Shown here: piece after piece, positions 1 through 64,000 of the stretch | Layout of the letters: each line of letters begins with the position of its first letter | Numbering within the stretch: position 1 is the first letter of the stretch | NCBI GenBank assembly: GCA_965216785.1 | Contig: OZ244197.1 | Coordinates: 506,041-570,040 of the forward strand | Direction of reading: 5' to 3' | Origin: Thermodesulfobacteriota bacterium | GTDB lineage: Bacteria; Desulfobacterota_D; UBA1144; Nemesobacterales; UBA2774 | Length of the DNA stretch: 64,000 bases | Notes under the pieces: model-generated | Seen by the model: only the letters and a program-made list of their open reading frames with translations | The model's database searches: none | What the model was told of the DNA's origin: nothing | Program-made: the position numbers and the translations under genes

Positions 1-3000
1 TCCACCTCAACTACGGCTACACCGCCCTCGGTACTCAGGTGAATGTGGATTTGAGATTCACCCGGATAGCTGCTTATAATTTCCCTTGCTTTTAGCATGG
101 TTTCTTTCGTTGTGCCTTCCTTTGGGAAATTTATATGCACTGTGGTGCCGTTCCTCAAATCGCTTAGAGACTTTATATCCGTTGCTCTTAATTTAACCCT
201 GTCCTCCCCGGGCTCGGTCATTCCCTTGATGATTACGGGGTCCACCTTCTCTTCAAGTATAGGCAGCGTCTTTCTCAAAAGATCATTGAAAATAACCACC
301 TCAACGGAGCCTTTAAGGTCCTCGAGAACAAGGTTTCCGAATATGCCGGAGCCGCTCTTTGTGTGCCGTACGTTCAGCGAGCGTACAACTCCGGCGACAG
401 ACACTTCCCGCTTTGTTTTTATGTCGGCAAGCGCTTCCGTATCGGTATTCTTTACGCTCTTACTGAGCTCATGCTCGTATTTAGCCATCGGGTGGCTGGT
501 AACGTAAAACCCCAGCACATCCATCTCGTTTGAGAGAAGTTCCTTCTCTTCCCATGCAGAAATATCGGATAGGGTTGGCAGTGAAACCGAATCGTTCATT
601 GAAAATAAAGAGTGCTGTCCTTCTACAGAGCTCTTTTGCTTTAGAGAAGTGTAGCTAAGAAGCGTCTCGACAGACTCCATCAAGCACGCACGGTGTGCGC
701 CCAGGGAGTCAAAAGCTCCGCTTTTCACCAAGCTCTCGAATGTTCTCCTGTTTAATTTTCTCGCTTCGACTAAATCACAAAAACTGAAGATCGTCTCAAA
801 CTTCCCGCATTCTTCCCTGGCCTTTATAATGGCCTCCACTGTACCCTCACCCACGTTTTTAATAGCAGCCAGACCGAAGCGGATATTCCCGTCTGCTGCC
901 GTAAACTCATCCATGCTCTCGTTAACATCTGGCGCTAGGACCTGAATATTCATATCTTTACATTCTGAAATGCTTGATATGACTTTGTCAGTGTTGCTAG
1001 AATCAACCGACATGAGGGCTGCCATAAACTCCGCCGGGTAATGGGTCTTGAGATAGGCGGTTTGGTATGTGATTAGAGCGTAGGCCGTGCTGTGGCTCTT
1101 GTTAAATGAGTACTCAGCAAACTTCTCCATGGCATCGAATATTTCTTTTGCCTTCTTATCTTTAATACCCTTTTTCTTGGCGCCGTCGAGAAACCTTTTT
1201 CTCTGGGCTTTCATCTCAGCAGGTTTCTTTTTACCCATAGCGCGCCGCAGTAGATCGGCCTCACCCAGGCTGTAATCTGCAACCGCGCTCGCGGTCTGCA
1301 TTATCTGCTCTTGGTATACGAATAGTCCGTATGTGTCTTTTAGTATCTCCTGAAGCTCGGGGAGGGGGTACTCCACCTCCGCGTTCCCGTGCTTACGCTT
1401 TATAAAATCATCTACCATTCCGCTATCCAGCGGGCCCGGACGGTATAGAGCTAACAGGGCAATAATATCCTCAAAAGCCGTTGGGTTGAGCCCCTGGAGG
1501 ACTTCCTTCATTCCCGTAGACTCAATCTGGAATATACCCCTCGTAAGTCCGCTTGAAAGGAGCTTATAAACCTCGGGATCATCGAGTGGAATTTTACGGA
1601 TATCAAAACCTGCGCCTCCGTTCTCCGCGTGATTCTCCTTTATCTGCTTAATCGCTTTATCTATTAGAGTGAGAGTTTTTAGGCCCAGGAAATCGAACTT
1701 TACGAACCCGAGCTCCTCGATCGAGTTCATGTCGTACTGGGTTACGATCTCATCTTTTGAGCCCCGGTAAAGCGGAATATGATCGGCAAGCGGCTCGTTC
1801 GCGATTACTATCCCCGCTGCATGGGTCGAGGAATGACGGACCATGTTCTCAAGCCTCTTCGCAAGCTCGATCATCTCTGACAGCGCTTCTGATTCGTCAA
1901 CCAGCTTCTTAAGCTCTTTTACGCTGTCTATCGCCTTTTCTATGCTGAACACCTTGCCCCTGAACGAGGGGATAAGCTTTGAAACCCTGTCAACGTCCGC
2001 GTATGGGATACCAAGCACCCTGCCCACGTCTTTAACAACTGCCTTTGCGGACATTGTCCCGAACGTGCCTATCTGCGCCACTTTGTCCGCACCGTATTTC
2101 TCTGTTACGTAGCGTATGACCTCGTCCCGGCCCTCGCCACAAAAGTCTATATCTATGTCAGGCATGCTGACTCGCTCGGGGTTTAGAAAACGCTCGAATA
2201 TAAGATCATAGGGGATCGGGTCAACGTCTGTTATACCGAGAACATACGCTACAAGACTCCCCGCCGCGCTCCCCCTGCCGGGGCCTACCGGTATGCCTTT
2301 TGATTTTGCGTAGTTAATAAAATCCGCAACAACAAGGAAGTATCCCGAAAAACCCATCTTCTGAATTATTTCAATCTCGGTGTCGAGCCTTTCTTTATAT
2401 TCCCCGTGTTTTTCTTCGGGGATATTATCTTCCACGAGCTTCTCGCCTAGCTTTTCCGCAGCGAGCTTCGCCATATGCTCATCGAGTGATATGCCTTCCT
2501 CGACTTTATACTCGGGGAACTTGTAACCGTCCACTTCAAAATCAAAGTTACACCTCTTTGCCACTTCTCCGGTTCTATGTATCGCGTCTTCGAAACCCTC
2601 CAGGTCCCCAAGCATCTCGCCCTCTGATTTCAGGTAGTACTGATCGCCCTGAAACTTAAAGCGGTTCTCGTCCTGAAGCGATGAGCCTGTCTGTATGCAT
2701 AGCAGCGCGTCGTGGGGTCTCGTGTCTTCGCGTTTTAAGAAATGGCAGTCGTTCGTGGCCACAATAGGAATGCCGAGTTTATCACTCACCTCTTTTACCT
2801 TCTTATTCACCCTCTTCTGCTCGGGAAGACCCGTGGCTTGTACTTCAAGGTAGTAACGGTCGCCGAAAATCTCCCTGTACCTTGCGGCTACTCCCAAGGC
2901 GGCCTTCATGTCCTTATCGAATATCGCCTTAGAGAGCTCACTGTTAAGACATCCGCTAAGCACGATAAGGCCTTCGTTATGTTTATCAAGTAGCTCGTGA

Positions 3001-3359
3001 TCCACCCGGGGCCTTCGGTAAAATCCGTCAAAATACGCCTTGGTCACAAGCCTGGAGAGGTTTTGATAACCCGTCTTATCCATGGACAGGACTGTTAAAT
3101 GGTGGGTTTTGCCTTCAGCCGGGTTATCTGGGTTTATCTTGGGCGTAATATACATCTCGCAGCCGATAATAGGCTTCACTCCCGACTCTTTGGCTTTCTT
3201 ATAAAAATCGTAAGCACCGAAAAGATTCCCGTGGTCTGTAAGCGCGACGGCCTGCATCCCGAACTCCTTGGCCTGCGGGAAAAGCTCCTCGAACTTAATC
3301 GCGCCGTCTAAGAGCGAGTACTGCGAATGTAGATGTAGGTGGACAAAACCGTTGGACAT
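1..3359 (-). CDS. dnaE: DNA polymerase III alpha subunit (DnaE), N-terminal ~1120 aa; continues beyond window start
   Basis: Minus-strand translation from the ATG at 3357-3359 gives MSNGFVHLHLHSQYSLLDGAIKFEELF...ALTDHGNLFGAYDFYKKA, the PHP-domain N-terminus typical of DnaE. The reading frame stays open to position 1. The ORF track lists only short plus-strand antisense ORFs here. Confidence 0.85.
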   Translation of the reverse strand, partial: MSNGFVHLHLHSQYSLLDGAIKFEELFPQAKEFGMQAVALTDHGNLFGAYDFYKKAKESGVKPIIGCEMYITPKINPDNPAEGKTHHLTVLSMDKTGYQNLSRLVTKAYFDGFYRRPRVDHELLDKHNEGLIVLSGCLNSELSKAIFDKDMKAALGVAARYREIFGDRYYLEVQATGLPEQKRVNKKVKEVSDKLGIPIVATNDCHFLKREDTRPHDALLCIQTGSSLQDENRFKFQGDQYYLKSEGEMLGDLEGFEDAIHRTGEVAKRCNFDFEVDGYKFPEYKVEEGISLDEHMAKLAAEKLGEKLVEDNIPEEKHGEYKERLDTEIEIIQKMGFSGYFLVVADFINYAKSKGIPVGPGRGSAAGSLVAYVLGITDVDPIPYDLIFERFLNPERVSMPDIDIDFCGEGRDEVIRYVTEKYGADKVAQIGTFGTMSAKAVVKDVGRVLGIPYADVDRVSKLIPSFRGKVFSIEKAIDSVKELKKLVDESEALSEMIELAKRLENMVRHSSTHAAGIVIANEPLADHIPLYRGSKDEIVTQYDMNSIEELGFVKFDFLGLKTLTLIDKAIKQIKENHAENGGAGFDIRKIPLDDPEVYKLLSSGLTRGIFQIESTGMKEVLQGLNPTAFEDIIALLALYRPGPLDSGMVDDFIKRKHGNAEVEYPLPELQEILKDTYGLFVYQEQIMQTASAVADYSLGEADLLRRAMGKKKPAEMKAQRKRFLDGAKKKGIKDKKAKEIFDAMEKFAEYSFNKSHSTAYALITYQTAYLKTHYPAEFMAALMSVDSSNTDKVISSISECKDMNIQVLAPDVNESMDEFTAADGNIRFGLAAIKNVGEGTVEAIIKAREECGKFETIFSFCDLVEARKLNRRTFESLVKSGAFDSLGAHRACLMESVETLLSYTSLKQKSSVEGQHSLFSMNDSVSLPTLSDISAWEEKELLSNEMDVLGFYVTSHPMAKYEHELSKSVKNTDTEALADIKTKREVSVAGVVRSLNVRHTKSGSGIFGNLVLEDLKGSVEVVIFNDLLRKTLPILEEKVDPVIIKGMTEPGEDRVKLRATDIKSLSDLRNGTTVHINFPKEGTTKETMLKAREIISSYPGESQIHIHLSTEGGVAVVEV

Positions 3360-3636
3360 TAAGACTAGTATATCCAAGAAGATTCGGAGAGTTCAAGGGT
3401 AGAAAAAACATAATATGTTTCCCGTAACTTAGAGCTGCTAATATTGGCTTATTAATTCTCCTGGTTGAAAACACCCCGCCAAAAAGTATATTAACTTTCT
3501 TAACAAAGTTTTCGTTTGCACTGAGAGCAACAAAGTATTAGACGTATTTAGTATTCAATAAATCTGAAACAGAATGCGATTTAAATAAAATAGACTGTTA
3601 TAATCTCTCTCACATAGAGAGGAGGACCGTATAATC

Positions 3637-4989
3637 ATGGATTCAATATTTTCACTGCTTAATACTATCCCGAGCCCGTTCTCGGATTTCGTAGCCGTAA
3701 TAGCGATTTTCATCGTAATCGCCGTAATTTCATTTGTAATATCCTTCTTTTTTGAGCAAAAGCCCGTAGAAGAGCCGGAGGAGGCTGAAATAGCCGAGCT
3801 GCCTGAAGAAGCTGCCGAAGCGGCACCGGCTGAGCCCGCCCCAGAGACCGGGGAAGGTCTTGAAGAAAAGGTTTTAGAGACAATTGAGGAAGCTCTGCCC
3901 TCTGAACCCGGGCCGGAAGCGGCTATTCCCCCCGAGCCTGTGTCAGCACAGGAGATAATAGATGAAGTACCGCACGCGCCTGAAGCGGAGATTGTCGAAG
4001 CGCCGCCGGAAGAAATAGAAGAAGAGATAGAGGAATTTGAAGAAGAGGACGTGAGCCCGGAGGGGCTGTTCGCGAGACTCCGCTCGGGTCTATCTAAAAC
4101 TCACACAGGCATCTTCGGAAGACTCGGCGGGATGTTATCAAAAAAAGAGATTGATACGGATACCTGGGACGACTTTGAAGAAACTCTCATCATGTCAGAC
4201 CTCGGTGTCCCAACCACTATGAAGCTTCGTGAGAGACTGGAGTCAAAACTCGCGAAGAAGTCCCTTGAAGACGAGGAAACAATAGAGCAGGCTCTTAAAG
4301 AGGAAATACTGGAAATACTAAAAGGCGCTCAGGGGGCGCCTATAAAAGCAGACCGCGAGCCGTTCGTTATTATGGTCGCGGGAGTAAACGGCGTCGGAAA
4401 GACTACTACAATTGGTAAATTGGCTCACAAGCTTAAGCAGGAGAGCAATAACGTCATGGTAGCCGCGGGCGACACATTCAGAGCAGCCGCCATGGAACAG
4501 CTGGAAGTCTGGTCAAAGAGAGTGGGCACCGAGTTTCTTGGGGGCGAGAGCGGCAGAGACCCGTCTTCTGTAGCATTTGACGCCGTAAAAGCGGCCATTT
4601 CAAAAAAAATAGGCATACTAATCATAGACACAGCAGGAAGACTGCATACGAAAGAAAACTTGATGGAAGAGCTTAAGAAAATGAAAAGAGTGGTAGGACG
4701 TGAGCTCGAAGGAGCCCCGCACGAGACTCTTTTAGTGCTGGACGCGACTACGGGCCAGAACGCTATTCAGCAAGCTAAGTTGTTTAACGAGGCGCTCGAT
4801 ATCACGGGTATTGTCCTTACTAAGCTCGACGGCACGGCCAAAGGCGGAGTGATAATCGCGATCGCAGACGAGCTGAATATTCCCGTTAAGTATATCGGCA
4901 TAGGCGAGAGTCTTAGCGATCTAAGAGAATTTAATGCCGAGGAATTTGTAGAGGCGCTCTTTTACTCGGGAAACGAAGCTGTGCATTAA
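3637..4989 (+). CDS. ftsY: Signal recognition particle receptor FtsY, with N-terminal TM helix and long acidic A-domain
   Basis: SRP-GTPase motifs GVNGVGKTTTIGKLA, DTAGRLH and TKLDGTAKGG. N-terminal hydrophobic segment, then an E/P/A-rich acidic region (about 3757-4057). RBS GAGAGGAGGA upstream. Confidence 0.93.
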   Translation: MDSIFSLLNTIPSPFSDFVAVIAIFIVIAVISFVISFFFEQKPVEEPEEAEIAELPEEAAEAAPAEPAPETGEGLEEKVLETIEEALPSEPGPEAAIPPEPVSAQEIIDEVPHAPEAEIVEAPPEEIEEEIEEFEEEDVSPEGLFARLRSGLSKTHTGIFGRLGGMLSKKEIDTDTWDDFEETLIMSDLGVPTTMKLRERLESKLAKKSLEDEETIEQALKEEILEILKGAQGAPIKADREPFVIMVAGVNGVGKTTTIGKLAHKLKQESNNVMVAAGDTFRAAAMEQLEVWSKRVGTEFLGGESGRDPSSVAFDAVKAAISKKIGILIIDTAGRLHTKENLMEELKKMKRVVGRELEGAPHETLLVLDATTGQNAIQQAKLFNEALDITGIVLTKLDGTAKGGVIIAIADELNIPVKYIGIGESLSDLREFNAEEFVEALFYSGNEAVH

Positions 4990-5037
4990 CGCCATTATAT
5001 CGCTCACATACTCTTTGAATTGAAGTTATACAGTTGA

Positions 5038-6150
5038 ATGCCTATAGATAAAGATAAAAAATATATGTCAGCTGCCCTTAAGCTTGCTCTTAAAGCACAA
5101 GGGATGACTAGTCCAAATCCACTTGTAGGGGCCGTACTCGTAAAAAACGGTAAGGTCATCGGTAAGGGGTATCACAAAAGAGCCGGGCTCCCGCACGCTG
5201 AGATAGAAGCATTTGAAGACGCTAGAAAAAAGAGAAACAAGATAGCCGGCTCCACTCTGTATGTTACTCTCGAGCCCTGCTGCCACACCGGAAAAAGAAC
5301 TCCCCCCTGCGTAGGCTCCATCATACAGGAGAAGGTATCAAAAGTAGTAGTCTCATCCCTTGATCCGAACCCCAAAGTGAGCGGTAAGGGCGTATCAAAA
5401 CTCAGGAAAAACGGTATCGAGGTTCTAACGGGTGTACTCGACGAAAAATCCCGGGAGATGAACGAAGCATATATAAAGTACATTACAACCGGGCTGCCGT
5501 TTGTTGTACTTAAGCTTGCGGCTACGCTCGACGGGAAGATCGCCGCGGTCTCGGGAGATTCCAAGTGGATAGGGAGCGAGACACAGAGGAAGTACGCTCA
5601 TATCCTCAGGAGCCGGGCAGACGCCGTAATGGCTGGTATAGAAACCGTGCTGACAGATAACCCAAGCCTGAACGTGAGGCTCACAGGCACTCACAAAGAC
5701 CCTGTGCCTGTCATTCTCGACACAAAGCTCAGGACGCCTCTGTCCTCAAACCTGCTGCGCCTTCACGATGAGCCCGTTATCGTTACAACGCGCCCCGTGG
5801 ATAAGGCTAAGCGTGAGAAGCTCAAGAGTCTGGGCGCAAACGTAATCACTGTGAAAAAGGACAAAAACGGCCGGATTGATATGAGGGAGCTGCTGCGCTG
5901 CCTGGGAGAGCTTCAGTTTACAAGCCTTTTAATCGAGGGAGGAAGCTCGGTCGCGGGACAAGCGCTCAAGAGCGGTATTGTGGATAAAATCACCTTTTTT
6001 TATGCGCCTAAAATTCTTGGCTCGAGCGGGCTCAGCATGATAGGCGATCTTAATATACACAGAGTAATGGATTCTATCGAAGTCCAGGATTTAAGTGTGA
6101 AGAAAATCGGAAGCGAGTTTATGGTAGAAGGGTATTTAGGGAATAAGTAA
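5038..6150 (+). CDS. ribD: Bifunctional riboflavin biosynthesis deaminase/reductase RibD
   Basis: CMP/dCMP-type deaminase zinc motif HAEIEA...LYVTLEPCCHTGKTPPC, followed by a RibD C-terminal reductase domain. Confidence 0.9.
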   Translation: MPIDKDKKYMSAALKLALKAQGMTSPNPLVGAVLVKNGKVIGKGYHKRAGLPHAEIEAFEDARKKRNKIAGSTLYVTLEPCCHTGKRTPPCVGSIIQEKVSKVVVSSLDPNPKVSGKGVSKLRKNGIEVLTGVLDEKSREMNEAYIKYITTGLPFVVLKLAATLDGKIAAVSGDSKWIGSETQRKYAHILRSRADAVMAGIETVLTDNPSLNVRLTGTHKDPVPVILDTKLRTPLSSNLLRLHDEPVIVTTRPVDKAKREKLKSLGANVITVKKDKNGRIDMRELLRCLGELQFTSLLIEGGSSVAGQALKSGIVDKITFFYAPKILGSSGLSMIGDLNIHRVMDSIEVQDLSVKKIGSEFMVEGYLGNK

Positions 6151-6176
6151 CGACCATACAAGACACTTAGTAGACA

Positions 6177-6857
6177 ATGACGAGCCCGGATAATAAAAAG
6201 AAAGTCGGAATTTTCGGAGGCACCTTCGACCCGGTACACCTGGGGCATCTGCGGGCCGCCGAAGAGATTAAGCGCATACTGGGGCTTGAGAAGATTTACT
6301 TTATACCCTCAGCCATTCCCCCGCACAAGAAACATACGGAGACTACCCCTTCAAAAGATAGATTAAATATGCTGGAGGCTGCGCTTGAGCCCTACCCGTA
6401 TTTTGAAATTTCTACATATGAAATAGAAAAAGCTACAACTTCATATACCATAGAGACACTGCAGCATTTTACTTCAAATTACCCGGACATAGAGTTCTAT
6501 TTTATTGTAGGCAGTGAGCTCTTTAATCACATTGAAACATGGAAAAACTATAATGATCTCTTTACGTTAGCGAGCTTTGCAGTGATTGAAAGACCTGGAT
6601 TCCCTGATGAGGGCAAACCATCTCTTCCTATTGCAATTGAGCCCGGTTTTCGATATCATATGAACCGGGACAACGTGACAATATATTCAAACAAATATTC
6701 CAAAGAAGTTGTATTTACACAAATCCACGGCGTCAGGGTTTCTTCCACAGAAATTAGACAAAGAATTAAAGCCGGAGAATCAATAAGTGATTTGGTTCCG
6801 GAAGAAGTCGAGCGCTACATACTAAAGAACCACCTTTACACAGAGGCGTACACTTGA
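6177..6857 (+). CDS. nadD: Nicotinate-nucleotide adenylyltransferase
   Basis: N-terminal GIFGGTFDPVHLGHL nucleotidyltransferase (HxGH) motif. Size 226 aa. Confidence 0.9.
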   Translation: MTSPDNKKKVGIFGGTFDPVHLGHLRAAEEIKRILGLEKIYFIPSAIPPHKKHTETTPSKDRLNMLEAALEPYPYFEISTYEIEKATTSYTIETLQHFTSNYPDIEFYFIVGSELFNHIETWKNYNDLFTLASFAVIERPGFPDEGKPSLPIAIEPGFRYHMNRDNVTIYSNKYSKEVVFTQIHGVRVSSTEIRQRIKAGESISDLVPEEVERYILKNHLYTEAYT

Positions 6858-7258
6858 TAGAAGCTAAAGACAAAGCTCTGTCCATCGCTCGTGCCGCGTG
6901 GGAAAAACACGCGCAGGATCCCGTACTTATTGAGGTAAAATCCTCAAGTGATGTCACCGATTACTTTTTAGTCTGCAGCGCTAACTCGGACAGGGGTGTA
7001 AAAACCATAGTCGAGAGCATAGAGCAAAAGCTAAAAGAGCTTGGTGAGAAGGTGATAGGGATCGAGGGTTATTCTGAAGGTAAGTGGGTACTCATTGATT
7101 CAGCAGACGTAGTTGCCCACATCTTTTATGAACCGTTGAGGGGATTTTACGACATAGAGAGCCTATGGATAGATGCCCCACGCGTCGAACTGCGCTTTGA
7201 AGAGCACACATCAAACGGCCATACCTCCCAAGACCCTACAGAGAGATACGGTTCCTAA
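6854..7258 (+). CDS. rsfS: Ribosomal silencing factor RsfS (Iojap family)
   Basis: DVTDYFLVCSANSDRGVKTIVESI...WVLIDSADVVAHIF is typical of RsfS. TTG start overlaps the nadD stop. nadD-rsfS adjacency is conserved. Confidence 0.8.
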   Translation: MIEAKDKALSIARAAWEKHAQDPVLIEVKSSSDVTDYFLVCSANSDRGVKTIVESIEQKLKELGEKVIGIEGYSEGKWVLIDSADVVAHIFYEPLRGFYDIESLWIDAPRVELRFEEHTSNGHTSQDPTERYGS

Positions 7259-7328
7259 AAAGCTCAAACCTCATAAACTCAGCTTATAAATGTGTTCTTA
7301 GGCCTGTGATTGTTGTCAGCGCCAAGCG

Positions 7329-8411
7329 TTATTGGCCCTCTTTAATACCTCTTCTTCTTATAAAAGCAGGTATCTCAAACTCGTCTTCCGCAACCTCGGT
7401 CGGCACTGATGAAACTATCGTATTCATATTCTGAGCACCTACGGTCTGAATGCCTGTCGCTATCACCGTAAGCTGAACCGACTCTCTGAACTGCTCATTG
7501 AAAACAAGGCCGAATATAAGATTGACGTCTGAATGAGCACGGTCTTTTATATAGTTACAAGCCTGGTTTAACTCTTCGATGCCGAAGTCAGGTGATGCCG
7601 TAACATTGAGAAGTATTCCGGTCGCGCCGTCAATGGAAATATCTTCGAGGAGCGGACTCGTAATAGCAGACTCAGCCGCTTCCACGGCACGGTTCGTGCC
7701 CTCGGCAAAACCGGTGCCCATGAGCGCCTTACCGCCGTTTTCCCCCATTATACTCTTCACATCGGCAAAATCGACGTTTATATATCCGGTTCCCGTAATA
7801 ATATCTGAAATACCGCGCACTGCCTGGAGAAGCACCTCATCCGCCTTCTTAAAAGCATCGAGTATGCTTACCTTATGCACTTCAGCAAGCCTGTCGTTGG
7901 GAATGACAATCAGGGTATCGACTTCTTCTTCAAGCCTCTGAATCCCCTCCAGAGCCTGTTTATTTCTCCTGGGCCCTTCAAATCCAAAAGGTTTGGTCAC
8001 CACTCCAACCGTTAGCGCGCCCGTTTCCTTGGCAGCTTGAGCTATTATTGGGGAAGATCCAGTTCCGGTCCCACCTCCCATACCGGCTGTGACGAAAACC
8101 ATATCGGCGCCTTCGAGCGTCTCTGCTATGAGTGACTGATCCTCAATGGCAGCCTCTCTGCCCAGTACCGGGTTACCACCCGAACCAAGGCCTTTTGTAG
8201 TTCTTGTGCCAATTTGGAGCTTTGTAGGGGCTAGCGATTTTCTCAGGTCCTGAGAGTCGGTATTGGTAACTACAAAATCGACTCCTTCAAGTCCCTTTTC
8301 AATCATCGCATTAACGGCATTGCCGCCAGCGCCTCCGGCTCCGACAACTTTGATTTTAGCCTTTTGCTCAATACCAGTGTCTTCGAGTTCAAAGTTTGCC
8401 ATAATCAACAC
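7329..8411 (-). CDS. ftsZ: Cell division GTPase FtsZ
   Basis: Tubulin signature [21 protein letters not shown]-terminus. Last gene of the dcw cluster. Confidence 0.97.
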
Positions 8412-8441
8412 CCTCCTCCATTATATTTTATCCAGTTTAAC

Positions 8442-9674
8442 CTAAAAAAACTCCTGAAACCAGTTTTTCATGCTATCAAATATTTTTTTAAAGACATTCT
8501 CGTCTCTAATCCTTAACTTTTTATCCCCTTTATACTGCGTACCATACAGAACGAGCCCAACTCCGGTTGAATATACCGGGTTTGCAATAATGTCGCTGAG
8601 CCCCCCTACTTCAGTCGGAATACCCATTCTGACAGGCATCTCCAACACCCTTTCGGCAAGCTCAACCGTACCGTTCATTATTACGCTTCCCCCGGTTATT
8701 ACCACTCCGCCCGGGACAAGCTCGTCGTAACCAGATTTTTTTATTTCCCTTTTTGCCAGTGCGAATATTTCGTCCATTCTCGGCTCTATCACCATAGCCA
8801 GGTCTTTTCTTGAAATCTTTCTAAAATGCCGTCCACCCACACTCGGAACTTCAATCGTTTCTTCCGGAGATACGAGCTCAGCGAGCGCGCACCCGTGCTT
8901 TTCCTTAATCTTTCTGGCCTCAGCCAGGGGGGTCGACAGTCCAAGCGCAATGTCTCTGTCTATGTTGTCCCCGCCGAGAGTAACGTTTTCCGTATACCTT
9001 ATGCTGCCGCCAACGAAAATCGCTATGTCGGTAGTGCCGCCGCCGCAGTCAATTAACACGACTCCGATCTCTTTCTCGTCCTCTGTCAGGACAGCCTCGC
9101 TTGAGGCAAGCTGCTCGAGCACCACGTCTGCCACGTCCATTCCCGCGCCGTGTATGCATTTAACCAGATTCTGCGCCGCGGTAACCTGTCCTGTTACAAT
9201 GTGCACCTTTGTCTCCAGCTTAACCCCATATATACCTATTGGATCCTTAATACCCGACTGACCGTCCACAATATATTCCTGAGGAATTACGTGGATGATC
9301 TCTCTGTCAGCCGGTATCAGCACAGCGTTTGCGGACTCTATTACTCTCTCAAGATCCTTATTAGCCACTTCGCGCTCTCGAAGACTAATCATCCCATGGC
9401 CGCTTATCCCCTTTATATGCCCTCCGGCAATACCGACAAAAACCGTCCTTATTTCACACCCGGCCATATGCTCGGCTTCTTCCACCGCGTTTTTAACCGA
9501 CTGTATTGTGTTGTCGATATTTACTACCACTCCCCTCTTAAGACCGAATGAAGGGTATGTGCCTACGCCTACTATCTCCACTTCCTCAGTTTGCGGGTTT
9601 GTCTCGCCAACAATGGCGCATATTTTCGTTGTGCCTATATCCAAGCCGATTATTAAATCCTGCTCTCTACCCAT
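8442..9674 (-). CDS. ftsA: Cell division protein FtsA
   Basis: Actin-like ATPase, IIGLDIGTTKICAIVGE N-terminus. Position between ftsQ and ftsZ. Confidence 0.95.
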   Translation of the reverse strand: MGREQDLIIGLDIGTTKICAIVGETNPQTEEVEIVGVGTYPSFGLKRGVVVNIDNTIQSVKNAVEEAEHMAGCEIRTVFVGIAGGHIKGISGHGMISLREREVANKDLERVIESANAVLIPADREIIHVIPQEYIVDGQSGIKDPIGIYGVKLETKVHIVTGQVTAAQNLVKCIHGAGMDVADVVLEQLASSEAVLTEDEKEIGVVLIDCGGGTTDIAIFVGGSIRYTENVTLGGDNIDRDIALGLSTPLAEARKIKEKHGCALAELVSPEETIEVPSVGGRHFRKISRKDLAMVIEPRMDEIFALAKREIKKSGYDELVPGGVVITGGSVIMNGTVELAERVLEMPVRMGIPTEVGGLSDIIANPVYSTGVGLVLYGTQYKGDKKLRIRDENVFKKIFDSMKNWFQEFF

Positions 9675-10422
9675 CTTGAGCTCCTGAATCTACTGTCGGC
9701 ACCTCAAAATTTACTACTCCCATATCGCTCGAGCTGATGTTTATATAGGCCTGCTTAAGACCTAAATTGTCTGCGTGCTGAATAATACTTTCAAGCTTGC
9801 GCCATTTTCTGTACACGTCGCCCCTGTCGAACACGATATGTCTTCGGTCCGTTGTATATAGATTTATTCCGTAAATATTATCTATATGGATCTCTGATAT
9901 CTCGCTCCAATCGAGAACACTGCTATTTGATGATAAATCCAATATCTGTAAGGCTTCTTTCAATAGATCCGAGTTTTCTATACCATCGCCGATCAGAACA
10001 GGAAAATCAAGGCCTTCATCAAATTTAGCCGTACCGAGTATTTTGCCGGTACTGCTTAAATAGTGCGGACTGCCGTCTGAGCCAAAGACAAGGCAGTAAA
10101 CCTTTTCCTCTTCAATATCAATATGTACCCTCTTGGGAAATTCTTTATGGACCTTGACGCTGTGGATCCAGGGATTTTTCAAGATATCTTTTTCTACCCT
10201 GTCCTCAAAGAAAAAAATGCTGCTCTCACCGAGCCTTAAGCCCGATCTTTGCAGTATTTCTTTCTCTGAAATCTTCTCGTTACCGGCGACTGTTACTTCA
10301 TGCACGGTAAATACCCCGAGGCTGATTGTAATGTACGTGCACACACCAAACACCGCTATTACCAGCAGTACCGTAAGCACCTTGGCCGCCTTTACGAATA
10401 ACGCTTTTCTCTCTTCGCTCAC
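9667..10422 (-). CDS. ftsQ: Cell division protein FtsQ (POTRA domain, single TM)
   Basis: N-terminal TM helix then POTRA-like region (TVHEVTVAGNEKISEKEIL). Overlaps ftsA start by 8 nt. Confidence 0.85.
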   Translation of the reverse strand: MSEERKALFVKAAKVLTVLLVIAVFGVCTYITISLGVFTVHEVTVAGNEKISEKEILQRSGLRLGESSIFFFEDRVEKDILKNPWIHSVKVHKEFPKRVHIDIEEEKVYCLVFGSDGSPHYLSSTGKILGTAKFDEGLDFPVLIGDGIENSDLLKEALQILDLSSNSSVLDWSEISEIHIDNIYGINLYTTDRRHIVFDRGDVYRKWRKLESIIQHADNLGLKQAYINISSSDMGVVNFEVPTVDSGAQDG

Positions 10423-11315
10423 TTTTTATCCCCTACCACCCTTACCTCTGTCTCGAGCTTTATACCCCTTTTTGACAAGGCCTCTTTCTTGGCCGTTTCT
10501 ATGAGACTAAGAACATCCTGCGCGCTCGCGCCCCCGCAGTTAACTATAAAGTTCGCGTGCAGGTCAGAGAACTTAGCCCCGCCGATCCCGTAACCCTTCA
10601 GCCCTAGCTCCTCAAGCAGCCTGCCGGCCGCGATCTCGGGAGGGTTCTTAAATATTGAGCCGGTATTCGTCATAGTAATCGGCTGAGTTTCGTTTCGCTT
10701 CTCCATGTATTGTTTTACGTTTTGCTCGCTCTCCACCTTGTTTCCTTTCTTAAGCGCGAACATGGCTTTTAGTACGACGCTCCCCTTCGGGAGGTGTGCT
10801 TTTCTGTACTCAAATTTTACATCCTTTCTCTTAAACTCAACTTCCTTCCCGTCATGCCAAACCCAAACTGTATCTACGACGTCCTTGATCTCCCCATCGT
10901 TTGCCCCTGCGTTCATGAATACGCCTCCGCCGACCGTACCCGGTATGCCCGCGGCAAACTCAAACCCCGTGAGGCCCGCCCTAACAGTTTTATTTAGTAT
11001 TGTCCCGAGTATAGCGCCGGTTTCCGCAACCACTTTGCAGTTATCGAGGATCTCGATCTTCTTAAGCTTTTTAGTGGACAGTACAGCCCCTGTTATTCCC
11101 CTGTCATAAACTATCGTATTAGAGCCTTCTCCGAGTACAATCCACTTTGTTCCAGAAGAGTGGAGTATGTCGAGCGCCTCTTTAAGCTGGGCGGCGTTAG
11201 CCGGCGTTACCAATAGATCGGCTTGTCCCCCAACACGGAGCCAGGTGTACTTATCCATAGGATATTTACTCTTAACCTCACACCCGATTTTCTCAAGCTT
11301 TGATGCGAGCGTCAC
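10419..11315 (-). CDS. murB: UDP-N-acetylenolpyruvoylglucosamine reductase
   Basis: FAD-binding MurB fold (LRVGGQADLLV..., GSNTIV). 4-nt overlaps with neighbours. Confidence 0.92.
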   Translation of the reverse strand: MTLASKLEKIGCEVKSKYPMDKYTWLRVGGQADLLVTPANAAQLKEALDILHSSGTKWIVLGEGSNTIVYDRGITGAVLSTKKLKKIEILDNCKVVAETGAILGTILNKTVRAGLTGFEFAAGIPGTVGGGVFMNAGANDGEIKDVVDTVWVWHDGKEVEFKRKDVKFEYRKAHLPKGSVVLKAMFALKKGNKVESEQNVKQYMEKRNETQPITMTNTGSIFKNPPEIAAGRLLEELGLKGYGIGGAKFSDLHANFIVNCGGASAQDVLSLIETAKKEALSKRGIKLETEVRVVGDKK

Positions 11316-12679
11316 TTAATCGCCTCCACTATCTCTTCCCCGTAGGTCCAGACGTTCCCGGCGCCGAGCGTCAGCACAGTGTCCCCCGATTCTATTGCTT
11401 CAAGAACAGCCCTCGCAACACTTTGGCTTCCGTTAATATAGGTAACATCCTCATGACCCGACTCTTTAATTGCCTCAAAGAGCCTCTGAGAGCTCACCCC
11501 CTCGATCGGGTCTTCACTCGCAGCGTAAATATCCAGTAAAAATAGCTTGTCCGCCTGCAGAAGAACCTGAACGAATTCATCGAACAGCAGACTTGTACGG
11601 GAATACCTGTGGGGCTGAAACATCACGACAACCCTCCCCGCACCGGTCTCCTTTATCGCCTCTATGGTAACTTCTATTTCCCGTGGGTGATGAGCATAGT
11701 CGTCTACTACCGTTATCCCGCCCGAGCTCCCCTTAATCTCCAGCCTTCTGCCTATCCCTTTAAATTTCGACAGTCCCTCTTTCACATGCTCAAAACTCAT
11801 TCCAAGCTCCATACCTACGGCAATTGCAGCAAGCGCATTCTGAGCAACATGTCTGCCGGGGGAGTGGATTTTAATATTCCCCAATACAGTATCTTCCTGC
11901 ACTACAGTAAACTCGGTCTCAAAGCCGTGAATTTTTACGTCTTGAGCTCTGAGCTCGGCATCCGGGCTAAACCCGTACGTAACTAACCTTTTCTGATAGT
12001 CCTTGGCGATGGAGCTTACCCTCGGGCAGTCCACACATAATACGGACAGGCCGTAGAACGGTATTTTATTCATAAAGGAAGTGAACGTCCCAACCAATTC
12101 CTCCATATCTTTGTAATGATCCATGTGCTCTTCATCTATGTTGGTAAGTACGGAAATTACCGGAGATAAAAGCATAAAAGACCCGTCGCTCTCATCGGCC
12201 TCGACTACCATAAAGCTGCCTTCTCCGAGCCTGGCATTCGTGCCTAGGGTCTGAACCTTGCCTCCGACAACTATAGTCGGGTCGAGCCCCCCGTAGGAGA
12301 GCACAGATTCTATCATCGATGTAGTCGTGGTTTTTCCATGGCTCCCGGCAACTGCGATACCGTATCGGAGCCTCATGAGCTCGGCCAGCATCTGCGCCCT
12401 CGGGATTACTGGGATGCCCAGAGAATGAGCCTCCGCCACCTCGGGGTTGTCCTGTCTCACTGCCGAGGAAATCACAACTACATCAGTGTCACGCACGTTT
12501 TCCGCCTCGTGTCCTATATGGATGCGGGCACCGAGCCCAATGAGCCGCTTTACCGTTTCAGACTCCTTCAGATCAGACCCCGTAACCGTATAGCCCATAT
12601 TGATCAGTACTTCCGCGATGCCGCTCATGCCGATACCGCCAATCCCAACAAAATGTAGACGTTTTATCTTTCCGTACAC
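11312..12679 (-). CDS. murC: UDP-N-acetylmuramate--L-alanine ligase
   Basis: Mur ligase motifs HFVGIGGIGMSGIA and GSHGKTTTTSM. Confidence 0.95.
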   Translation of the reverse strand: MYGKIKRLHFVGIGGIGMSGIAEVLINMGYTVTGSDLKESETVKRLIGLGARIHIGHEAENVRDTDVVVISSAVRQDNPEVAEAHSLGIPVIPRAQMLAELMRLRYGIAVAGSHGKTTTTSMIESVLSYGGLDPTIVVGGKVQTLGTNARLGEGSFMVVEADESDGSFMLLSPVISVLTNIDEEHMDHYKDMEELVGTFTSFMNKIPFYGLSVLCVDCPRVSSIAKDYQKRLVTYGFSPDAELRAQDVKIHGFETEFTVVQEDTVLGNIKIHSPGRHVAQNALAAIAVGMELGMSFEHVKEGLSKFKGIGRRLEIKGSSGGITVVDDYAHHPREIEVTIEAIKETGAGRVVVMFQPHRYSRTSLLFDEFVQVLLQADKLFLLDIYAASEDPIEGVSSQRLFEAIKESGHEDVTYINGSQSVARAVLEAIESGDTVLTLGAGNVWTYGEEIVEAIK

Positions 12680-13749
12680 CAGTTCACTCCGCTAAGTTTA
12701 TATATTTCGTCAACAATGTGAGGCGCGGCTCCGGGTTTTCCAAGCGCGCGCGATCTCACTGCCATTTCTTCCAGTTTGTTTTTATCCTTTAAAACTTGAA
12801 GCGCTTGAGCCAGATTTTCCGGCGTCGCCTCTTTATCTTCTATCAGTAACGCCGCCCCCGAAGCTTCTAGAGCCTTTGCATTCTCGAGCTGATGGTTATG
12901 CGTCGCATACGGAAACGGTATTAACAGCGAGGGCTTTCCAAGCGCCGTAATCTCTGCAACGGTTCCTGCGCCGGCTCTTCCTATCACAAAATCACTCCTC
13001 GCATACGCTGTGGCCATATCGTCTATAAACGTAAGAACCTCAGCGCTGATATTGTTCTTATTGTAGAAATCCTGAACATCCTTAAGATCATTTTCGCCTG
13101 TTTGATGAATCACATGGAGACCACTGATTCCGCTCCGGGATAGCGCTTCGGGAACCGAGCTGTTAAGCCTCTTCGCTCCCTGGCTTCCTCCGAACACAAG
13201 ACATACAAACGAGCGCCCCTGCTCCTTTTCGCCTTTGTAAGTCAAAATGTCTTTTCTGACAGGATTTCCTGTAACAACTATTTTATCTTTATCGAAAAAT
13301 TTTTCACACCCTTCAAACGTGCTGAATATCTTTTTTGCAAATTTACTCAAGATGCGGTTAGTAACCCCGGGCACGGAATTCTGCTCGCAAACGGCAGTCG
13401 GCAGCCTCAATATCGAGGCTGACAGCACTACAGGACCTGACACATATCCACCTACGCCGAGTACTACATCTGGTTTGAAGCTCCGAATAACCGAAACTGA
13501 CTCGACAATGCCGACAGCTGCTGAAAAAACTCCGGAAACCCTTTTAAATATTCCTTTTCCCACAATACCACCCGAACTAATATGTTTTATCTCATAACCC
13601 CTCTGAGCGACCAATTTATTTTCCAATCCGCTCCTTGTTCCCACAAATAAAACCTCATTCCCAGGGTCCCTATTTAATATCTCCTCGGCAATAGAGATTG
13701 CCGGGAACACGTGGCCCCCGGTGCCTCCGCCTGCAATTATGACCTTCAT
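12664..13749 (-). CDS. murG: Undecaprenyldiphospho-muramoylpentapeptide beta-N-acetylglucosaminyltransferase
   Basis: GT28 family, MKVIIAGGGTGGHVFPAISIAEE N-terminus. Confidence 0.95.
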   Translation of the reverse strand: MKVIIAGGGTGGHVFPAISIAEEILNRDPGNEVLFVGTRSGLENKLVAQRGYEIKHISSGGIVGKGIFKRVSGVFSAAVGIVESVSVIRSFKPDVVLGVGGYVSGPVVLSASILRLPTAVCEQNSVPGVTNRILSKFAKKIFSTFEGCEKFFDKDKIVVTGNPVRKDILTYKGEKEQGRSFVCLVFGGSQGAKRLNSSVPEALSRSGISGLHVIHQTGENDLKDVQDFYNKNNISAEVLTFIDDMATAYARSDFVIGRAGAGTVAEITALGKPSLLIPFPYATHNHQLENAKALEASGAALLIEDKEATPENLAQALQVLKDKNKLEEMAVRSRALGKPGAAPHIVDEIYKLSGVNWCTER

Positions 13750-14891
13750 TTTATTCCTGATCTAGATACGTTGAGTATTATTCCTACAGCCGCAAGTGTG
13801 GTTACAAGTGAGGTGCCGCCATAGCTAATGAACGGTAGTGTGAGACCTTTAGTGGGGAAAAGTCCGACAGCGACAGCCATGTTAATACCGGCCTGAAGAG
13901 TGATCAGCATAATACAGCCAAATACTAAATAGCATCCGAAAAGATCCGGCGCCCTGAGAGACACCCTCAAACTTCTAATCAATAGAACAGCAAATCCGAT
14001 TATTACTAGCACTATGCCTATGAAGCCAAGCTCTTCACCAATTATGGAGAAAATAAAATCCGTATGCGCCTGAGGAAGGAAGAAGAGCTTCTGAGTACTG
14101 TCCCCGAGCCCGGCGCCGTAGATGCCGCCCATAGCGAAAGCGATGAACGATTGTATAGCCTGATAACCCGATCCCAGCGGGTCCTGCCAAGGGTCGAGGA
14201 ACGAGGTTACCCTCTTCATCCTATAACCCTTCGTTACGACCGCGAGTACCATGAATATTATCGAAACAAGCCCTACGGGGATCATGTACTTTAATTTCAC
14301 ATCGCCAATGAACATCATACCGAATAACACCACCAGCACAGTGGTTGCCGTGCCGAAATCGGGCTCTAAAAGTATTAAGACTATATACACTCCCGCAATC
14401 ATTATGTGGGAGGCGAATCCGACTACGAAATTATCCAGTTTATCCCGCTTTTTTGTAAGGGAATGTGCTAGATACAGAACTAATATATACTTTGCGATTT
14501 CTGAAGGTTGGAAGGTGAATATACCTAGATCAATCCATCTCTGCGCTCCGCCCACCTGCTTTCCGATCCCAGGCACCAGGACGAGCACCAGCATCACTAG
14601 CCCCACAAGGTATGCGGGGTAGACAAGCTTTCTTAAGTGTCTGTAATCAAATAACATCAGCAAAACCATTGAGGTTAAACCCATTAAGAGATAAATGCCG
14701 TGACGCTTCAGAAAGTAGTGGGTATCCCCGTACATCTCAAGCGAATATACGGAGCTTGTGCTGTAAACCATCAGCACGCCCATCGAAGTCAGAAATAGAG
14801 CGGACAGGACAACGCCTATGTCGTAACTGTTTCCCTCAACTGTATCGAATATTTTCAACAATTTCCTTGAATCTCCTTCCTCTGTCTTCAT
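13746..14891 (-). CDS. ftsW: Peptidoglycan glycosyltransferase FtsW (SEDS family); start uncertain, the track ORF extends to 15032
   Basis: Multi-TM SEDS protein. The longest ORF overlaps murD by about 200 nt. The internal ATG at 14889-14891 (MKTEEGDSRK...) reduces the overlap to 56 nt and is more plausible. Confidence 0.85.
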   Translation of the reverse strand: MKTEEGDSRKLLKIFDTVEGNSYDIGVVLSALFLTSMGVLMVYSTSSVYSLEMYGDTHYFLKRHGIYLLMGLTSMVLLMLFDYRHLRKLVYPAYLVGLVMLVLVLVPGIGKQVGGAQRWIDLGIFTFQPSEIAKYILVLYLAHSLTKKRDKLDNFVVGFASHIMIAGVYIVLILLEPDFGTATTVLVVLFGMMFIGDVKLKYMIPVGLVSIIFMVLAVVTKGYRMKRVTSFLDPWQDPLGSGYQAIQSFIAFAMGGIYGAGLGDSTQKLFFLPQAHTDFIFSIIGEELGFIGIVLVIIGFAVLLIRSLRVSLRAPDLFGCYLVFGCIMLITLQAGINMAVAVGLFPTKGLTLPFISYGGTSLVTTLAAVGIILNVSRSGIK

Positions 14892-16173
14892 ATGATTTAA
14901 ACATATCAAAACTCGAGCAAGCGGGTGAAAAAAGTACCGAGTCCCGGGGTTCCATATTATCCAGCGCGCTTTGCACCGCACCTTTAAGTGAATCTGAAAG
15001 TATGGACCTGACACTCCCGCCAAGCTCTTCACTCATCCTTTGCCTTGCCTCTCCGATTAATACCAGCACTTTTACCTTTTCATTGACTATGTTTTTTAGC
15101 GCATCATAGCTTACTCCCTTGTCCTTTCCGCCCGCGATCAGGATCACTGGAGCCTTTGTGCTCTCAAGCGCGCTCAGCGTAGCGCCCGGGCTCGTGGATT
15201 TAGAGTCGTTATAGAAGTAAGCCCCCCTGATCTCCCCCAGATACTCGTTTCTATGGGGAAGCGGGTCAAACTCGATTACCGCCTTTCTTATTTGCGCGGG
15301 CTCACAGCCAAGAGCGCTCGCCCCTGCTATAGCCGCCATAATATTGTCTATGTTATGGCGTCCTCTGAGCTTCATCCCGCTTAACTCATACATCTCACTG
15401 CCGTAGCGGACACAGCACCCGTTATACGATACAGCGTTTTCAGATAGAGCGTCACCGAAGGGGATTTTTGTTGCACTCACCTGGGATAAGCGTTTATTTA
15501 TCTCCTCGTCATCCGACTTGTAGATAAATATGTCGTCGCTCCCCTGGTTCGCAGCGATCTTCATTTTTGACTCTATGTACTCAGTGTAGCTTTCGTGATG
15601 GTCCAGGTGGTTTGGGGAGATATTGAGAACTACCGCTATATCCGGCCTGAACTCCGATACCCCCTGGAGCTGAAAACTGCTGAGCTCTAGCACCAATACG
15701 TCGTACTCGCTGTCTTTGCCCGCGATAGTTATTAGCGGAGTGCCTATATTCGCGCCCAGAAAAACTTTTTTTCCGCATGTTTTTAGTATCTCTGAAATCA
15801 GAGTGCAGGTAGTCGTCTTGCCGTTAGATCCGGTAACGGCAATTATGGGTTTGGTAATAAACCTTGACGCAAGCTCCACTTCGCTTATAACCTCGATCTC
15901 TTCCTCGATAGCTCTTTTGACCTCTGGGGTCGCAAAAGGAACTCCGGGGCTCAGCACAATAAGCTCAGGCCACAAAAAGCTCTCGACCGTGTGCCCGCCG
16001 GACTCTACCTCTATAGCCCTAGCGCCAAGCATTTCGATCTCGTTTACCAGCTTTTCAGGAGGCGACATATCGCTCACCCTGACTTGGGCGCCTCTTTCCC
16101 GCAAAAAGAGCGCAGTTTCCAAACCTGTTTTTCCAAGTCCGACAACAAGTACTTTTTTATCTTTCAAGTCCAT
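14836..16173 (-). CDS. murD: UDP-N-acetylmuramoylalanine--D-glutamate ligase
   Basis: VLVVGLGKTGLETALFL N-terminus and GSNGKTTT P-loop. Confidence 0.95.
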   Translation of the reverse strand: MDLKDKKVLVVGLGKTGLETALFLRERGAQVRVSDMSPPEKLVNEIEMLGARAIEVESGGHTVESFLWPELIVLSPGVPFATPEVKRAIEEEIEVISEVELASRFITKPIIAVTGSNGKTTTCTLISEILKTCGKKVFLGANIGTPLITIAGKDSEYDVLVLELSSFQLQGVSEFRPDIAVVLNISPNHLDHHESYTEYIESKMKIAANQGSDDIFIYKSDDEEINKRLSQVSATKIPFGDALSENAVSYNGCCVRYGSEMYELSGMKLRGRHNIDNIMAAIAGASALGCEPAQIRKAVIEFDPLPHRNEYLGEIRGAYFYNDSKSTSPGATLSALESTKAPVILIAGGKDKGVSYDALKNIVNEKVKVLVLIGEARQRMSEELGGSVRSILSDSLKGAVQSALDNMEPRDSVLFSPACSSFDMFKSYEDRGRRFKEIVENIRYS

Positions 16174-16217
16174 ATTAAATCCCTGTTACTATCACAGCAA
16201 TGCCATAGTCCGAAAAG

Positions 16218-17327
16218 CTATCTCAATTTAAGCGTCGAAAGCGCGCAGAGCGCCAGTACAAGCGACACAATCCAAAACCTTATTACAACTTTTGATTCAG
16301 ACCACCCGCTAAGCTCGAAATGATGGTGAAGAGGGGCCATCTTAAATACCCTTTTCCCTGTGAGCTTGAATGAAATAACCTGGATTATCACTGACATCGC
16401 TTCGAGTACAAATATTCCTCCTACAATAATAAGTAGAAGCTCCTGTTTTATTATAAGCGCCACCGAGCCTATTGCCGCCCCGAGCGCGAGAGATCCCACG
16501 TCCCCCATAAATACCTCAGCCGGGTGAGAGTTGTACCACAGAAACCCAAGACACGCGCCGCCGACAGCGGCCATAAACACGGCTAGTTCCCCTGCCCCCT
16601 GAATGTTAGGTATCTGCAGGTATCTAGAAAACACCACGTTCCCGGCAAGATAAGCGAAAATAATATATGTAGCCGCCGCGACAGCTATAGAGCCTATCGC
16701 GAGACCGTCCAAGCCGTCGGTCAGGTTGACGCCGTTTGACGCGCCCACTACTACTATTAATGCGAAGACTACATAGAGCCAGCCCATGTGAATCACAGCC
16801 TGTTTGAAGAACGGCAATACAACAGAAGTAAACGGCAGGTTCTGAACCTTCTCCGCGCTCACAGCCATAGAGAAGCCATTCATGTAGCTTACGACCAGAA
16901 GTACGAAAAGGAAGCCGAACACAAGCTGGAGCGATAATTTTAAGCGTCCGCTCATTCCCTTTCCTTTGGAAAATTTTAGCCAGTCGTCTATAAATCCGAT
17001 AAGAGCGTAGCTAAGCGTGAACAGAAGAACGTACCAGATTACGAGACTTGTAAGATTAACCCAGAGTAATGTTGATACTAATACCGCCACCACTATAAAG
17101 GCCCCGCCCATCGTGGGAGTACCGGCTTTCGAATGGTGGCTTTCAGGGCCGTCGTCCCTTATGCTTTCTTTAAACTGTCTCTTTTGTAGAAACCTTATAA
17201 ATACCCCGCCCAAAATTATGCTTATAAGAAACGCCGTTACACCAGCCCCTAGCGAGCGGAAAGTAATGTATTTAAACACATTGAAGAGAATAAAGTCTCC
17301 TTTATATAGATAAAGAAGATGTAACAT
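16218..17327 (-). CDS. mraY: Phospho-N-acetylmuramoyl-pentapeptide transferase
   Basis: 10-TM protein with MraY signature KxGTPTMGG and DDxxK. Confidence 0.95.
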   Translation of the reverse strand: MLHLLYLYKGDFILFNVFKYITFRSLGAGVTAFLISIILGGVFIRFLQKRQFKESIRDDGPESHHSKAGTPTMGGAFIVVAVLVSTLLWVNLTSLVIWYVLLFTLSYALIGFIDDWLKFSKGKGMSGRLKLSLQLVFGFLFVLLVVSYMNGFSMAVSAEKVQNLPFTSVVLPFFKQAVIHMGWLYVVFALIVVVGASNGVNLTDGLDGLAIGSIAVAAATYIIFAYLAGNVVFSRYLQIPNIQGAGELAVFMAAVGGACLGFLWYNSHPAEVFMGDVGSLALGAAIGSVALIIKQELLLIIVGGIFVLEAMSVIIQVISFKLTGKRVFKMAPLHHHFELSGWSESKVVIRFWIVSLVLALCALSTLKLR

Positions 17328-17341
17328 CCAGTAAGCGCTCC

Positions 17342-18703
17342 TTAACTCAATTTTTTAATTACTTCTTCCATCCGCATGCCGCGCGATCCCTTAACCAACA
17401 CCAAATCGCCCTCGCACGCATAACTTGTAAGAGCAGACGCTGCTTCTTCGTGAGTGGCCGCGTGTACGCCCTCGGTCCCGTTTGAAAGCGAGTCCAGCAC
17501 GGCGGCTCCGAAATTACCGTATGTGATTACGTAATCTACTCCTGCTGAAGATAGGTACTCCCCTATCCCTTTGTGCTCGGACAGAGCGGCTTCGCCAAGC
17601 TCAAGCATATCACCTACTACTGCTACCGCTCGACCGCCGCCTTTCAGGCGCATTAGCTCATCTATAGCCTTTCTCATGGAGTCGGGATTTGCATTGTAAG
17701 CGTCATTTATGACCTTAAAACCCTGCGGCACGTCGCTCACCTCGAGCCTCTGTTGCACGGGCCTGAACTTCTCGAGGCCCTCTCTAATCTCATCAGCCAT
17801 GCATCCAAGCCCATAGGCAATCCCCGCTGCGCACAGAGCGTTCATAACGTTGTGAACTCCGATGGTGTGAAGTGTGACGGGAAATCCCTCACCCGCGATG
17901 CTCATATAGAATTTAATTCCGGTGAAGCCCTTTTCCTCTATCGAGTCTCCCGTGATAAATGAGCCTTTGGACTCTATACCGTATGTAATTTTTCGGCAGT
18001 CCGCTTCATCGGCTATATGCTGCACCCTATCATCATCTGCGTTCACGACAAATACACTGTTCTTACCAAACCCCTCGACTATCTCCGCCTTTGCTTTAGC
18101 CACCCCTTCTATACCGCCGAGTTTTTCCAGGTGAGCCCTACCAATATTTGTTATGGCCCCCACATCAGGCCGCGCGATCTGAGACAGCCTACTTATCTCA
18201 CCGAACTCGTTCATACCAAGCTCGACTACAGCCATCTCATAACTATCGTCAAGTTCAAGAAGCGTCAGCGGAAGTCCGATAAGATTATTAAAATTACCCG
18301 TATTCTTAAGAGTTCTATAATTTTGCGACACTATACTCCATGTCATTTCTTTCGTGGTAGTTTTTCCGTTTGAGCCCGTAATTGCGGCAAGCTCTATATC
18401 GCTCAACGAGCTTCTCCAATTCATGGCAAGGTCACCGAGCGCTCCTAGGGTAGATCCGACCTGCACCAGTCTTGCGTTTTGTATTAAGTTCTCCGGGACC
18501 CTCTCCACAACCGCGGCTGACGCACCTTTTTGGAAAGCCTCTTCGATAAATTTGTGCCCGTCAAAGTTCTCACCCCTAAGGGCAAAAAACACATCACCCG
18601 GGCTTATAGTCCTGGAATCGGTTGAAACGCCCTTTACTGATCCCGCGTCCTCGCCAGAGACAAGCTTGCCCTTTGTTGCTTTGAGTAAAAAGCTAAGCTC
18701 CAA
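17342..18703 (-). CDS. murF: UDP-N-acetylmuramoyl-tripeptide--D-alanyl-D-alanine ligase
   Basis: Mur ligase, AITGSNGKTTTKEM. Confidence 0.93.
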   Translation of the reverse strand: MELSFLLKATKGKLVSGEDAGSVKGVSTDSRTISPGDVFFALRGENFDGHKFIEEAFQKGASAAVVERVPENLIQNARLVQVGSTLGALGDLAMNWRSSLSDIELAAITGSNGKTTTKEMTWSIVSQNYRTLKNTGNFNNLIGLPLTLLELDDSYEMAVVELGMNEFGEISRLSQIARPDVGAITNIGRAHLEKLGGIEGVAKAKAEIVEGFGKNSVFVVNADDDRVQHIADEADCRKITYGIESKGSFITGDSIEEKGFTGIKFYMSIAGEGFPVTLHTIGVHNVMNALCAAGIAYGLGCMADEIREGLEKFRPVQQRLEVSDVPQGFKVINDAYNANPDSMRKAIDELMRLKGGGRAVAVVGDMLELGEAALSEHKGIGEYLSSAGVDYVITYGNFGAAVLDSLSNGTEGVHAATHEEAASALTSYACEGDLVLVKGSRGMRMEEVIKKLS

Positions 18704-18724
18704 AACTACCTCCGTAATTACAAT

Positions 18725-20215
18725 CTAATTAGCTCGATCCCTTAGCGCATCGCCCGCGATAATCCTGTCGTCAAAGGGATATTTTTTCGTTCCTAAAATC
18801 TGATAATCCTCGTGCCCCTTTCCGGCAATGAGCACGGTGTCACCTTTCCGTGCAACGCTAATCGCACGAAGGATCGCCTCTTTTCTATCCGAAACCCTGA
18901 AGTAAGGTTTCTCTCTACCTGCGCCTTCAAGCACTCCCTCTTCAATATCGTCTATTATCTTTTCCGGAGATTCGGTACGGGGGTTATCGGATGTCACTAA
19001 TAGAATGTCTGAAAGCTCTTTACCAATCAATCCCATTTTAGGACGTTTTGTTCTGTCTCTGTCACCGCCGCAGCCGAATACCAGTATAAGATTTCCCGAG
19101 GTCAGAGGTCTTGCCGCCCTGAGCACGTTTTCAAGCGCATCAGGCGTGTGCGCATAGTCTACCAGCACTTTTATTCCCAGCGTGTTTTCCAGGCTCTCCA
19201 AACGCCCCGGTATCACTTCCGCACCCGATAGCCCTTTCTCGATGCTATCTATAGAGGTGCCAAGGGATATGGCCGTAGCTGTAGCCGCGAGTAAATTTGA
19301 GAGGTTGTGGGCCCCGTATAGCTTAGAATTAATATTCAGCGTGCCGGCAGGTGTTTTCACCCGGGCGGAAATACCTCTTTCTGTAATCTCCGAGCTCTCG
19401 GCATACACTGAAGCGCTTTGGTCGTCGGCAGAATACGTTACCACTTCTCCCGCTGCGTCTTTTATTATGTCATCCCCGTATGGATCATCAAGATTTATTA
19501 TGGAGAACTTTCTTTCCTTCTCGCTTGCTTTCAGAATATCCGTAAATAGAGCCTTCTTTGAATTTAAATAGTTCTCGATGGTCCCATGATAGTCCAAGTG
19601 GTCCTGGGTCAGATTAGTGAATACGGCTGCATCAAAATGGCACCCCAGAACTCTTTTTTTATCAAGAGCGTGCGAAGAGACTTCCATCGCCGCAATCTCT
19701 ACTCCTGAATCTCTCATTTCTCTAAACATCCTCATTAAATCCAAAGACTCGGGCGTTGTCATAAGCGATTCCGTTTTATTTTCGCCGTAGCGGTAATCAA
19801 TGGTACCCAAAACCGCAGAGTTAAGCCTGTCTTGTCTCCATATGGACTCGAGCAGATAAGTAATGGTAGTTTTTCCGTTTGTGCCGGTAATTCCAACAAG
19901 CGAGAGCTCTTTTGTGGGGTGAGCGTAGAAATTAGCCGAAACACCCGCAAGCGCCGCTCTTGAGTCCGGAACCTCTATTACTGTCACTCCCTTATATACC
20001 GATTCGGGAGCCCTTTCGACCATTAGTGCCGAAGCGCCGTTTGCAACAGCGGATTCTATGTACTTATGGCCGTCTGTCTTCTCACCAATTAGTGCGACAA
20101 ATAAAAATTCTTTCTCTACTTTATTCGAATCAATTGATATACCGCTAATATTTATTTCGCCCGTGCCTGTGCGTTTAGTTACCTGGATTCTTTCTAATAA
20201 ATCACTCAGAATCAT
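18725..20215 (-). CDS. murE: UDP-N-acetylmuramoyl-L-alanyl-D-glutamate--2,6-diaminopimelate ligase
   Basis: Mur ligase, GITGTNGKTTITYL and DYAHTPDALENVL. Confidence 0.93.
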   Translation of the reverse strand: MILSDLLERIQVTKRTGTGEINISGISIDSNKVEKEFLFVALIGEKTDGHKYIESAVANGASALMVERAPESVYKGVTVIEVPDSRAALAGVSANFYAHPTKELSLVGITGTNGKTTITYLLESIWRQDRLNSAVLGTIDYRYGENKTESLMTTPESLDLMRMFREMRDSGVEIAAMEVSSHALDKKRVLGCHFDAAVFTNLTQDHLDYHGTIENYLNSKKALFTDILKASEKERKFSIINLDDPYGDDIIKDAAGEVVTYSADDQSASVYAESSEITERGISARVKTPAGTLNINSKLYGAHNLSNLLAATATAISLGTSIDSIEKGLSGAEVIPGRLESLENTLGIKVLVDYAHTPDALENVLRAARPLTSGNLILVFGCGGDRDRTKRPKMGLIGKELSDILLVTSDNPRTESPEKIIDDIEEGVLEGAGREKPYFRVSDRKEAILRAISVARKGDTVLIAGKGHEDYQILGTKKYPFDDRIIAGDALRDRAN

Positions 20216-22137
20216 ATTTTCGGCTGCAGCTCAATCGAACAAACCATTCCCTCTTGAATGAAATCACCTGGTGAAGGGTCCTGGTCCGTTACATAGCCGC
20301 TCCCCTTTACTTCTACTTTCACACCTTCCGCCTCTGACCACTTAAGAATATCTCTCACACTCATACCGCTTAAGTCGGGCATGATTTTCGTACCCGCGTA
20401 TACTTTATCGGGTGAGACGCCCATATGGAATAATACTTTTTCCGCTATCTCCCTAAATATAGGTGCTGCGACCGATCCCCCGTGCGTCTTGTTCCTGGGG
20501 GCTTCAACAACAACCGCCATAGCTAGCTTGGGGTCGTCCGTGGGTGCTATTCCGATAAAAGATGCTATATAGCGGTCTTTGTAGTAACCGCCGTTTCTGG
20601 GATCGGGTATCTGAGCAGTACCTGTTTTACCGCCGACTGAAAATCCACTAATCTGGGCTCTTTTACCTGTCCCCTCTTCCACAACCTTCTCCATTATTAA
20701 TTTCATTTGATAAGTCGTATCGTAGGACAATACCCGCGCATGCACCTCGGGCTTTCTTTCTCTAATAATAGTTCCGTCAGAGCTCATAATTTTTTTGATA
20801 ATATAAGGCTCCATCAGATATCCGCCGTTCGCGATCGCCGAGAGCGCCGTGACGAGCTGTAAAGAAGTTACAGATATACCCTGACCAAATGAGATTGTGG
20901 CAAGCTCTATTTTCCCCCACTTCTTAGGGGCCAAGACTTTTCCACCGGACTCACCGGGGAGATCTATTCCGGTTTTATCACCGAAGCCGAACTTCTTTAG
21001 ATAGCTGTGGTATTTATCTCTCCCGAGGAGCTCTCCGATCTTAGATGCCCCAATATTACTGGAGACCCTAACTACGTCTGCGAACGTTATAGTCCCGTAG
21101 GGTTTTACATCTTTTATTACTTTCGCCCCTACCTTTCTTCTACCCATTTCACAGTCAAACAAAGAGTCGGGATTAGCCTTATTCTCCTCTAGCGCCGAAG
21201 CCGCCAGGAAGAGCTTCATAGTGGAGCCGGGCTCATACGTATACCAGATCGGCAGGTTTCTCCTGTTTGCCTCTGGGTATGTACCGTAGCTGTTGGGATC
21301 TATAAAGGGGTAAGAGGCCATAGCCAATACTTCTCCTGTCTCAGGATTCATTAGAATCGCCATACCCTTCTCGGCATTCATGGCTTCGATTCCCTCTTTA
21401 AGCTCCCTTTCCACAATGTGCTGGATCTGCGAGTCTATAGTCAGCACTATATCGTGTCCAGCGGTGTTCTCTTCATCAAAATCCTGTACAATGTCAGGAT
21501 TTTGAATGATTTTACGTCCGAAGGCGTCTCTTTTTAATATAATATTTCTGGGCGTGCCGATAAGAAGGTCATCGAATCGGTACTCTATCCCCTCGATTCC
21601 GTTCGAGTCAATATTTGTGAATCCCAGGACTTGTCCCAAAAGATGACCGTTCGGATAAATTCTCTTTGGCTCCTCGATAAAACCTACGCCCTCTAGATCC
21701 AACTCTTCGAGCGTCTCTGTTACATCAGGGTCGACTAGTCTCTTTAGCCAGACAAAGGACCTTTTTGACGATGCTCTCGAGAGCACGGTTTTCTGAGATA
21801 CATCAATATATTTTGATATTGTTTTTGATATGTCGACAGGGTTTGCTATATCTTTTGGGTTAACATATACAGATTTAACGTCCACATTTACGGCAAGCTC
21901 TTTTAAGTTTCGATCAAGAATCTTTCCCCTTCGGGGCAGGAGCTTTGAGCTTCCGTGGTGTTGCTTTTTCGCTATTTTAAATGCACGCGCTCTGTCCAGC
22001 ACCTGCAGCTCAAGCGCCTTGAACGATATAGAAGCAAAGAGCACAAGCAAGAGAAAGCCTACGATGGATACCCTCCATCTGGGCCTGTTCAGGTCTCTAC
22101 CGAGTGATATTCTTTTGGAATTTTTTTTCTTTTTCAT
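20212..22137 (-). CDS. ftsI: Peptidoglycan D,D-transpeptidase FtsI (PBP3-type class B penicillin-binding protein)
   Basis: N-terminal TM, PBP dimerisation domain, transpeptidase motifs STMK, SSN and KTGT. Confidence 0.93.
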   Translation of the reverse strand: MKKKKNSKRISLGRDLNRPRWRVSIVGFLLLVLFASISFKALELQVLDRARAFKIAKKQHHGSSKLLPRRGKILDRNLKELAVNVDVKSVYVNPKDIANPVDISKTISKYIDVSQKTVLSRASSKRSFVWLKRLVDPDVTETLEELDLEGVGFIEEPKRIYPNGHLLGQVLGFTNIDSNGIEGIEYRFDDLLIGTPRNIILKRDAFGRKIIQNPDIVQDFDEENTAGHDIVLTIDSQIQHIVERELKEGIEAMNAEKGMAILMNPETGEVLAMASYPFIDPNSYGTYPEANRRNLPIWYTYEPGSTMKLFLAASALEENKANPDSLFDCEMGRRKVGAKVIKDVKPYGTITFADVVRVSSNIGASKIGELLGRDKYHSYLKKFGFGDKTGIDLPGESGGKVLAPKKWGKIELATISFGQGISVTSLQLVTALSAIANGGYLMEPYIIKKIMSSDGTIIRERKPEVHARVLSYDTTYQMKLIMEKVVEEGTGKRAQISGFSVGGKTGTAQIPDPRNGGYYKDRYIASFIGIAPTDDPKLAMAVVVEAPRNKTHGGSVAAPIFREIAEKVLFHMGVSPDKVYAGTKIMPDLSGMSVRDILKWSEAEGVKVEVKGSGYVTDQDPSPGDFIQEGMVCSIELQPKI

Positions 22138-22475
22138 TCCATCTTATCACTAAGAATGTGTTTTTGCTCAATATATACAATGTCTTGCTGAGTAGGAAAC
22201 TTGAACCCCAACTCCATTGCCGTACCCTCAAGGCTATCGGCGGATATAGCTCTCATAAATTCCGACTTAAGCGTCTTATTCTCTTTTAGCAGCTCCTTGG
22301 CCTCTTTTTTGTTCCAGGAGATCTCATATCCTAGCCTTATGCCTTCAGCTTTAATCCTGAGATATCCAAGCGCCAATACTACTGAGAGCACAACTAGGAG
22401 CAGTAAGCCGCCAGATACCGCTTTCTTCGCTTTTTTTATTTTCTGTCTCGCACCTAAAGTGCCTGACTTAGCCAT
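22134..22475 (-). CDS. ftsL: Cell division protein FtsL-like (small bitopic coiled-coil protein)
   Basis: 113 aa, basic N-terminus, a single TM helix, then a coiled-coil. Canonical position between rsmH and ftsI. Confidence 0.7.
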   Translation of the reverse strand: MAKSGTLGARQKIKKAKKAVSGGLLLLVVLSVVLALGYLRIKAEGIRLGYEISWNKKEAKELLKENKTLKSEFMRAISADSLEGTAMELGFKFPTQQDIVYIEQKHILSDKME

Positions 22476-22477
22476 CT

Positions 22478-23437
22478 TTATATCCTCTCTCCTACTCTGA
22501 GCTTCGCGCTTCTCGCCCTCGGGTTATCCAGAATTTCGTCCTGCCCGGGCACTATGGGAGAGCGGGTGAGGATCTTTAATTCTCGTTCTTTTCCACAGCC
22601 GCATTCAGGCATTTCGGGAGGGCATACACATGGGTTAGATAAACGCTGAAATGCGCTCTTAACAAGCCTATCTTCAAGTGAATGAAAAGAAATTACAACG
22701 AGCCTCCCACCTGGTTTTAGCAACGAAATAGCTTTATCTAAAAACTCTTTTATATTGTCCAGCTCATTATTCACTGCGATCCTAAGCGCCTGAAATGTCT
22801 TGGTAGCAGGATGAATTCTAGCAGGATGAAACTTTTTCGGAATTGCCCCTGAAACTACTTTGGCAAGCTCTGCCGAGGTTTCGATAGGTTTCAGGTTCCT
22901 TGCCTCAACTATATGTTTGGCGATTTTCTTAGCCCACTTTTCCTCGCCGTATATCTTCAGGACTTTAGATATCTCATCAACACTCATCTCGTTCACCAGA
23001 TCATGCGCGGTAAAACGAAGCCTGGGATCCATTCTCATATCCAGCACTTCGTCTCTCATGAAGCTAAATCCCCGCTCGCTCGACTCAATCTGAAGAGAAG
23101 ACATCCCCAGATCCGCGACTATGCCGTCCACAAGATCTATGTCCAGGTCTTCCAGCACACTGTCTATTTCTGAAAAATTGCTGTTTCTCAGTACAATCTG
23201 GCTCTTATACTTTGAAAGTAGATCGGCCGAAATAGATATTGCTTCCTCATCCACATCAAGACCGATAACTCTGCATTTATATTCTGTATGTTCTAGTATT
23301 GCCTGCGTGTGACCGCCAAGACCGAGCGTGGCATCAACGTATATTCCCTCTCTATCGGTCACCAAGTAATCCGTAACCTCTTTTGTCATAACCGATTTAT
23401 GCATCGGCTTAGTCATGTCTAGTAGTGGGCTTTCCAT
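22478..23437 (-). CDS. rsmH: 16S rRNA (cytosine1402-N4)-methyltransferase RsmH/MraW; the track ORF extends to 23491
   Basis: SAM-MTase with HKSVMTKEV...GIYVDATLGLGGHTQAIL N-terminus. The longest ORF would overlap mraZ by 50 nt. An internal ATG near 23437 fits the RsmH N-terminus. Confidence 0.9.
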   Translation of the reverse strand: MESPLLDMTKPMHKSVMTKEVTDYLVTDREGIYVDATLGLGGHTQAILEHTEYKCRVIGLDVDEEAISISADLLSKYKSQIVLRNSNFSEIDSVLEDLDIDLVDGIVADLGMSSLQIESSERGFSFMRDEVLDMRMDPRLRFTAHDLVNEMSVDEISKVLKIYGEEKWAKKIAKHIVEARNLKPIETSAELAKVVSGAIPKKFHPARIHPATKTFQALRIAVNNELDNIKEFLDKAISLLKPGGRLVVISFHSLEDRLVKSAFQRLSNPCVCPPEMPECGCGKERELKILTRSPIVPGQDEILDNPRARSAKLRVGERI

Positions 23438-23441
23438 AGTT

Positions 23442-23888
23442 TTAGAGTCCTTGTCCGGCAAGTGTTTCTCTACTCTTTTTAAATTCTTCATAGGCGCGCT
23501 CTGACTGCTCGACTTCCCAAACTTCCTTAGACCATATCTCTATTCTGGTAAGCATACCTACCATTACAACATCTTTATTTATATGCGCATGGTTTCTGAG
23601 CGGTTGCGGTATGAGCACCCTCCCCTGACCGTCGAGCGGGCAGTCGACCGCCCCGCCCATAAGGTAGCGGAGAAATGATATAACCTCTTGTTTGAACTGA
23701 GGGAGCTCAGACACTTTACGCTCAATCTCGTTCCATTCCTTTAGAGGATACGCGACAAGGCATTTATCGAAGTTCGTTATTACAAAGGTCTCATCCCCGT
23801 ATTTTTCCTTACAGACTTCCCGGAATTTTGCGGGCATGCTCACTCTGCCTTTATCAGTCATTGTGTGCTCGTAACGTCCTCTGAACAT
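23442..23888 (-). CDS. mraZ: Transcriptional regulator MraZ
   Basis: MFRGRYEHTMTDKGRVSMPAKFRE and a second DxxGR repeat (PLDGQGRVLIP). First gene of the dcw cluster. Confidence 0.93.
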   Translation of the reverse strand: MFRGRYEHTMTDKGRVSMPAKFREVCKEKYGDETFVITNFDKCLVAYPLKEWNEIERKVSELPQFKQEVISFLRYLMGGAVDCPLDGQGRVLIPQPLRNHAHINKDVVMVGMLTRIEIWSKEVWEVEQSERAYEEFKKSRETLAGQGL

Positions 23889-23902
23889 TATAGTACCATC
23901 TT

Positions 23903-23930
23903 ATGCCACTTTATACCACTCTGAACCACT
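23903..23930 (-). promoter_or_regulatory. Three GTGG direct repeats at exact 10-bp spacing immediately upstream of the mraZ start codon; putative MraZ operator
   Basis: CCAC on the plus strand at 23906, 23916 and 23926 (GTGG on the coding strand). A near-identical 17-mer (atgccactttataccac vs atgccattttataccac) recurs at 24152-24168, next to a TATAAT on the minus strand. Confidence 0.45.
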
Positions 23931-24305
23931 ATATAATTTTGTATTAAGTTTGTCAAGTAAGGTTTTGTAATTTATCAATTTTTTCGAAATTACCGATAGG
24001 CAGATTTAAAACTATTTTTCTACTCGTTTTTACTTTATTATTATAAACAGAATCAGATAGAACGTGAAGGCCAATACTTCAACTATGCCTCGCAACTACC
24101 CTATATTCATAGATATTTAATTTTAGCAAAAATCCGCTATAAAATTATACCATGCCATTTTATACCACCACAAGTTTTCAATTAGAGCAAGTATCCGGGA
24201 TTTTTCAGTGTTTTTAAGATATAGTAGAATCGGAAAATTGGATAAATTGATATATAATTCCCGTACTTTGTATCTTGGTGAAAATATATTTCTGGATTAA
24301 CTTCT

Positions 24306-24527
24306 ATGCCGGTTATTCGTATAAAATTAAGAGATAACAGCGAGGCCGTGTATTTCCAATCCATCATGGGAACCTACTCACACCTTGCATGGGTAAGAAC
24401 GGACGACCCCAGCTCCGGAGTCATCAATATTATAACAACCCCGGACAGGGAAGATGAAGCAAGGACGCTTTTACATGAGCTAAAGAGTGAGCTGGATTTT
24501 GAAGAGGTTGAACAAAGCGGTGAATAA
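24306..24527 (+). CDS. Small acidic hypothetical protein (73 aa), possibly co-transcribed with murJ
   Basis: ORF ends 21 nt upstream of murJ. No recognisable domain, no clear SD sequence. Confidence 0.3.
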   Translation: MPVIRIKLRDNSEAVYFQSIMGTYSHLAWVRTDDPSSGVINIITTPDREDEARTLLHELKSELDFEEVEQSGE

Positions 24528-24548
24528 TAGTAATCATACAAGAAACAG

Positions 24549-26123
24549 ATGAAACAACACGAAGAAATAACCCGTTCCGCAGGTCTTGTCGGCTCGCTCA
24601 CTCTGCTTAGCAGAATAGCCGGATACGCCCGGGATATGGTCATAGCCTATTTCTTCGGCGCGTCCGCCTCAACAGACGCCTTCTGGGTAGCGTTTAGAAT
24701 CCCGAACCTCCTGAGGAGGCTCTTTGCCGAAGGCTCGCTCACTATCTCTTTCATCCCGGTCTTTACCGATTACATTGAGAAAGGAGATAAAAAAGAGGCT
24801 AAGAAGGTTGAGGACGCGGTATTTACAATACTCCTTTGCCTCCTAATAATCATATCCGCCCTGGGAGTAATTCTTTCTCCTTACATAATAAAAATATTCG
24901 CAGCGGGCTTTGACGCACAAACATTTAACCTGGCGGTAACTCTTAACCGCTACATGTTCCCCTATATACTGTTCATTTCGCTTACCGCTCTGTCCATGGG
25001 CGTATTGAATTCGCTAAGGCATTTCTTCGCCCCGGCTATCTCTCCAGCCGTTTCGAATATCTGCATTATAGCAGCGATATTTTTAATACACAGAAGCCTA
25101 AACGTCCCCATTTATTCAGCCGCGGCGGGAGTAATGCTGGGCGGTGTTCTTCAACTCGTGATTCAGATCCCGTTTTTAAAATCCCGCGGTTTTCTATTCG
25201 GATTTAGTAAGAGCTGGGGACACCCGGCGGTCAAGCGTATTGCATTATTAATAGTCCCGCAGCTCTTCGGTGTTGCCGTTTACCAGCTAAATATAATAGT
25301 CAACACTCAATACGCCTCGTTTATGCCTCAGGGGAGCATCTCCTACCTCTACTTTGCCGAGCGGCTCATAGAGTTTCCGCTCGGGATAATCGCCGTATCG
25401 ATCGCGACTGTGCTCCTTCCCAGCCTCTCATCGCACGTTTCAAAGGGGGAATTCGGGAAATTCAGAGAAACCTACTCCTACACACTCAGGCTCATGCTAT
25501 TCATTCTGATTCCGGCGCTGGTCGGCCTTATAGTGCTCAGGGTTCCCATCTGCAACCTCCTGTACCAAAGGGGCGAGTTTAGCTACGCAGCAGCCCTCTT
25601 CACCTCTCAAGCGCTATTCGGCTACGCGATCGGGCTATGGGCTGTAGGTGGCATAAGGATTACGGCTCCTGCTTTCTACGCCATGAAGGACACTAAGACA
25701 CCTGTCATAATTGCTTTTGTTGCGTTCATTGCAAATGCGGTACTTGGTTATGTACTCGGATTTACTTTCGGCCTTCTTCACACCGGGCTTGCTATTTCAA
25801 GCTCTGTCTCTTCTATAATTAATTTCCTGCTGCTTTTTTATCTTGTAGAAAAAAGGGTTGGTGACATAAAGGTGAGATCCATACTTGCTCTGTCTTTAAA
25901 GCTGATAGCGATATCCCTCGTTATGGGTTTTGCGGCGTGGAAATTCTCAGGGCTTGCAGATTGGAGCGAAGCCCAATTTTCATGGCAGAAAATCGGGGTA
26001 TTAGCAGGCTCAATTGTCATTTCCGCGGTGGTTTACTTCGCACTCGCCAAACTGCTGAGAGTAAAAGAGTCGGATTTCCTGTTCGCTATGATCCGCGGCA
26101 AATTCTCAAGTGCGAAGGGATGA
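24549..26123 (+). CDS. murJ: Lipid II flippase MurJ (MviN)
   Basis: 14-TM MOP-superfamily protein with LLSRIAGYARDMVIAYFFGAS...FWVAFRIPNLLRRLFAEG N-terminus. Confidence 0.93.
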   Translation: MKQHEEITRSAGLVGSLTLLSRIAGYARDMVIAYFFGASASTDAFWVAFRIPNLLRRLFAEGSLTISFIPVFTDYIEKGDKKEAKKVEDAVFTILLCLLIIISALGVILSPYIIKIFAAGFDAQTFNLAVTLNRYMFPYILFISLTALSMGVLNSLRHFFAPAISPAVSNICIIAAIFLIHRSLNVPIYSAAAGVMLGGVLQLVIQIPFLKSRGFLFGFSKSWGHPAVKRIALLIVPQLFGVAVYQLNIIVNTQYASFMPQGSISYLYFAERLIEFPLGIIAVSIATVLLPSLSSHVSKGEFGKFRETYSYTLRLMLFILIPALVGLIVLRVPICNLLYQRGEFSYAAALFTSQALFGYAIGLWAVGGIRITAPAFYAMKDTKTPVIIAFVAFIANAVLGYVLGFTFGLLHTGLAISSSVSSIINFLLLFYLVEKRVGDIKVRSILALSLKLIAISLVMGFAAWKFSGLADWSEAQFSWQKIGVLAGSIVISAVVYFALAKLLRVKESDFLFAMIRGKFSSAKG

Positions 26124-26214
26124 TTTTGATTCGCACAAATTGCGAGGCATATAAAAATGGGCTGACAGTGATATTAAATCACCCCCAGCCCCGCTATTTC
26201 ATCTTTAAAGTTAA

Positions 26215-28140
26215 CTACCGATTGGCGCAGAAGCCGAAATTCTGCGTGCCTCCCGGCTGAACAGTATTGTTCCAGGACACACCTTCGGCTGTAACGATAC
26301 CGCCGCTCTGTGTATATGTCGCGTTCCACATATTCCTTACAGTCCCGTCAATCGAAAACGATACTATCCAGTCTTGAGGTGAAGAGCCCGAATTAGACAC
26401 CGTTACCTGAGCGCAGTAACCCGATCCCCAGTCGTCATTGATGGCAACGGTTGCGGTAACATCCCCTCCGCCGGGAGGCGCATTAAACTCGTCGTCATCA
26501 TTTGCGCTGCCGCACCCCGGGTCCGCGGGATAGTCCGTAAGACCGTCACTGTCGTTGTCTATACCGTCAGAGCATGCGAACACAGGCGGGGGCGGTGTCG
26601 GCGCAGGAGTCGGAACAGGAGTAGGCTCCGGAGGTGCAGCGCGGTCCGCACAGAAGCCGAAATCCACCGAATTCCCCGGCGCTACCGTATTATTCCAGGA
26701 CACTCCCTCTACCGTAACTTCATCCCCAGACTGTGAATACTCGGCATTCCACATATCCTTGACCGTTCCCTCAATACTAAAGCTAACCACCCAATCCTCT
26801 GTGCTGCTGCCGTTATTCGTAACCACTACCTGGGCGCAGTAACCCGATCCCCAGTCGTCGTTGATGGAGACAGAGGCTGTGACATCCCCTCCGCCGGGAG
26901 GCGCGTTAAACTCGTCATTGTCTGTTGCGGAGCTGCATCCCGGGTCGTCCGGATAATCTGTCAGACCGTCGCTGTCATTGTCGATGCCGTCAGAGCATGC
27001 GGCTACAGGAGGAGGCGGTGTAGGGGTGGGAGGAGGCACATTGCCGTCCATCAGCTGGCTCAGCAGCGCCACTTTATCGTCCCAAACACTCTGCCAATCG
27101 TCCTGTAGTATCCCGCCCGTGTCCCCGCTGTTCGGGTTCCACGACCAGTAAAAGAAGTTAGTCATCCCCTTCCCATCCATCCAGTTTATCAGGGCGTCCT
27201 GCCAAGTCTTGTCTCTTGGGTCACCGCCGTTTCCGTACCTGCCGCCGAACTCACCGATGATGACCGCATAGCCCCTATCCACAAGATAGCCGAAATGCGT
27301 TTCCCAGATTGCGGGCATATTTCCCGGAAATCCGGAGTCGTTGAAGTAGGGCTGAACAAAAACGTCCGGTCCGTAAACGTGCGGGCTTAGTACGAGCTTA
27401 TCCTCGGGAATATTGAGCGGAAAGCAAGAGAATGGTTCCAGATTTCCGCCCCACCAGTGCTGAATGGAGCCCGAGCACGTAGGGTTTTCCTGAACCCCCT
27501 GGACGAAGATCAAGATATTAGAGTTAACCGCGAGAACCTCAGAAGCCGCAAGCTCGGCTGCCCGTTTCCAGTCGGTTGCCGCATCTCCGGTGCCCCAGGT
27601 CGCGGGGCCGTGAGGCTCGTTTTTTATATCTATGGCAAAGAAACTCTCTATATTGCTATATCTGTCCGCCAAGAATGTCAGGTCGTCTATCCAGTCCTGC
27701 TCGGAATAGCTCCCCGTGTACCATAACTCTTCGATAGTCTGACAGTCCGAAGTATGGTGATCGAGGAGTATGTAAAACCCTTGCCTGTCGAGCTCCTCTA
27801 CCACCTTGTCCATGATATCCAGAGACCCGAGTCCCTGAAGATCGGAGTTTGCCGAATAGTTTATGCTCGACGGTGTTACGTTGTCCAGAGTTCTGGGACA
27901 GAAAGGAAGTCTTATCGCCGTAAAGCCGAGCCCCTTAATCTGCTGAATCATATCCTTCCAGTTCCGGGCCCACAAACCGTGTACTACGTTATTATTGGTC
28001 TCAAAACCAAACCAGCTCACGCCGTACAGGTTTACTTCCTGAGCCTGCTCGTTAAATACCTTGCCGTCCTCGACGTAATAAGCCCGGACTGGCAACGTTA
28101 TACAAACCAATACAAAAAACGCTGTAAGTACTAAGCGCAT
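26215..28140 (-). CDS. Secreted glycoside hydrolase family 5 endoglucanase with two C-terminal CBM2 carbohydrate-binding modules
   Basis: Signal peptide MRLVLTAFFVLVCITLPVRA. GH5 catalytic motifs NEP (acid/base) and IGEFG (nucleophile). Two Pro/Thr-rich linkers each followed by a CBM2-like module (W..GY.AQV.V.N.G....W.V.F...G......WNA.Y.QSG....GVSWN....PG....FGFC). Confidence 0.88.
   Translation of the reverse strand: MRLVLTAFFVLVCITLPVRAYYVEDGKVFNEQAQEVNLYGVSWFGFETNNNVVHGLWARNWKDMIQQIKGLGFTAIRLPFCPRTLDNVTPSSINYSANSDLQGLGSLDIMDKVVEELDRQGFYILLDHHTSDCQTIEELWYTGSYSEQDWIDDLTFLADRYSNIESFFAIDIKNEPHGPATWGTGDAATDWKRAAELAASEVLAVNSNILIFVQGVQENPTCSGSIQHWWGGNLEPFSCFPLNIPEDKLVLSPHVYGPDVFVQPYFNDSGFPGNMPAIWETHFGYLVDRGYAVIIGEFGGRYGNGGDPRDKTWQDALINWMDGKGMTNFFYWSWNPNSGDTGGILQDDWQSVWDDKVALLSQLMDGNVPPPTPTPPPPVAACSDGIDNDSDGLTDYPDDPGCSSATDNDEFNAPPGGGDVTASVSINDDWGSGYCAQVVVTNNGSSTEDWVVSFSIEGTVKDMWNAEYSQSGDEVTVEGVSWNNTVAPGNSVDFGFCADRAAPPEPTPVPTPAPTPPPPVFACSDGIDNDSDGLTDYPADPGCGSANDDDEFNAPPGGGDVTATVAINDDWGSGYCAQVTVSNSGSSPQDWIVSFSIDGTVRNMWNATYTQSGGIVTAEGVSWNNTVQPGGTQNFGFCANR
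26218..27000. repeat. About 420-bp tandem direct repeat (about 80% nt identity) encoding the duplicated linker + Ca-loop + CBM2 module of the GH5 gene
   Basis: Long shared nucleotide strings are visible directly, e.g. gcgcagtaacccgatccccagtcgtc...cccctccgccgggaggcgc and gaccgtc(a/g)ctgtc(g/a)ttgtc(t/g)ataccgtcagagcatgcg. Confidence 0.8.
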
Positions 28141-28506
28141 ATGTTATCCCCCTTGCTAAGGATTTATTTGACCTCTTTAGAACCCATGTTTAATAACTAT
28201 AGCCGCGGTTTCCCGGACCGCGTCGAGAAGCAGAAAGCATTTGTTATCCGACACGTGTTCCCATAGGTCAGCTCTATAGATGGGCAATTTGAATGCCATA
28301 AAGCCGGAGTTTATAAAATCAAGTGATTTCAGACGCATAGGCAAATGATTGGTTAGAGAAATAATATATATCGAGATAATATGTGTAATAAAGCACACTC
28401 AGGTTGTGTCTATTAATACAAGAGAGCATATTGCCAATATTAATAATAGTGATTCTGTTGAAGGAGATTCTTGACTCTTTATCGGGTTATAAAGTAATAT
28501 CAGATT

Positions 28507-29217
28507 ATGAACGAGGCTTACGGCTCAGATGCAGATTCAATGAATTCAGACTCTCCTAATACCTTAAAAAAATATGAAGAAATACTGGAGCAAGACCCTT
28601 CCTCGTCCATTTTTGTGTTTCTTGCCCAGATTCTATATAAAGAAAATAAGCTCGAGCGGGCAATCGGTGTATTAATCAAGGGACTCAGATATAATAAAAA
28701 TAATATCACAGGCCGGTTTCTGCTCGGCAAAATCTACTATGAGCGCTGGATGATAGAGCCCGCCAAAAAAGAGCTGGAGTCAGTATTCGGGCTCGCGCCG
28801 GACAACCTGGCGGCCGGAAAAATGCTGGTACAGATTTATAAGAGTGAGGAGAATTTTGAGAAGGCGCTTGAAGTTTTAAGGTTCGTTTATGAATTTCATC
28901 CCTCAGATACTTCAATACGCTCTGAGATAGAGGAGATCATAGAGGAATTGGGCTCTCAGCTGCCGGCCTCATGGCAGAACTTTTCAGCTCCTTCAGGGAG
29001 TACAAAGCACGAGACAGCCCGCTCAGACGGTGACGCTAAAGATACCGAGCTCCTGACTGAAACTATGGCCGATATATATATAAAGCAGGGAGACTATGAT
29101 AAAGGTTTATCCGTGTTTCAAAAAATTTTAGAAAACGACCCGGAAAACAGTTCAGTAAGAAAAAAACTTGAGGAACACAGGATTAAGGTAATAAATAAAA
29201 TTGCGGGATTAGGTTAA
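28507..29217 (+). CDS. Tetratricopeptide-repeat (TPR) protein
   Basis: Several TPR-like helical repeats ([19 protein letters not shown]..., [18 protein letters not shown]..., [27 protein letters not shown]). Confidence 0.7.
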
Positions 29218-29236
29218 GAGGAGCGATAGAAAGAAA

Positions 29237-29671
29237 ATGAAAATACTAATAATTCACGGACCGAATTTGAATATGCTCGGAAAGCGCGAGCCTGAGATTT
29301 ACGGCGCTGATACTCTTAAAGACGTAAATTCGCAGATAGAGGCCTTAGCTAAGGAGCTCGGAGTTGAGGTCGGGTTTTTCCAATCAAACTCAGAAGGCGA
29401 GATAGTAAGCAGGATTCAGGACGCAGCCGCAGAGTATAAAGGGATAGTAATGAACCCGGGAGCATACACTCACACGAGCATTGCCATACGAGACGCGATC
29501 CTTTCATCAGGGCTTTTGGTGGTCGAGGTACATATTTCAAACGTGCATAAACGTGAGGAATTCAGACACAAGTCCTATGTATCCGGAGTTGCCCTGGGTG
29601 TCGTATCGGGTTTTGGAATTGACAGCTATTTCCTGGGGCTAAGAGGACTTGTTAATCACCTTTCAGATTAA
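29237..29671 (+). CDS. aroQ: 3-dehydroquinate dehydratase, type II
   Basis: [23 protein letters not shown]...[15 protein letters not shown], typical of type II DHQase. 144 aa. Confidence 0.92.
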
Positions 29672-29780
29672 CCCCGCTTACAGTAAATTCGCGCAACAAA
29701 GATTCCGTCTTTTTTACTGGCGAGTTAACGGCTATATTTACCTTTTTATATTACAATTCAGTACCGCCTATAAGTAGCCG

Positions 29781-31475
29781 ATGAAGACAAACTGGACGAT
29801 AGAGAAACAAAACCCCAAACAAAGAGACAAGCTCTCTCAAAGCCTCGGAGTATCTTCGGTTACGGCTCAGATCCTATTAAACCGCGGAATAACAAACGAA
29901 GAGGAGGCGAATGTTTATTTAAACAGCACGCTTTTTGATTTACCTTCTCCTTATCTTATGTCGGGAATGGAAAAAGCCGTCGAGAGAATAAAAAACGCCC
30001 TTGGGCAGGGTGAGACCATTGCGATATACGGAGACTACGACGTAGACGGGGTTACATCAACCGCGCTCTTTTACACTTTCCTCAAGAGCCTCGGGGCAAA
30101 CGTAACTTACTATAACCCCGACAGGATAAAAGAGGGTTACGGAGTGAACATTGACGCTGTGAGAAAGCTGTCCGAAGAGGGGGTGACTCTAATAATTTCC
30201 GGAGACTGCGGTATCACCGCAGTTAGTGAAGTTGAGGAAGCTAAAAAGCTGGGTATAGATTTTATTGTTACAGACCACCACCAGCCCCCCTCAGAGCTTC
30301 CTGACGCGATTTCTATTCTCAACCCCCAGCAGCCCTCTTGTAAATATCCGGCCAAGGAGATTGCGGGCGTAGGCGTGATATTCAACCTCGCCATAGGCCT
30401 CAGAAGAGCGCTAAGAGACGAGGGGTTTTTTAAAGAAGGGGAACCGAACCTTGGAGACTTTCTCGATCTCGTGGCGCTCGGCACAGTGGCTGACTGCGCG
30501 CCGCTTAAGGAAGTAAACAGAATATTAGTCAAAGAAGGCATCAAGAGAATGCAAAGCCCCAAACGCATTGGTTTAAAGGCGCTTAAGGAAGCAAGCAGCA
30601 TCAAGGGTGAAGTAAGCTCCTTTGACCTGGGGTTTAAGCTCGGCCCCCGCGTAAACGCTTCGGGCAGAATGGGCAGCGCCGCAAGCGCGGTCGAGCTGTT
30701 TATTTCTGATGACATCGAGAAAGCCCGCGAGCTTGCAAAGAAGCTCAGCCGTGAAAATTCTAATAGACAGAGCGTTGAAGCAGATATAACAGAGCAAGCC
30801 GTAGAGCAGATAGAATCAAACCCCGTATATCTGTCTTCAAACTCTATCGTGATCGCATCCCGCAATTGGCACTCGGGGATAATCGGCATAGTAGCTTCAA
30901 GGATTGTAGAGAAATATGACAAGCCGGCCATACTAATAGCAGTAGGAGAGGACGGCACGGGAAAAGGCTCGGGCAGAAGCGTAGAAGGGGTAAACATTTA
31001 TCAAGCTCTGAGCGAATGCCGCGAGGTTTTGCTACAGTACGGCGGACACGAGCAGGCGGCGGGCATTTCGGTAAGAGAAGAGGATATTGAAAAATTCCGG
31101 GAGATGTTTAAGTTAGCTGTAGAAAGCGGCGCGGCGCGCAGGGGATCGGTTTTGAATATAGACTGCAGGGTCGAGCTTTCAGATATTTCAGAGGAATTAA
31201 TCTCTGAGTTCGAGGCGCTTGAGCCCTTTGGCATAGGGAACCCCGAGCCTGTATTGTACGCCGAGGGGGTACAAGTCCAGTCTCAGCGCCTTCTTAAAGA
31301 AAAGCATCTCAGTCTCATTGTGAAGCAGGGGGACAAACCCCTTAGTGCGATATGGTTCAATATGAAAGAGCCCCGTCTCTTGAAACAAGACAGAATTGAT
31401 ATAGTATTCACTCCTGAATTTAATAAATGGAACGGTAAAAAAGAGATACAGCTAAGAGTAAGAGATATAGATTGA
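29781..31475 (+). CDS. recJ: Single-stranded-DNA-specific exonuclease RecJ
   Basis: DHH family motifs IYGDYDVDGVTS and DHH, followed by a DHHA1 domain. Confidence 0.9.
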   Translation: MKTNWTIEKQNPKQRDKLSQSLGVSSVTAQILLNRGITNEEEANVYLNSTLFDLPSPYLMSGMEKAVERIKNALGQGETIAIYGDYDVDGVTSTALFYTFLKSLGANVTYYNPDRIKEGYGVNIDAVRKLSEEGVTLIISGDCGITAVSEVEEAKKLGIDFIVTDHHQPPSELPDAISILNPQQPSCKYPAKEIAGVGVIFNLAIGLRRALRDEGFFKEGEPNLGDFLDLVALGTVADCAPLKEVNRILVKEGIKRMQSPKRIGLKALKEASSIKGEVSSFDLGFKLGPRVNASGRMGSAASAVELFISDDIEKARELAKKLSRENSNRQSVEADITEQAVEQIESNPVYLSSNSIVIASRNWHSGIIGIVASRIVEKYDKPAILIAVGEDGTGKGSGRSVEGVNIYQALSECREVLLQYGGHEQAAGISVREEDIEKFREMFKLAVESGAARRGSVLNIDCRVELSDISEELISEFEALEPFGIGNPEPVLYAEGVQVQSQRLLKEKHLSLIVKQGDKPLSAIWFNMKEPRLLKQDRIDIVFTPEFNKWNGKKEIQLRVRDID

Positions 31476-31558
31476 TAGCTTAATAGAAAAGAAAATTTCG
31501 CGCTCTCAGGCTATATTTATGTAACATGAGATCGATAAAAAAATACGGAGGTAAATTA

Positions 31559-32443
31559 ATGGCTAAAAAACCCAATTTAGAAAACCTTAACTTTCTATAC
31601 CCGATAATCATAATCGTGGTAATCATACTCGCCACGAGCGCATTTGTTATAGTAGACAGCGGCCATGTAGGCGTCATCAGGACACTCGGAGCGGTACAGC
31701 CCGAGCCACTGCCCGAAGGCTTCCATTTGAAAAAACCTTTTTTAGATAAGGTAGAGCAGATTGATATAAGGCTTACCAAAGCGAAGTCAAAATCACAGGC
31801 TGCCTCAAAGGACCTCCAGACCGTGGAAACTCAGGTAACGGTGCAGTACTCGCTCTCGGGACCTATTGCTCCACTAACTTATCAGAGGATCGGCAAACGT
31901 GACATAGTCGCCGCGACAGTCATCGAGCCCGCTATTCAGGAGTCCGTAAAAGCCGTCACGGCCCAGTACACGGCTGAACAGCTTGTGACAAAGAGAGCCG
32001 AGGTAAAACAGCAGATACAAAAAGCGATAGAAAACTTCATAGATGTTACGCTAAAAGACAAGAACGTCCCGACTGCGCTAAAAATCGCAAACGTTGCAAT
32101 CACCGATTTTGAGTTTTCTGAAGAATTTAACAAGGCAATCGAGCTCAAGGTGAAAGCAGAGCAGGAAGCGCTTCAGGCACTTAACGAAAAGACAAAACGT
32201 GTTACGCAGGCCGAAGCCGGTTATCAGGAAAGAAAGCTCGCAGCGGACGGAGAGGCTTATGAGATTGAGGCCGCGTCCAAAGCCAAGGCCGACGCTATCG
32301 CAAGAGAGGCTAAAGCCCTTAAAGATAACCCTCAGCTTATTCAGCTGCGATTAGCCGAGAAGTGGGACGGTACCCTGCCCAAGTTTACCGGGAGTGAGGC
32401 TATTCCACTGATTAACGTCGAGTCTCTTAAAACAGATAAGTAG
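31559..32443 (+). CDS. SPFH/band-7 (prohibitin/HflC-like) membrane protein
   Basis: N-terminal TM, then an SPFH domain (HVGVIRTLGAVQPEPLPEGFHLKKPFLDKV) and a coiled-coil tail. The start at 31559 (MAKKPN) is preferred over the track start 31526. Confidence 0.8.
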   Translation: MAKKPNLENLNFLYPIIIIVVIILATSAFVIVDSGHVGVIRTLGAVQPEPLPEGFHLKKPFLDKVEQIDIRLTKAKSKSQAASKDLQTVETQVTVQYSLSGPIAPLTYQRIGKRDIVAATVIEPAIQESVKAVTAQYTAEQLVTKRAEVKQQIQKAIENFIDVTLKDKNVPTALKIANVAITDFEFSEEFNKAIELKVKAEQEALQALNEKTKRVTQAEAGYQERKLAADGEAYEIEAASKAKADAIAREAKALKDNPQLIQLRLAEKWDGTLPKFTGSEAIPLINVESLKTDK

Positions 32444-32515
32444 GGTTTGTATGCTCTATTTTCTCTAAGGTTTGTTACTCGGAGAATTATTTGTTTTGGA
32501 ATATCGGGGGGCTGA

Positions 32516-35419
32516 TCAGTCCTCATAAGATTCTATAGGGGGACAGCTGCATACGAGGTTTCTGTCCCCGTACGGGTTATTAATCCTGCCCACAGGCGGC
32601 CAGAACTTATGCTCCTCCACATATGGGAGGGGATATAGCGCTTTTTTCCTGGAATATGGGTGTTTCCAATCCTCTATCAAGGCTTCCTTTGCAGTATGGG
32701 GGGCATTCTTAAGTACATTATCCAGCGGGTCTGAAGCGCCCTCGTTAATTTCCTCAATCTCTTTGTAAATAGATATAAGCGCGTCGCAGAATCTGTCGAG
32801 CTCATCCTTGGCTTCACTCTCGGTCGGCTCAATCATCATGGTCCCCGCGACAGGCCAAGAGACAGTAGGCGCGTGGAAACCGTAGTCCATGAGCCTTTTT
32901 GCAACGTCCTCTACGTCAACGCCGCAGTCCCGCTTAAAACGGCGGAGGTCCAATATAAATTCATGCGCTACTCTTCCGTGCGAGCCTGAATACAGCACAT
33001 CATAATACCCCTCCAGCTTCGACTTAAGGTAATTCGCGTTTAGTATCGCATACTCGGTAGCTTCCGTAACGCCGGTTTTGCCAAGGAGCTTAATATAGGC
33101 GTAAGAAACGAGTAAAATGCTCGCGCTCCCCCAGGGTGACGCCGATACCGATGATGATTGCCTGCCGTTTCCGGGGTCTATTACCGGGTGTCCGGGCAGA
33201 TATGGTGTAAGATGCTCTGCAACACAGATCGGCCCCATCCCCGGACCTCCCCCGCCGTGAGGAATACTGAAGGTCTTATGGAGGTTAATATGACATACGT
33301 CGGCTCCGATTACGGCCGGGCTCGTCATACCCACCTGCGCGTTCATATTGGCGCCGTCCATATATACCTGCCCGCCGTTATCATGAATGACAGAGCATAT
33401 CTCCCTGACCCCTTCCTCAAATACACCATGAGTGGAGGGGTAAGTAATCATTAGAGCTGCCAGTGAATCCTTATGCGTCTGCGCTTTTTTCTTTAAGTCC
33501 TCTATGTCGATGTTACCGCGCTCGTCACAGCCCACCACTACAACGCGCATACCGGCCATGGCGGCGCTTGCGGGGTTTGTGCCGTGCGCGGAGGAAGGAA
33601 TGAGAGTAACATTCCTGTTTTCGTCCCCTTTGTCTCTATAGTAGTCCCTGATGACCAAAAGCCCGGCGTATTCACCTTGGGCCCCTGAATTAGGCTGAAG
33701 TGATACGGAGTGAAGCCCTGTAATTTCAGCCAGAAACCCTTCAAGCTCTTTAAATATCTTGAGGTATCCGGCTGCTTGCTTTTTGGGTGCAAACGGGTGC
33801 AGCTTAGAAAACTCGGGCCAGGTAACTGGCAGCATTTCAGTTGTAGCGTTAAGTTTCATAGTGCATGAGCCCAGCGGTATCATCGAAGTCGTAAGCGACA
33901 AATCCTTACTCTCGAGTTTCCTGATGTAGCGGAGCATCTTTGTTTCACTGCGGTATCTTTCGAATACAGGATGTGTTAAAAAAGGGCTTGTGCGTTTGTG
34001 CTCATCGGGAAAATCAGCCGAGAATTCCTTGAAGATTTTATCAAAACGAGTGAAGTCATACTCGCTGTTATTCAGCGCGGAGAAAATGCGAAGGAGTTTT
34101 TTGACATCGTCTGACTCGGTTGTCTCATCGATCGATATCCCTATGTGTTTTTTATCTATATATCTGAAATTAATGCCTTCTGACTCCGATAGAAGTCTTA
34201 TTTTCTCAATTGCTTTTTTAGCCTCTTTCCCCATATTGACCTTGAGCGTGTCGAAGTAGGCGCTATTCACCTGCTTATAACCCATGTCCCCCAGCTCTCT
34301 TTCTATGAAGCTGGCTGTAGAGTGTATTCTTGCAGCAATAGAGCGCAGACCGTCTCCCCCGTGGTATACGGCGTACATGCCGGCCATGATGGCCAGGAGC
34401 GCCTGCGCCGTGCAGATGTTTGATGTGGCTTTTTCCCGTCGAATATGCTGCTCCCTAGTTTGAAGCGCCATCCTGTATGCAGGGTCCCCGTTTGAATCTA
34501 CAGAGACGCCGATAATACGCCCCGGCACCTGTCGCATGTAGCTTTCATGGGTTGCGAAGTATGCCGCGTGCGGACCCCCGTAGCCCATCGGAACGCCGAA
34601 CCTCTGAGCGGAGCCTAGAACTACGTCAGCCCCGAATTCTCCCGGGGGAGTGAGAAGCGTGAGGCTTAGTAAATCGGCGGCTACAGCAACTAGGATCCCG
34701 TTATTGTGCGCCTTTTCCACAAAGCCCGAATAATCGTCAATCTCACCCTCAGAGCCGGGATACTGAAGCAGCGCTCCAAAATAGTCGGTATTAAAATCAA
34801 ACTTTTTGTGGTCCCCAATTGTTAGCTCAATCCCAAGCGGCTCTGCCCTTGTCTTTAGTACGTCTATAGTCTGGGGGAAGCATCTCTCAGACACAAAGAA
34901 TTTTCGCCTGTCTTCTTTTTTATGCTGACCCGCGCTGACGCGGTGGAGCATCGTCATAGCCTCAGCCGCGGCACTCGCTTCGTCAAGTAAAGAAGCGTTT
35001 GCTATTTCCATCTTTGTAAGGTCTATAACAAGGGTCTGAAAATTAATCAGCGCTTCGAGGCGGCCCTGCGATATCTCGGCCTGATACGGAGTGTACTGGG
35101 TATACCAGCCGGGGTTTTCAAATATATTGCGCTGAATAACGCCCGGAGTAATACAGTCATAGTATCCAAGCCCGATGTAGGATTTATATACCTTGTTTCT
35201 TTTCGCGGTCTTCTTAAGCTCCTCTAAGAATTTATACTCACTTAAAGGTTCGGGCAGCTTAAGAGGCTTATTAAGTCTGATAGATGAAGGGACAGTTTGG
35301 TCTATAAGACCGTCAAGTGAATCGACGCCCACAGACTCGAGCATCGACTCAGTCTCCGATTCACCCGGGCCGAGATGCCTCTTGGAAAATAAATTATATC
35401 CGTTGGGATTATTTTTCAT
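32516..35419 (-). CDS. gcvP: Glycine dehydrogenase (decarboxylating), single-chain P-protein
   Basis: 967 aa, N-terminal FxxRHLGPxxxExxxML motif and PLP-dependent domains. Follows gcvT-gcvH. Confidence 0.95.
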
Positions 35420-35578
35420 TTATATCTACACAGGAAATATTGTCTATTTTTACGGAAAGGTAAGAATTACGAATGTGAATATATTAATGCCGACATTAAG
35501 ATTGTGATATTGTACCCGACTTGCAGCGGTTTAGTCTTCCCTGTTTTCATGTTTAACTTGTCTTAATCTTTTTCGGAC

Positions 35579-35974
35579 CTAATCTTCCATTTCATTTTCT
35601 ACATGCTCAGTGTAACTTGTGCTTTCCATCAAACCCTTAAGCTCGTCCGGGTCGTAGGGTTTTACTTTGATCATCCAGCCCTCGCCGTAAGGGTCCTCGT
35701 TTATAGTTTCAGGCGCATCAAGAAGAGCCTCATTTACCTCCATCACGTCACCGCTGATCGGCGCGTAGAGATCCGACACGGCCTTTGTCGATTCTACCGC
35801 CCCGAAAGGATCGCCTTTGGTAATTTCATCCCCCTCGCTCGGAAGCTCTATATATACAATTTCCCCAAGAGAGTCCTGGGCATAGTCGGAAATGCCGATT
35901 ATCAACAAATCTCCTTCTTCCATTACCCATTCGTGATCGTTCGTATATTTTAATTCAGCAGGTATCTGAACCAT
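35579..35974 (-). CDS. gcvH: Glycine cleavage system H protein
   Basis: Lipoyl-lysine motif ESTKAVSDLYAPISGDV. 131 aa. Confidence 0.93.
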   Translation of the reverse strand: MVQIPAELKYTNDHEWVMEEGDLLIIGISDYAQDSLGEIVYIELPSEGDEITKGDPFGAVESTKAVSDLYAPISGDVMEVNEALLDAPETINEDPYGEGWMIKVKPYDPDELKGLMESTSYTEHVENEMED

Positions 35975-35986
35975 GATACATTCTCC

Positions 35987-37096
35987 TTAATTACTGTCCT
36001 TTTTATAAAAGGGAAGCGAAGCCACCTGAGCCTCCCTGAGTGTATTTCTAATCTCTATCTGCATCCTGTCACTGCTAATTTCATCAGCGCTACTACCCGT
36101 ATCTACCCCTTTTAGATAACCCATACCGATGGGTTTTTCAAGACTTGGGGAAAAAGTTCCACTTGTAACCTTTCCTGCGTACTCCCCTGCCCTGAATATG
36201 CTATATCCCTGTCTTGGTATTCCGCGCTCTACCATGGTAAAAGCGACAAGCTCTTTTTTTAACCCGTCCGCGGTACCCTCAACTATCGCCTGCTTGCCAA
36301 TAAAGTCGTCTGTGTTGAGTTTCACATATCGTCCGAGCCCGGCCTCGAGCGGATTCGTTTCTTCGTCTATCTCATGCCCGTAGAGAGAATAACCCATCTC
36401 CAGTCGAAGCGTATCTCTTGCCCCGAGCCCAGCGGGTCTCACTCCCTTGGCGGCGCCTGTGTCCATAAGTCTTTCCCATAACCCCGGACCCGCTTCCCAG
36501 GGGAGAAATACCTCGTATCCGTTCTCACCCGTGTAACCCGTCCTTGCCACTATTATGTCTTTGCCGTTCCAGGTGCAGGTGACAAAATAGAACCTTTTTA
36601 ATTCATCAAGAGAAATACCAATGCTATCGGATAATATTGCGAGAGAATCCGGTCCCTGAACCGCGATCTGAGAGTAGTCGGGACTCCTGTCTATCACCTC
36701 AACATCAAAATTCCCTGTCTGAGCAAGCATCCACTCATATACTTTCGCCGAGTTAGACGCGTTAACGCAGAACAGAAGGTTCTCATCTGAGAGCTTATAA
36801 AGTATTACGTCGTCCACTACCCCGCCGTTGTCATAACAGATGAGAGTATACTGAGCCTGGTCAATCTTTATCTTGGCCGCATCGTTTGTAGTGATCCGCT
36901 GGCAGTATGCAAGCGCGCCGGGCCCTCTGACCTCGATCTCTCCCATGTGGCTGACGTCGAATAAGCCCGCGTGATTCCTGACCGCAAGGTGCTCCTGCCT
37001 TACGCCCTCATACTGTACGGGCATCTCCCAGCCTGCGAACTCGACCATCTTCGCGCCCAGGTCTTTATGTATTTGGTATAGGGAAGTCCTCTTCAT
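35987..37096 (-). CDS. gcvT: Glycine cleavage system aminomethyltransferase T
   Basis: GcvT fold, FAGWEMPVQYEGVRQEH...VSHMG. Confidence 0.93.
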   Translation of the reverse strand: MKRTSLYQIHKDLGAKMVEFAGWEMPVQYEGVRQEHLAVRNHAGLFDVSHMGEIEVRGPGALAYCQRITTNDAAKIKIDQAQYTLICYDNGGVVDDVILYKLSDENLLFCVNASNSAKVYEWMLAQTGNFDVEVIDRSPDYSQIAVQGPDSLAILSDSIGISLDELKRFYFVTCTWNGKDIIVARTGYTGENGYEVFLPWEAGPGLWERLMDTGAAKGVRPAGLGARDTLRLEMGYSLYGHEIDEETNPLEAGLGRYVKLNTDDFIGKQAIVEGTADGLKKELVAFTMVERGIPRQGYSIFRAGEYAGKVTSGTFSPSLEKPIGMGYLKGVDTGSSADEISSDRMQIEIRNTLREAQVASLPFYKKDSN

Positions 37097-37210
37097 CTAC
37101 CCTAATTGTTTAACGATAGAACGGGGGATTGTCAATTTTGTGGCTAAATTTAAGTCCGAAGAAATCTAAATCTGTGGAGACACTGCTAAAGAGGGATTAA
37201 TTCCTGAGTA

Positions 37211-37909
37211 CTAATACTCTTCCACTACTCTTAAATCTCTCCGAAACTGCTCTGGGACGAGGTCGGGATCGTTCACGAAATGCTCTATACCCCGGTCATC
37301 CGTCCAAATGTATATGGTGCGCCTTTCAGACTCAGGGGCGTATGAGTAACTATCGGGCGTACTTTGATATTCCCCAGGATATTCATAAACATCTTCAGGG
37401 TAATAATCTGGCTTATCAATACCGTAATCCGGGCCGTATACGTAATTATTTACTTCCAGGTTGCTCCGTCTCTCAGGCACCGTGCCTAGAGTCGATCCGT
37501 AGCCGTCGTAGGGAATATCTTCATAGCCGTAATAGTCATCCGGGTAATAAACGTATCCGCCGTAAGCTCTGTAATAGGGTTTGTATCCGTAGTAGTTATA
37601 GTGCTTTTTATGGTTCTTATAGTAGTGTTTTTTACCGTGGCCATGGTTCCCGTAGTATTTTTCGTTGTAAGCCTTTGTACCGGGGTGAGGCTTATAGTAC
37701 TTATTATGAAACTCCTTATGCTTGTTAAAGAGGTTTGTGTTGCCAAAGGAGTTATAGCTTTTTTTGTTGGCGGGGTACTTAAAAGCTGTTTTCCCGCTCT
37801 TTGAGCTTAATTTATTGCTCTTATGGCTTGCGCTTTGACCGAACGCCAGAGGAGAAAGGAAGGCAAGCAAAAACAAAACCATTAGTCCCGTAATCGTTCT
37901 TTTTATCAT
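37211..37909 (-). CDS. Secreted Tyr/His/Lys-rich low-complexity protein with C-terminal DUF4124-like motif
   Basis: Signal peptide (MIKRTITGLMVLFLLAFLSPLAFG). About 35 Tyr in 232 aa, in YY/YGY/HY clusters. The C-terminus TIYIWTDDRGIEHFVNDPDL resembles the DUF4124 core (IYkWvDenGvvHfSD). Confidence 0.7.
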   Translation of the reverse strand: MIKRTITGLMVLFLLAFLSPLAFGQSASHKSNKLSSKSGKTAFKYPANKKSYNSFGNTNLFNKHKEFHNKYYKPHPGTKAYNEKYYGNHGHGKKHYYKNHKKHYNYYGYKPYYRAYGGYVYYPDDYYGYEDIPYDGYGSTLGTVPERRSNLEVNNYVYGPDYGIDKPDYYPEDVYEYPGEYQSTPDSYSYAPESERRTIYIWTDDRGIEHFVNDPDLVPEQFRRDLRVVEEY

Positions 37910-38070
37910 GACCCTACCCGTTTATCCCCTCAGTTAAATAATGCGTCATACAAATCGCTATTTCAACCCCTATTTTGACCCGTACCGAGAGCCCTTTTTT
38001 TATTAGTAGCCAATCACCAGAACTTTAATTACAATATCAAACTAGAGTCCGCTGCGAGGGAATTGAAACG

Positions 38071-38622
38071 ATGCCTAAAGTTTTGGAAATAGCAGAGCTG
38101 GGTCAGCACGTATTACGAGAAAAAGCCTCTGACATCGATAACGTCGAAGACCCCTCGGTACAGGAATTTATAGACAATCTCATTGAAACGGGAGTAGATT
38201 CAAACGGTGTAGGCATAGCGGCGCCCCAGGTGTTTGAGCCCTACCGCATATTCATAATCAACTCGCGCCCTAATCCGCGATATCCGAGCGCTCCCGAAAT
38301 CGGCCCCATGGCTATAATAAACCCTGAGATTACTTCCTATTCCGAAGAAAAAGAAAAAGACTGGGAGGGTTGCCTGAGTATTCCGGGCATTAGGGGGCTT
38401 GTGCCAAGACACAAGCACATAAGCACGCGTTACACGACAAGGGAGGGTAATATTGAGGAAAAGAATTTTTCGGATTTTGTTGCCAGAATATTCCAGCATG
38501 AGTTCGACCACTTAAACGGCGTCGTATTTTTAGACAGGATGGAATCGAGCCGGGAGATTATTACAGAAAAGGAATATCAGCGGCTGATGGGCCAAGCTTA
38601 TGATCTAAACGACGGAGGATAG
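38071..38622 (+). CDS. def: Peptide deformylase
   Basis: Three PDF motifs: GVGIAAPQV, EGCLSIPG, QHEFDHLNG. Confidence 0.93.
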   Translation: MPKVLEIAELGQHVLREKASDIDNVEDPSVQEFIDNLIETGVDSNGVGIAAPQVFEPYRIFIINSRPNPRYPSAPEIGPMAIINPEITSYSEEKEKDWEGCLSIPGIRGLVPRHKHISTRYTTREGNIEEKNFSDFVARIFQHEFDHLNGVVFLDRMESSREIITEKEYQRLMGQAYDLNDGG

Positions 38623-38627
38623 AACAG

Positions 38628-39401
38628 GTGAACCCGGGCTTAAAGCTAATAGGAGCTATTATGCTACTACTAATATCGACTTCTTATTCAAGCACCCTCT
38701 CAACAGCCGAAGAACATCAGGATTCTCTCTTTCAGACCGCTATCCTGCAGTCTCTTGTAGATGGAGTGTACGACGGAGACTTAACTGTAGGGGAGTTAAA
38801 AGAGCACGGCGACTTCGGAGTGGGAACATATAACCGGCTTAACGGAGAGATGGTGGCTCTTGACGGCGTCTTTTACCAGGTTAAGTCAGACGGCAAAATA
38901 GAAATCCCGGATGACTCCACAAAAACCCCCTTCGCGATAGTAACATTTTTTGATACCAATGAAACTATGAAGCCCCATAGCAAGATGAGCTGCGAAGAAC
39001 TTAAAAGCTATATTGAAAACGCCCTTCCCGCTGAAAACATATTCTACGCAATAAAAGTTCACGGGAGTTTTGAATATATGAAGACCAGGAGCGTACCCGA
39101 GCAAACAGCGCCGTATCCGCCCCTTAGCGAAGTGGTTAAAATAGAGTCAAAATTCGAATTCAAGAACATTACCGGAACCATCGTAGGACTATGGTTGCCC
39201 GAGTATATGGACAATATAAATCAGCCAGGATTCCATTTTCATTTCATATCGGACGACAAAAAATCAGGGGGACATGTGCTGGACTGTAAAACGGAGGATG
39301 TAGTAATAGAGATAGATTACATGAGAGAGCTCGATCTCGATCTTCCAGACACGGAAGGCTTTAATAACGCTGAGCTTACGGAGCCAAAAAAGGAAAATTA
39401 G
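38628..39401 (+). CDS. Alpha-acetolactate decarboxylase (AlsD/BudA family), with N-terminal signal peptide
   Basis: LFQTAILQSLVDGVYDGDLTVGELKEHGDFGVGTYNRLNGEMVALDGVFYQ matches the ALDC N-terminal core. Hydrophobic leader LIGAIMLLLISTSYSS. Confidence 0.8.
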   Translation: MNPGLKLIGAIMLLLISTSYSSTLSTAEEHQDSLFQTAILQSLVDGVYDGDLTVGELKEHGDFGVGTYNRLNGEMVALDGVFYQVKSDGKIEIPDDSTKTPFAIVTFFDTNETMKPHSKMSCEELKSYIENALPAENIFYAIKVHGSFEYMKTRSVPEQTAPYPPLSEVVKIESKFEFKNITGTIVGLWLPEYMDNINQPGFHFHFISDDKKSGGHVLDCKTEDVVIEIDYMRELDLDLPDTEGFNNAELTEPKKEN

Positions 39402-39409
39402 GAGCAATT

Positions 39410-40231
39410 ATGAAACATTATCATTCAAGACTTCTTATCTTACTATTAGCTGCATTGTTATTAGGTAATGCAAACATTACTAATGCAGAATCCGCGACGA
39501 GTACTTTTCCGGAGGGAAAATGGATCGATCTTACGCACGATTTTTCTTCAGACACGATTTACTGGCCGACGGCTGAGAGTTTTACGCTCGAAACAGAATT
39601 TCAAGGTATTACAGATAAAGGATACTTCTACGAGTCGCACCGCTACAGTGCGTCGGAGCACGGCGGAACGCACATTGACGCGCCCGTGCATTTTGCTGAA
39701 GGTAGGCAGAGCGTTGATCAGATACCGCTTGAGAAGCTCATAGGCAGCGCCGTAGTGATAGACGTGAGCGCAAAAGCGCTCTTAGACCCGGACTATCAGG
39801 TAAGCGTTGAGGATATTACCGATTGGGAAAAAGAGAACGGGCAAATACCCGAGGGCTCAATACTATTATTGAATACAGGTTACGCCAAATTCTGGCCCGA
39901 CAGAGTAAAGTATATGGGGACGGATAAAAAGGGCCCGGAAGCTGTGAAAGAGCTGCACTTCCCAGGACTACATCCGGAGGCTGCCAAATGGCTAACTGAG
40001 AACAGAGAAATTAACGCTGTGGGACTCGATACACCAAGTATAGACTACGGCCAATCTACACTGTTCGAAACCCACAGAATACTGTTTAAGGAAAATATCC
40101 CGGCCTTCGAAAATGTCGCGAATCTGGATAAACTTCCTGCAAAGGGAGCATTCGTAATCGCGCTTCCCATGAAGATCAAGGGCGGGAGCGGAGCGCCGCT
40201 CAGGATTATCGCCACCATACCGGAAAATTAG
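39410..40231 (+). CDS. Putative cyclase / arylformamidase-family hydrolase (PF04199-like), with signal peptide
   Basis: HGGTHIDAPVHF metal-binding motif characteristic of the cyclase/kynurenine-formamidase family. N-terminal signal peptide MKHYHSRLLILLLAALLLGNA. Confidence 0.75.
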   Translation: MKHYHSRLLILLLAALLLGNANITNAESATSTFPEGKWIDLTHDFSSDTIYWPTAESFTLETEFQGITDKGYFYESHRYSASEHGGTHIDAPVHFAEGRQSVDQIPLEKLIGSAVVIDVSAKALLDPDYQVSVEDITDWEKENGQIPEGSILLLNTGYAKFWPDRVKYMGTDKKGPEAVKELHFPGLHPEAAKWLTENREINAVGLDTPSIDYGQSTLFETHRILFKENIPAFENVANLDKLPAKGAFVIALPMKIKGGSGAPLRIIATIPEN

Positions 40232-40261
40232 AGCCGGGAGAATAAGAACGAGGAGTAGAAA

Positions 40262-40657
40262 ATGAGCCAGGACAAACCTACTAGAGAGCAGGAAGTGGAG
40301 GATGGAAAGCAGAGGGATATATCAGAGCACGCTAAAAATGCGGGACTCCTGATCCCCATGTTTATTACATCCACCGTGTGGGACGCGTGGGTAGTCCCGG
40401 ACAAAAAAAGCATCGAGCAGGGTGAAAATGAAACCTCGCGTCTGAATAACATTCTGGACAAGCTCGTTTACTACATGAGGGTGCAGCGACAAACTAACCG
40501 ATCTAACCTTATATTTTTCCCGGTCCCTCTAACTAAGGATGGAGAATCCGAGGACGTACAGCTGCTGTCCCATCTCGGCCCTCTCGAAGTTGGGGTGAAT
40601 AAGCCCTGTATTACGATAATGACCCCAGAGGAATATGAAGCGCAGAATGCAAATTGA
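40262..40657 (+). CDS. Hypothetical protein (131 aa)
   Basis: Co-oriented and closely spaced with the ALDC/cyclase pair. No recognised domain. Confidence 0.4.
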   Translation: MSQDKPTREQEVEDGKQRDISEHAKNAGLLIPMFITSTVWDAWVVPDKKSIEQGENETSRLNNILDKLVYYMRVQRQTNRSNLIFFPVPLTKDGESEDVQLLSHLGPLEVGVNKPCITIMTPEEYEAQNAN

Positions 40658-40789
40658 ATTGAAAAAAGCCGTACCATAAAACCCTCTGTTCTCTCAAATT
40701 CAGTCCCGGCAATCAAAAGAGGCTTTCAGAAAACATTACGGCGTATAAATACCGCAAATAATGTATAATAATTTTATTGAGGTCTGGAT

Positions 40790-41932
40790 ATGACACGCCG
40801 TGAAATTTACTTTGACAATAACGCGACTACGAGACCGCTCCCCGAAGTAAGGGAAGAGGTGCTTAAGGTCATAGGTGAGGAGTTCGGCAACCCCTCTAGC
40901 GCTCACTCTACCGGAGAGAGGGCCCGCCGTCACCTAAGCCAGGCAAGGGACAGCCTCGCAGCGCTCCTCGGATGCAATGCGTCTGCCGTCACATTCACCG
41001 GATCGGGCACGGAATCCAACAACATGGCGTTTTATTCCTGTACAAGGGATAAAAAGAAGAAATGCCGAGTGGTCACGACCTCGGTCGAGCATTCGTCCAT
41101 CCAGAAAATGTGCAGTTACTTATGCATTAACGGCGTCGATATCAAAATGGTAAACGTCCAGCCAAACGGCTTAATCGACCGAGAAGAGCTCGAGAGAGCG
41201 ATTAACGAAGATACCTCTCTTGTCTCCGTTCAGTGGGTGAACAATGAAACGGGCGTTGTGCAGCCGATAGAGGAAATAGGGGCGATGTGCAAAGACATGG
41301 GAGTCCCGTTTCACACCGACGCGGCGCAGGCTGTAGGAAAGCTTAAGATGAACCTTGATGAGCTGCAGTTTGATTTTCTTTCGCTCACCGGTCACAAGTT
41401 CCATTCCCCCCAGGGCGTTGGAGCCATTTACTGTAAAGACCGCTTTATGCTTGCTCCGATCCTTTTCGGCGGCTTCCAGGAAGAGGGTTTCCGCCCGGGT
41501 ACAGAGAACCTGCCCGGTATAGTAGGTATGGGAAAAGCCGCAGAGATAAGAAAGGCAAAATTAGAGCAGTACATCTTAAAGATGAAGGACCTCAGAGACC
41601 GCTTCGAAGCCATGGTGCTCGACTTTGTACCCGGCACCAGAGTAAACGGAACTACGGAGAGCAGGGTATGCAATACTACCAACATTATGTTCGGCGGAGT
41701 AGACGGCAGAAAGCTCGTTAGAGAGCTGGACAACGTAGGTGTAAGGTGCTCTCAGAGCTCGGCCTGCACAAATTTTGAAATCGCGCCGTCCTATGTGCTA
41801 TGCGCTATGGGGCTTACGGAAGAAGAGGCTTACTCGAGCATAAGGTTCAGCTTTTCCGTTGAAAACACGTTTGACGAAATAGATACAACTATTGGGCTTT
41901 TAAGAGACATTACCGAAAAATCCAGAATCTAA
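40790..41932 (+). CDS. Cysteine desulfurase (NifS/IscS-like class V aminotransferase)
   Basis: IYFDNNATTRP N-terminus, PLP-lysine motif SLTGHKFHSPQGVGAIY, active-site Cys region RCSQSSAC. Confidence 0.88.
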   Translation: MTRREIYFDNNATTRPLPEVREEVLKVIGEEFGNPSSAHSTGERARRHLSQARDSLAALLGCNASAVTFTGSGTESNNMAFYSCTRDKKKKCRVVTTSVEHSSIQKMCSYLCINGVDIKMVNVQPNGLIDREELERAINEDTSLVSVQWVNNETGVVQPIEEIGAMCKDMGVPFHTDAAQAVGKLKMNLDELQFDFLSLTGHKFHSPQGVGAIYCKDRFMLAPILFGGFQEEGFRPGTENLPGIVGMGKAAEIRKAKLEQYILKMKDLRDRFEAMVLDFVPGTRVNGTTESRVCNTTNIMFGGVDGRKLVRELDNVGVRCSQSSACTNFEIAPSYVLCAMGLTEEEAYSSIRFSFSVENTFDEIDTTIGLLRDITEKSRI

Positions 41933-42028
41933 ATCACAATCTGGAATAATTTTAGCCTGATCTCAACCACACGCTTATCATTCATCCCCGACTCTGATTC
42001 CCCCAGGCTTGAATAAAGGTAATAAGGA

Positions 42029-42556
42029 ATGGACAGAGCGAAGAAAAACATACTAATTTCAGGACTTCCGGGGATAGGCAAGACCACCCTAATCAAAAAC
42101 CTTATTCAAAAGATACCACTTTCCCGGCCCATAGGGTTCTACACCGAAGAGATAAGATATGAGGGGGAAAGGAAGGGGTTTCAGGCTGTGAGCCTTGATG
42201 GTGAGAGATTGATTCTGGCACACGAGCTTTTACAGAGCGGATACCATGTAGGGAAATACAAAGTCGACGTAAAAGGCTTTGATAAATTCCTCGATAATAT
42301 AGATTTTCTAAGAGATTATGAAAGACCTGTTGTTATTGATGAAATAGGAAAGATGGAGTGTCTCTCCGGTAAATTTGTAAGGATAATTTCTGAAATACTG
42401 GACTCCCCGGCTACTTTTGTCGCCTCTATCGCCCACACAGACGGCGGTATAAAGGGCAGAATAAAAAAGAGAGACGACGTCCTCTTATACAAAATGAATC
42501 TCGATAACAGAGAAACACTGCTTGAGGATATTCTGGATATCCTGAATCCAGAATAG
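42029..42556 (+). CDS. THEP1/MJ1559-family nucleoside-triphosphatase
   Basis: Walker A ILISGLPGIGKTTL, Walker B VVIDEIGKME. About 175 aa, typical of the archaeal-type NTPase family PF03266. Confidence 0.75.
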   Translation: MDRAKKNILISGLPGIGKTTLIKNLIQKIPLSRPIGFYTEEIRYEGERKGFQAVSLDGERLILAHELLQSGYHVGKYKVDVKGFDKFLDNIDFLRDYERPVVIDEIGKMECLSGKFVRIISEILDSPATFVASIAHTDGGIKGRIKKRDDVLLYKMNLDNRETLLEDILDILNPE

Positions 42557-42666
42557 AGCAACTTCCACACATGCTTTACATCTAATATCAAAGTATCGGT
42601 CGTTCACAAAAAGTTTTGATATCTTTTGACATTTATATTATAAATGTGATGGAGGGAAAATATCCA

Positions 42667-44652
42667 ATGGCTGAAACAACTCGACAAGCTAAAAAACATA
42701 AAAGCTGGTACAAAGTGCTCGAGCACGGCGAGCTTCCGGAAGGGAGGGTAACTACCAGGACTTGCCGGAACCTAACCTTATGCCTCAGTAGACACGGGGG
42801 CAAATACGGAGCGCTCGACAACAAATGCCCTCATCAGGGGGGGCCGCTCGGGGAAGGATCTATCGAGAACGGCTGGCTCAGGTGTCCCTGGCACGGATGG
42901 GACTTTGATCCTATTTCCGGGAAATCGCCCGGAGGGTTTGAGGACGGCGTACCTGTATTTGAGATAGAAGAGCGGGACGACGGAATATATGTCGCGCTTG
43001 AAGATTTGGGAGAACATCAGAGAACAGTTACCGATCTTATGGCCGAGACAATGGTAAATTGGGGAATCAAGCATGTATTCGGCATGGTAGGACATTCGAA
43101 CCTCGGGCTTGCGGACGCGCTGAGGGTTCAGGAGGAGAAAGGGAATATCTCCTACATAGGAATACGTCACGAAGGGGCTGCTGCTTTTGCGTGCTCGGCT
43201 TACGGCAAGCTCACAGGGAGACCCGCGGCGTGTCTTGGAATCGCAGGACCCGGATCAACTAACCTACTAACCGGACTTTGGGACGCGAATGTGGACCGAA
43301 GCCCAGTGCTTGCTCTGAGCGGCCAGGTAGATACGCAGGTGCTGGGCCCGGGGGCTTTTCAGGAAGTGGACCTGCAGGCAGCTTTCGGCAAGGTGGCTCA
43401 ATGGACCCAGACCGTGCTTCAAACGAGTAAGCACGCAGAGCTTGTAAACCTGGCACTCAAGAGCGCCATACTGAACAGAGGGGTATCTCATCTGATTTTC
43501 CCGGACGAGGTACAGACGCTACCTGCAAAAGACGAGGCAAAAGCCGGCAGCCCTGTAGGCAGAGTGACACCGCTTACAATCACCCCGCCAAGGCAGACGT
43601 TAAACGAAGCGATAAAACTTATAAAGAAAGCCGAGCGGCCATCGATTATCGTAGGGCACGGCGCAAGGTTTAATATGGATTCTATAACAGAGCTTGCACA
43701 GAGCCTTAGGTGTCCGGTGTTTACGACATTTAAAGGCAAGGGGCTTATCCCTGACAACCATCCACTCGGTTGCGGTGTACTCGGCAGGAGCGGTACTCCA
43801 ATAGCGAGCTGGTTTATGAACGAGTCGGACCTGCTCATAGTGTTTGGGGCGAGCTTCAGTAACCACACAGGAATATCATCGAAGAAGACGATCATACACG
43901 TGGACTTTGACAACATGGCTTTAGCTAAATTCCACCCGGTCACAGTGCCGGTTTGGGGCGAGATCGGTATTACCGCAGAGCTTATAAAAAAAGCGGTGAA
44001 AGGAAAAGCTAAATCCAAGGACAGAAGAAAAGAGATAGCAAAACGGTGGAAGATATGGCGGGAGGAGAAAGAAAGCCGGAGAAAAGACGAAAGCTCTGTC
44101 GGGCTTAGCTCGTCCTATATATTCGAGGAGCTTTCTAATCACTCTCCAGAGGATGCCATAATAGCAGTCGATGTAGGTAATAACACATATTCGTTCGGAA
44201 GATACTTTGAATGTAAAAAACAGTCGATACTGATGTCGGGCTATCTGGGCTCTATCGGGTTTTCTCTTCCCGGTGCGATAGGGGCATGGACAGCGACCCA
44301 GGAAGATGACCCGAGGTTCAGAGGACGAAAGGTAATATCCGTCTCCGGGGACGGAGGGCTCGGGCAGTATCTGGCAGAAGTAACTACAGCAGTTAAATAC
44401 GGGATGAACATTACCCATGTGCTCCTTCACAATAAAGAGCTTGGGAAGATTTCAAAAGAACAGCGCGCCGGGAACTGGGAGGTATGGCAGACTTCTCTGC
44501 ATAACCCGAACTTTGCCGACTACGTGAACTCCTGCGGAGGGCTTGGAGTAAGGGTTACCAAAAAATCGGAGCTCAGAAGGGCTCTCAAAAAATGCTTCAA
44601 GCATAATGGGTTTTCAATGGTCGAGATTATGTCCGACCCGGATTTAATTTAG
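42667..44652 (+). CDS. Fusion protein: N-terminal Rieske [2Fe-2S] domain + thiamine-diphosphate enzyme of the pyruvate oxidase/acetolactate synthase superfamily
   Basis: Rieske ligands CPHQGGP...CPWHGWDF. Then TPP Pyr domain (WGIKHVFGMVGHSNLGLADAL...GIAGPGSTN), a middle domain, and a PP domain with GSIGFSLPGAIGA...SGDGGLGQ...HNKELGKI. A Lys/Arg-rich insertion sits between the middle and PP domains. RBS GGAGGG precedes the ATG at 42667; the track ORF starts at 42616. Confidence 0.85.
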   Translation: MAETTRQAKKHKSWYKVLEHGELPEGRVTTRTCRNLTLCLSRHGGKYGALDNKCPHQGGPLGEGSIENGWLRCPWHGWDFDPISGKSPGGFEDGVPVFEIEERDDGIYVALEDLGEHQRTVTDLMAETMVNWGIKHVFGMVGHSNLGLADALRVQEEKGNISYIGIRHEGAAAFACSAYGKLTGRPAACLGIAGPGSTNLLTGLWDANVDRSPVLALSGQVDTQVLGPGAFQEVDLQAAFGKVAQWTQTVLQTSKHAELVNLALKSAILNRGVSHLIFPDEVQTLPAKDEAKAGSPVGRVTPLTITPPRQTLNEAIKLIKKAERPSIIVGHGARFNMDSITELAQSLRCPVFTTFKGKGLIPDNHPLGCGVLGRSGTPIASWFMNESDLLIVFGASFSNHTGISSKKTIIHVDFDNMALAKFHPVTVPVWGEIGITAELIKKAVKGKAKSKDRRKEIAKRWKIWREEKESRRKDESSVGLSSSYIFEELSNHSPEDAIIAVDVGNNTYSFGRYFECKKQSILMSGYLGSIGFSLPGAIGAWTATQEDDPRFRGRKVISVSGDGGLGQYLAEVTTAVKYGMNITHVLLHNKELGKISKEQRAGNWEVWQTSLHNPNFADYVNSCGGLGVRVTKKSELRRALKKCFKHNGFSMVEIMSDPDLI

Positions 44653-44696
44653 ATGTATAAATTTAAAATTGAATCATCAATAATCCAGGAGGAAAT

Positions 44697-45488
44697 ATGG
44701 CTGACAAAACCGAGTATCCGGATATTAATTACAACGACGGTATTAAAACAATTGAGACTGTGCACGGATACGCAAAACTCTTAGGCGCAATCAGGGCCTC
44801 GATGACTCCCCCACAAAAAGACTATTGGCATATAAGCCTCAGGACCGGGCCGCTAGGGTTCCGTACTACGCCCGTGCCGATTGGAGACGGTCATACATTT
44901 GAATTACTTCTAGACCTGGTTTCACACTCGGCGGCGATCACAACGAGTAAAGGCTACACGTGGAACTTGCCAATCGAGGGACAAACGCTTACAGCCTTTT
45001 CGGAAAGCGTACTTAGAGAGCTCGGGAAGCTCGGAATCAGCCCTGAAATCGACACTGAAAAATTCAAAGACGAGACGGAAAGGATATACAACTTTCAGCA
45101 CGCCTCGGACATATTTAGATACTATTCCATTTTCGACATGGTCTTAAAGGAATTTAAGGGAACGCTTGCTCAGGAGACAAGCCCCGTTCAGCTGTGGCCG
45201 CACCACATGGACATAGCGTTTACCTGCTACACGGAGTCAGGGTTATTGCTAACTTGCGGTTTTCTCCCGGGGGACGAAAGTATAGAAGAGCCATATTTCT
45301 ACATAACCGCATACCCTGAGATAGATGATACGTCTTCTGTCACCCTTGGGGGTAAGGCGTATTGGCATACCGTAGACTGGCAGGGGATTATCTATAAATA
45401 CTCAGACCTTCTGGAATCAGAGTCTCCAAGAGAAGAGCTGCTAAGACATCTGGGATCGAGCTTTGATCAAATTATGGAAAAATCCTGA
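44697..45488 (+). CDS. Hypothetical protein (263 aa), 44 nt downstream of the Rieske-TPP gene
   Basis: Good RBS (CCAGGAGGAAAT ATG). No recognised domain. Probably co-transcribed. Confidence 0.5.
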   Translation: MADKTEYPDINYNDGIKTIETVHGYAKLLGAIRASMTPPQKDYWHISLRTGPLGFRTTPVPIGDGHTFELLLDLVSHSAAITTSKGYTWNLPIEGQTLTAFSESVLRELGKLGISPEIDTEKFKDETERIYNFQHASDIFRYYSIFDMVLKEFKGTLAQETSPVQLWPHHMDIAFTCYTESGLLLTCGFLPGDESIEEPYFYITAYPEIDDTSSVTLGGKAYWHTVDWQGIIYKYSDLLESESPREELLRHLGSSFDQIMEKS

Positions 45489-45490
45489 TT

Positions 45491-46126
45491 TTATTCTGAG
45501 CATAAACCCGAGCAGGATTTATAGCCGGCTTTACACCCGGATACGCATTTTGATCTTTTACCAGACTTAGCCCCACCTCCGATATATACACTGCAGCCCG
45601 ACTTACAGTGCCGGAGCTTGTAATCGCAGTCTTCACTACAGCTTAGATCCGGTTTTTCTGGGTAATCGAGCCTTTCGGGAAGAGAGGGATCGGCGCATCT
45701 TTTTTTGCAGTAATCAGAGCTCTCGGCGCACTTGCTTCTGCATACGCTTTTCTTCCCGCTCTTGGCCCCGCCGCCTGTGTATTTGGTGCAAACTTCGTTG
45801 CAGTCAACAAGCTTTAAATCACATGCGTCCCTGCACGCACGGTCGTGATACGCCTCGGGTTTAAGCGTTGGCCTGGGCGTAGGGTTCAGGCATCTAACAT
45901 TGCAGCCCTCAAGCTCTTTTCCGCAGCCCCTATTACACTCCCGTCTTTTCTCAGCCTTAGCCCCACCCCCAATGAGCTGTGAGCATGAGAACTCGCAGTT
46001 ATCCCTACTCTCCTCACACATTTGCGGGCAGGTGAGATCTATATATTCTTCACCCCAAGCGGGATTGAAGAAAGATCCCAACATGGCAATTGTCGCCAAT
46101 ACCGATATTAGAGCTATTTTATTCAT
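45491..46126 (-). CDS. Secreted Cys-rich repeat protein (three ~65-aa units, 8 Cys each, central GGGAK motif)
   Basis: Signal peptide MNKIALISVLATIAMLGSFFNPAWG. Each unit is C-X3-C-X6-C-X3-C-X5-6-GGGAK-X4-5-C-X3-C-X6-C-X3-C. The track ORF starts 57 nt further upstream, at 46183. Confidence 0.7.
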   Translation of the reverse strand: MNKIALISVLATIAMLGSFFNPAWGEEYIDLTCPQMCEESRDNCEFSCSQLIGGGAKAEKRRECNRGCGKELEGCNVRCLNPTPRPTLKPEAYHDRACRDACDLKLVDCNEVCTKYTGGGAKSGKKSVCRSKCAESSDYCKKRCADPSLPERLDYPEKPDLSCSEDCDYKLRHCKSGCSVYIGGGAKSGKRSKCVSGCKAGYKSCSGLCSE

Positions 46127-46237
46127 ACATTTTGGCTTTGTATTGCTTACTAAATGAGTACTTAAAGTATAGCAACTATGCATCTAACATAAAGCCCTGC
46201 TTGTTACGAACAGATACCCTCGTTATAATTTGCAAGC

Positions 46238-47566
46238 ATGAATACAGATAAATTGAGAAGCGATGCGGTCGCAATATTTAAGGCAGGCCTAAAAGCGGTA
46301 GATCCCGTAAACGCCGTAAAGAACAGGTTAAAACGCGAAGGTGAGATATTAAGGCTTGAAGGCAGTGAATATAACCTGGCAGAATACAAAAATATTTACG
46401 TAATCGGTATGGGCAAGGCGGCAGCGGCAATGGCAAGCGCGGTTGAGGATATATTGGGCGGGCTTATAACCGCGGGCGTGGTTAACGTAAAATACGGACA
46501 CTCCGTACCGTTACAAATAATTAAGGTGAATGAAGCCGGCCACCCTGTACCGGACGAAAAAGGGCTCCGGGGAACCCAAGAGATTGTTGACCTTCTGAAA
46601 AACTCCGCAAGAGACGATCTGATTATCTGCTTGATATCAGGCGGCGGATCTGCGCTACTGCCGCTCCCCGCGGCGGATATTACGCTTGAGGACAAGCAGG
46701 AGCTTACCTCAGCGCTCCTTAGCTGCGGCGCTACGATTCATGAGATAAACGCGCTGCGAAAACAGATATCGGGAGTCAAAGGCGGCCGTCTGGCAAAACT
46801 TGCCTATCCCTCGACAATGATATCGCTGATACTATCAGACGTCATTGGAGACAACCTGGACGTAATCGCATCAGGTCCCACGGTGCCGGACACCCACTCC
46901 TTTCACGACTGCCTTGAGATTGTGAATAAATACGGGCTTAAAGAACAAGCTCACGGGGCTGTAATTGAGTACATAGAAAAAGGATGCCGCGGAGGTCACG
47001 AGGAAACCCCCAAGCCTGAGGACCCCGCGTTTGAGCGCACTCAAAACGTTATAATCGGAAGCAACATAGAGGCGGTAAGGGCCGCAAGCGAGAAAGCCGG
47101 GGGGCTTGGATACAACAGCCTGATCCTATCTACTTTCATACACGGAGAAACAGAGGAAGTAGCAAAGGTGCACACAGCTATAGCCGAAGAGATACTAAGC
47201 TCCGGCAACCCCGTAAAGAGACCTGCCTGCATAATCTCAGGCGGCGAGACAACAGTGACAATTGAAGGCACGGGAAAAGGAGGAAGAAACCAGGAGTTTG
47301 TTTTAGCGGCGGCCATTCATATTGAAGGATTAAATGACGTTGTAATCCTGAGCGGCGGAACAGATGGAACCGACGGTCCGACAGACGCGGCAGGCGCGGT
47401 AGCCGACGGATCTACAGTATCAAGAGCGCATGATCTGGGACTTGATCCTTACGCATTTCTTTGCAATAACGATTCATACAACTTTTTTACGCAGCTTGGG
47501 GATCTGCTTATTACAGGCCCAACACATACGAACGTGATGGATGTAAGGGTCTTACTTGTAACATGA
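46238..47566 (+). CDS. Glycerate 2-kinase (MOFRL family; DUF4147 + MOFRL domains)
   Basis: YVIGMGKAAAAMA N-terminal motif and the C-terminal MOFRL region ...LSGGTDGTDGPTDAAGA. Confidence 0.85.
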   Translation: MNTDKLRSDAVAIFKAGLKAVDPVNAVKNRLKREGEILRLEGSEYNLAEYKNIYVIGMGKAAAAMASAVEDILGGLITAGVVNVKYGHSVPLQIIKVNEAGHPVPDEKGLRGTQEIVDLLKNSARDDLIICLISGGGSALLPLPAADITLEDKQELTSALLSCGATIHEINALRKQISGVKGGRLAKLAYPSTMISLILSDVIGDNLDVIASGPTVPDTHSFHDCLEIVNKYGLKEQAHGAVIEYIEKGCRGGHEETPKPEDPAFERTQNVIIGSNIEAVRAASEKAGGLGYNSLILSTFIHGETEEVAKVHTAIAEEILSSGNPVKRPACIISGGETTVTIEGTGKGGRNQEFVLAAAIHIEGLNDVVILSGGTDGTDGPTDAAGAVADGSTVSRAHDLGLDPYAFLCNNDSYNFFTQLGDLLITGPTHTNVMDVRVLLVT

Positions 47567-47605
47567 GGGAAAAGATAAATAAGCGGATTTAGTATACTCC
47601 CGAAA

Positions 47606-47959
47606 TCAGAGTTTAAGACCAGCAAGAAATCCTATCTGCTCGGCAAGCTCCTCACGGGTGACGGAGAAAATATCGAAAGTTTTATTGAGAGTGACCATCC
47701 TTATATTCTCGGCAATTAGTCTTTCCGAGCCTGAAACCCAATAGACACAGACGATCATCTCAAGACCGTTTGGATGCTTAAACATAATAGAGGCGTATCT
47801 ATCGATGCCCATTATCAGCGGCCCGTCCGGTACAAGCTTTACCTGGTAGCCGGGAGCGGCGCCATAGTCTTTTATGAAATCTTCGAAAACCGGCCGTACC
47901 ATGTTCTCGAATAAATCTTCTACTTTTTCGTCTAAATTTGACTCAGAATAATCGCTCAA
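47606..47959 (-). CDS. Hypothetical protein (117 aa)
   Basis: ORF only, no recognised domain. Confidence 0.35.
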   Translation of the reverse strand: MSDYSESNLDEKVEDLFENMVRPVFEDFIKDYGAAPGYQVKLVPDGPLIMGIDRYASIMFKHPNGLEMIVCVYWVSGSERLIAENIRMVTLNKTFDIFSVTREELAEQIGFLAGLKL

Positions 47960-48021
47960 TTAACTCACACTGAAATTCATACCACTCATATTTTATAGTA
48001 CCAAAGTATGATTAAGACCGC

Positions 48022-48393
48022 CTATGACAAATCAAGCGAATGTCTTTTTAAATCCTCAATGGAGATGAGCTCAAGAACTGATTCATGGGTCGAGGTAAGA
48101 ACGACAGGTGGAGCAACTCCGTTATCCATTGCTTCTTTCCACCTGAGCGCGCATACACACCACCTGTCTCCGGGTTTCAGTCCCGGGAAATCGAAATCAG
48201 GGTTCGGTGTGCTGAGGTCATTCCCAGTTGCTTTTGAGAACTCTAAGAACTCTTCTGTCACCTCGGCACAGACCACATGCATACCCAAATCTTGAGCGTC
48301 CGAACTGCAGCAACCGTCCCTGAAAAAACCCGTCATAGGATTCGTAGAGCAAGTATCGAGTTTTTCTCCGAAAACATTTTTATCATCTGGCAT
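48022..48393 (-). CDS. DUF2237-family protein
   Basis: PMTGFFRDGCC...DLGMHVVCAEVTEEFLEFSKATGNDLSTP...FPGLKPGDRWCVCALRWKEA matches the conserved DUF2237 pattern. Confidence 0.75.
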   Translation of the reverse strand: MPDDKNVFGEKLDTCSTNPMTGFFRDGCCSSDAQDLGMHVVCAEVTEEFLEFSKATGNDLSTPNPDFDFPGLKPGDRWCVCALRWKEAMDNGVAPPVVLTSTHESVLELISIEDLKRHSLDLS

Positions 48394-48492
48394 TAAATAG
48401 CCCCCCTTATCTGATCTTTAATAATCAGAGACTATAGATCTAATATATTATCCAGAGAGAAAAGAAACTATCCATAGCTCGTTTAATTAAAA

Positions 48493-50367
48493 CTATGACT
48501 CTCCCGGACGCTCCCAAGCATGATCGTTATCTTCCTCTATATCTTCCTGATCGGATTTCAGAAGATCTATCAGGTCCTGGTTTTTCTCCTTGGTCTTTTC
48601 TATAAACGCTTTTTCATCCTCGGACTCCAGCACGTCGTATAACTCTACAAGATGCTTTTCATCATGGTGCTTGAAATTGAGCGCCGCGCGGTGCGCTTGG
48701 TAACCATGAAACCCGAGCATCCTGAGCGCGCTTTCACCAAGCTCAATCGCTGACGCAAAAGTCTCCCTCTCTATAACCTTAACCCCCGCATCCATTAACT
48801 CATAGGTATGTCTTCTATCAAAAGAACGGGCTAAAATCTGTAAATTGGGGAAATGCTTCCTGACAGTGCGCGCTATCTCTATTGCCTTGTCTTTGTCATC
48901 CACGGCCAACACAAAGAGCTTTGCGTCCTGAGCGCCCGCGGATGTAAGTAGATCAAGCCTCGAAGCGTCGCCGTAAAACACTTTATATCCAAATCTTCTT
49001 ACCATATCTATCTGGCTCGGCTTATAATCCAGCACCGTTGTACCGATATTATTCGCATGCAGCAGTCTACCGACGATCTGGCCGAATCTTCCAAAGCCCG
49101 CTATGATGACGGGGTTTTTCTCATCTATCTCGTCAGGATCCCTTTTCTCGCTAAGGCTCTTAAAGCGGGGCTGTATAAGAAGCTCGTTAATTATCATCAT
49201 GATCGGCGTCATCATCATCGAAAGCGCGATCACTAATATGAGGGTGCCGGATATATACGCCGGAATCACATTATTTTGTGTAGCAAAAGAAAAGAGCACG
49301 AATCCGAACTCGCCCCCCTGCGCGAGTGAGAAGGAGAACAAAAAGTTTTGGCTCATATTCATTTTGAAGACTACGCCGAGTATGAACAAGATAATGAGCT
49401 TTATAGAAACGAGCACCGCGACGAGACCTAAGATTAGATAGGGTTCTTGCATAAATAGATTAAAATCAATGCTCGCCCCCACAGAGATGAAGAATAGACC
49501 GAGCAGGAGTCCTTTAAACGGCTCGATATCGGATTCGAGCTCGTGTCGGTATTCGCTATCGGCCAGAACCACGCCTGCTAAAAAGGTTCCCAAGGCTGGA
49601 GACAGCCCTACGAGCTGCATAGAAAGAGCGATACCTATAACGAGAAATAGAGCGAACGCCGTGAATATTTCTCTTAACCTGGTCTCGGCGATAAAGCGGA
49701 AAGCGTAACGGGCTAAGAACTTGCCGGCTATAATTATAGTTCCGATGAGCGCTGTCACTATCAGCGCTTGCTGCCACCCCGGCAGTGCTTCAACGGGTGA
49801 TTCGCTATGACCCGCTCCGGATTCCGCACCGATAAACGGTACGCTTGACACTGCAAGAAGCGGGATTAATGCCAGCATGGGTATTACTGCTATATCCTGA
49901 AACAGGAGCACTGAGAAACTCGAGCGGCCTCCTTCTGAATTCATTAAGCCTTTTTCGCTTAGGGTTTGAAGCACAATGGCGGTTGAGGACAGGGCCAAAA
50001 TAAGGCCTACTGCAAGAGATATCCTCCAACCGAAATCAAGCGCGAAAGCAAGTGCCCCTATAACAACAGCGCTCAGAAGCACCTGAAGGCCGCCAAGTCC
50101 CACTATGGGCCCTTTTAGCTTCCATAGTCTTGAAGGCTGCAGCTCTAGCCCGATCAGAAACAGCATCAGCACTACGCCGAACTCGGCAAAGTGCATTACC
50201 TCCCCCGTCTCAGTACCAACAAACTTGAGCGCAAAAGGTCCTATAATCACGCCCGCTAGCAAGTAACCAAGCACCGATCCAAGCCCTAAACGCTTGGCGA
50301 TAGGGACAGAAATTACCGCTGCAAGTAGGTATATGAATGCCTGAAATAAGAGATTATCACTTCCCAT
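48493..50367 (-). CDS. kefC: Glutathione-regulated K+-efflux / CPA2 family cation:proton antiporter with C-terminal RCK (TrkA-N) domain
   Basis: About 13 TM helices, then a Rossmann motif IIAGFGRFGQIVGRLL. Acidic C-terminal tail. Confidence 0.85.
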   Translation of the reverse strand: MGSDNLLFQAFIYLLAAVISVPIAKRLGLGSVLGYLLAGVIIGPFALKFVGTETGEVMHFAEFGVVLMLFLIGLELQPSRLWKLKGPIVGLGGLQVLLSAVVIGALAFALDFGWRISLAVGLILALSSTAIVLQTLSEKGLMNSEGGRSSFSVLLFQDIAVIPMLALIPLLAVSSVPFIGAESGAGHSESPVEALPGWQQALIVTALIGTIIIAGKFLARYAFRFIAETRLREIFTAFALFLVIGIALSMQLVGLSPALGTFLAGVVLADSEYRHELESDIEPFKGLLLGLFFISVGASIDFNLFMQEPYLILGLVAVLVSIKLIILFILGVVFKMNMSQNFLFSFSLAQGGEFGFVLFSFATQNNVIPAYISGTLILVIALSMMMTPIMMIINELLIQPRFKSLSEKRDPDEIDEKNPVIIAGFGRFGQIVGRLLHANNIGTTVLDYKPSQIDMVRRFGYKVFYGDASRLDLLTSAGAQDAKLFVLAVDDKDKAIEIARTVRKHFPNLQILARSFDRRHTYELMDAGVKVIERETFASAIELGESALRMLGFHGYQAHRAALNFKHHDEKHLVELYDVLESEDEKAFIEKTKEKNQDLIDLLKSDQEDIEEDNDHAWERPGES

Positions 50368-50402
50368 AATTTATATGCCCTAAAAATTATATGCTCCCAA
50401 TT

Positions 50403-51032
50403 TTACATGCTCTTGGATTTATACTTTTCCAGAAAGTAACCATTAATATATTCAAACTCCTCAAGCGCCGCTAAGTTTATTTCCTCATCTCTTAGGGTTT
50501 TAATTATTTCTCCGTATAGCTCTTTAGACACTTCTATGTCTTGATACTTTTTTGAACCCGAAGCGTCGTGCACAACAAAAGGCGGCAGGTAATGCATTCC
50601 GCAGAGCACAGCCGATTGCTCAAAGGGTTTTAGAAAATCCCTAACGTTATAATAATGAATTCCGTCCCTGCTGTACGAATTGAAACTACCACCCGCGGTT
50701 ATGGCATTCATCATCATTTTTCCTTTTAAAGCCGTGCCCTGGTGTCCGTAAGCAAAACCGAACTCGAGCACCAGATCTTCCCATTCTTTTATGATGGCTG
50801 GAGAGCTGTACCAATAAAATGGATGTTGAAACACTATCACGTCATGCTCCAATAGGAGCTCCTGCTCCTTCTCAACATCTATAAGAAAATCCGGGTACAG
50901 ATCATACAAATCCCGGAAGGTAACACCTTCCAGCTCATTTACGGCTTTGATGAGCTGGATATTAATCCTGGACTTTTGCAAAGCCGGATGGGCAAAAATA
51001 ATCATCACTCTGTTTCGTATATTCTTAGACAT
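50403..51032 (-). CDS. kefG: KefG/KefF-type flavodoxin-like NAD(P)H oxidoreductase (Kef ancillary subunit)
   Basis: VMIIFAHPALQKSRIN...VIVFQHPFYWYSSPAIIKEW is typical of KefG/MdaB-like proteins. Immediately upstream of kefC, as in E. coli kefGB. Confidence 0.8.
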   Translation of the reverse strand: MSKNIRNRVMIIFAHPALQKSRINIQLIKAVNELEGVTFRDLYDLYPDFLIDVEKEQELLLEHDVIVFQHPFYWYSSPAIIKEWEDLVLEFGFAYGHQGTALKGKMMMNAITAGGSFNSYSRDGIHYYNVRDFLKPFEQSAVLCGMHYLPPFVVHDASGSKKYQDIEVSKELYGEIIKTLRDEEINLAALEEFEYINGYFLEKYKSKSM

Positions 51033-51254
51033 GTGTTTTTAAGATCAAGGCTTGCCGCTCCTTTTAATTTCACGCGCGTGGCAAATAACTGATACCGTTT
51101 TAGCTTTAATGTTAGATATTACACAAAATTCCCGATTATAGAACTACCCGATTCCCTATTAGGAATTCTCAATACCGTAATATCCTATGAGTTCAGAAAT
51201 CTGAAGAAAGAGCTACATATGATTAGAGGGAAATAGAATTCAAATGGTTCAAAA

Positions 51255-51845
51255 CTAAAAGGTTAAGCTTTGCAAGGATTGATCCAGATCATCTGCGAAT
51301 ACTTCACAAATATCGTCCCATTGATCTGAAATATTCGAATCGTTGAAGCTCGAAGTAAAAAAGGAAAGGTAGGACATCAGGATTTGAGCCATTCCCGAGC
51401 TTATTTCTTTAAACACAAGGTTTCTTTCGGCCTTCTCGCCTGTCCATCCTTTATATAGATTCCGTGCCGTAGCGTCTGAGATGCGATTTTGTCGGACATG
51501 GAGAAGTCTTAGATGAGAGTATTTATCCGAAGCGATATTTGCCAGATTTGTCAGAAACTCAGTTTCAGGTTCGACTTTCATCACTTTCTCAGTAAATTCT
51601 GCACACTGGTTCAACATGATAAGCATGACAGATATAGCAGTGTAGGGATCTTTCCCTATCTTTTTATTCAGAGAGAGAAGATGCTGATCAAATTCTGAGA
51701 ATAAACGTACTAAATTATTCTCCAGTACTTCGTCGCTAGCAATTGAGCTGACTTTACCCAGTTCAGAGTTGGTCTGGTGTGTTGTCTCTTCGCTATCATT
51801 GCTTAGAACTATAATATTTCTTTTCATCGATTTATCACTATGCAC
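51255..51845 (-). CDS. Hypothetical protein (196 aa), 8 nt downstream of the MshEN-REC gene
   Basis: No recognised domain. Operon partner of the regulator gene. Confidence 0.45.
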   Translation of the reverse strand: MHSDKSMKRNIIVLSNDSEETTHQTNSELGKVSSIASDEVLENNLVRLFSEFDQHLLSLNKKIGKDPYTAISVMLIMLNQCAEFTEKVMKVEPETEFLTNLANIASDKYSHLRLLHVRQNRISDATARNLYKGWTGEKAERNLVFKEISSGMAQILMSYLSFFTSSFNDSNISDQWDDICEVFADDLDQSLQSLTF

Positions 51846-51853
51846 ATCTAACC

Positions 51854-53308
51854 TTATCCTGAGATTAACCCTGCTGCATTTGAGCTTGTGTATCTTTGAG
51901 CGGCCTCTACAAGCTCACTTGCCGCAAACGGTTTAGAGATATTTCCGTTTGCTCCCGCCATTTTTGAGCGTACTTTATCAACGAGTCCATCTTTAGAAGA
52001 CAGCATGATAATGGGTACTTGTTTCATGAGCCCGTGGCTTTTAATAATCTTGCAAACCTGGTAACCATCCATGTGCGGCAGGTTTATTTCTATAAAAATT
52101 AAGCCCGGCTTAACATCAGTTAAGCACGAGAGTGCCTCCATACCATCAGACACAGCGCTCACAGAATACCCTTGACGGTTTAAGGCAATACTTATTAACT
52201 TTTGAATCGTAGGGCTGTTATCTATAACTAAGACATTTTTATTGATCCCACTTGAACTAATATCATTTGGAGTGATTTCACTTGACGGATCATTCATATC
52301 TACAGAGTCTGAGGCAGAGGCCTGGAGTTGCTTTTCAATTTCCGGCTCGGCAGATGCCGCAAAAGGCTCATTAATTGAGTTTAAGCCCTGAGATGAAGAT
52401 GTAAGCTGGACAGGTTCCTCATTAGACTGATCCGTTCCCTCCAAAGTGTCCCCGCCAATTTGGTTCTCGTCCTCAGTCATTTCTGCGGAGTCTTTATTAT
52501 CGGGAGAATTAATAAATAGATTTTGACTAAAAACGTCTACGCCATCACCAGGGGCTGAGTCTTCTACCCGAGTCTCCGATTCTTCAAAAAAGCCGGAATT
52601 GTCAGCGTCGTTGTGCAATTCGTCAGTTTCAGATTCATCTATAAGATCTTCATTCGTATCTCTAACGGGGGGAGCGTCTATTTCAGATTCAATCTTCTCT
52701 GCATGAAAAATTTCTTCATTGAATGTTGATTGAGTATTTTCTTCTTCCAATGATCCGTTAATATCAACTTCTAAAGTATCATCGTTTTTATACCCTTCTA
52801 TCTCTTTTACTAACTCTTCTATATCTATATCTTCATTTTCAGCGGGTTTTGCCGATAATTTAGAATAATCCGTGAAATTTTTATTGTATCCGTAATACTG
52901 CGTTAACATATCAATTATGGAGCGCTCTGAAACGACTACGGGGATAATATTTTTCCCCGTTAAAAAGTTTAGTTTATCTAACAGTATTAAATTTGAGGGG
53001 TCTGACATAGCGACTGTTAATGCAGAACCTGTGATGCTCAGTGGTATAAGACGGTTCTCTATTGCTATCTCACTTGGAATAAGCTCTAAAACTTCTTGAT
53101 CTACAGAGTGGTCCTCTATGCTAATTACAGGCACACCGTAAGATTTACCGAGAAAATCCATTAGCTCAGGTTCAGTTATGTAGCCCAATTCAATTAAAGC
53201 CTCACTAAGCTCCATATCGGAATTGTACTTTTTCTCAATCGCCTCTTTTATCTGCTCCAGGCTTAAAATATCTTCTTTAACCAGAAGCTTAGCTATCTGC
53301 ATTTTCAT
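51854..53308 (-). CDS. Response-regulator receiver protein with N-terminal MshEN (T2SS-E N-terminal, c-di-GMP-binding type) domain and ~240-aa acidic disordered linker
   Basis: N-terminus LLVKEDILSLEQIKEAI...LGYITEPELMDFLGKSYGVPVI (GSPII_E_N/MshEN). C-terminus NVLVIDNSPTIQKLISIALNRQGYSV...IMLSSKDG...K (CheY-like REC). The middle (about 52190-52890) is D/E/S-rich. The track ORF starts at 53344. Confidence 0.8.
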   Translation of the reverse strand: MKMQIAKLLVKEDILSLEQIKEAIEKKYNSDMELSEALIELGYITEPELMDFLGKSYGVPVISIEDHSVDQEVLELIPSEIAIENRLIPLSITGSALTVAMSDPSNLILLDKLNFLTGKNIIPVVVSERSIIDMLTQYYGYNKNFTDYSKLSAKPAENEDIDIEELVKEIEGYKNDDTLEVDINGSLEEENTQSTFNEEIFHAEKIESEIDAPPVRDTNEDLIDESETDELHNDADNSGFFEESETRVEDSAPGDGVDVFSQNLFINSPDNKDSAEMTEDENQIGGDTLEGTDQSNEEPVQLTSSSQGLNSINEPFAASAEPEIEKQLQASASDSVDMNDPSSEITPNDISSSGINKNVLVIDNSPTIQKLISIALNRQGYSVSAVSDGMEALSCLTDVKPGLIFIEINLPHMDGYQVCKIIKSHGLMKQVPIIMLSSKDGLVDKVRSKMAGANGNISKPFAASELVEAAQRYTSSNAAGLISG

Positions 53309-53716
53309 ATAGGTTAAGAATTTTGCAAGTAGCGTGCCATACACAAATTAGTCTGTAAAATATCCATAAGCCCCCTATATCACTATATAATCTTGTACAG
53401 ACTAGTGAGTACCTAATGCGCAATTGTGACGAAAAACGTCAATATGCGACTTTAAATTCACATTTTGTAAGGGAAACACTATTTTCACTATTATGGTTTG
53501 ACTAAAATATCGATCTTATTTAAAGGTTTTTCTGCCACGATAAAAGAAGTTTAAACTAGCGTAAAGTTAACCATTAAGACGGAAGAATTAATAATTCGGA
53601 TAAAATCACGTATCAAGTGTCTAATTTTTAAAACTTCGTGCTTAAAAGTGAGGCACATTTTTTTATTAACATTTCATAAGATGCCTATTTCATTGATTGA
53701 AATGCGTTTTGATAAG

Positions 53717-53732
53717 TGGTATGGTGTTTGCA
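53717..53732 (+). promoter_or_regulatory. Putative sigma-54 (-24/-12) promoter of glnB-glnA
   Basis: TGGTATGgtgtTTGCA matches TGGCACG-N4-TTGCW at 11 of 12 defined positions. It lies about 30 nt upstream of the glnB ATG. Confidence 0.6.
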
Positions 53733-53736
53733 TTAA

Positions 53737-54099
<363 letters not shown>

Positions 54100-54169
54100 G
54101 GGTATAAGGTTGTCGCTAAATCCGTAATATCCACACACTAGAATAATATATACAAAGGAGCAAAGCATT

Positions 54170-55636
54170 ATGCCCACAACAAGAAAGAAAACCAGCAAAG
54201 GAGGAAGTACGAGTATGTTTCCAAAGAAACCAGCCGATGTATTGAAAATGATTAAGGACAATAATATTGAATTTGTCGATTTTAGATTCCTTGATTTCAT
54301 TGGAACCTGGCAGCATTTTAGCATTCCCGCAAGAGAATTTGAGGCCTCAACATTCGATGAAGGCCTGGGTTTTGACGGTTCAAGCATTAGGGGATGGCAG
54401 TCAATTAACGCAAGCGATATGCTTATGATTCCTGAAGCAGCAACAGCCAGGATCGACCCGTTTTTAACTATTCCTACAATCGCGATCATTTGTGCTATAG
54501 TCGATCCTATTACACGCGAGCCTTACTCCAGAGACCCGCGTAATATTGCTAACAAAGCAAACGCGTACCTTAAGAGCAGCGGAGTCGGAGATACAGCGTA
54601 TTTCGGCCCTGAGCTCGAGTTTTTTATATTAGATGACGTAAGGTACGATCAGACAGCAAACTCGGGCTATTATTTTATAGACTCCGTGGAAGGTATCTGG
54701 AATTCAGGAGCGGACGAAGGCCCGAACCTCGGTTATAAGCCAAGACATAAAGAAGGGTACTTCCCTACCCCGCCTACAGATTCTTACCAGGACATGCGCT
54801 CGGAAATGGTTAGTGTTCTTGAGAGACTCGGGATATTGATAGAGGCTCACCACCACGAGGTAGCAACAGCCGGGCAGGCTGAAATCGATATGAGGTTTGC
54901 ACCGCTGGTACAGATGGGCGATCAGATGATGTGGTATAAATATGTTATAAAGAACGTGGCAAAAAGCTATGGTAAAACGGTCACATTTATGCCTAAACCT
55001 CTCTTTGAAGACAACGGCTCGGGAATGCACGTTCACCAGTCGATATGGAAGAAAAATAAACCCCTGTTCGCGGGAAATGGATATGCCGGAATGAGCGATA
55101 TGGCTATGCACTATATAGGCGGCATATTAAAGCACGCACCTACAATTTGCGCGTTCAGTAATCCGATTACAAACTCTTACAGACGTCTTGTTCCGGGCTT
55201 TGAAGCGCCGGTTAACCTCGCCTATTCGGCAAGAAACAGAAGCGCCGCGGTTAGGATACCGATGTACTCGCCAAGTCCTAAAGCAAAAAGGCTAGAGTGC
55301 CGCTTCCCGGACCCTTCAAGCAACGGATACCTGACTTTCTCTGCCATGCTGATGGCAGGGCTCGACGGTATAGAGAAGAAGCTCGATCCGGGCGATCCGC
55401 TGGATAAGGATATCTATGCATTGGGACCGGAGGAGCTTGCGGACATTCCATCAGTCCCGGGCACACTCGAAGACGCGCTTAAAGCACTCGAGGCAGATCA
55501 CGAATTCCTTCTCAAGGGTGATGTATTCACAGAAGACGTGATTGAGACATGGATAGACTACAAAATGGAAAACGAAGTAAACCCAATTAAACTAAGGCCG
55601 GTGCCTTATGAGTTTATGCTTTACTTTGACGTATAA
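54170..55636 (+). CDS. glnA: Glutamine synthetase type I
   Basis: GS-I beta-grasp and catalytic domains ([17 protein letters not shown]...; [12 protein letters not shown]). The alternative start at 54215 (MFPKK) also has a good RBS. Confidence 0.93.
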
Positions 55637-55652
55637 AAGTTAAAGGAGAAAA

Positions 55653-55692
55653 GATGAAAAGGCGGCAATTCGAACAAAATTGCCGCCTTTTT
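55653..55692. terminator. Bidirectional rho-independent terminator between convergent glnA and nuoL
   Basis: AAAAGGCGGCAATTcgaacaaAATTGCCGCCTTTTTTATT: a 10-bp GC-rich stem flanked by an A-run and a T-run. Confidence 0.8.
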
Positions 55693-55804
55693 TATTGCCC
55701 TTTTGCTAATATCTAAGAACTATAAAACTATAATGGTCTACTATGAATGACAGAACCTATTAGGATAGTGTGGGCTGCTGGTGAGTATTGCTAGATAGAG
55801 CCTG

Positions 55805-57778
55805 CTAAAACTGCCATAGTAAAATAAATATTAAGATTATAGCGGCTCCAATGGCCATGAGAGAAGCGTAGCTTCTTAATGCCCCCGATTGAGCTGCCTG
55901 AAGAGTAAGAGCCGTTTCCCTGACTATGGAAGCAACCCCGTTTACGGCGCCGTCAATAAACTTCTGGTCGAACCTCGAGGCCTGCTCTGCTATATAGGTA
56001 AAGGGCTTTACGATTATATAGTCGTATAGCTCATCCACATACCATTTATTGAGAGAGCCCTCATAAAGAGGCTTGACCACTTCATTCTCGGCGATTTTAT
56101 CAGCCGAAGAAGGCTTAATGAGATATAGGTACAGGGCGATTAGTATTCCAAGCAAAGCAGCAACGATAGAGAAGATAACCAGGGTCCAGTGGCTGAAAAG
56201 GTGATGACCTATGTGTCTGGTGCCGTCCAGCAAGATCGAGGTGGATATGAATTTCTCAAATAAATTCGAATCGTGTACCCCTACTACCTCGCCCATAAAC
56301 TCAGGCACGCCGATGTAGCCCCCGAAAATGGAAAGCACAGCCAGAACTATGAGTGGTATCGTCATGGTCGCCGGGGATTCGTGTATATGCTTTTTAACAG
56401 CTTCTGTGATCCTGGACTCGCCCTCAAAGGTGAGAACGTAGAGCCTGATCATATAAAGCGCCGTTAGTACAACCGTGATCAAGGCCACGATCCAGTGGAT
56501 CATATACCCCCCGTCATACAGGGAAGCGAGTATCTCGTCCTTACTGAAGAAACCCGACAGGAAAGGAACGCCCGCAATAGCCAGAGTACCGATGAGAAAT
56601 GTAATGGCCGTTATGGGAATAAACTTTCTAAGCCCGCCCATATGCCTTATATCCTGCTCACCGCTCATCGCGTGAATGACGCTTCCTGAGCCTAAGAACA
56701 ATAGCGCTTTAAAGAACGCGTGAGTTACCAGGTGGAATAGGCCCGCCGTGTATGCGCCGACGCCGATTGCCATAAACATATATCCGAGCTGGCTGACAGT
56801 AGAATATGCAAGGACTTTCTTAATATCGTTTTGGGTAATCGCAATACTGGCGGCAAGGATAGCGGTAAAAGCCGCGATAGATACGACTATCATCTGTGCA
56901 GTTGGGGACTGGGAATAGAACACATTGCAGCGAGACATCATGTACGCGCCCGCAGTGACCATGGTAGCCGCATGTATGAGCGCGCTAACAGGGGTCGGGC
57001 CGGCCATAGCGTCCGGGAGCCAAACGTAGAGCGGGAATTGAGCTGACTTACCAACGGCCCCTACAAAGAGTAGTAGCGCGACCGCGGTTATTGCAAGTCC
57101 TGACACTCCGGTCATAAACGAAGGGTCTAGGGCTTTTGCGAATACGTCCTGATAATTAACGGACCCAAAAAGGAAGAAAATGAGGAATATGCCTAAGATA
57201 AAGCCGAAATCGCCGATCCTGTTTACTATGAATGCCTTTCTACCGGCATAGGCTTTCTCGGTATCGCTGAACCAAAAACCGATGAGCAGATAAGAGGCGA
57301 GCCCCACACCTTCCCAGCCAACGAACATGAGAAGGAAGTTGTTTCCTAATACGAGAGTCAGCATGAAGAAGATGAAGATGTTCAGATACGTAAAATATTT
57401 GGCGTAGGCCTTGTCGTCGTGCATGTAGCCGATCGAGTAGACATGAATGAGAAACCCTATCCAGGTGATGATTAGCGCCATGACGCATGAGAGCGTATCG
57501 AAGAGGACCTCAAAGCTGACCGTAAATGCGCCCGAAGGTATCCAGACAAATAGAGTCTCTATGATCTGCCTATCCGAAGGCTCCATAGACAATAACCTTG
57601 TGAATAATACCGTTGATAATATTGCGGATATTAGTACTGTTAGCGAGGCGATGACGCCTGAGACGCTGTGCTCTGTGTGCTCGTCTCCCCCGAGCACTTT
57701 CCTGTAGAAGCCCGATGCGAAGAAAAGGCCGTTAAAAATGGCTCCGATGAGCGGAATTAAAATTATCCAGGCAATCAT
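55805..57778 (-). CDS. nuoL: NADH-quinone oxidoreductase subunit L
   Basis: 657-aa antiporter-like subunit with the long C-terminal amphipathic arm, IAWIILIPLIGAIFNGLF N-terminus. Confidence 0.9.
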   Translation of the reverse strand: MIAWIILIPLIGAIFNGLFFASGFYRKVLGGDEHTEHSVSGVIASLTVLISAILSTVLFTRLLSMEPSDRQIIETLFVWIPSGAFTVSFEVLFDTLSCVMALIITWIGFLIHVYSIGYMHDDKAYAKYFTYLNIFIFFMLTLVLGNNFLLMFVGWEGVGLASYLLIGFWFSDTEKAYAGRKAFIVNRIGDFGFILGIFLIFFLFGSVNYQDVFAKALDPSFMTGVSGLAITAVALLLFVGAVGKSAQFPLYVWLPDAMAGPTPVSALIHAATMVTAGAYMMSRCNVFYSQSPTAQMIVVSIAAFTAILAASIAITQNDIKKVLAYSTVSQLGYMFMAIGVGAYTAGLFHLVTHAFFKALLFLGSGSVIHAMSGEQDIRHMGGLRKFIPITAITFLIGTLAIAGVPFLSGFFSKDEILASLYDGGYMIHWIVALITVVLTALYMIRLYVLTFEGESRITEAVKKHIHESPATMTIPLIVLAVLSIFGGYIGVPEFMGEVVGVHDSNLFEKFISTSILLDGTRHIGHHLFSHWTLVIFSIVAALLGILIALYLYLIKPSSADKIAENEVVKPLYEGSLNKWYVDELYDYIIVKPFTYIAEQASRFDQKFIDGAVNGVASIVRETALTLQAAQSGALRSYASLMAIGAAIILIFILLWQF

Positions 57779-57780
57779 AT

Positions 57781-58086
57781 CTATCCTTTAAGAAGCTTTA
57801 ATAAGTCTATATTGAGTGACTCTCTGTGCTTGTATATCGCAACCACAAGGGCGAGCCCTACGGCGACCTCGGCAGCCGCTACAGTGAGCGACATTATCAT
57901 AAATACATGTCCTGTCATATCGTCAAGCGCCCGGGAGAACCCTACAAACGCGAGGTTTGCAGCGTTTAGCATGAGCTCAAGACACATGAGTACGATAAGA
58001 ATGTTTTTCCTCGTAATGACGCCGAACGCGCCTATGAGAAAGAGAATCGCGCTAAGCACGAGATAATGCTCTATGGATATAGCCAA
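57781..58086 (-). CDS. nuoK: NADH-quinone oxidoreductase subunit K
   Basis: 101 aa, LVLSAILFLIGAFGVITRKNILIVLMCLELMLNAANLAFV matches NuoK/ND4L. Confidence 0.92.
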   Translation of the reverse strand: MAISIEHYLVLSAILFLIGAFGVITRKNILIVLMCLELMLNAANLAFVGFSRALDDMTGHVFMIMSLTVAAAEVAVGLALVVAIYKHRESLNIDLLKLLKG

Positions 58087-58087
58087 C

Positions 58088-58588
58088 TCAGCCGTCCCTC
58101 CTCTTTGCTATCGCTACAACACCAATGATGGCGGCCACTATGAGAACAGAGGTTAGCTCGAATGGCAGAAGGTATTCTGTGAACAGCATAGTGCCTACGC
58201 CCTTAGCTGAGCCGAAGTCCACGGACTCGGTGTAGCTCCTCTTAATCCCCCTGCTGAACCCAAGGCTTGCGAAATAGCCTACAAACAGCAGCAAAACCAT
58301 GAAAATGCTTATCTTGAATTTCATGTACTTAGAGTCGAATTTGAACGCTTCGGGCCGGATGTTGAGGAACATGACCGTGAATAGAAATAGGATCATGATC
58401 GCGCCCGCGTAAACTAGCACCTGAACGACAGCCACAAAATCGGCGTGCAGGAGGACAAAAAGTACAGCCGTTGAAAAAAGAGTGAGTACAAGGGAAATGG
58501 CGCTGTAAACAGGGTTACTGTGAGTTACAACAACAATTGCGCCTGCTACAGCGAGGGCCGCGAATAGGTAAAAAACGACTGTTTCCAA
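58088..58588 (-). CDS. nuoJ: NADH-quinone oxidoreductase subunit J
   Basis: HSNPVYSAISLVLTLF...VLVYAGAIMILFLFTVMFLN matches NuoJ/ND6. TTG start with GGAGGA RBS. Confidence 0.9.
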   Translation of the reverse strand: METVVFYLFAALAVAGAIVVVTHSNPVYSAISLVLTLFSTAVLFVLLHADFVAVVQVLVYAGAIMILFLFTVMFLNIRPEAFKFDSKYMKFKISIFMVLLLFVGYFASLGFSRGIKRSYTESVDFGSAKGVGTMLFTEYLLPFELTSVLIVAAIIGVVAIAKRRDG

Positions 58589-58733
58589 GTCTTAAAAATC
58601 CTCCAAAGTATTTAGGGGAAATTATTTCAGTTTACGGGGTAAGAATTATATTTGGAATGGGGGGATAGTCAACAGGATATCCGACTTCGCTCAAGCAATG
58701 TCGAGACAGGCAAAAAAACAAATCCCTTTTAAT

Positions 58734-58792
58734 CCCCCTTTTTCTAAGGGGGAATAAGAAAAGACAAAAGCAAAAGATGAGATTCTGAAACA
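58734..58792. repeat. Intergenic repeat element copy A: 7-bp hairpin + conserved ~30-nt motif, followed by two further hairpins (58805-58823, 58857-58876)
   Basis: CCCCCTTtttctAAGGGGG...caaaagcaaaagatgagattctgaaacaa, then TCCCGGAtcaagTCCGGGA and TTCCGGGtcgaagCCCGGAA. Confidence 0.6.
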
Positions 58793-58882
58793 ATACTGAA
58801 TAGATCCCGGATCAAGTCCGGGACATGGTTCAGAATGATAGCTTGAAGGATGAGATTCCGGGTCGAAGCCCGGAATGACTAT

Positions 58883-59539
58883 TTAACGACTTATATCTAC
58901 CCCTACTCTGTCGCAGTGCTCTGTGATCGGGCAGGTGGAGCAGATGGGGGAGATGGGCCGGCACTGGTGCTGGCCGAAGGCTACTAGGAGGCTGTTGTAG
59001 TCTATCCAATGCTCGCGGGGGAGTTTCTTTCTAAGCGTCATCTCTGTATCGAGCGGGTCTTTCGTTCGAATATAACCAAGCCTATTGGAAATTCTGTGGA
59101 CGTGGGTATCCACGCATATTCCGTCCTTGTTATACCCAAGCGTGAGTACCAGATTTGCAGTTTTTCTGCCTACACCCTTGAATTTAAGAAGCTCGTCCAG
59201 GTCGTCGGGGACAATAGAGTCATATTTCTCTACCAGCTCACGGCATATTCCAAGAATGTTCTCAGCTTTGGTCTTATAGAACCCAACCGGGTATATGGCG
59301 TCCGCGATGGTTTCTTTACTTAGCCTGAGCATATCGCCCGGGTTATCGGCAAGCTTAAATAAGCGCCTGGATGCTTCAGCCGTGGTCTCGTCCTTTGTCC
59401 TGAGGCTGAGGACTGTGGAGATGAGCACCTTAAATGGGTCTCGGGAGGTTTCTGCCTCGAGCGTGACTGCCGGGACGGTCCATTTGGAGTATTCTGCTTT
59501 TAATTTTTTTACTACGGTGTGGATGTCGGATGCTTTCAT
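58883..59539 (-). CDS. nth: Endonuclease III (DNA-(apurinic or apyrimidinic site) lyase)
   Basis: HhH-GPD motif KFKGVGRKTANLVL and [4Fe-4S] motif C-X6-C-X2-C-X5-C (CRPISPICSTCPITEHC). The track ORF (to 59638) would run through repeat copy B; the start at 59539 (MKASDI) is preferred. Confidence 0.88.
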   Translation of the reverse strand: MKASDIHTVVKKLKAEYSKWTVPAVTLEAETSRDPFKVLISTVLSLRTKDETTAEASRRLFKLADNPGDMLRLSKETIADAIYPVGFYKTKAENILGICRELVEKYDSIVPDDLDELLKFKGVGRKTANLVLTLGYNKDGICVDTHVHRISNRLGYIRTKDPLDTEMTLRKKLPREHWIDYNSLLVAFGQHQCRPISPICSTCPITEHCDRVGVDISR

Positions 59540-59604
59540 TTGTTCTGAGGGGAAGGATAGCATAAACAGCGGAATAAGTATTAATGATAAATAATCCTCC
59601 CTAG

Positions 59605-59666
59605 CCCTCCTTTGAGAAAGGAGGGTATAAAAAGGCAAAGATGGAGATCCTGAAACAAGTTCAGGA
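59605..59666. repeat. Intergenic repeat element copy B: 9-bp hairpin + conserved ~30-nt motif + 7-bp hairpin
   Basis: CCCTCCTTTgagAAAGGAGGG...aaaaaggcaaagatggagatcctgaaacaa, and TCCTGAAacaagTTCAGGA. Homologous to copy A: hairpin, then (a)aaa.gcaaagatg.gat.ctgaaacaa. Confidence 0.6.
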
Positions 59667-59707
59667 TGACATCATTGAGTTTGGGGGGATTTAGAGTTTA
59701 AATACCG

Positions 59708-59737
59708 GCAGCTTCATAAGGAGCAGCGCGAAGCTGC
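59708..59737 (-). terminator. Hairpin immediately downstream of the sigma-factor gene (possible terminator/attenuator)
   Basis: GCAGCTTCataaggagcagcgcGAAGCTGC, an 8-bp stem 16 nt after the stop codon. No strong U-tract follows, so it may be an RNA-stability element instead. Confidence 0.35.
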
Positions 59738-59752
59738 CGGGGGATAATCGAT

Positions 59753-60994
59753 TTAGTTGTATACGTCCATGAGGCTTCTGAGCACGGGAGCCGACTTTGA
59801 GCGCCTCATACGCTCAAGAGCTTTCTTTTCGATCTGCCTGATTCTCTCTCTGGTGAGCTGGAATTTCTTGCCGATCTCATCGAGCGTAAAAGCTGTTTCA
59901 TACCCTATGCCAAAGCGCATCTTCACGACTTCCCTCTCTCTAATGTTAAGCTTAAGGAGAGCGGTGTTGATGTTGTCGGGGATGGAGATCTCGGCTATCA
60001 GGCTGTCAACGCCTGTGGAGCCAGAGTCCTCGACGAAATCGAGATATGTCGCGTTCTCACCAGCCCAGACAGGGGTGTCGAGACGAACTACACGGTTACC
60101 GCCTGATTCGAGTATTCTCCTAACGTTCTCAACACTCATTTTTGCCTTAGCGGCAATTTCTTCGGCAAATGGCTCTCTTTCGTTCTCTTTGGTGAGCACC
60201 CTTTTTACGTGGCGCACCTTGCCTGCTTTTTCCAGAAGGTAGGCGGGCATCTTAACAGTTCTGGTCTGATTGAATATGCCCCTGGTCATAGCCTGGTTGA
60301 TCCACCAACAGGCATATGTGGAAAACCTGTAGCCCTTTTCGTGGTCGAACCTTTCTACAGCTTTTATGAGGCCGAGGTTACCTTCCTGGATGAGGTCGAG
60401 GAAAGGAACGCCGCGTCCGACGTAGCGCTTTGCCATACTGGCGACAAGCCTGAGGTTTGATTTTACAAACCTGTTCCTGAGCTGGACGCCTTTGTTTGTA
60501 AATGCTCTGTACCTGCCAAGAAGAAGAGCGAGAAGTCTCTTATCGCCGGCAGTCAACTTGGAGCTATTCGGGGAAAGGCTCCACACCTCGGTATCTAGAT
60601 ATTTATATGTTTCGACCTGGTAGTTAGCCCAGTCGGCGTCAAATTTCATGCCGGTTAATTTTTCAATGTTCTTTTTGCAGTCTTTGGCACCGGATTCACA
60701 AGCCTTGATCTTAGCCGCAATCTGAGCTTCCTCATTCGGCGTTAGAAGCGGTTCAAGACTTACTTCCTGAAAGTATGCGTTTACAAGTCTGAGGTCACGG
60801 TTTACCTCTTCTGTTTTTTTACCTTTAGTCTTAGCAACGACTTGCGCGGGCTCCGGCTCGGAATGGAGCTCCTCGTCCAGAACCTTTTGCGGCTCCTCAA
60901 TTTCTTCGTGGTCAAATTCGTGAACAACACTCTCAAGCTGAACAGTAGCTATTTCTTCGTCGTATGTATGGCCGTATTCGATTTTTTTAGACAT
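59753..60994 (-). CDS. rpoD: RNA polymerase sigma-70 family factor (group 1/2, RpoD-like, 413 aa)
   Basis: Region 2 DLIQEGNLGLIKAVERFDHEKGYRFSTYACWWINQAMTR, region 3, and region 4 HTH TLDEIGKKFQLTRERIRQIEKKALERMR. Acidic N-terminus, no long region 1.1. Confidence 0.85.
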   Translation of the reverse strand: MSKKIEYGHTYDEEIATVQLESVVHEFDHEEIEEPQKVLDEELHSEPEPAQVVAKTKGKKTEEVNRDLRLVNAYFQEVSLEPLLTPNEEAQIAAKIKACESGAKDCKKNIEKLTGMKFDADWANYQVETYKYLDTEVWSLSPNSSKLTAGDKRLLALLLGRYRAFTNKGVQLRNRFVKSNLRLVASMAKRYVGRGVPFLDLIQEGNLGLIKAVERFDHEKGYRFSTYACWWINQAMTRGIFNQTRTVKMPAYLLEKAGKVRHVKRVLTKENEREPFAEEIAAKAKMSVENVRRILESGGNRVVRLDTPVWAGENATYLDFVEDSGSTGVDSLIAEISIPDNINTALLKLNIREREVVKMRFGIGYETAFTLDEIGKKFQLTRERIRQIEKKALERMRRSKSAPVLRSLMDVYN

Positions 60995-61274
60995 TCCTGG
61001 CCTCCTGTAGGATTAGATGTGCTTTTAATGAAAATAGATGCTCCGGTTTTGTGCCGGTTATATGTCTATAAACTAATACGATTGGAAATAGGTTTCAGCT
61101 TTAATAAAAAAAGCTGAGGGAAGGGGGCAGGAGCAGGCATAATTGAATTGATAGGGAACCCCTACGAGAGTCGAATTGTCGATGTAACTCCCTAATCTAA
61201 ATACATTATTTATCGTCGAGGTGAGAAGGCTTAAACTCCGATGGTAACATACCTCAGAATTCAATAATTCTATA

Positions 61275-61541
61275 TTACTTATTTAAAATCTCACCGACGG
61301 ATAAAGAGGAAACGGGTGATATGGACGATGTGCACTTTAACATCCCCGGCTCGAGGAACTCGACGACTTTATCGTAATCATCGGTCTCAACCGTATAAAT
61401 AATTGTATGTGAGCCGTGCTCAATATAAATATTATTCACTTTAAGGTCGTCCACATCTTCGTTTATAAATACCTTCCTAAAACCCCCGATGTCCTTGGGA
61501 CAATTTTCGGGGTCATGAACTTGGGTTATCATAAACTGCAT
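61275..61541 (-). CDS. Hypothetical protein (88 aa)
   Basis: ORF only, no recognised domain. Confidence 0.3.
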   Translation of the reverse strand: MQFMITQVHDPENCPKDIGGFRKVFINEDVDDLKVNNIYIEHGSHTIIYTVETDDYDKVVEFLEPGMLKCTSSISPVSSLSVGEILNK

Positions 61542-61753
61542 GATTACGCCTCCTGTACTGGAATTTATACATATAAACCCTCATAACCCACTAAAATTGC
61601 AAATTATCTGCCATAACGAAGATTCTAAAAGGGCAATACTTGAGGAGGGTTACAGCCGTTTATGTTGCAAAATCATCTGTCATTCGTCATAAAATCAGAC
61701 AGAGATTATGCCATTTACGGTATTTTAAACGTTATGATGAGTATTTGGGATAC

Positions 61754-62533
61754 TCACTGGATGGGAGAGGTATCTATATTGCCCTCGGCTTTACTTCTTA
61801 TCTCGTCCCACTTCTGAAGAAGTATCATGAGCGAGGAGTCGGCCTCTTTGGCTTTGCCCTCCTGTATCATGCGGAGCACGCCCCAGATTTCTGTAACAGA
61901 GCGCTCGTTATCGAGGGTGTAGGGGTGTATGATGGAGCAGATATCACCGTAATTTAGAACGATGAAGCCGCCGGGATCAAACCCGGAAAGCCAAGCCCGG
62001 AGATCGGATAGACCCTTTTTCATATGCTCGACATTTCCCGGGTGGAGAGCTGTAAAAGCTGATTTGTCATCCAGATTTGAGTAATTTTCGAGTATAGCTT
62101 CGGCCTCGACAATTCTATCTAGAGCATGCGCTATATTAGCGTCGTAATGTATGGCGTTTAGGCCCCAGTGGGTGAAGAGGGTCTTGCGTTCGTCCTCTGT
62201 AAACAGCATGAACCAGTCAAGCGGGATAATGTTTTCGGCGCTTAGAATATTGGCCTTTGACGATGCTGGGGCCACGTAGTAACTCCCATGATCGTCTTTC
62301 ATGAAGTAGCAGTCCTCAATCTCCCGCTCTTCTATCTCAAGATGATTGGCTAGCGCCTGCTGAAATGCCTTGTACTCGTTACCGAACCATACACCAAGTG
62401 GAGAGGTGGGACCTCCCCAGTAATTTTCGTAAAACTTTACGTATTCTAGCCAATAGGAGCTTTTATCCCTGAAACTATCTATGGGCTCATAGACTATGAG
62501 GGTACTTCTGGCCATTACAAAGTAATAAACCAA
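61754..62533 (-). CDS. Hypothetical protein (259 aa)
   Basis: Long ORF, no recognised domain. Confidence 0.4.
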   Translation of the reverse strand: MVYYFVMARSTLIVYEPIDSFRDKSSYWLEYVKFYENYWGGPTSPLGVWFGNEYKAFQQALANHLEIEEREIEDCYFMKDDHGSYYVAPASSKANILSAENIIPLDWFMLFTEDERKTLFTHWGLNAIHYDANIAHALDRIVEAEAILENYSNLDDKSAFTALHPGNVEHMKKGLSDLRAWLSGFDPGGFIVLNYGDICSIIHPYTLDNERSVTEIWGVLRMIQEGKAKEADSSLMILLQKWDEIRSKAEGNIDTSPIQ

Positions 62534-62619
62534 ATAAGGTCTAAAATCAATTGCATGGGGTTATGTATTTTAAATAAAATAGATTGACAAAAGCTTTACA
62601 ACCTGCTTAATATCTTGGT

Positions 62620-63336
62620 ATGCAAGAGATTTCACTTGAAGAAATTATAATAGAAGCTAAGAAAAGAAAGATAGACTTGGGGGGAGACCCTGAGAATACA
62701 ATCAAAGTTTGCGCCAAGCTGGGGCTAATACCGAAACCTAAGCGGAAAAGAACCACTAGGAAAGGGGTCAGGAAAACTACGCTCTACTTCCCTGAAAAGA
62801 CCATAGACAAGCTCGCGCACATAAAAGCTATGAAGTCCGAAGGGTTGAGTCTGCATGAAATAAGGGATAGCTTTGCACTCGAATATGTGCAGGGGGCGCT
62901 GAAAGACCTCTTGAATAACGCGGACGGCGATAAGGTAAAGGAGCTTGCTAATATTATCAGCAAGGAACAAGAGCTCGAGTCCATTGTGGAGGCTCCTCTC
63001 GTGTACTTAATTGAGGGGATGTCACAAGATGAGGCAAAAAAGCTTCTTACGCTTTTTTGCGGAGTAGGGTTCTACGCGCTGCTCGAATCGCAGAAACTGA
63101 TGGAGGAATTCCGCTTCAACGAGGCCAGACGCTCGCTCTTTAAGGCTATATTCTATAACTCTATCGCGATGCTCAGAATGGCGCGCACTACAGGGGACAC
63201 TAAGCTTGAAGATACAGCGTCTGAGATATACGAAAAGGCGGTTATCGCACCGATTGGGAAGGCGAGCGAGCGGGTCAGGAAGGAATTTATAAACTCGTTT
63301 GAGAAATACCTGAAGGACAAGGGTTTAACAAACTAG
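62620..63336 (+). CDS. Putative MerR-like HTH regulator with helical C-terminal domain
   Basis: Residues around VCAKLGLIPKPKRKRTTRKGVRKTTLYFPEKTIDKLAHIKAMKSEGLSLHEIRD resemble the MerR HTH pattern GLL.P......G.R.Y.......L..I..L...G.SL.EI. Confidence 0.5.
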   Translation: MQEISLEEIIIEAKKRKIDLGGDPENTIKVCAKLGLIPKPKRKRTTRKGVRKTTLYFPEKTIDKLAHIKAMKSEGLSLHEIRDSFALEYVQGALKDLLNNADGDKVKELANIISKEQELESIVEAPLVYLIEGMSQDEAKKLLTLFCGVGFYALLESQKLMEEFRFNEARRSLFKAIFYNSIAMLRMARTTGDTKLEDTASEIYEKAVIAPIGKASERVRKEFINSFEKYLKDKGLTN

Positions 63337-63359
63337 AGCTATCTAAAAAGCCATACCGC

Positions 63360-63611
63360 TTAAGATTTAGCAGACAAGAATGCATTGATAGAATTTACCG
63401 ACTCAAGAATCTCGGGAGTTATCTCACCCTCGTCTATGCCCACCTGGAATTCCTCTTCGAGCGCCACCACGAGCTCGAGGGTCGCCACCGAATCGAGTCC
63501 CACCCCAAGGTCTATTAACGATGAATCGTCTTCTATTTCCTCCGGGCTCATGCTTTTTAACACGTTTTGAACAAGAAGGTGTTTTATACGCTCTTTAGTC
63601 TCTTTACTCAT
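63360..63611 (-). CDS. Acyl carrier protein (stand-alone)
   Basis: 83 aa, acidic, phosphopantetheine attachment motif LGVGLDSVATLEL (DSL/DSV Ser). Confidence 0.8.
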   Translation of the reverse strand: MSKETKERIKHLLVQNVLKSMSPEEIEDDSSLIDLGVGLDSVATLELVVALEEEFQVGIDEGEITPEILESVNSINAFLSAKS

Positions 63612-63615
63612 ATTA

Positions 63616-64000
63616 TTATTTTAAACGCTCCCTGAGAACTTTGCCCGAAGGGCTGCGGGGCAGCTCGTTTACAACCTGTATTATCCTAGGCACCTTGTAT
63701 CCTGCGAGCCTGTCCCTGCAGTACTCAATGATCTCCCCTGGCTCTATATCCCCTTCTGTAACAAGGGCCGCTTTTACAAGCTCGCCGCCCTTTTCGTCAT
63801 CTACGCCTAACACTACGGCTTCTTTGAGCAGTGGGTGTGAAGTAAGCACGTTCTCAACCTCTGCCGGGTCGACCTTATTGCCGCTTATGTTTATAAAGAG
63901 CTTCTTACGGCCAACTATGTATATATAGCCTTCAGGGTCGATTCTTCCCAGGTCTCCTGTGAAATAGTAACCGTTTTTAAATACCTCGGCTGTCTCTTCG
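63616..64000 (-). CDS. AMP-dependent synthetase/ligase (acyl-CoA / acyl-ACP synthetase family), C-terminal part; continues beyond window end
   Basis: Minus-strand translation gives ...YYFTGDLGRIDPEGYIYIVGRKKLFINISGNKVDPAEVENVLTSHPLLKEAVVLGVDDEKGGELVKAALV...YKVPRIIQVVNELPRSPSGKVLRERLK, an AMP-binding C-terminal domain with the catalytic Lys. Confidence 0.85.
   Translation of the reverse strand, partial: EETAEVFKNGYYFTGDLGRIDPEGYIYIVGRKKLFINISGNKVDPAEVENVLTSHPLLKEAVVLGVDDEKGGELVKAALVTEGDIEPGEIIEYCRDRLAGYKVPRIIQVVNELPRSPSGKVLRERLK

Follow-up and report, generated by a model that had tools for sequence, protein, structure and literature searches.

What kind of cellulase is encoded among housekeeping genes in this stretch, what are the small cysteine-closed acidic loops that precede its two binding modules, and did the gene arrive recently? 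The stretch analyzed, here called the window, is 64,000 nucleotides long, and the gene and its elements are listed in Table 1. The account that we favor, with a probability of roughly 70%, is that of an exported GH5 endoglucanase with tandem CBM2 modules and calcium-type linker modules, encoded by an old, vertically inherited gene that has a sigma-54 promoter.

Table 1. Predicted elements of the cellulase gene and its upstream region; positions are those of the window
Feature	Position	Strand	Residues	Remarks
Cellulase CDS, complete	26215..28140	(-)	641 aa	ATG-to-stop ORF; stop codon 26215-26217; Pfam GH5 and two CBM_2
Predicted signal peptide	28081..28140	(-)	1-20	MRLVLTAFFVLVCITLPVRA, then YYVEDG; read from sequence
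GH5 catalytic (beta/alpha)8 domain	27052..28062	(-)	27-363	phmmer against 4TUF, E = 7e-146
Putative acid/base codon	27616-27618	(-)	E175	Aligned with P. horikoshii EGPh E201
Putative nucleophile codon	27250-27252	(-)	E297	Aligned with P. horikoshii EGPh E342
Pro/Thr linker 1	26998..27042	(-)	367-381	pLDDT <50 at residues 367-376
Acidic disulfide module 1	26908..26997	(-)	382-411	CSDGIDNDSDGLTDYPDDPGCSSATDNDEF; NCBIfam NF033662; family consensus
CBM2 module 1	26641..26886	(-)	419-500	Trp 430/464/482; Cys 435/497; Pfam CBM_2 at residues 421-502
Pro/Thr linker 2	26575..26640	(-)	501-522	pLDDT <50 at residues 508-516
Acidic disulfide module 2	26485..26574	(-)	523-552	CSDGIDNDSDGLTDYPADPGCGSANDDDEF; NCBIfam NF033662, best stretch residues 519-545
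CBM2 module 2	26218..26463	(-)	560-641	Trp 571/605/623; Cys 576/638; protein end FGFCANR
Sigma-54-type -24/-12 element	28284..28298	(-)		TGGCATTCAAATTGC; 143 bp upstream of ATG, sense orientation
Candidate activator (enhancer-binding protein) site	28382..28420	(-)		Partly conserved; TGT...ACA dyads; about 100 bp upstream of -24

Enzyme identity

Judged by its sequence, ORF 26215-28140 is a GH5 endoglucanase of a well-known secreted type. A protein homology search with the 641-residue product yielded 3,805 homologues, many of them annotated at source as cellulase or endoglucanase. The Pfam Cellulase (GH5) model PF00150 matched residues 40 to 338 with a score of 164.1 bits (cut-off, 23.5; E = 6e-48). 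The closest structure to the AF2 model (mean pLDDT, 88) in Foldseek was 4TUF, the major endoglucanase EngXCA of Xanthomonas campestris (TM, 0.96; rmsd, 1.4 Å), with which the catalytic domain shares 60% identity, followed by EGPh, Acidothermus E1, and 8FC0. Of these, the closest solved relatives, 4TUF, EGPh, and E1, are enzymes that we take to be members of GH5_1.

The NEP and GEFG motifs, which are shared with EngXCA, are at residues 174 and 296, respectively. Their glutamates, E175 and E297, are the counterparts of EGPh E201 and E342, which are the mutated positions of structures 3QHN and 3QHM. The Pfam and 4TUF matches and this alignment bear out the GH5 assignment and the catalytic glutamates given in a preliminary description of the locus. 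In the (beta/alpha)8 barrel, E175 would be the acid/base and E297 the nucleophile, and the product is best described as a putative Sec-exported, retaining endo-beta-1,4-glucanase of the EngXCA, or GH5 subfamily 1, type.

The predicted signal peptide has a basic N-terminus, a hydrophobic core, and the residues V-R-A ahead of the conserved mature start YYVE, and its residues 2 to 14 form a helix in the model. EngXCA-type enzymes also have a signal peptide and a Pro/Thr linker. A lipoprotein reading was rejected, as no lipobox precedes Cys13, and the plus-strand ORFs inside the gene were discarded as shadow ORFs. The literature on Dadabacteria cellulases and on methanotroph GH5/CBM2 enzymes yielded no study of this enzyme.

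Tandem CBM2 modules

The Pfam CBM_2 model PF00553 matched two stretches of the protein with 134.9 bits (cut-off, 24; E = 1.5e-39), compared with 32.5 bits for CBM49. The PDB matches of the modules were exclusively to CBM2, in agreement with the two CBM2 modules proposed earlier. Module 1 is built of beta-strands in the AF2 model. Module 2 matched the CBM2a of Cellulomonas fimi Cex (1EXG; phmmer E = 1e-11), with W571, W605, and W623 aligned with Cex W17, W54, and W72, and W430, W464, and W482 hold the equivalent positions in module 1. Both triads are invariant or nearly invariant across the family, and each of the two CBM2a-type modules, a type that binds crystalline cellulose or chitin, would present a three-tryptophan face.

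Despite the Pfam match and the three surface tryptophans that they have in common with Cex CBM2a, the modules are without the final strand and the usual terminal cysteines. The CBM_2 match covers profile positions 2 to 86 of 101, and the protein stops three residues past C638. Instead of the canonical disulfide between the N- and C-terminal ends, the conserved cysteine pairs are internal, at GYC and FGFC (C435/C497 and C576/C638). By these features, the modules are a shortened CBM2 variant ending in FGFCAxR. Homologues from Xanthomonas and Acidovorax likewise have a shortened C-terminal CBM2, which ends in FGFCAxx. However, the enzymes scanned from these genera have one CBM2 and no acidic module, whereas the window enzyme has a doubled unit with an acidic module before each CBM2.

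Genomic setting and promoter

By Pfam, the neighbors of the gene encode MurJ (convergent, across a gap of 91 bp), a TPR protein, a type II dehydroquinase (aroQ), RecJ, and the mraZ-rsmH-ftsL-ftsI division cluster, which confirms the housekeeping flanks reported before, with the convergent murJ on one side and the TPR gene, aroQ, and recJ on the other. A search of the 91 bp between the two convergent genes turned up no intrinsic terminator. The slot of the cellulase gene between murJ and TPR-aroQ-recJ is kept in six related loci, at 61% to 87% identity. Synteny is identical in L001 to L003, L005, and L007, and in L004 the slot is kept with one extra ORF between the cellulase gene and murJ.

The gene most likely has a sigma-54 promoter, as its upstream region contains the pattern TGGCAC-N5-TTGC, with the GG and GC dinucleotides at -24/-12. 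Exact matches to this pattern number two in the 64-kb window, compared with 0.09 expected. An element of this kind lies at -95 to -163 in L001 to L004 and L007, that is, in five of the six relatives keeping the slot. The strict match is unique within the locus in L002 to L004 and L007, and L001 fits the relaxed pattern only (TGGCCT). The element was absent from L005 and L006.

Transcription would start at this promoter, which would need an activator protein; the candidate site in Table 1, read from the sequence and from an alignment of the upstream regions of seven loci, could serve such an enhancer-binding protein. Neither rpoN nor an AAA+ activator was detected among the window ORFs scanned. 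A scan of the window for promoter and terminator consensus sequences gave nothing over the shuffle expectation. Scanning all 64 kb for Rfam families and tRNAs returned nothing either, so the cellulase gene has no known riboswitch upstream. The sigma-54-type promoter element is a new observation of this analysis, and it sets the window gene apart from those of the EngXCA-type enzymes.

Substrate and role

The natural substrate is uncertain because many organisms with an enzyme of this family are not known to degrade cellulose. This is also one of the points in favor of a role that we nevertheless consider unlikely, in which the enzyme remodels beta-glucan of its own cell, a host, or a neighbor (biofilm cellulose, a sheath, or a sponge or algal matrix) instead of foraging on plant or algal cellulose. 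Remodeling would explain why the gene is retained by methanotrophs, sulfur oxidizers, cyanobacteria, and a small-genome lineage, and it would also explain the cell-envelope neighbors. The family is widespread in lineages without known cellulose degradation and the cellulase gene of the Dadabacteria-type loci always lies beside murJ and the division/cell-wall cluster. Tight control of the sigma-54 type, as suggested above, would also suit such a role.

However, the gene runs toward murJ and away from the TPR gene, so it is not cotranscribed with either. Cellulose-synthase genes were absent from the window and from the related loci examined. In addition, tandem CBM2a modules with intact tryptophan faces, as found here, are typical of enzymes acting on insoluble crystalline substrates, and EngXCA, the closest characterized relative, is a secreted plant-cell-wall enzyme. 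In the reading that we favor, the paired CBM2 modules would anchor the enzyme on crystalline cellulose or a comparable insoluble beta-glycan, with an avidity exceeding that of one module.

Acidic loop modules

Loop 1 (C382 to C402, CSDGIDNDSDGLTDYPDDPGC) and loop 2 (C523 to C543, CSDGIDNDSDGLTDYPADPGC) each open a module of ~30 residues with the consensus CxDGxDNDxDGxxD[YF]PxDPGCxSxxDxDE. Both cysteine-bracketed loops were correctly placed before the CBM2 modules in the preliminary description, but copy 2 has an alanine where an aspartate had been given. Among 133 distinct loops, C1, D3, D6, D8, D10, D14, P16, and C21 are invariant, N7, G11, D18 (131 of 133), and G20 are nearly so, and D26 and E29 downstream of the loop are invariant also. 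The two modules of the window enzyme share 95% of their amino acids and just 55% of their codons, which indicates purifying selection. In the AF2 model, pLDDT is 85 to 89 in the acidic modules compared with <50 in the linkers.

The module is uncharacterized, yet it is already catalogued in NCBIfam as NF033662, the "acidic double-disulfide repeat." The whole protein scored 53.1 bits over both loops (cut-off, 41), a three-loop segment of a homologue scored 82.5 bits, and a single loop scored 32.6 bits, under the cut-off. The name implies four cysteines (two disulfides) per repeat, whereas the window repeats have two cysteines; Ser389/Tyr396-type residues are found here where the double-disulfide relatives (teneurin and CDGxDNDCDG motifs) carry cysteines. 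The nearest Pfam model was PF11617 (Cu-binding_MopE, "putative metal-binding motif") with 22.3 bits (gathering score, 27). A copper-binding site of the MopE type was rejected, since this match is under the threshold and His/Trp ligands are lacking.

NF033662-like repeats are very common, with hundreds of matches in Myxococcota, Patescibacteria, archaea, and methanotrophs. A search with a tandem-loop profile matched short proteins or fragments exclusively and said little on domain context. Within the homologues of the window enzyme, the loops occur singly, from 0 to 5 per protein. Some orthologues (P0021 and P0101) have no loop at all, as is also the case for the Xanthomonas and Acidovorax enzymes, so the module is dispensable for catalysis and binding.

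The acidic loops likely bind calcium, and the best solved analogue of the module is, by comparison of the loops, the C-rich domain of teneurin-4 (7PLP). That domain holds three calcium ions through ligands D840, D843, N844, D845, D847, D851, and D854 and has a C838-C857 disulfide (PMC9058538). The ligands map to D384, D387, N388, D389, D391, D395, and D399 of the window enzyme, and the disulfide maps to C382-C402. Both proteins show the pattern C-x-D-x-x-D-N-D-x-D-G-L-x-D...D-P-x-C, with a disulfide, predicted in the window enzyme, between the first cysteine and the one 20 residues on. Identities number 12 over 20 aligned positions, with one residue inserted before the last ligand in the window loops (D-[YF]-P-x-D). 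A diatom endo-1,3-beta-glucosidase has also been noted to contain this core motif (PMC3278476).

Profile searches of the PDB gave a graded picture. With a profile of the orthologues' 20-residue loops, 7PLP was the top match (E = 1.3e-4), aligned ungapped from Cys to Cys. The 21-residue loop type of the window matched 7PLP weakly (E = 0.039), over positions 1 to 14 only and no better than calmodulin loop 2, and a 30-column loop profile matched calmodulin loops at E values of at least 0.01, 7PLP at 0.84, and nothing else. The domains also differ in several respects. Teneurin-4 has three disulfides (1-3, 2-5, and 4-6), of which the window module has the cysteine pair equivalent to 1-3 only; teneurin ligand D856 is a glycine in the window loops; and the C-terminal part is an acidic tail, xSxxDxDE, in the window module and a conotoxin-like Cys knot in teneurin.

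Nevertheless, as far as can be read from the residue patterns, the module is better described as a loop of the teneurin C-rich or thrombospondin type 3 kind, closed by a disulfide, than as an EF-hand or a dockerin. Such a module would fold around one to three calcium ions, be locked by the Cys-Cys disulfide, and form a rigid knot, resistant to proteases, within the flexible Pro/Thr linker. In this it would resemble the C-rich domain of teneurins and the type 3 repeats of thrombospondin. [quoted passage not shown] The module would then be a calcium switch in the linkers of carbohydrate-active enzymes, rigid at extracellular calcium levels and floppy without calcium, and would set the spacing of the tandem CBM2 modules or keep the enzyme attached to the anionic surface of the cell.

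The original comparison with an EF-hand or dockerin stands to the extent of a weak match, in register with calmodulin EF-loop 2 (DADGDGTIDFPE), of DxDxDG...D, including D-[FY]-P, over 13 residues (E = 0.002 to 0.1). The window and calmodulin loops both fall in the general Dx[DN]xDG class of calcium loops (PMC3123361). Family membership did not stand. The bidentate EF-hand ligand sits at loop position 12, which is occupied by Asp in copy 1 and by Ala in copy 2 and is not conserved over the 133 family loops (Ala in 51, Asp in 30, Asn in 21, and Ser in 11). Unlike calmodulin loop 2, with its entering and exiting helices, the window loops are single, are predicted to be disulfide-closed and extracellular, and have no flanking helices, the DSSP assignment of the AF2 model being coil at residues 384 to 419 and 525 to 560 except for one 3-residue turn in each. 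It is thus very improbable that the loops are EF-hand/dockerin-type modules docking the enzyme to a scaffold or a cell-surface partner in a cellulosome-like manner: Pfam EF-hand models were among the weak matches, but EF-hand_5/6/7 gave E values of 0.3 to 5.6 and the dockerin model had no match, dockerin repeats come in pairs, whereas these loops are single, with between 0 and 5 in a protein, and no cohesin-like gene was seen among the window genes or in the related loci examined.

Duplication and history of the gene

The linker-loop-CBM2 unit recurs every 141 amino acids, or 423 nucleotides, without any shift in register, as expected from the ~420-bp tandem duplication that had been recognized in the nucleotide sequence. 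Units 1 and 2 share 79% amino acid and 72% nucleotide identity, the latter rising to 80% over a 226-nucleotide stretch, and about 52% of the codons are identical at residues conserved between them. The duplication had been called recent. However, nucleotide identity is 84% between each unit and the corresponding unit of the closest relative, which is 87% identical, compared with the 72% between the sister units, and orthologous units are more alike than paralogous ones at both the protein and the DNA levels. The tandem duplication thus appears to predate the diversification of this Dadabacteria lineage. A neighbor-joining tree of the CBM2 modules separated those of the Dadabacteria-type set into m1 and m2 clades, as expected, but with bootstrap values of 6.5% or less, and is not relied on.

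The suggestion of horizontal acquisition was examined in the same way. Among the window's 42 long ORFs, the cellulase gene has the highest GC content (0.542) and GC3 (0.614), with GC3 only about 1.9 standard deviations above the ORF mean (0.514; standard deviation, 0.052). In L004, the GC3 of the cellulase gene is 4 standard deviations below that of its flanks. The same architecture is found at 45% to 55% identity in methanotrophs and other Gammaproteobacteria, and relatives of the catalytic domain occur in many phyla, which points to transfer between phyla at some ancient time. Against a recent event, the gene occupies the same slot in six loci down to 61% identity. Its GC3 tracks the host across loci, from 0.37 to 0.79, and is only 0.7 to 2.6 standard deviations above the flanks in five of them. 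The high GC2 is explained by an amino acid composition rich in Pro, Thr, Gly, Ala, and Trp. Codon usage and GC content, together with synteny, had been named beforehand as the evidence to weigh against transfer; synteny and the tracking of GC3 largely do so, although the cellulase gene still holds the GC and GC3 maximum of the window. A recently acquired foreign cellulase with a recently duplicated binding unit is therefore highly unlikely, the closer similarity of orthologous units also being against it. By position and composition, the gene has long resided in a non-pelagic Dadabacteria lineage and has been passed on vertically.

Implications for Dadabacteria

The locus suggests that the non-pelagic Dadabacteria, which so far have not been described as cellulolytic, have a conserved capacity to attack beta-glucan or cellulose. 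Published Dadabacteria genomics tabulated the GH5_1 and CBM2 counts without discussing them; by dbCAN, 5 of 48 MAGs have one GH5_1 and two CBM2 (PMC8115339, Supplementary Table 4). If the calcium-switch reading were true and combined with sigma-54 control, the gene would be the key regulated factor of cellulose attack in this group. For the family of the linker modules, the common NF033662-like extracellular repeat becomes a mini-domain that probably binds calcium and whose eukaryotic analogue has a solved structure, which provides a concrete structural hypothesis.

Catalytic domain and export

The cellulase ORF has exactly the limits proposed in the preliminary description (table). Pfam placed a GH5 cellulase domain at residues 40 to 338 (E 6e-48), with NEP at residue 174 and GEFG at residue 296, in agreement with the earlier assignment as a GH5 endoglucanase with this catalytic pair. 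The top match of the catalytic domain was 4TUF, the major endoglucanase of Xanthomonas campestris (EngXCA; E 7e-146), followed by the Pyrococcus horikoshii endocellulase EGPh, Acidothermus E1, and the metagenomic GH5 8FC0. The PDB-match alignment sets E175 against E201 of EGPh and E297 against E342; both EGPh residues are mutation sites in 3QHN and 3QHM. An AlphaFold2 model built from 82 family sequences (mean pLDDT 88) superimposed its catalytic domain on 4TUF with a TM score of 0.96 and an rmsd of 1.4 Å at 60% identity. The N-terminus, MRLVLTAFFVLVCITLPVRA followed by YYVEDG, resembles a signal peptide of the Sec type, and relatives keep YYVE at the start of the mature protein, suggesting that the cellulase is exported by this route. 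A published dbCAN table (PMC8115339, Suppl. Table 4) records one GH5_1 together with two CBM2 modules in 5 of 48 Dadabacteria genomes, but in no marine pelagic genome.

Features of the cellulase region and other features of the window
Feature	Position	Strand	Remarks
Division/cell-wall cluster	7329-23888	-	adjoins murJ; mraZ, rsmH, and ftsI confirmed with Pfam
mraZ-rsmH-ftsL-ftsI			MurJ side of the cellulase gene (Pfam scan)
murJ			convergent with the cellulase gene, 91-bp gap (Pfam scan)
Cellulase ORF	26215-28140	-	ATG at 28140, stop at 26215-26217; 641 aa
GC-rich hairpin CGCGGTCCGGGAAACCGCG	~28203-28221	-	presumed 5' UTR of the cellulase; kept in L001, partly in L007
Sigma-54-type element TGGCATTCAAATTGC	28284-28298	-	143 bp before the cellulase ATG
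Partly conserved block with TGT...ACA dyads	28382-28420		~100 bp further upstream of the sigma-54-type element
TPR protein gene			divergent from the cellulase gene, 366-bp gap (Pfam scan)
Genes for type II dehydroquinase, RecJ, and band-7 protein			further neighbours on the TPR side (Pfam scan)
Alpha-acetolactate decarboxylase gene	38661-39401		near the Rieske fusion gene
Rieske/thiamine-pyrophosphate-enzyme fusion	42649-44652	+	667 aa; N-terminal Rieske 2Fe-2S, then a complete thiamine-pyrophosphate enzyme (N, M, and C domains)
MshEN and response-regulator receiver ORF	51854-53308	-	divergent from glutamine synthetase
Second sigma-54-type element TGGCACGCTACTTGC	53325-53339	-	perfect match; 17 nt upstream of the MshEN ORF
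Glutamine synthetase gene	54170-55636		

Binding modules and age of the duplication

The two C-terminal modules were confirmed as CBM2: Pfam CBM_2 matched twice (E 1.5e-39), and each module aligned with Cex CBM2a (1EXG; E 1e-11). W571, W605, and W623 of module 2 (W430, W464, and W482 in module 1) fall on Cex W17, W54, and W72, the cellulose-binding face of CBM2a. Both modules represent a shortened form of CBM2: the CBM_2 match covers the profile only up to position 86 of 101, the protein terminates at FGFCANR, and the conserved cysteines form an internal pair (GYC...FGFC) instead of the canonical terminal one. The FGFCAxx ending is common to the Xanthomonas, Acidovorax, and Halothiobacillus homologues and thus marks the binding module as being of the EngXCA type.

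The ~420-bp tandem duplication noted earlier is real, the linker-loop-CBM2 unit recurring in exact register every 141 aa (423 nt), but its supposed recency is contradicted by the finding that orthologous units are closer than sister units. The two units share 79% protein, 72% DNA, and 53% third-codon-position identity. Compared with its counterpart in the closest relative (P0001, at locus L001; 87% identical overall), unit 1 shows 84% DNA identity, and so does unit 2, whereas units within a gene are only 72% (window) and 68% (P0001) identical, so that the duplication is older than the split of the two genomes. The same comparison gave no sign of recent gene conversion between units. Two CBM2 modules are present in nearly all of the best 120 homologues, including methanotroph proteins at ~50% identity. 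A neighbour-joining tree of CBM2 modules united all 18 second modules of the Dadabacteria-type proteins in a single clade and all but one of their 18 first modules in a second clade; bootstrap values were very low (≤6.5%), and the age of the duplication is therefore argued from the direct unit comparisons.

The acidic loop module

Both Cys-bracketed acidic loops are present, at C382 to C402 (CSDGIDNDSDGLTDYPDDPGC) and C523 to C543 (CSDGIDNDSDGLTDYPADPGC), although copy 2 has Ala where Asp had been reported. The copies share 95% protein identity and 55% identical codons, which points to purifying selection, not recency. Among 133 distinct 21-residue loops, no variation occurs at C1, D3, D6, D8, D10, D14, P16, and C21 (the search pattern itself fixed several of these), and almost none at N7, G11, D18, G20, and Y/F15. 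The position earlier taken for EF-hand ligand 12 varies (Ala in 51, Asp in 30, Asn in 21, and Ser in 11). A downstream stretch, x-S-x-x-D-x-D-E, is also conserved, so that the unit is a module of ~30 residues and not merely a 12-residue loop. In the AlphaFold2 model, the modules have pLDDT values of 85 to 89 without regular secondary structure, and segments below 50 lie between them and the domains on either side, a layout that pictures beads on a string.

The loop module is an accessory linker element. Its number per homologue ranges from none (P0021 and P0101) through one (P0025) to as many as five (P0048); several methanotroph proteins carry two or three in tandem, P0108 has an unrelated insert instead, and the Xanthomonas and Acidovorax enzymes, unlike the window cellulase, lack it.

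NCBIfam NF033662, an acidic double-disulfide repeat, covers both loops (53.1 bits for the whole protein; cut-off, 41), whereas the nearest Pfam model, PF11617 (Cu-binding_MopE, "putative metal-binding motif"), stayed below threshold. Pfam EF-hand models reached only E 0.3 to 5.6. "EF-hand-like" is acceptable for the loop pattern, but membership in the EF-hand or dockerin families is unsupported. A dockerin-like docking role is unlikely.

Teneurins offer the closest structural precedent. The core CxDxxDNDxDGLxDCxDPDC is that of the teneurin cysteine-rich domain and also occurs in a diatom endo-1,3-beta-glucosidase and Volvox gametolysin (PMC3278476). In its 1.5-Å structure (7PLP), the teneurin-4 domain coordinates three Ca2+ through three backbone carbonyls and the residues E835, D840, D843, N844, D845, D847, D851, D854, and D856, and it contains the disulfides C838-C857, C852-C863, and C858-C869; two of the calcium sites are similar to those of thrombospondin type 3 repeats and the third to an LDL-receptor A module (PMC9058538). 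Between 7PLP (CGDSKDNDGDGLVDCMDPDC) and the window loop, 12 of 20 positions match with one inserted residue; the side-chain ligands D840 to D854 and the C838-C857 pair are all kept, whereas D856 is replaced by Gly and the other four cysteines are missing. Some orthologues have a 20-residue loop, which needs no gaps to align with 7PLP; the best PDB match of its profile was 7PLP (E 1.3e-4), followed by other teneurins, and the sole EF-hand protein listed had an E of 2.7. The 21-residue window type did not clearly favour either precedent: it matched calmodulin loop 2 (DADGDGTIDFPE) at positions 5 to 17 (E 0.002 to 0.1) and 7PLP at positions 1 to 14 (E 0.039). These two are members of the broad Dx[DN]xDG class of calcium loops, which bind calcium near-identically across many unrelated folds (PMC3123361). 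Searches by fold, run with the module alone, gave zero matches. In our reading the module is likely to bind calcium, and its closest structural precedent is the disulfide-closed teneurin/thrombospondin-type loop.

A tandem-loop profile search retrieved 622 further proteins. Most, as sampled in P0121 to P0240, are short secreted proteins or lipoproteins built from tandem CxDGxDNDGDGxxD[YF]PxDPGC repeats, from Kofleriaceae, Polyangiales, and other Myxococcota (some with MYXO-CTERM), Patescibacteria, and archaea; none of these repeat-only proteins carried a Pfam annotation.

Chromosomal slot

Housekeeping genes flank the cellulase on both sides, as described earlier (MurJ; TPR, dehydroquinase, and RecJ). 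Six related loci, labelled Dadabacteria, Thermodesulfobacteriota, or "Deltaproteobacteria" (Candidatus Dadabacteria being a class of Thermodesulfobacteriota in the NCBI taxonomy), encode proteins 61 to 87% identical to the window cellulase. All six keep the order gcvTHP, band 7, recJ, aroQ, TPR, cellulase, murJ, DUF4911, mraZ, and rsmH, continuing with ftsL, ftsI, murE, murF, and mraY; the division/cell-wall cluster runs on through murE, murF, mraY, and murD in relatives. The Methylomagnum copy lies in an unrelated context. Cellulase GC3 tracks the host (0.37 to 0.79 across loci); it exceeds that of the flanks by 0.7 to 2.6 sd in five loci and, in the window, the mean of 42 ORFs by 1.9 sd. A composition rich in Pro, Thr, Gly, Ala, and Trp accounts for the elevated GC at second codon positions. 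The possible horizontal acquisition suggested earlier is contradicted, as a recent event, by the host-tracking GC3 and by the fixed slot, a kind of synteny that the preliminary description had itself named as an argument against transfer, although the composition match is not exact.

At one relative's locus (L004:10001-15077, on a 2.67-Mb contig), cellulase GC3 is 0.416 against 0.548 in the flanks, 4 sd lower, and a 1024-aa ORF without Pfam match lies between the cellulase and murJ; this copy may be a later replacement or insertion at the same slot.

The family occurs in Methylococcaceae, Acidovorax, Xanthomonas, Halothiobacillus, Thiomargarita, Patescibacteria, and cyanobacteria, a spread over many phyla that implies ancient transfers. 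In a genome scan (L008 to L087), the EngXCA-type GH5 domain was common among groups that are not known to degrade cellulose (Halothiobacillus, Thiomargarita, Achromatium, Methylococcaceae, many filamentous cyanobacteria, and WWE3/Saccharibacteria), with variable C-terminal modules.

Putative promoter and other window features

An alignment of seven loci revealed a conserved TGGCAC-N5-TTGC element upstream of the cellulase in sense orientation, which corresponds to the sigma-54 -24/-12 consensus. The pattern occurs twice in the 64 kb against 0.09 expected. The element lies at -95 to -163 in L001 to L004 and L007, being the sole strict match in four of these, and is missing upstream of the gene in L005 and the methanotroph locus. 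The dyad block further upstream could be an activator site.

The second element and its ORF lie in the lowest-GC stretch of the window (51 to 54 kb; GC 0.36 to 0.39). The Rieske/thiamine-pyrophosphate-enzyme fusion is unusual. An Rfam scan of the whole window gave zero family matches.

Function and novelty

The best-supported account is that of an exported, retaining endo-beta-1,4-glucanase under probable sigma-54 control, in which two CBM2a-type modules would tether the enzyme to insoluble substrate and calcium-loaded, disulfide-closed acidic knots would stiffen or protect the linkers. An open alternative is that the enzyme remodels glucan of its own cell or of a partner instead of foraging for cellulose. 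In its favour, many family carriers are not known cellulose degraders and the gene always lies beside cell-envelope genes; against it, the gene is not co-oriented with these neighbours, cellulose-synthase genes were not found nearby, and the intact tandem CBM2a modules point to a crystalline substrate.

Exported endoglucanases of this kind are already well known, with hundreds of database proteins of the same architecture annotated as cellulases, and the linker module is already in the NCBIfam catalogue. The literature searched did not mention that the module is probably related, as a form with one disulfide, to the teneurin C-rich calcium domain, nor did it cover what the module does in the linkers of CAZymes, the sigma-54-type promoter conserved upstream of the cellulase, or the fixed cellulase slot in non-pelagic Dadabacteria. 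These new points (module identity, linker role, promoter, and slot) are directly testable.

Follow-up and report, generated by a model that had tools for sequence, protein, structure and literature searches.

On its forward strand, the analyzed window (a contiguous stretch of 64 kb) contains a gene for a Rieske [2Fe-2S] domain that is fused in-frame to a complete ThDP enzyme of the POX/ALS superfamily. We consider it somewhat better than an even bet (probability of roughly 0.55) that this protein is a soluble, cytoplasmic, decarboxylating 2-oxoacid dehydrogenase of the POX/PoxB/PQO lineage, whose electrons leave through the Rieske domain. The redox chemistry, the direction of electron flow, the occupancy by FAD, the substrate and the acceptor are all features that we infer from the comparisons below. 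In ThDP enzymes of the POX lineage (EC 1.2.3.3 and 1.2.5.1), the electrons are known to go to O2 in the case of POX and to membrane quinone in that of PoxB and PQO, and one-electron transfer to iron-sulfur proteins has been regarded as a property of the unrelated PFOR family. The built-in Rieske domain is probably a new way of drawing electrons from POX-type ThDP enzymes. The features of the locus are as follows, with positions counted from the first nucleotide of the window.

38628-39401: alpha-acetolactate decarboxylase (ALDC) gene (Pfam search)
42651..42656, + strand: Shine-Dalgarno sequence GGAGGG of the fusion gene, read from the sequence, ~10 nt before ATG 42667
42667..44652, + strand: Rieske-ThDP fusion gene, 661 aa (ORF, independent gene call, four Pfam domains)
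42703..42924, + strand: Rieske [2Fe-2S] domain (PF00355, 63.2 bits against a cutoff of 20.3)
43024..43380, + strand: ThDP Pyr domain (TPP_enzyme_N) with the cofactor-activating Glu169 (PF02776, E 1.9e-32)
43603..43977, + strand: middle nucleotide-binding domain (TPP_enzyme_M), probable FAD or ADP site (PF00205, E 1.6e-32)
43978..44169, + strand: interdomain linker with a Lys/Arg-rich helix (alignment with the PoxB linker; predicted helical)
44170..44628, + strand: ThDP PP domain (TPP_enzyme_C) with the GDG...N Mg/diphosphate motif, K594 and E598 (PF02775, E 2.5e-30; residue mapping)
44687..44692, + strand: Shine-Dalgarno sequence AGGAGG of the DUF5996 gene, read from the sequence, 5 nt upstream of ATG 44697
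44697..45488, + strand: DUF5996 partner gene, 263 aa (PF19459, E 1.4e-41, 143 bits; cutoff 25)

A single unbroken ORF at positions 42616-44652 encodes the Rieske domain followed by TPP_enzyme_N, TPP_enzyme_M and TPP_enzyme_C, and each of the four Pfam models scored well over its cutoff, which agrees with the domain order read from the letters in a preliminary description of this DNA. The gene most likely starts at ATG 42667 rather than at TTG 42616, because the former is preceded by the Shine-Dalgarno sequence and agrees with the independent 661-aa gene call. A short, conserved linker joins the Rieske domain to the Pyr domain. Identical fusion genes were found in two independent assemblies, with the 661-aa call made on identical contigs, and the protein is 85-91% identical to its Dadabacteria homologues. 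Moreover, a continuous four-domain protein was present in all 120 best database clusters and at all 80 genome loci, which represent many phyla. These observations virtually rule out that two genes were joined through a sequencing, assembly or frameshift error.

The Rieske module contains the motifs CPHQGGP and CPWHGWDF and a complete CxH...CxxH ligand set consisting of C54, H56, C73 and H76 (numbered from the Met at 42667). An alignment of 44 homologues revealed no loss of these ligands, all of which are invariant. The nearest solved relatives are soluble Rieske ferredoxins of oxygenase systems, above all CarAc (1VCK) and T4moC (1VM9) but also the naphthalene dioxygenase ferredoxin, with E-values from 5e-9 to 2e-5. 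These proteins share the ligand set and, like the module of the fusion, are devoid of the additional cysteine pair that forms the disulfide in bc1-type Rieske proteins. We predict that the module carries a low-potential cluster of the soluble electron-shuttle class. Ferredoxins of the CarAc/T4moC type are separate proteins that shuttle between an oxygenase and an NAD(P)H reductase, whereas the module is here covalently joined to a ThDP enzyme. In the position where a Rieske non-haem iron oxygenase would carry its mononuclear-iron (2-His-1-carboxylate) domain, the Pfam search detected no such domain and the ThDP enzyme follows instead.

The ThDP part has the Pyr-middle-PP order, the activating Glu and the GDG-x(24-27)-N motif that define the POX/ALS superfamily. 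E169, D562 and N589 of the fusion align with PoxB E50, D433 and N460 and are invariant among the 44 homologues, and E598 is the equivalent of PoxB E469. The glycine-rich nucleotide loops of the middle domain are likewise invariant in these homologues, and the middle domain taken alone is about as near to ADP-binding as to FAD-binding solved relatives. Lys594, which is invariant across the Rieske clade, occupies the position of PoxB F465. F465 is the Phe that mediates electron transfer from ThDP to FAD in PoxB, where it lies between the two cofactors as F479 does in LpPOX. Its replacement by Lys and the similarity of the middle domain to ADP binders weigh against our main reading. The Lys/Arg-rich segment between the middle and PP domains had been regarded as an extra insertion, but it aligns with the linker of E. 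coli PoxB with only two one-residue gaps. The fusion protein stops six residues past the last aligned position of the PP domain, and the alignment with PoxB ends at about residue 526-532 of 572. Judged from its sequence, the fusion is thus without the C-terminal membrane-binding/activation peptide of the PoxB/PQO type.

None of the NCBIfam models reached its cutoff with the fusion protein. The top match was the pyruvate oxidase model PRK08611 (385 bits; cutoff 742), and the PoxB-type model PRK09124 (296 against 792 bits) and TIGR02720 (274 against 638) remained well under their thresholds, as did the acetolactate synthase models TIGR00118 (282 against 538), TIGR02418 (198 against 551) and PRK08322 (296 against 509). 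As all pyruvate oxidase and PoxB scores are far below cutoff, substrate and product of the fusion may differ from those of the modeled enzymes. The Pfam search detected no domains of the POR/PFOR family in the protein.

Among solved proteins, sequence and fold searches both placed the ThDP body nearest to E. coli PoxB (pyruvate:ubiquinone oxidoreductase; PDB 3EY9/3EYA) and C. glutamicum PQO (9EV3-9EV6), with E 3e-67 in sequence and with E 5e-40 and a TM-score of ~0.8 on target in Foldseek; L. plantarum POX (1POX), of the same superfamily and fold, was also found. PoxB and PQO share with the fusion the Pyr/middle/PP order, the activating Glu and the GDG...N motif, and they catalyze the oxidative decarboxylation of a 2-oxoacid, which by analogy is likely also the chemistry of the fusion. 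However, the fusion is only ~25% identical to them, has gained the N-terminal Rieske domain, has no C-terminal membrane peptide and carries Lys in place of F465. The electron outlet would differ as well, being membrane quinone in PoxB and PQO and presumably the fused Fe-S carrier in the Rieske fusion. As the membrane anchor is missing, the fused carrier may replace the membrane/quinone outlet. In POX, O2 accepts the electrons of FAD and the products are acetyl phosphate and H2O2, whereas the fusion bears a one-electron carrier. In concept the fusion resembles PFOR/OFOR, in which electrons also leave a ThDP enzyme singly via built-in Fe-S clusters toward ferredoxin-like acceptors, but the architecture of PFOR is unrelated and PFOR uses [4Fe-4S] clusters and CoA and no flavin.

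According to the mechanism that we favor, ThDP, activated by Glu169 and held by the GDG...N589 motif, would decarboxylate a 2-oxoacid, for which pyruvate is the default guess, to a hydroxyalkyl-ThDP carbanion/enamine. Two electrons would then exit via the nucleotide cofactor of the middle domain, which is probably FAD and would convert two-electron into one-electron transfer. The active site requires a dimer. They would pass singly to the attached low-potential Rieske domain and onward to an external partner, with the products of two genes located next door in many genomes, DUF5996 and a protein containing a Rieske and a glutamate-synthase FMN/3Fe-4S domain (hereafter protein X), as likely candidates.

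Independent support for an electron relay came from the nearest relatives that lack a Rieske domain. These are rubredoxin-ThDP fusions (P0247, P0255, P0258, P0265 and P0272; 48, 41, 41, 38 and 35% identity) from Dehalococcoidia, Methanomicrobiales and ANME-2. Their rubredoxin modules retain an intact CxxC...CxxC motif, and they resemble the Rieske fusion in the position of the carrier, the catalytic residues and the missing C-terminal anchor. They differ in the identity of the carrier and in their anaerobic hosts, and are themselves uncharacterized. A further protein, P0242, combines a 4Fe-4S domain, two CDGSH domains and a Rieske domain, four metal-cluster domains in all, with the ThDP enzyme. 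The interchangeability of one-electron carriers (Rieske, rubredoxin, multi-cluster) argues for an electron relay and lends strong weight to the dedicated one-electron relay proposed in the preliminary description; the redox-regulated lyase offered there as an alternative appears less likely.

We examined the neighborhood of the fusion gene in 14-kb loci (n = 80). In the window, the co-oriented 263-aa ORF noted before lies 44 nt downstream of the fusion on the same strand. It had been assigned to no recognizable family, but belongs to the Pfam family DUF5996, for which we know of no function. The spacing between the two genes is only 3 nt in other Dadabacteria. DUF5996 was found to be a conserved, co-oriented neighbor at 30 of the 80 loci, mostly abutting the fusion gene, and it occurs on either side of it, which argues against a merely inherited gene order. 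Its AF2 model has a pLDDT of 90.7, a search of solved structures found no structural relative, and the conserved core WPH(H/Y/F)xD...GDx5PY(F/W)Y persists down to ~25% identity. Protein X adjoins the fusion at 31 of the 80 loci and retains an intact C-x5-C-x4-CP 3Fe-4S motif. One or both of these genes are co-oriented with the fusion at 41 loci, all three genes occur together at 20, and neither partner is close by at the remaining 39. Recent duplication as the source of the Rieske modules of X and the fusion is ruled out, as these are just 28% identical.

These patterns raise the possibility of a three-component system, in which the Rieske-ThDP protein acts as the "reductase", with a 2-oxoacid replacing NAD(P)H, and feeds DUF5996 and/or X. 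DUF5996 would then act as a terminal catalyst that has a new fold and an invariant His/Asp site, and X would reduce an imine or 2-oxoacid, for instance 2-oxoglutarate plus NH3 to glutamate. The placement of DUF5996 on both sides of the fusion, the adjacency of X with its intact cluster motif, the loci with all three genes, the deep conservation of the DUF5996 core and one locus (L090) where DUF5996 and X occur together without the fusion are consistent with such a system. On the other hand, about half of the loci contain neither partner, X was not found in the 64-kb window, no protein fusing DUF5996 or X to a ThDP enzyme was seen, and both flavoenzymes could instead donate electrons to a common acceptor. 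We thus regard the three-component arrangement as a tentative and rather unlikely proposal. The same caution applies to a broader version of it, in which the fusion is the electron input of an unrecognized, horizontally mobile redox module with a 2-oxoacid as reductant and DUF5996 and/or X as recipients, and in which the POX scaffold with its swappable carriers makes up a third class of 2-oxoacid:iron-protein oxidoreductases beside PFOR and the PoxB/POX type; this, too, we hold to be improbable.

Quite unlikely, in our view, is a non-redox function as an ALS-, glyoxylate-carboligase- or Xsc-like carboligase or lyase, with the Rieske domain as a sensor of redox state, O2 or NO or as a structural element, and with any flavin vestigial as in AHAS. 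FAD is bound without redox use by many members of the superfamily; this is established for AHAS, for glyoxylate carboligase and for cyclohexane-1,2-dione hydrolase, and the three enzymes are among the matches. The ALS models gave strong scores too, the electron-transfer Phe of PoxB is not kept, and at Poribacteria loci genes for a PALP enzyme and a class-III aminotransferase directly precede the fusion, which would fit an Xsc-like catabolic role. However, the carrier exchange and multi-cluster extension described above are the signature of an electron wire and would not be expected of a sensor, PoxB, PQO and POX, which top the matches in sequence and fold, belong to the redox branch, and no ALS small-subunit gene adjoins the fusion. 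Electron flow in the opposite direction, from the Rieske domain to the flavin/ThDP site, for example to carboxylate an acyl donor reductively or to keep a catalytically required flavin reduced, is very unlikely: fused ferredoxin-type domains can run both ways, PFOR is reversible and the Rieske domain is of the low-potential class, but Rieske ferredoxins of this class, typically at ~-150 mV, are poor donors for the very low-potential acyl/hydroxyalkyl-ThDP couple, and every characterized near relative runs oxidatively.

The preliminary description had also pointed to an ALDC gene upstream of the fusion as a hint of an acetolactate/acetoin link. The gene is indeed present, but it is conserved as a neighbor only within the Dadabacteria, as are a cyclase, a class-V aminotransferase and an NTPase. 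Outside this group all four were absent from the 80 loci, bar one cyclase match, and a functional link of the fusion to ALDC or acetoin is unsupported.

Proteins with the Rieske-ThDP architecture fall into at least 120 clusters and were found in at least 80 species genomes of ~14 phyla; conservation over these phyla is very high (76% mean column identity). The hosts are mostly represented by marine, sponge or sediment MAGs and also include lucinid symbionts. Given its high conservation and its presence in numerous lineages, the family probably represents an unrecognized step in the central or stress metabolism of marine, sponge- or lucinid-symbiont and sediment lineages. The architecture appears to be undescribed: sequence and Foldseek searches of solved structures found no chain combining Rieske and TPP domains, literature searches on the Rieske-ThDP fusion retrieved no paper, and no curated family was found. 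The earlier suggestion that this is not a described enzyme stands in this respect, although the protein is by no means rare, being common in the databases, where all homologues bear generic names. If our main reading is correct, a POX-type enzyme connected to a Rieske, rubredoxin or multi-cluster carrier of its own would constitute a new mode of coupling in a textbook enzyme class. It would also offer an initial clue to the function of two large uncharacterized families, DUF5996 and the "glutamate synthase-related" proteins with a fused Rieske domain. The fusion should be tractable for heterologous expression because it is predicted to be a single soluble polypeptide.

The whole window contained no Rfam or tRNA features. 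In the single rubredoxin-ThDP context examined, neither DUF5996 nor X was found near the gene and a peroxiredoxin gene lies downstream. A peroxiredoxin and a DsbH-type thioredoxin-fold protein adjoin the rubredoxin-ThDP gene and also accompany DUF5996 and X in L090. Across the 80 fusion loci, peroxiredoxin and DsbH-type genes were absent (0/80 each), and an antioxidant/thiol theme is a weak lead for these loci. A few of them contain glutathione peroxidase and EgtB/EgtD genes, with EgtB-like genes at six and EgtD at two of the 80.

The fusion of a Rieske module with a three-domain ThDP enzyme, which the preliminary description had read in frame, was borne out. A single unbroken ORF in the window (42616-44652, + strand) carries four Pfam domains in that order, all far above the gathering score (residues of the TTG-started ORF):

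30-103, + strand, Rieske
137-255, + strand, TPP_enzyme_N
330-454, + strand, TPP_enzyme_M
519-671, + strand, TPP_enzyme_C

ATG 42667 is almost certainly the real start, because a GGAGGG Shine-Dalgarno sequence lies ~10 nt upstream and the same 661-aa product was called independently in two other assemblies with the identical locus. Counted from this Met, as are all residues below, the Rieske ligands are C54, H56, C73, and H76. The same four domains were found in all 120 best database clusters (69-91% identity to the fusion), and a genome scan (one genome per species) confirmed at least 592 candidate stretches as relatives and yielded at least 80 full-length fusion loci, 80 of which were listed. 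These findings rule out an artefact, to which we give practically no chance. The supposed Lys/Arg-rich insertion proved to be the ordinary linker between middle and PP domains, which aligns with residues ~320-365 of E. coli PoxB with two single-residue gaps.

Judged by sequence, the ThDP body belongs to the POX/PoxB lineage and has all catalytic residues, namely the activating Glu (E169, PoxB E50), the Mg ligands D562 and N589, and E598, the conserved equivalent of PoxB E469. No curated NCBIfam model reached its cutoff with the fusion protein; the top model was pyruvate oxidase PRK08611 (385 bits versus a cutoff of 742), followed by pyruvate dehydrogenase/PoxB-type and ALS models. The best solved sequence relatives were E. 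coli PoxB (E = 3e-67), C. glutamicum PQO (9EV3-6), L. plantarum POX, and plant AHAS, and an AlphaFold model of the fusion (pLDDT 81, pTM 0.77) superposed best on the same proteins. The structure comparison found no solved chain spanning Rieske and TPP domains. The middle domain has glycine-rich nucleotide loops that do not vary within the fusion family; compared by itself, this domain is about as similar to FAD binders (AHAS, POX, PQO, CDH, GCL) as to ADP binders (oxalyl-CoA decarboxylase, HACL). Whereas PoxB possesses a C-terminal membrane-binding peptide, the fusion lacks such an anchor because its polypeptide stops directly after the PP domain. At the position of PoxB Phe465, a residue on the route of electrons from ThDP to FAD in PoxB and LpPOX, the fusion family has Lys without exception.

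The covalently attached Rieske module, whose ligands are invariant, is of the ferredoxin type. Its closest solved relatives are CarAc (E = 5e-9), T4moC, and the naphthalene dioxygenase ferredoxin, all free-standing low-potential Rieske ferredoxins of oxygenase systems, and direct reading of the motifs (CPHQGGPL...CPWHGWDF) revealed that it lacks the two additional cysteines that Rieske proteins of the bc1/b6f type have. For both reasons, the module looks like an electron shuttle.

An exhaustive homologue search of 1.84 billion cluster representatives recovered a compact Rieske-fused clade, with full-length representatives at 56-58% identity. The next relatives outside this clade share the ThDP body but bear another N-terminal one-electron carrier. 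In the following cluster representatives this is a rubredoxin with intact CxxC...CxxC motifs:

P0247, 48% identity
P0255, 41% identity
P0258, 41% identity, Dehalococcoidia
P0265, 38% identity, Methanomicrobiales
P0272, 35% identity, ANME-2

In P0242 (873 aa; locus L086, 8001-10622), a 4Fe-4S mono-cluster domain, two CDGSH 2Fe-2S domains, and a Rieske domain precede the ThDP enzyme. Unfused ThDP relatives also exist, e.g., P0259 (40% identity). Hosts of the Rieske version are marine lineages with an aerobic or microaerobic lifestyle, and those of the rubredoxin version are anaerobes. An electron wire would be expected to look like this, with a single catalytic body that takes exchangeable or serially linked one-electron carriers; a purely structural or sensor role of the Rieske domain is hard to reconcile with such a pattern. 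We consider this carrier swapping the strongest evidence for the dedicated one-electron relay that had been proposed; the electron transfer itself is what we infer from it.

Other rubredoxin-fused relatives are P0392 (listed with P0258; locus L083, 8001-9764) and P0320. The 4Fe-4S domain of P0242 is divergent, its cluster domains amount to a four-cluster chain, and a glyoxalase-fold gene follows. Downstream of the rubredoxin-ThDP gene in Dehalococcoidia come genes for a peroxiredoxin and for a DsbH-type thioredoxin-fold protein. P0270, P0287, P0296, P0321, P0349, P0358, and P0379 are ~1,080-1,130 aa long and 27-31% identical to the fusion; P0270, the only one scanned, consists of two complete POX/ALS-type ThDP enzymes arranged in tandem within a single polypeptide.

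One or both of two conserved partners adjoin the fusion in about half of the listed loci. The 263-aa gene 44 nt downstream (44697-45488, + strand), which has its own AGGAGG ribosome-binding site, had been assigned to no recognisable family, but its product matches the uncharacterised Pfam family DUF5996 (E = 1.4e-41). A profile search placed DUF5996 within 6 kb of the fusion in 30 of the 80 listed loci, always on the same strand and usually abutting; whether it lies upstream or downstream depends on the lineage. The second partner, X (~545 aa; e.g., L052, 4361-5980, and L019, 3300-5111), combines a Rieske domain with the FMN domain of the glutamate synthase large subunit, has an intact [3Fe-4S] motif (C-x5-C-x4-CP), and adjoins the fusion in 31 loci. 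Both partners were present in 20 of the listed loci, X only in 11, DUF5996 only in 10, and neither in 39; X is absent from the 64-kb window. The X family is abundant, uncharacterised, and very highly conserved, and bears only generic names ("glutamate synthase-related", "Rieske 2Fe-2S domain-containing"). The Rieske modules of X and of the fusion share only 28% identity. In locus L090, where the fusion is missing, DUF5996 and X are again found together, and a peroxiredoxin and DsbH-type pair precedes DUF5996-DUF1684-X.

We slightly favor (probability roughly 0.55) a ThDP-dependent decarboxylation coupled to an electron relay from cofactor to Rieske centre and on to a soluble partner. A 2-oxoacid, pyruvate by default, would be decarboxylated on ThDP, and both electrons of hydroxyalkyl-ThDP would reach the Rieske centre by way of a cofactor in the middle domain, probably FAD. 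From there they would leave singly to the partner, a role that DUF5996 and/or X may fill in many genomes. That one of these is the obligatory terminal enzyme of a three-component system is a less probable elaboration of this scheme, which it does not contradict. Somewhat less probable still is a carboligase or lyase of non-redox type whose Rieske domain acts as a sensor, against which the exchange and concatenation of carriers on the same ThDP body argue. Reverse electron flow seems improbable. The decarboxylase with a Rieske relay would work like a hybrid: it resembles PoxB/PQO in scaffold and presumed chemistry and PFOR in its presumed one-electron Fe-S outlet, but falls outside each of these groups.

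No publication on DUF5996 or on ThDP enzymes fused to Rieske or rubredoxin domains turned up in a full-text literature search, and no curated family covering the fusion was found. The architecture, said earlier not to be a described enzyme, is apparently unstudied and has no solved structure that we could find, although it is common in sequence databases; it is readily testable. Hosts of the listed loci are Deinococcota, Poribacteria, Acidobacteriota, Gemmatimonadota, Myxococcota, Nitrospirota, Nitrospinota, Planctomycetota, Rhodothermales, Spirochaetales, Gaiellaceae, Calditrichota, Hyphomicrobiales, and Gammaproteobacteria, including lucinid symbionts (Thiodiazotropha). Their proteins are 63-71% identical to the window fusion, which in turn is 85-91% identical to proteins labelled Candidatus Dadabacteria at NCBI. 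This identity and the shared gene order described below assign the window to that phylum. Mean column identity in an alignment of 44 fusion sequences was 76%; so much conservation between phyla points to strong constraint and probably also to horizontal spread.

The gene order def-ALDC-cyclase-DUF6573-class V aminotransferase-NTPase-fusion-DUF5996 is kept in other Dadabacteria, whereas the alpha-acetolactate decarboxylase (ALDC; 38628-39401, + strand) was near the fusion in none of the 80 listed loci from other phyla. Its proximity is therefore lineage synteny and not a functional signal, and the suggested acetolactate link was not upheld. The N-terminus of the ALDC homologue is hydrophobic and signal-like (MNPGLKLIGAIMLLLISTSYSS), an unusual feature in an enzyme of the cytoplasmic acetoin pathway. 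Other neighbors in the listed loci were sporadic, and we build nothing on them: EgtB-like (6/80), EgtD (2/80), Na+/H+ exchanger (4/80), carbonic anhydrase (4/80), and a class-III aminotransferase with a PALP enzyme in the four Poribacteria loci. In a few lineages, ergothioneine-type EgtB-like (DinB_2 + FGE-sulfatase) and EgtD-like (Methyltransf_33) genes end the X/fusion/DUF5996 module (L052, 10602-12955; L091, 11348-12846; L068), and in Thiodiazotropha a Na+/H+ exchanger gene lies inside it.

Four further genes lie near the fusion in the window:

37211-37909, - strand, low-complexity protein of 232 aa with very high contents of Tyr, Lys, His, Asn, and Pro and an N-terminus resembling a signal peptide
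45491-46183, - strand, 230-aa cysteine-rich protein with an N-terminal hydrophobic segment, three repeats with GGGAK(S/A)(G/E)K(R/K), and no Pfam match
48493-50367, - strand, KefB-type K+/H+ antiporter
50403-51032, - strand, 209-aa ORF

The cysteine-rich gene converges on the DUF5996 stop codon with a 2-nt gap, and an unannotated gene of similar size occupies the equivalent position in Dadabacteria locus L089 and is also present in L088. No rRNA, tRNA, or Rfam features were found anywhere in the window. Its GC background is ~47%, with a spike of 53.7% at 26001-28000 and a dip to 37-42% at 50001-54000. The arrangement of KefB and a following gene is kept downstream of the locus across Dadabacteria; the position of the 209-aa ORF is occupied by a Flavodoxin_2 (KefF-like) gene in the syntenic loci L088 and L089. 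Cation/proton antiporter genes also lie beside the fusion in 4 of the 80 listed loci from other phyla.

Follow-up and report, generated by a model that had tools for sequence, protein, structure and literature searches.

Genetic organization of the MshEN-REC locus

The window analysed here, the whole 64-kb stretch of DNA at its full length, carries two adjacent minus-strand genes that are arranged divergently from glnB and glnA (53761-55636). The first is found as an ORF at 51854-53344 (-), which reads mechanically from a GTG at 53344 and would give 496 aa; homologues of its product begin with MKMQIAKLL or MQIAKLL, which indicates that the real start is the ATG at 53308 and that the gene (51854-53308, (-)) encodes a protein of 484 aa. 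The second, here called the partner gene, is a 196-aa ORF at 51255-51845 (-), whose product is probably 190 aa long from an ATG at 51827, the start of most homologues. Both ORFs were found to be real and to share their orientation, and the divergent glnBA pair was real as well, in agreement with the two-gene operon that an earlier note, made from the sequence alone, had described. A terminator scan found none 3′ of the partner gene, and an Rfam scan of both intergenic regions returned no match. Close relatives of the first protein are encoded in Ca. Dadabacteria UBA2774 and SZUA-126.

The order of parts in the 484-aa protein, an N-terminal MshEN domain, an acidic linker and a C-terminal receiver (REC) domain, was confirmed, and the linker, estimated previously at ~240 aa, measured about 216-218 aa (52238-52885, (-)). 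This low-complexity segment is rich in D+E (27%) and poor in K+R (5%), with a pI of about 4.05, and members of the family differ in its length (176-539 aa). It contains a short acidic amphipathic motif, DIDIEELVKEIEGYKN (52784-52831, (-)), which is conserved in the family with the consensus I-D-E-I-I-x-E-L-E-x-Y/F and is present in 21 of 36 members at 20-35 residues C-terminal of the MshEN domain.

The MshEN domain has lost the residues that hold c-di-GMP

A profile search with PF05157 confirmed the MshEN assignment with 83.1 bits against a cut-off of 23.1, the match spanning aa 69-153 of the ORF and profile positions 1-86 of 90. Using the subdomain definitions (MshEN_N, T2SSE_N1) in the supplement of Wang et al. 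(2016), this match covers only the C-terminal MshEN_C/T2SSE_N1 subdomain (52886-53140, (-)), and the nucleotide-binding part is the four-helix MshEN_N subdomain of 53 residues at aa 16-68 (53141-53299, (-)). Both subdomains are present, since the N-terminus aligns ungapped with PilB residues 4-141 (E 1.7e-30) and with MshE residues 6-145. The closest relatives of residues 13-165 are the N-domains of PilB from M. xanthus (3JC8) and Geobacter (5TSG), at about 40% identity; compared with these, the window protein is without the ATPase domains and has the RLG...Q motifs of those PilBs replaced.

The canonical c-di-GMP motif consists of two tandem 24-residue copies of RLGxx(L/V/I)(L/V/I)xxG(L/V/I)(L/V/I)xxxxLxxxLxxQ, 5 residues apart. 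In the window protein the corresponding layout is motif I, QIAKLLVKEDILSLEQIKEAIEKK, a spacer YNSDM, and motif II, ELSEALIELGYITEPELMDFLGKS, with the spacing and the hydrophobic positions retained despite the loss of the R, G and Q residues. All six contact positions are changed (motif I, R>Q, G>A and Q>K; motif II, R>E, G>S and Q>S), so that the motifs read QIA...K and ELS...S where M. xanthus PilB has RLGELLV...Q and RIGTALV...Q. These changes are family-wide: none of 37 members matched a relaxed form of the motif, as most PilB hits do, and Arg at position R9 was found in none of the 37, with G11 replaced by Ala in 32, R38 by E/G/D in 33 and Q61 by E/S in 34, while the hydrophobic core of MshEN_N (equivalents of L10, L25, L29, L39, L54 and L58) is kept across the family. 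Experiments on MshE have shown that substitutions of G11 and G40 abolish c-di-GMP binding, and binding by the GSPII-A domain of Thermus PilF is lost completely with Arg>Ser in motif II, is weakened 10-30-fold by Gly>Ala and depends on both Gln residues. From this published MshE and PilF mutagenesis, c-di-GMP binding by the window MshEN is predicted to be lost. The label "c-di-GMP-binding type" given to the domain earlier could thus not be upheld, since the Pfam match lies in the C-terminal subdomain only and aa 16-68 have none of the R, G and Q residues that characterise the two motifs.

The receiver has a Glu at the phospho-acceptor position

The C-terminal domain (51899-52234, (-); ORF aa 371-482) matched Response_reg (PF00072) over aa 371-482 with 89.9 bits against a cut-off of 30, and its model showed the canonical fold, with TM scores of 0.92-0.95 on VicR, YycF and RR468. 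It is a PilG-type receiver reading D375 N376 ... E419 ... S ... K-P. The REC fold claimed previously therefore stood, as did the conserved Lys (the K109 equivalent of CheY, kept as Lys-Pro), and the phospho-acceptor Asp did not. The residue taken for it, in LIFIEINLPHMDG, had been misread: the D of HMDG does not serve as acceptor, and the position that corresponds to CheY D57 is occupied by Glu419 (codon GAA, 52088-52090, (-)), as placed by ungapped alignments to PhoP, YycF and MtrA and by a MAFFT alignment to CheY. In addition, where CheY has the acidic pair D12 and D13 the window protein has D375-N376 and so lacks the second Asp; Asn takes the place of the switch aromatic Y106, and Ser that of T87. 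Glu is found at the D57 position in 10 of 10 members of the subclade, which have N/H/S/A at position 13 and H/N at position 106; the 24 more distant members have Asp at D57 and mostly keep an aromatic switch residue. Loss of the second Asp of the acidic pair was taken by Han et al. as a sign that phosphorylation is unlikely. The domain may instead signal constitutively through E419. A Glu at the acceptor position is not always phosphomimetic.

These results bear on the model put forward in the earlier note, in which MshEN senses c-di-GMP, a kinase phosphorylates the receiver and the two signals are integrated. Both domains score above their Pfam thresholds, Asp57 is retained in the more distant family members, and combinations of MshEN and REC do exist, among them Bd2402 of Bdellovibrio (REC - MshEN_N - UNK), a c-di-GMP-binding response regulator with a Kd of 0.4 uM that likewise joins a receiver to an MshEN-type module. 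Bd2402, however, has the reversed order, MshEN_N only and a well-conserved site, whereas in the window protein a full MshEN domain precedes the receiver and its site is degenerate. Furthermore, with Glu in place of the acceptor, Asn in place of D13 and six contact positions replaced, two of them by acidic or neutral residues at nucleotide-contacting Arg/Gln, changes that abolish or cripple binding according to the mutational data, and with no kinase gene found near the locus in the 64-kb window, we regard this model as very improbable. Since the MshEN motifs are degenerate throughout the family and the receiver is without its acceptor Asp, the two findings that the note itself had named as refuting it, the proposed coupling of a c-di-GMP sensor to two-component phosphorylation is unsupported.

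The partner protein carries a helical domain usually found in PATAN proteins

Pfam and NCBIfam searches of the partner gave no match, and the PATAN domain (PF14332/DUF4388) was matched in neither of the two window proteins. AF2 models predicted an all-helical domain preceded by a disordered stretch of about 30 residues. The earlier description of an unknown 196-aa protein was correct as to the ORF; "unknown" no longer applies, since the helical domain usually occurs in PATAN proteins, where it lies C-terminal to PATAN/DUF4388, and 64 of 150 representatives have the PATAN+helical architecture.

Several observations link this protein to the receiver. The partner gene adjoins the MshEN-REC gene in every family locus, and the partner is fused to REC in three proteins (P0036, P0035 and P0134). 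An AF2 model of REC with the partner, built on an alignment composed of the window concatenation, the three natural fusions and unpaired rows, reached a pTM of 0.83, with only 3 naturally paired rows in that alignment, and the pLDDT of the partner rose from about 70 alone to about 90 with REC. The partner is thus predicted by modelling to dock onto the receiver. The earlier suggestion that the MshEN-REC protein, which has no output domain, acts through its co-transcribed neighbour was borne out as the most likely course by the adjacency in all loci, the fusions and the model.

The gene pair is related to type IV pilus-class chemosensory operons

The same gene order is found in chemosensory operons of the type IV pilus (Tfp) type, which run TPR-REC, PATAN-helical, CheY, CheW, MCP and CheA. 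In L008, L009, L015 and L016, a TPR-REC gene and a PATAN-helical or helical gene are followed by genes for CheY, CheW, MCP, a ChpA-like CheA and CheB, and a REC gene with a helical-domain gene directly downstream is common to the window, L004, L008, L015 and L016. The window REC is 47% identical to the TPR-REC receiver of L008, and the window partner is 31% identical (E 5e-29) to the C-terminal half of the L008 PATAN protein. L004, in which MshEN-REC and partner genes are followed by CheW, is the sole family locus that keeps a CheW. The PilG-type/TPR-REC proteins of Tfp-class operons (Pil-Chp/Tax-like) are the nearest receiver relatives and occupy the same slot directly upstream of a helical or PATAN-helical gene. 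They keep Asp57 and are encoded with CheY, CheW, MCP and CheA, whereas in the window protein position 57 is Glu and the N-terminus is MshEN in place of TPR, and che genes are absent from its surroundings. Some members of the MshEN-REC family are auto-annotated as PilG.

The MshEN-REC architecture itself has already been catalogued (Wang et al., 2016; Nat Commun 7:12481, Suppl. Table 4), for example in Geobacter lovleyi Glov_2262, and its authors caution that some of the proteins on their list have no recognisable c-di-GMP motif. Those MshEN-REC proteins occur in "Deltaproteobacteria" and have the same order, a full MshEN domain (N and C subdomains) and then REC; the architecture was never characterised, and the description there does not extend to the long acidic linker, the acceptor Glu, the obligatory helical partner or the sigma-54 promoter. 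A precedent is provided by cyanobacterial PatA-type regulators: orphans that left chemosensory operons no longer have the residues for phosphorylation, and the N-terminal part of PilB1 is a binding target of PATAN regulators. PixE and LsiR of Synechocystis (PATAN-REC) follow the same logic as the window pair, with phospho-residues lost and contact made with the PilB N-terminal region and PilC; the window pair differs in having no PATAN domain, in carrying the helical domain on a polypeptide of its own, and in the fusion of a PilB-like N-domain to the receiver itself.

A conserved sigma-54-type promoter precedes the MshEN-REC gene

A sigma-54 type -24/-12 promoter, TGGCACGCTACTTGCA (53324-53339, (-)), lies 15 nt 5′ of the MshEN-REC ATG. 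Its exact form, TGGCAC-N5-TTGCA, occurs just once in the window, where 0.02 occurrences would be expected, and the promoter is kept 15-25 nt before the ATG in L001, L003, L004, L005, L006, L007 and L010. A palindrome, TGACG-N5-CGTCA (TGACGTTTTTCGTCA; 53427-53441), lies about 120 nt 5′ of the transcription start, which is predicted near 53313, and is a candidate site for an enhancer-binding protein. It is unique in the window and forms an invariant block of alignment A2. In 5 loci it precedes the ATG by 123-138 nt, and L005 and L010 have a degenerate version of it. A sigma-70 scan yielded promoter matches no better than those in shuffled sequences. The operon would be expressed in a sigma-54-dependent manner; the predicted transcript has an unusual leader of just 5-15 nt and no Shine-Dalgarno sequence. 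Neither rpoN nor genes for enhancer-binding proteins were visible in the 64-kb window.

The divergent glnB-glnA pair has a sigma-54-like promoter of its own, TGGTATGGTGTTTGCA (53717-53732, (+)), which has a conserved counterpart in L003, L004 and L006 (TGGTATGTTGTTTGCA) and in L001 (TGGTATGTTCTTTGCA). The sigma-54 context ascribed to glnBA is hence real, but the strongest such promoter belongs to the MshEN-REC operon and that of glnB is weaker. Upstream of the glnB promoter is a separate dyad, GTGCTT-N7-AGGCAC (53638-53656), which differs from the TGACG-N5-CGTCA of the MshEN-REC operon.

This arrangement raises the possibility of a role in nitrogen control, in which the divergent sigma-54 region shared with glnB-glnA would regulate both together and the module would work alongside PII or GS, perhaps as an adaptor induced by N starvation. 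Divergence from glnBA is kept in the window and in L001, L003, L004, L006 and L007, with glnBA within one to three genes of the module in L005 and L010; sigma-54-type promoters are conserved on both sides, and in L005 and L010 the genes close to the operon include one for an NtrC-family activator and one for a PAS kinase. However, the whole neighbourhood is collinear in the lineage (rpoD-like, nth, nuoJKL, glnA, glnB, ..., DUF2237, glycerate kinase, NTPase and cysteine desulfurase), and the adjacency to glnBA may therefore be mere inheritance; moreover, the two upstream dyads differ, and homologous pairs elsewhere occur in chemosensory rather than nitrogen operons. We consider a nitrogen function of this kind improbable. 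The adjacency to glnBA as proof of it was set aside in view of the collinearity of the region and the differing dyads.

The folded domains are under strong purifying selection

Estimates of dN/dS were 0.012 for MshEN, 0.084 for REC, 0.11 for the helical domain of the partner and 0.45 for the linker, and the MshEN domain retained 99% amino-acid identity at a dS of 0.5. All three folded domains are under strong purifying selection. The loss of the acceptor Asp, of the c-di-GMP motif and of neighbouring che genes, together with an in-frame stop inside the partner gene of L005, might be expected of a decaying, functionless remnant of a chemosensory operon. Yet both ORFs are intact at all other loci, the promoter and the upstream palindrome are conserved, and independent gene fusions have been retained; the idea of a decaying relic was rejected on the dN/dS values, and we consider it scarcely credible.

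The extreme constraint on MshEN could also reflect a ligand other than c-di-GMP. If only the phosphorylation input were lost, MshEN_N might still bind a small molecule, either c-di-GMP in a non-canonical manner or another nucleotide or metabolite. Apart from the constraint, this reading is favoured by the preserved hydrophobic cluster positions, by substitutions that are not random but conserved family-wide (position 1, H/Q/N; position 3, Ala), and by Bdellovibrio proteins with less conserved sites, such as Bd1509 and Bd1596, which despite imperfect MshEN motifs were captured on c-di-GMP resin. Against it, the Arg residues for cation-pi contact are gone, and the Glu at the motif II Arg and the Glu/Ser at the phosphate-contacting Gln are unfavourable for an anionic dinucleotide, while a docking surface for another protein would show equal constraint. 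A retained ligand is in our view unlikely, although it deserves some weight.

Proposed model and implications

We favour, with a probability of about 0.6, the explanation that the first two genes of a chemosensory operon have given rise to a two-protein adaptor complex that is independent of phosphorylation and c-di-GMP and is controlled transcriptionally. In this explanation the pair would descend from the first two genes of a type IV pilus-class (Pil-Chp/Tax-like) operon. Its first protein would present a PilB-like MshEN/GSPII domain tethered by the long acidic disordered linker to a PilG-type receiver, and its second, a helical domain that in PATAN proteins normally makes up the C-terminal half, would dock onto that receiver. 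In a Dadabacteria-like subclade the receiver would have become a pseudo-receiver, with Glu in place of the phospho-Asp and with the second Asp and the aromatic switch lost, and the MshEN_N pocket would have lost the Arg, Gly and Gln that hold c-di-GMP; together, these changes would leave the module blind to both classical inputs. Because both input sites have been mutated away, control is probably exerted at the sigma-54 promoter and output through protein contacts. Control would accordingly have moved to transcription, by way of the conserved sigma-54 promoter and its own upstream palindrome, and the output would be a protein-protein contact, most probably of the strongly constrained PilB-like domain with the platform, whichever it may be, to which PilB/GspE N-domains normally bind (that of a pilus or secretion ATPase). 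We infer a pilus or secretion machinery as the target, and this is pure inference, since no pilus, secretion, chemotaxis or c-di-GMP-turnover genes were found within the 64-kb window. Literature searches on pili or chemotaxis in Dadabacteria found nothing.

A more speculative extension, to which we give little credence, is that a divergent sigma-54 region common to the whole lineage couples nitrogen assimilation (glnB-glnA) to the ligand-blind adaptor, or else that the highly constrained MshEN_N has been retuned to a different ligand. In the first case, nitrogen status would switch a pilus or secretion machine, or another platform for PilB-N docking, on and off by regulating the abundance of a constitutively "on" pseudo-receiver complex.

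Since the Pfam MshEN match misses the nucleotide-binding subdomain, and both input sites are gone in domains that are under strong selection, annotation as "MshEN" plus "Response_reg" cannot be equated with "c-di-GMP receptor plus phospho-switch". The favoured explanation would extend beyond cyanobacteria the pattern in which regulators that escape chemosensory operons become phosphorylation-independent, and would link such a module to sigma-54 control. In addition, the analysis delimits a helical domain that had not been characterised, with about 200 representative clusters. This domain usually accompanies PATAN on its C-terminal side and is genetically paired with PilG-type receivers, which offers a testable handle on how the output of Tfp-class chemosensory systems is wired.

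Domain Architecture and Genomic Setting

The ORF list contained two co-oriented minus-strand genes at 51854-53344 (496 aa) and 51255-51845 (196 aa), in agreement with the operon proposed in the earlier note. Pfam located an MshEN domain (PF05157, 83 bits, aa 69-153) and a Response_reg domain (PF00072, 90 bits, aa 371-482) in the larger product, MshEN-REC, and the ~216-aa linker between them was acidic in composition (27% Asp+Glu, 5% Lys+Arg, pI ~4), so that the proposed MshEN-acidic linker-REC architecture was upheld. The 196-aa partner had no match in Pfam or NCBIfam. Because homologues of MshEN-REC begin with MKMQIAKLL or MQIAKLL and those of the partner with MKRN, the true starts are most likely the ATG codons at 53308 (484 aa) and 51827 (190 aa), respectively. 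The first 140 residues of MshEN-REC aligned without gaps to the PilB N-domains of Myxococcus (E 1.7e-30) and Geobacter, and similarity to V. cholerae MshE was weaker (E 3e-17). The nearest relatives were in MAGs of Candidatus Dadabacteria, a class of Thermodesulfobacteriota according to NCBI.

The divergent glnBA neighborhood was likewise confirmed, with glnB at 53761-54099 and glnA at 54170-55636 on the plus strand. Downstream, genes for a kefF-like flavodoxin and a kefC-like K+/H+ antiporter (48493-51032, minus strand) sit between the partner gene and DUF2237, an insertion relative to the homologous loci L003 and L006, and the stretch from the partner gene to kefF has no predicted terminator. 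The remaining window is housekeeping (a dcw cluster, assigned by position, murJ, gcvPT, nuoJKL, an rpoD-like gene, ftsY, ribD and others), and pil, che and GGDEF genes were all absent from the 64 kb. Since the window, L004 and L006 have in common the order rpoD-like, nth, nuoJKL, glnA, glnB, MshEN-REC, partner, DUF2237 and, further along, glycerate kinase, NTPase and cysteine desulfurase, the glnBA adjacency may be inherited synteny. The full order nuoL-glnA-glnB/MshEN-REC-partner-DUF2237-117aa-...-glycerate kinase of the window and L006 also occurs in L003 (CAZUDM010000010.1), titled ‘uncultured Spirochaetia’, a bin that on this gene order is probably mislabelled or mis-binned. Elsewhere in the window, 42616-44652 (plus strand) encodes a 678-aa protein of unusual architecture, an N-terminal Rieske [2Fe-2S] domain fused to a complete, acetolactate-synthase-like TPP-enzyme (N, M and C domains), with an alpha-acetolactate decarboxylase gene ~3 kb upstream (38628-39401), and 26215-28140 (minus strand) encodes a GH5 cellulase with two CBM2 cellulose-binding modules amid the housekeeping genes of this Dadabacteria-like genome.

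Both Input Sites Are Degenerate

The MshEN domain had been described as of the c-di-GMP-binding type, and the residue comparison argued against this. The Pfam match spans only the T2SSE_N1 subdomain, which comes after the motifs. Compared with the M. xanthus PilB motifs (RLGELLVRENLISVQQLRKAQEEQ-QKNGT-RIGTALVKTGAIEESKLTDFLSKQ), the window counterpart (QIAKLLVKEDILSLEQIKEAIEKK-YNSDM-ELSEALIELGYITEPELMDFLGKS) retains the hydrophobic core of both motifs but none of the six Arg, Gly and Gln contact residues. A relaxed version of the motif, as given by Wang et al., matched most of the PilB homologues found but not one of the 37 proteins in the MshEN-REC family. Across these 37, motif I has no Arg at position 1 and has Ala at position 3 in 32, and motif II has Glu, Gly or Asp at position 1 in 33 and Glu or Ser at position 24 in 34. 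In published experiments, substitutions of G11 and G40 in MshE eliminated c-di-GMP binding, and in the GSPII-A domain of Thermus PilF a motif-II Arg to Ser change abolished binding completely, Gly to Ala reduced it 10-30-fold, and both Gln were needed. As mutants at the replaced positions lose or weaken binding, canonical c-di-GMP binding by the window domain is very unlikely; c-di-GMP resin has, however, captured some proteins whose sites are imperfect.

In the receiver, the Asp of HMDG in LIFIEINLPHMDG, the sequence given in the earlier note as the phospho-acceptor context, proved not to be the acceptor: ungapped alignments with PhoP, YycF and MtrA (livlDvmlpklDG vs lifiEinlphmDG) placed Glu419 at the acceptor position. 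Alignment with CheY gave D12=D, D13=N, D57=E, T87=S, Y106=N and K109=K. Within the window's subclade (10 members), Glu57 is invariant, position 13 is never acidic, and position 106 is always His or Asn. Asp57 is kept in 24 more distant members, in which position 106 is mostly aromatic or hydrophobic (Tyr 12, Phe 6, Leu 4), and one fusion protein has Gly57. On these alignments, Glu57 is a fixed change at the clade level and not a sequencing error, and the domain is a pseudo-receiver whose phosphorylation is unlikely by the criteria of Han et al. for PatA-type receivers. The modeled receiver has the canonical fold (TM 0.92-0.95 vs solved receivers). Between the window and L001, dN/dS was 0.012 for MshEN, 0.084 for REC, 0.11 for the partner helical domain and 0.45 for the linker; judged from the low values in the folded domains (0.012-0.11), the ‘degenerate’ MshEN and REC domains are clearly functional. 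The otherwise fast-evolving linker contains a single conserved island, a short, acidic, amphipathic motif (DIDIEELVKEIEGYKN, 52784-52831, minus strand; consensus IDEIIxELExY/F) present in 21 of 36 family members, which may be a docking helix.

The Partner and Its Chemosensory Relatives

Partner homologues share contigs with MshEN-REC homologues, and a profile scan of six-frame translations showed that the partner adjoins MshEN-REC at every family locus, as a separate gene in L001-L004, L006 and L007 and fused to it in L010 and L011. In L005 (GCA_016187835), a single in-frame stop splits the partner coding region (9956-10480), which could mean that the gene is a pseudogene or is recoded, or that the sequence contains an error; the genes downstream include CheA-like fragments (a faint H-kinase_dim match and HATPase_c). 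The homologous proteins P0036, P0035 and P0134 are natural MshEN-REC-partner fusions, and residues 599-753 of P0036 match partner residues 40-196 (35% identity, E 9e-24). When the window REC was joined to the partner, with natural fusions included in the alignment, the model reached a pTM of 0.83 and partner confidence rose from ~70 to ~90 despite a disordered 28-residue connector, and this model suggests REC-partner docking.

A partner profile search over 1.8 billion representatives returned 196 clusters; among the best 150, 64 have PATAN (DUF4388) N-terminal to the helical domain and 4 contain REC. In the related loci L008 and L009, the PATAN-helical protein belongs to a complete Tfp-class chemosensory operon, in the order TPR-REC, PATAN-helical (4-nt overlap), CheY, ParA-like, CheW, MCP, ChpA-like CheA and CheB. 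The order is TPR-REC, stand-alone helical protein, CheY and CheW in L016, helical protein, CheY and CheW in L015, and MshEN-REC, partner and CheW in L004. Past CheW, L004 (13004-17553) encodes two further receivers, an OmpA-domain protein, a small Ras/Arf-like GTPase and a histidine kinase, a set that recalls MglA-type polarity modules. The window REC shares 47% identity with the TPR-REC receiver vs 36% with CheY of the same operon, and the partner aligns with the C-terminal half of the PATAN protein at 31% identity (E 5e-29). From these identities and gene orders, therefore, the window pair corresponds to the two genes that open such Tfp-class chemosensory operons, with MshEN where those have TPR and with PATAN absent. 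Han et al. reported that PATAN regulators interact with PilC and with the N-terminal region of PilB1, that PATAN and GspE_N domains co-occur, and that orphan PatA-type regulators that departed chemosensory operons have lost phosphorylation residues.

Promoter Elements of the Divergent Region

The window contains a single exact sigma-54 consensus (1 observed vs 0.02 expected), located at 53339-53324 on the minus strand (TGGCACGCTACTTGCA), 15 nt ahead of the MshEN-REC ATG. Equivalent elements with different flanks precede the ATG by 15-25 nt in L001, L003, L004, L005, L006, L007 and L010. The predicted MshEN-REC leader (within 53300-53340, and at equivalent positions in these same loci) is unusual; as it has just 5-15 nt and no Shine-Dalgarno sequence, near-leaderless translation or an atypical start is implied, and the divergent glnB carries AGGAGG. 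In addition, a TGACG-N5-CGTCA palindrome (53427-53441) occurs once in the window. Five loci conserve it 123-138 nt before the ATG, a position typical for a site of an enhancer-binding protein, and two have a degenerate copy. The glnB gene carries a conserved sigma-54-like element of its own (TGGTATGGTGTTTGCA, 53717-53732), and its upstream dyad differs from the MshEN-REC palindrome. This imperfect, conserved dyad (GTGCTTAAAAGTGAGGCAC, 53638-53656) precedes the predicted sigma-54 start of glnB by ~95 nt and is a candidate site of the NtrC type; a pattern scan also scored it as terminator-like.

A Proposed Adaptor Complex

The MshEN-REC architecture is already in the catalogue of Wang et al. (2016); what is new here is that both input sites are degenerate, that the helical partner is obligatory and of chemosensory origin, and that control by sigma-54 is predicted. 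Most likely, the locus works as a sigma-54-controlled adaptor complex, constitutively configured and independent of phosphorylation and c-di-GMP, in which a PilB-like N-domain, a PilG-like pseudo-receiver and a PATAN-associated helical partner would be assembled. Such a complex would exert its effect through protein contacts, and we infer that the contact site is probably a PilB/GspE-type platform.
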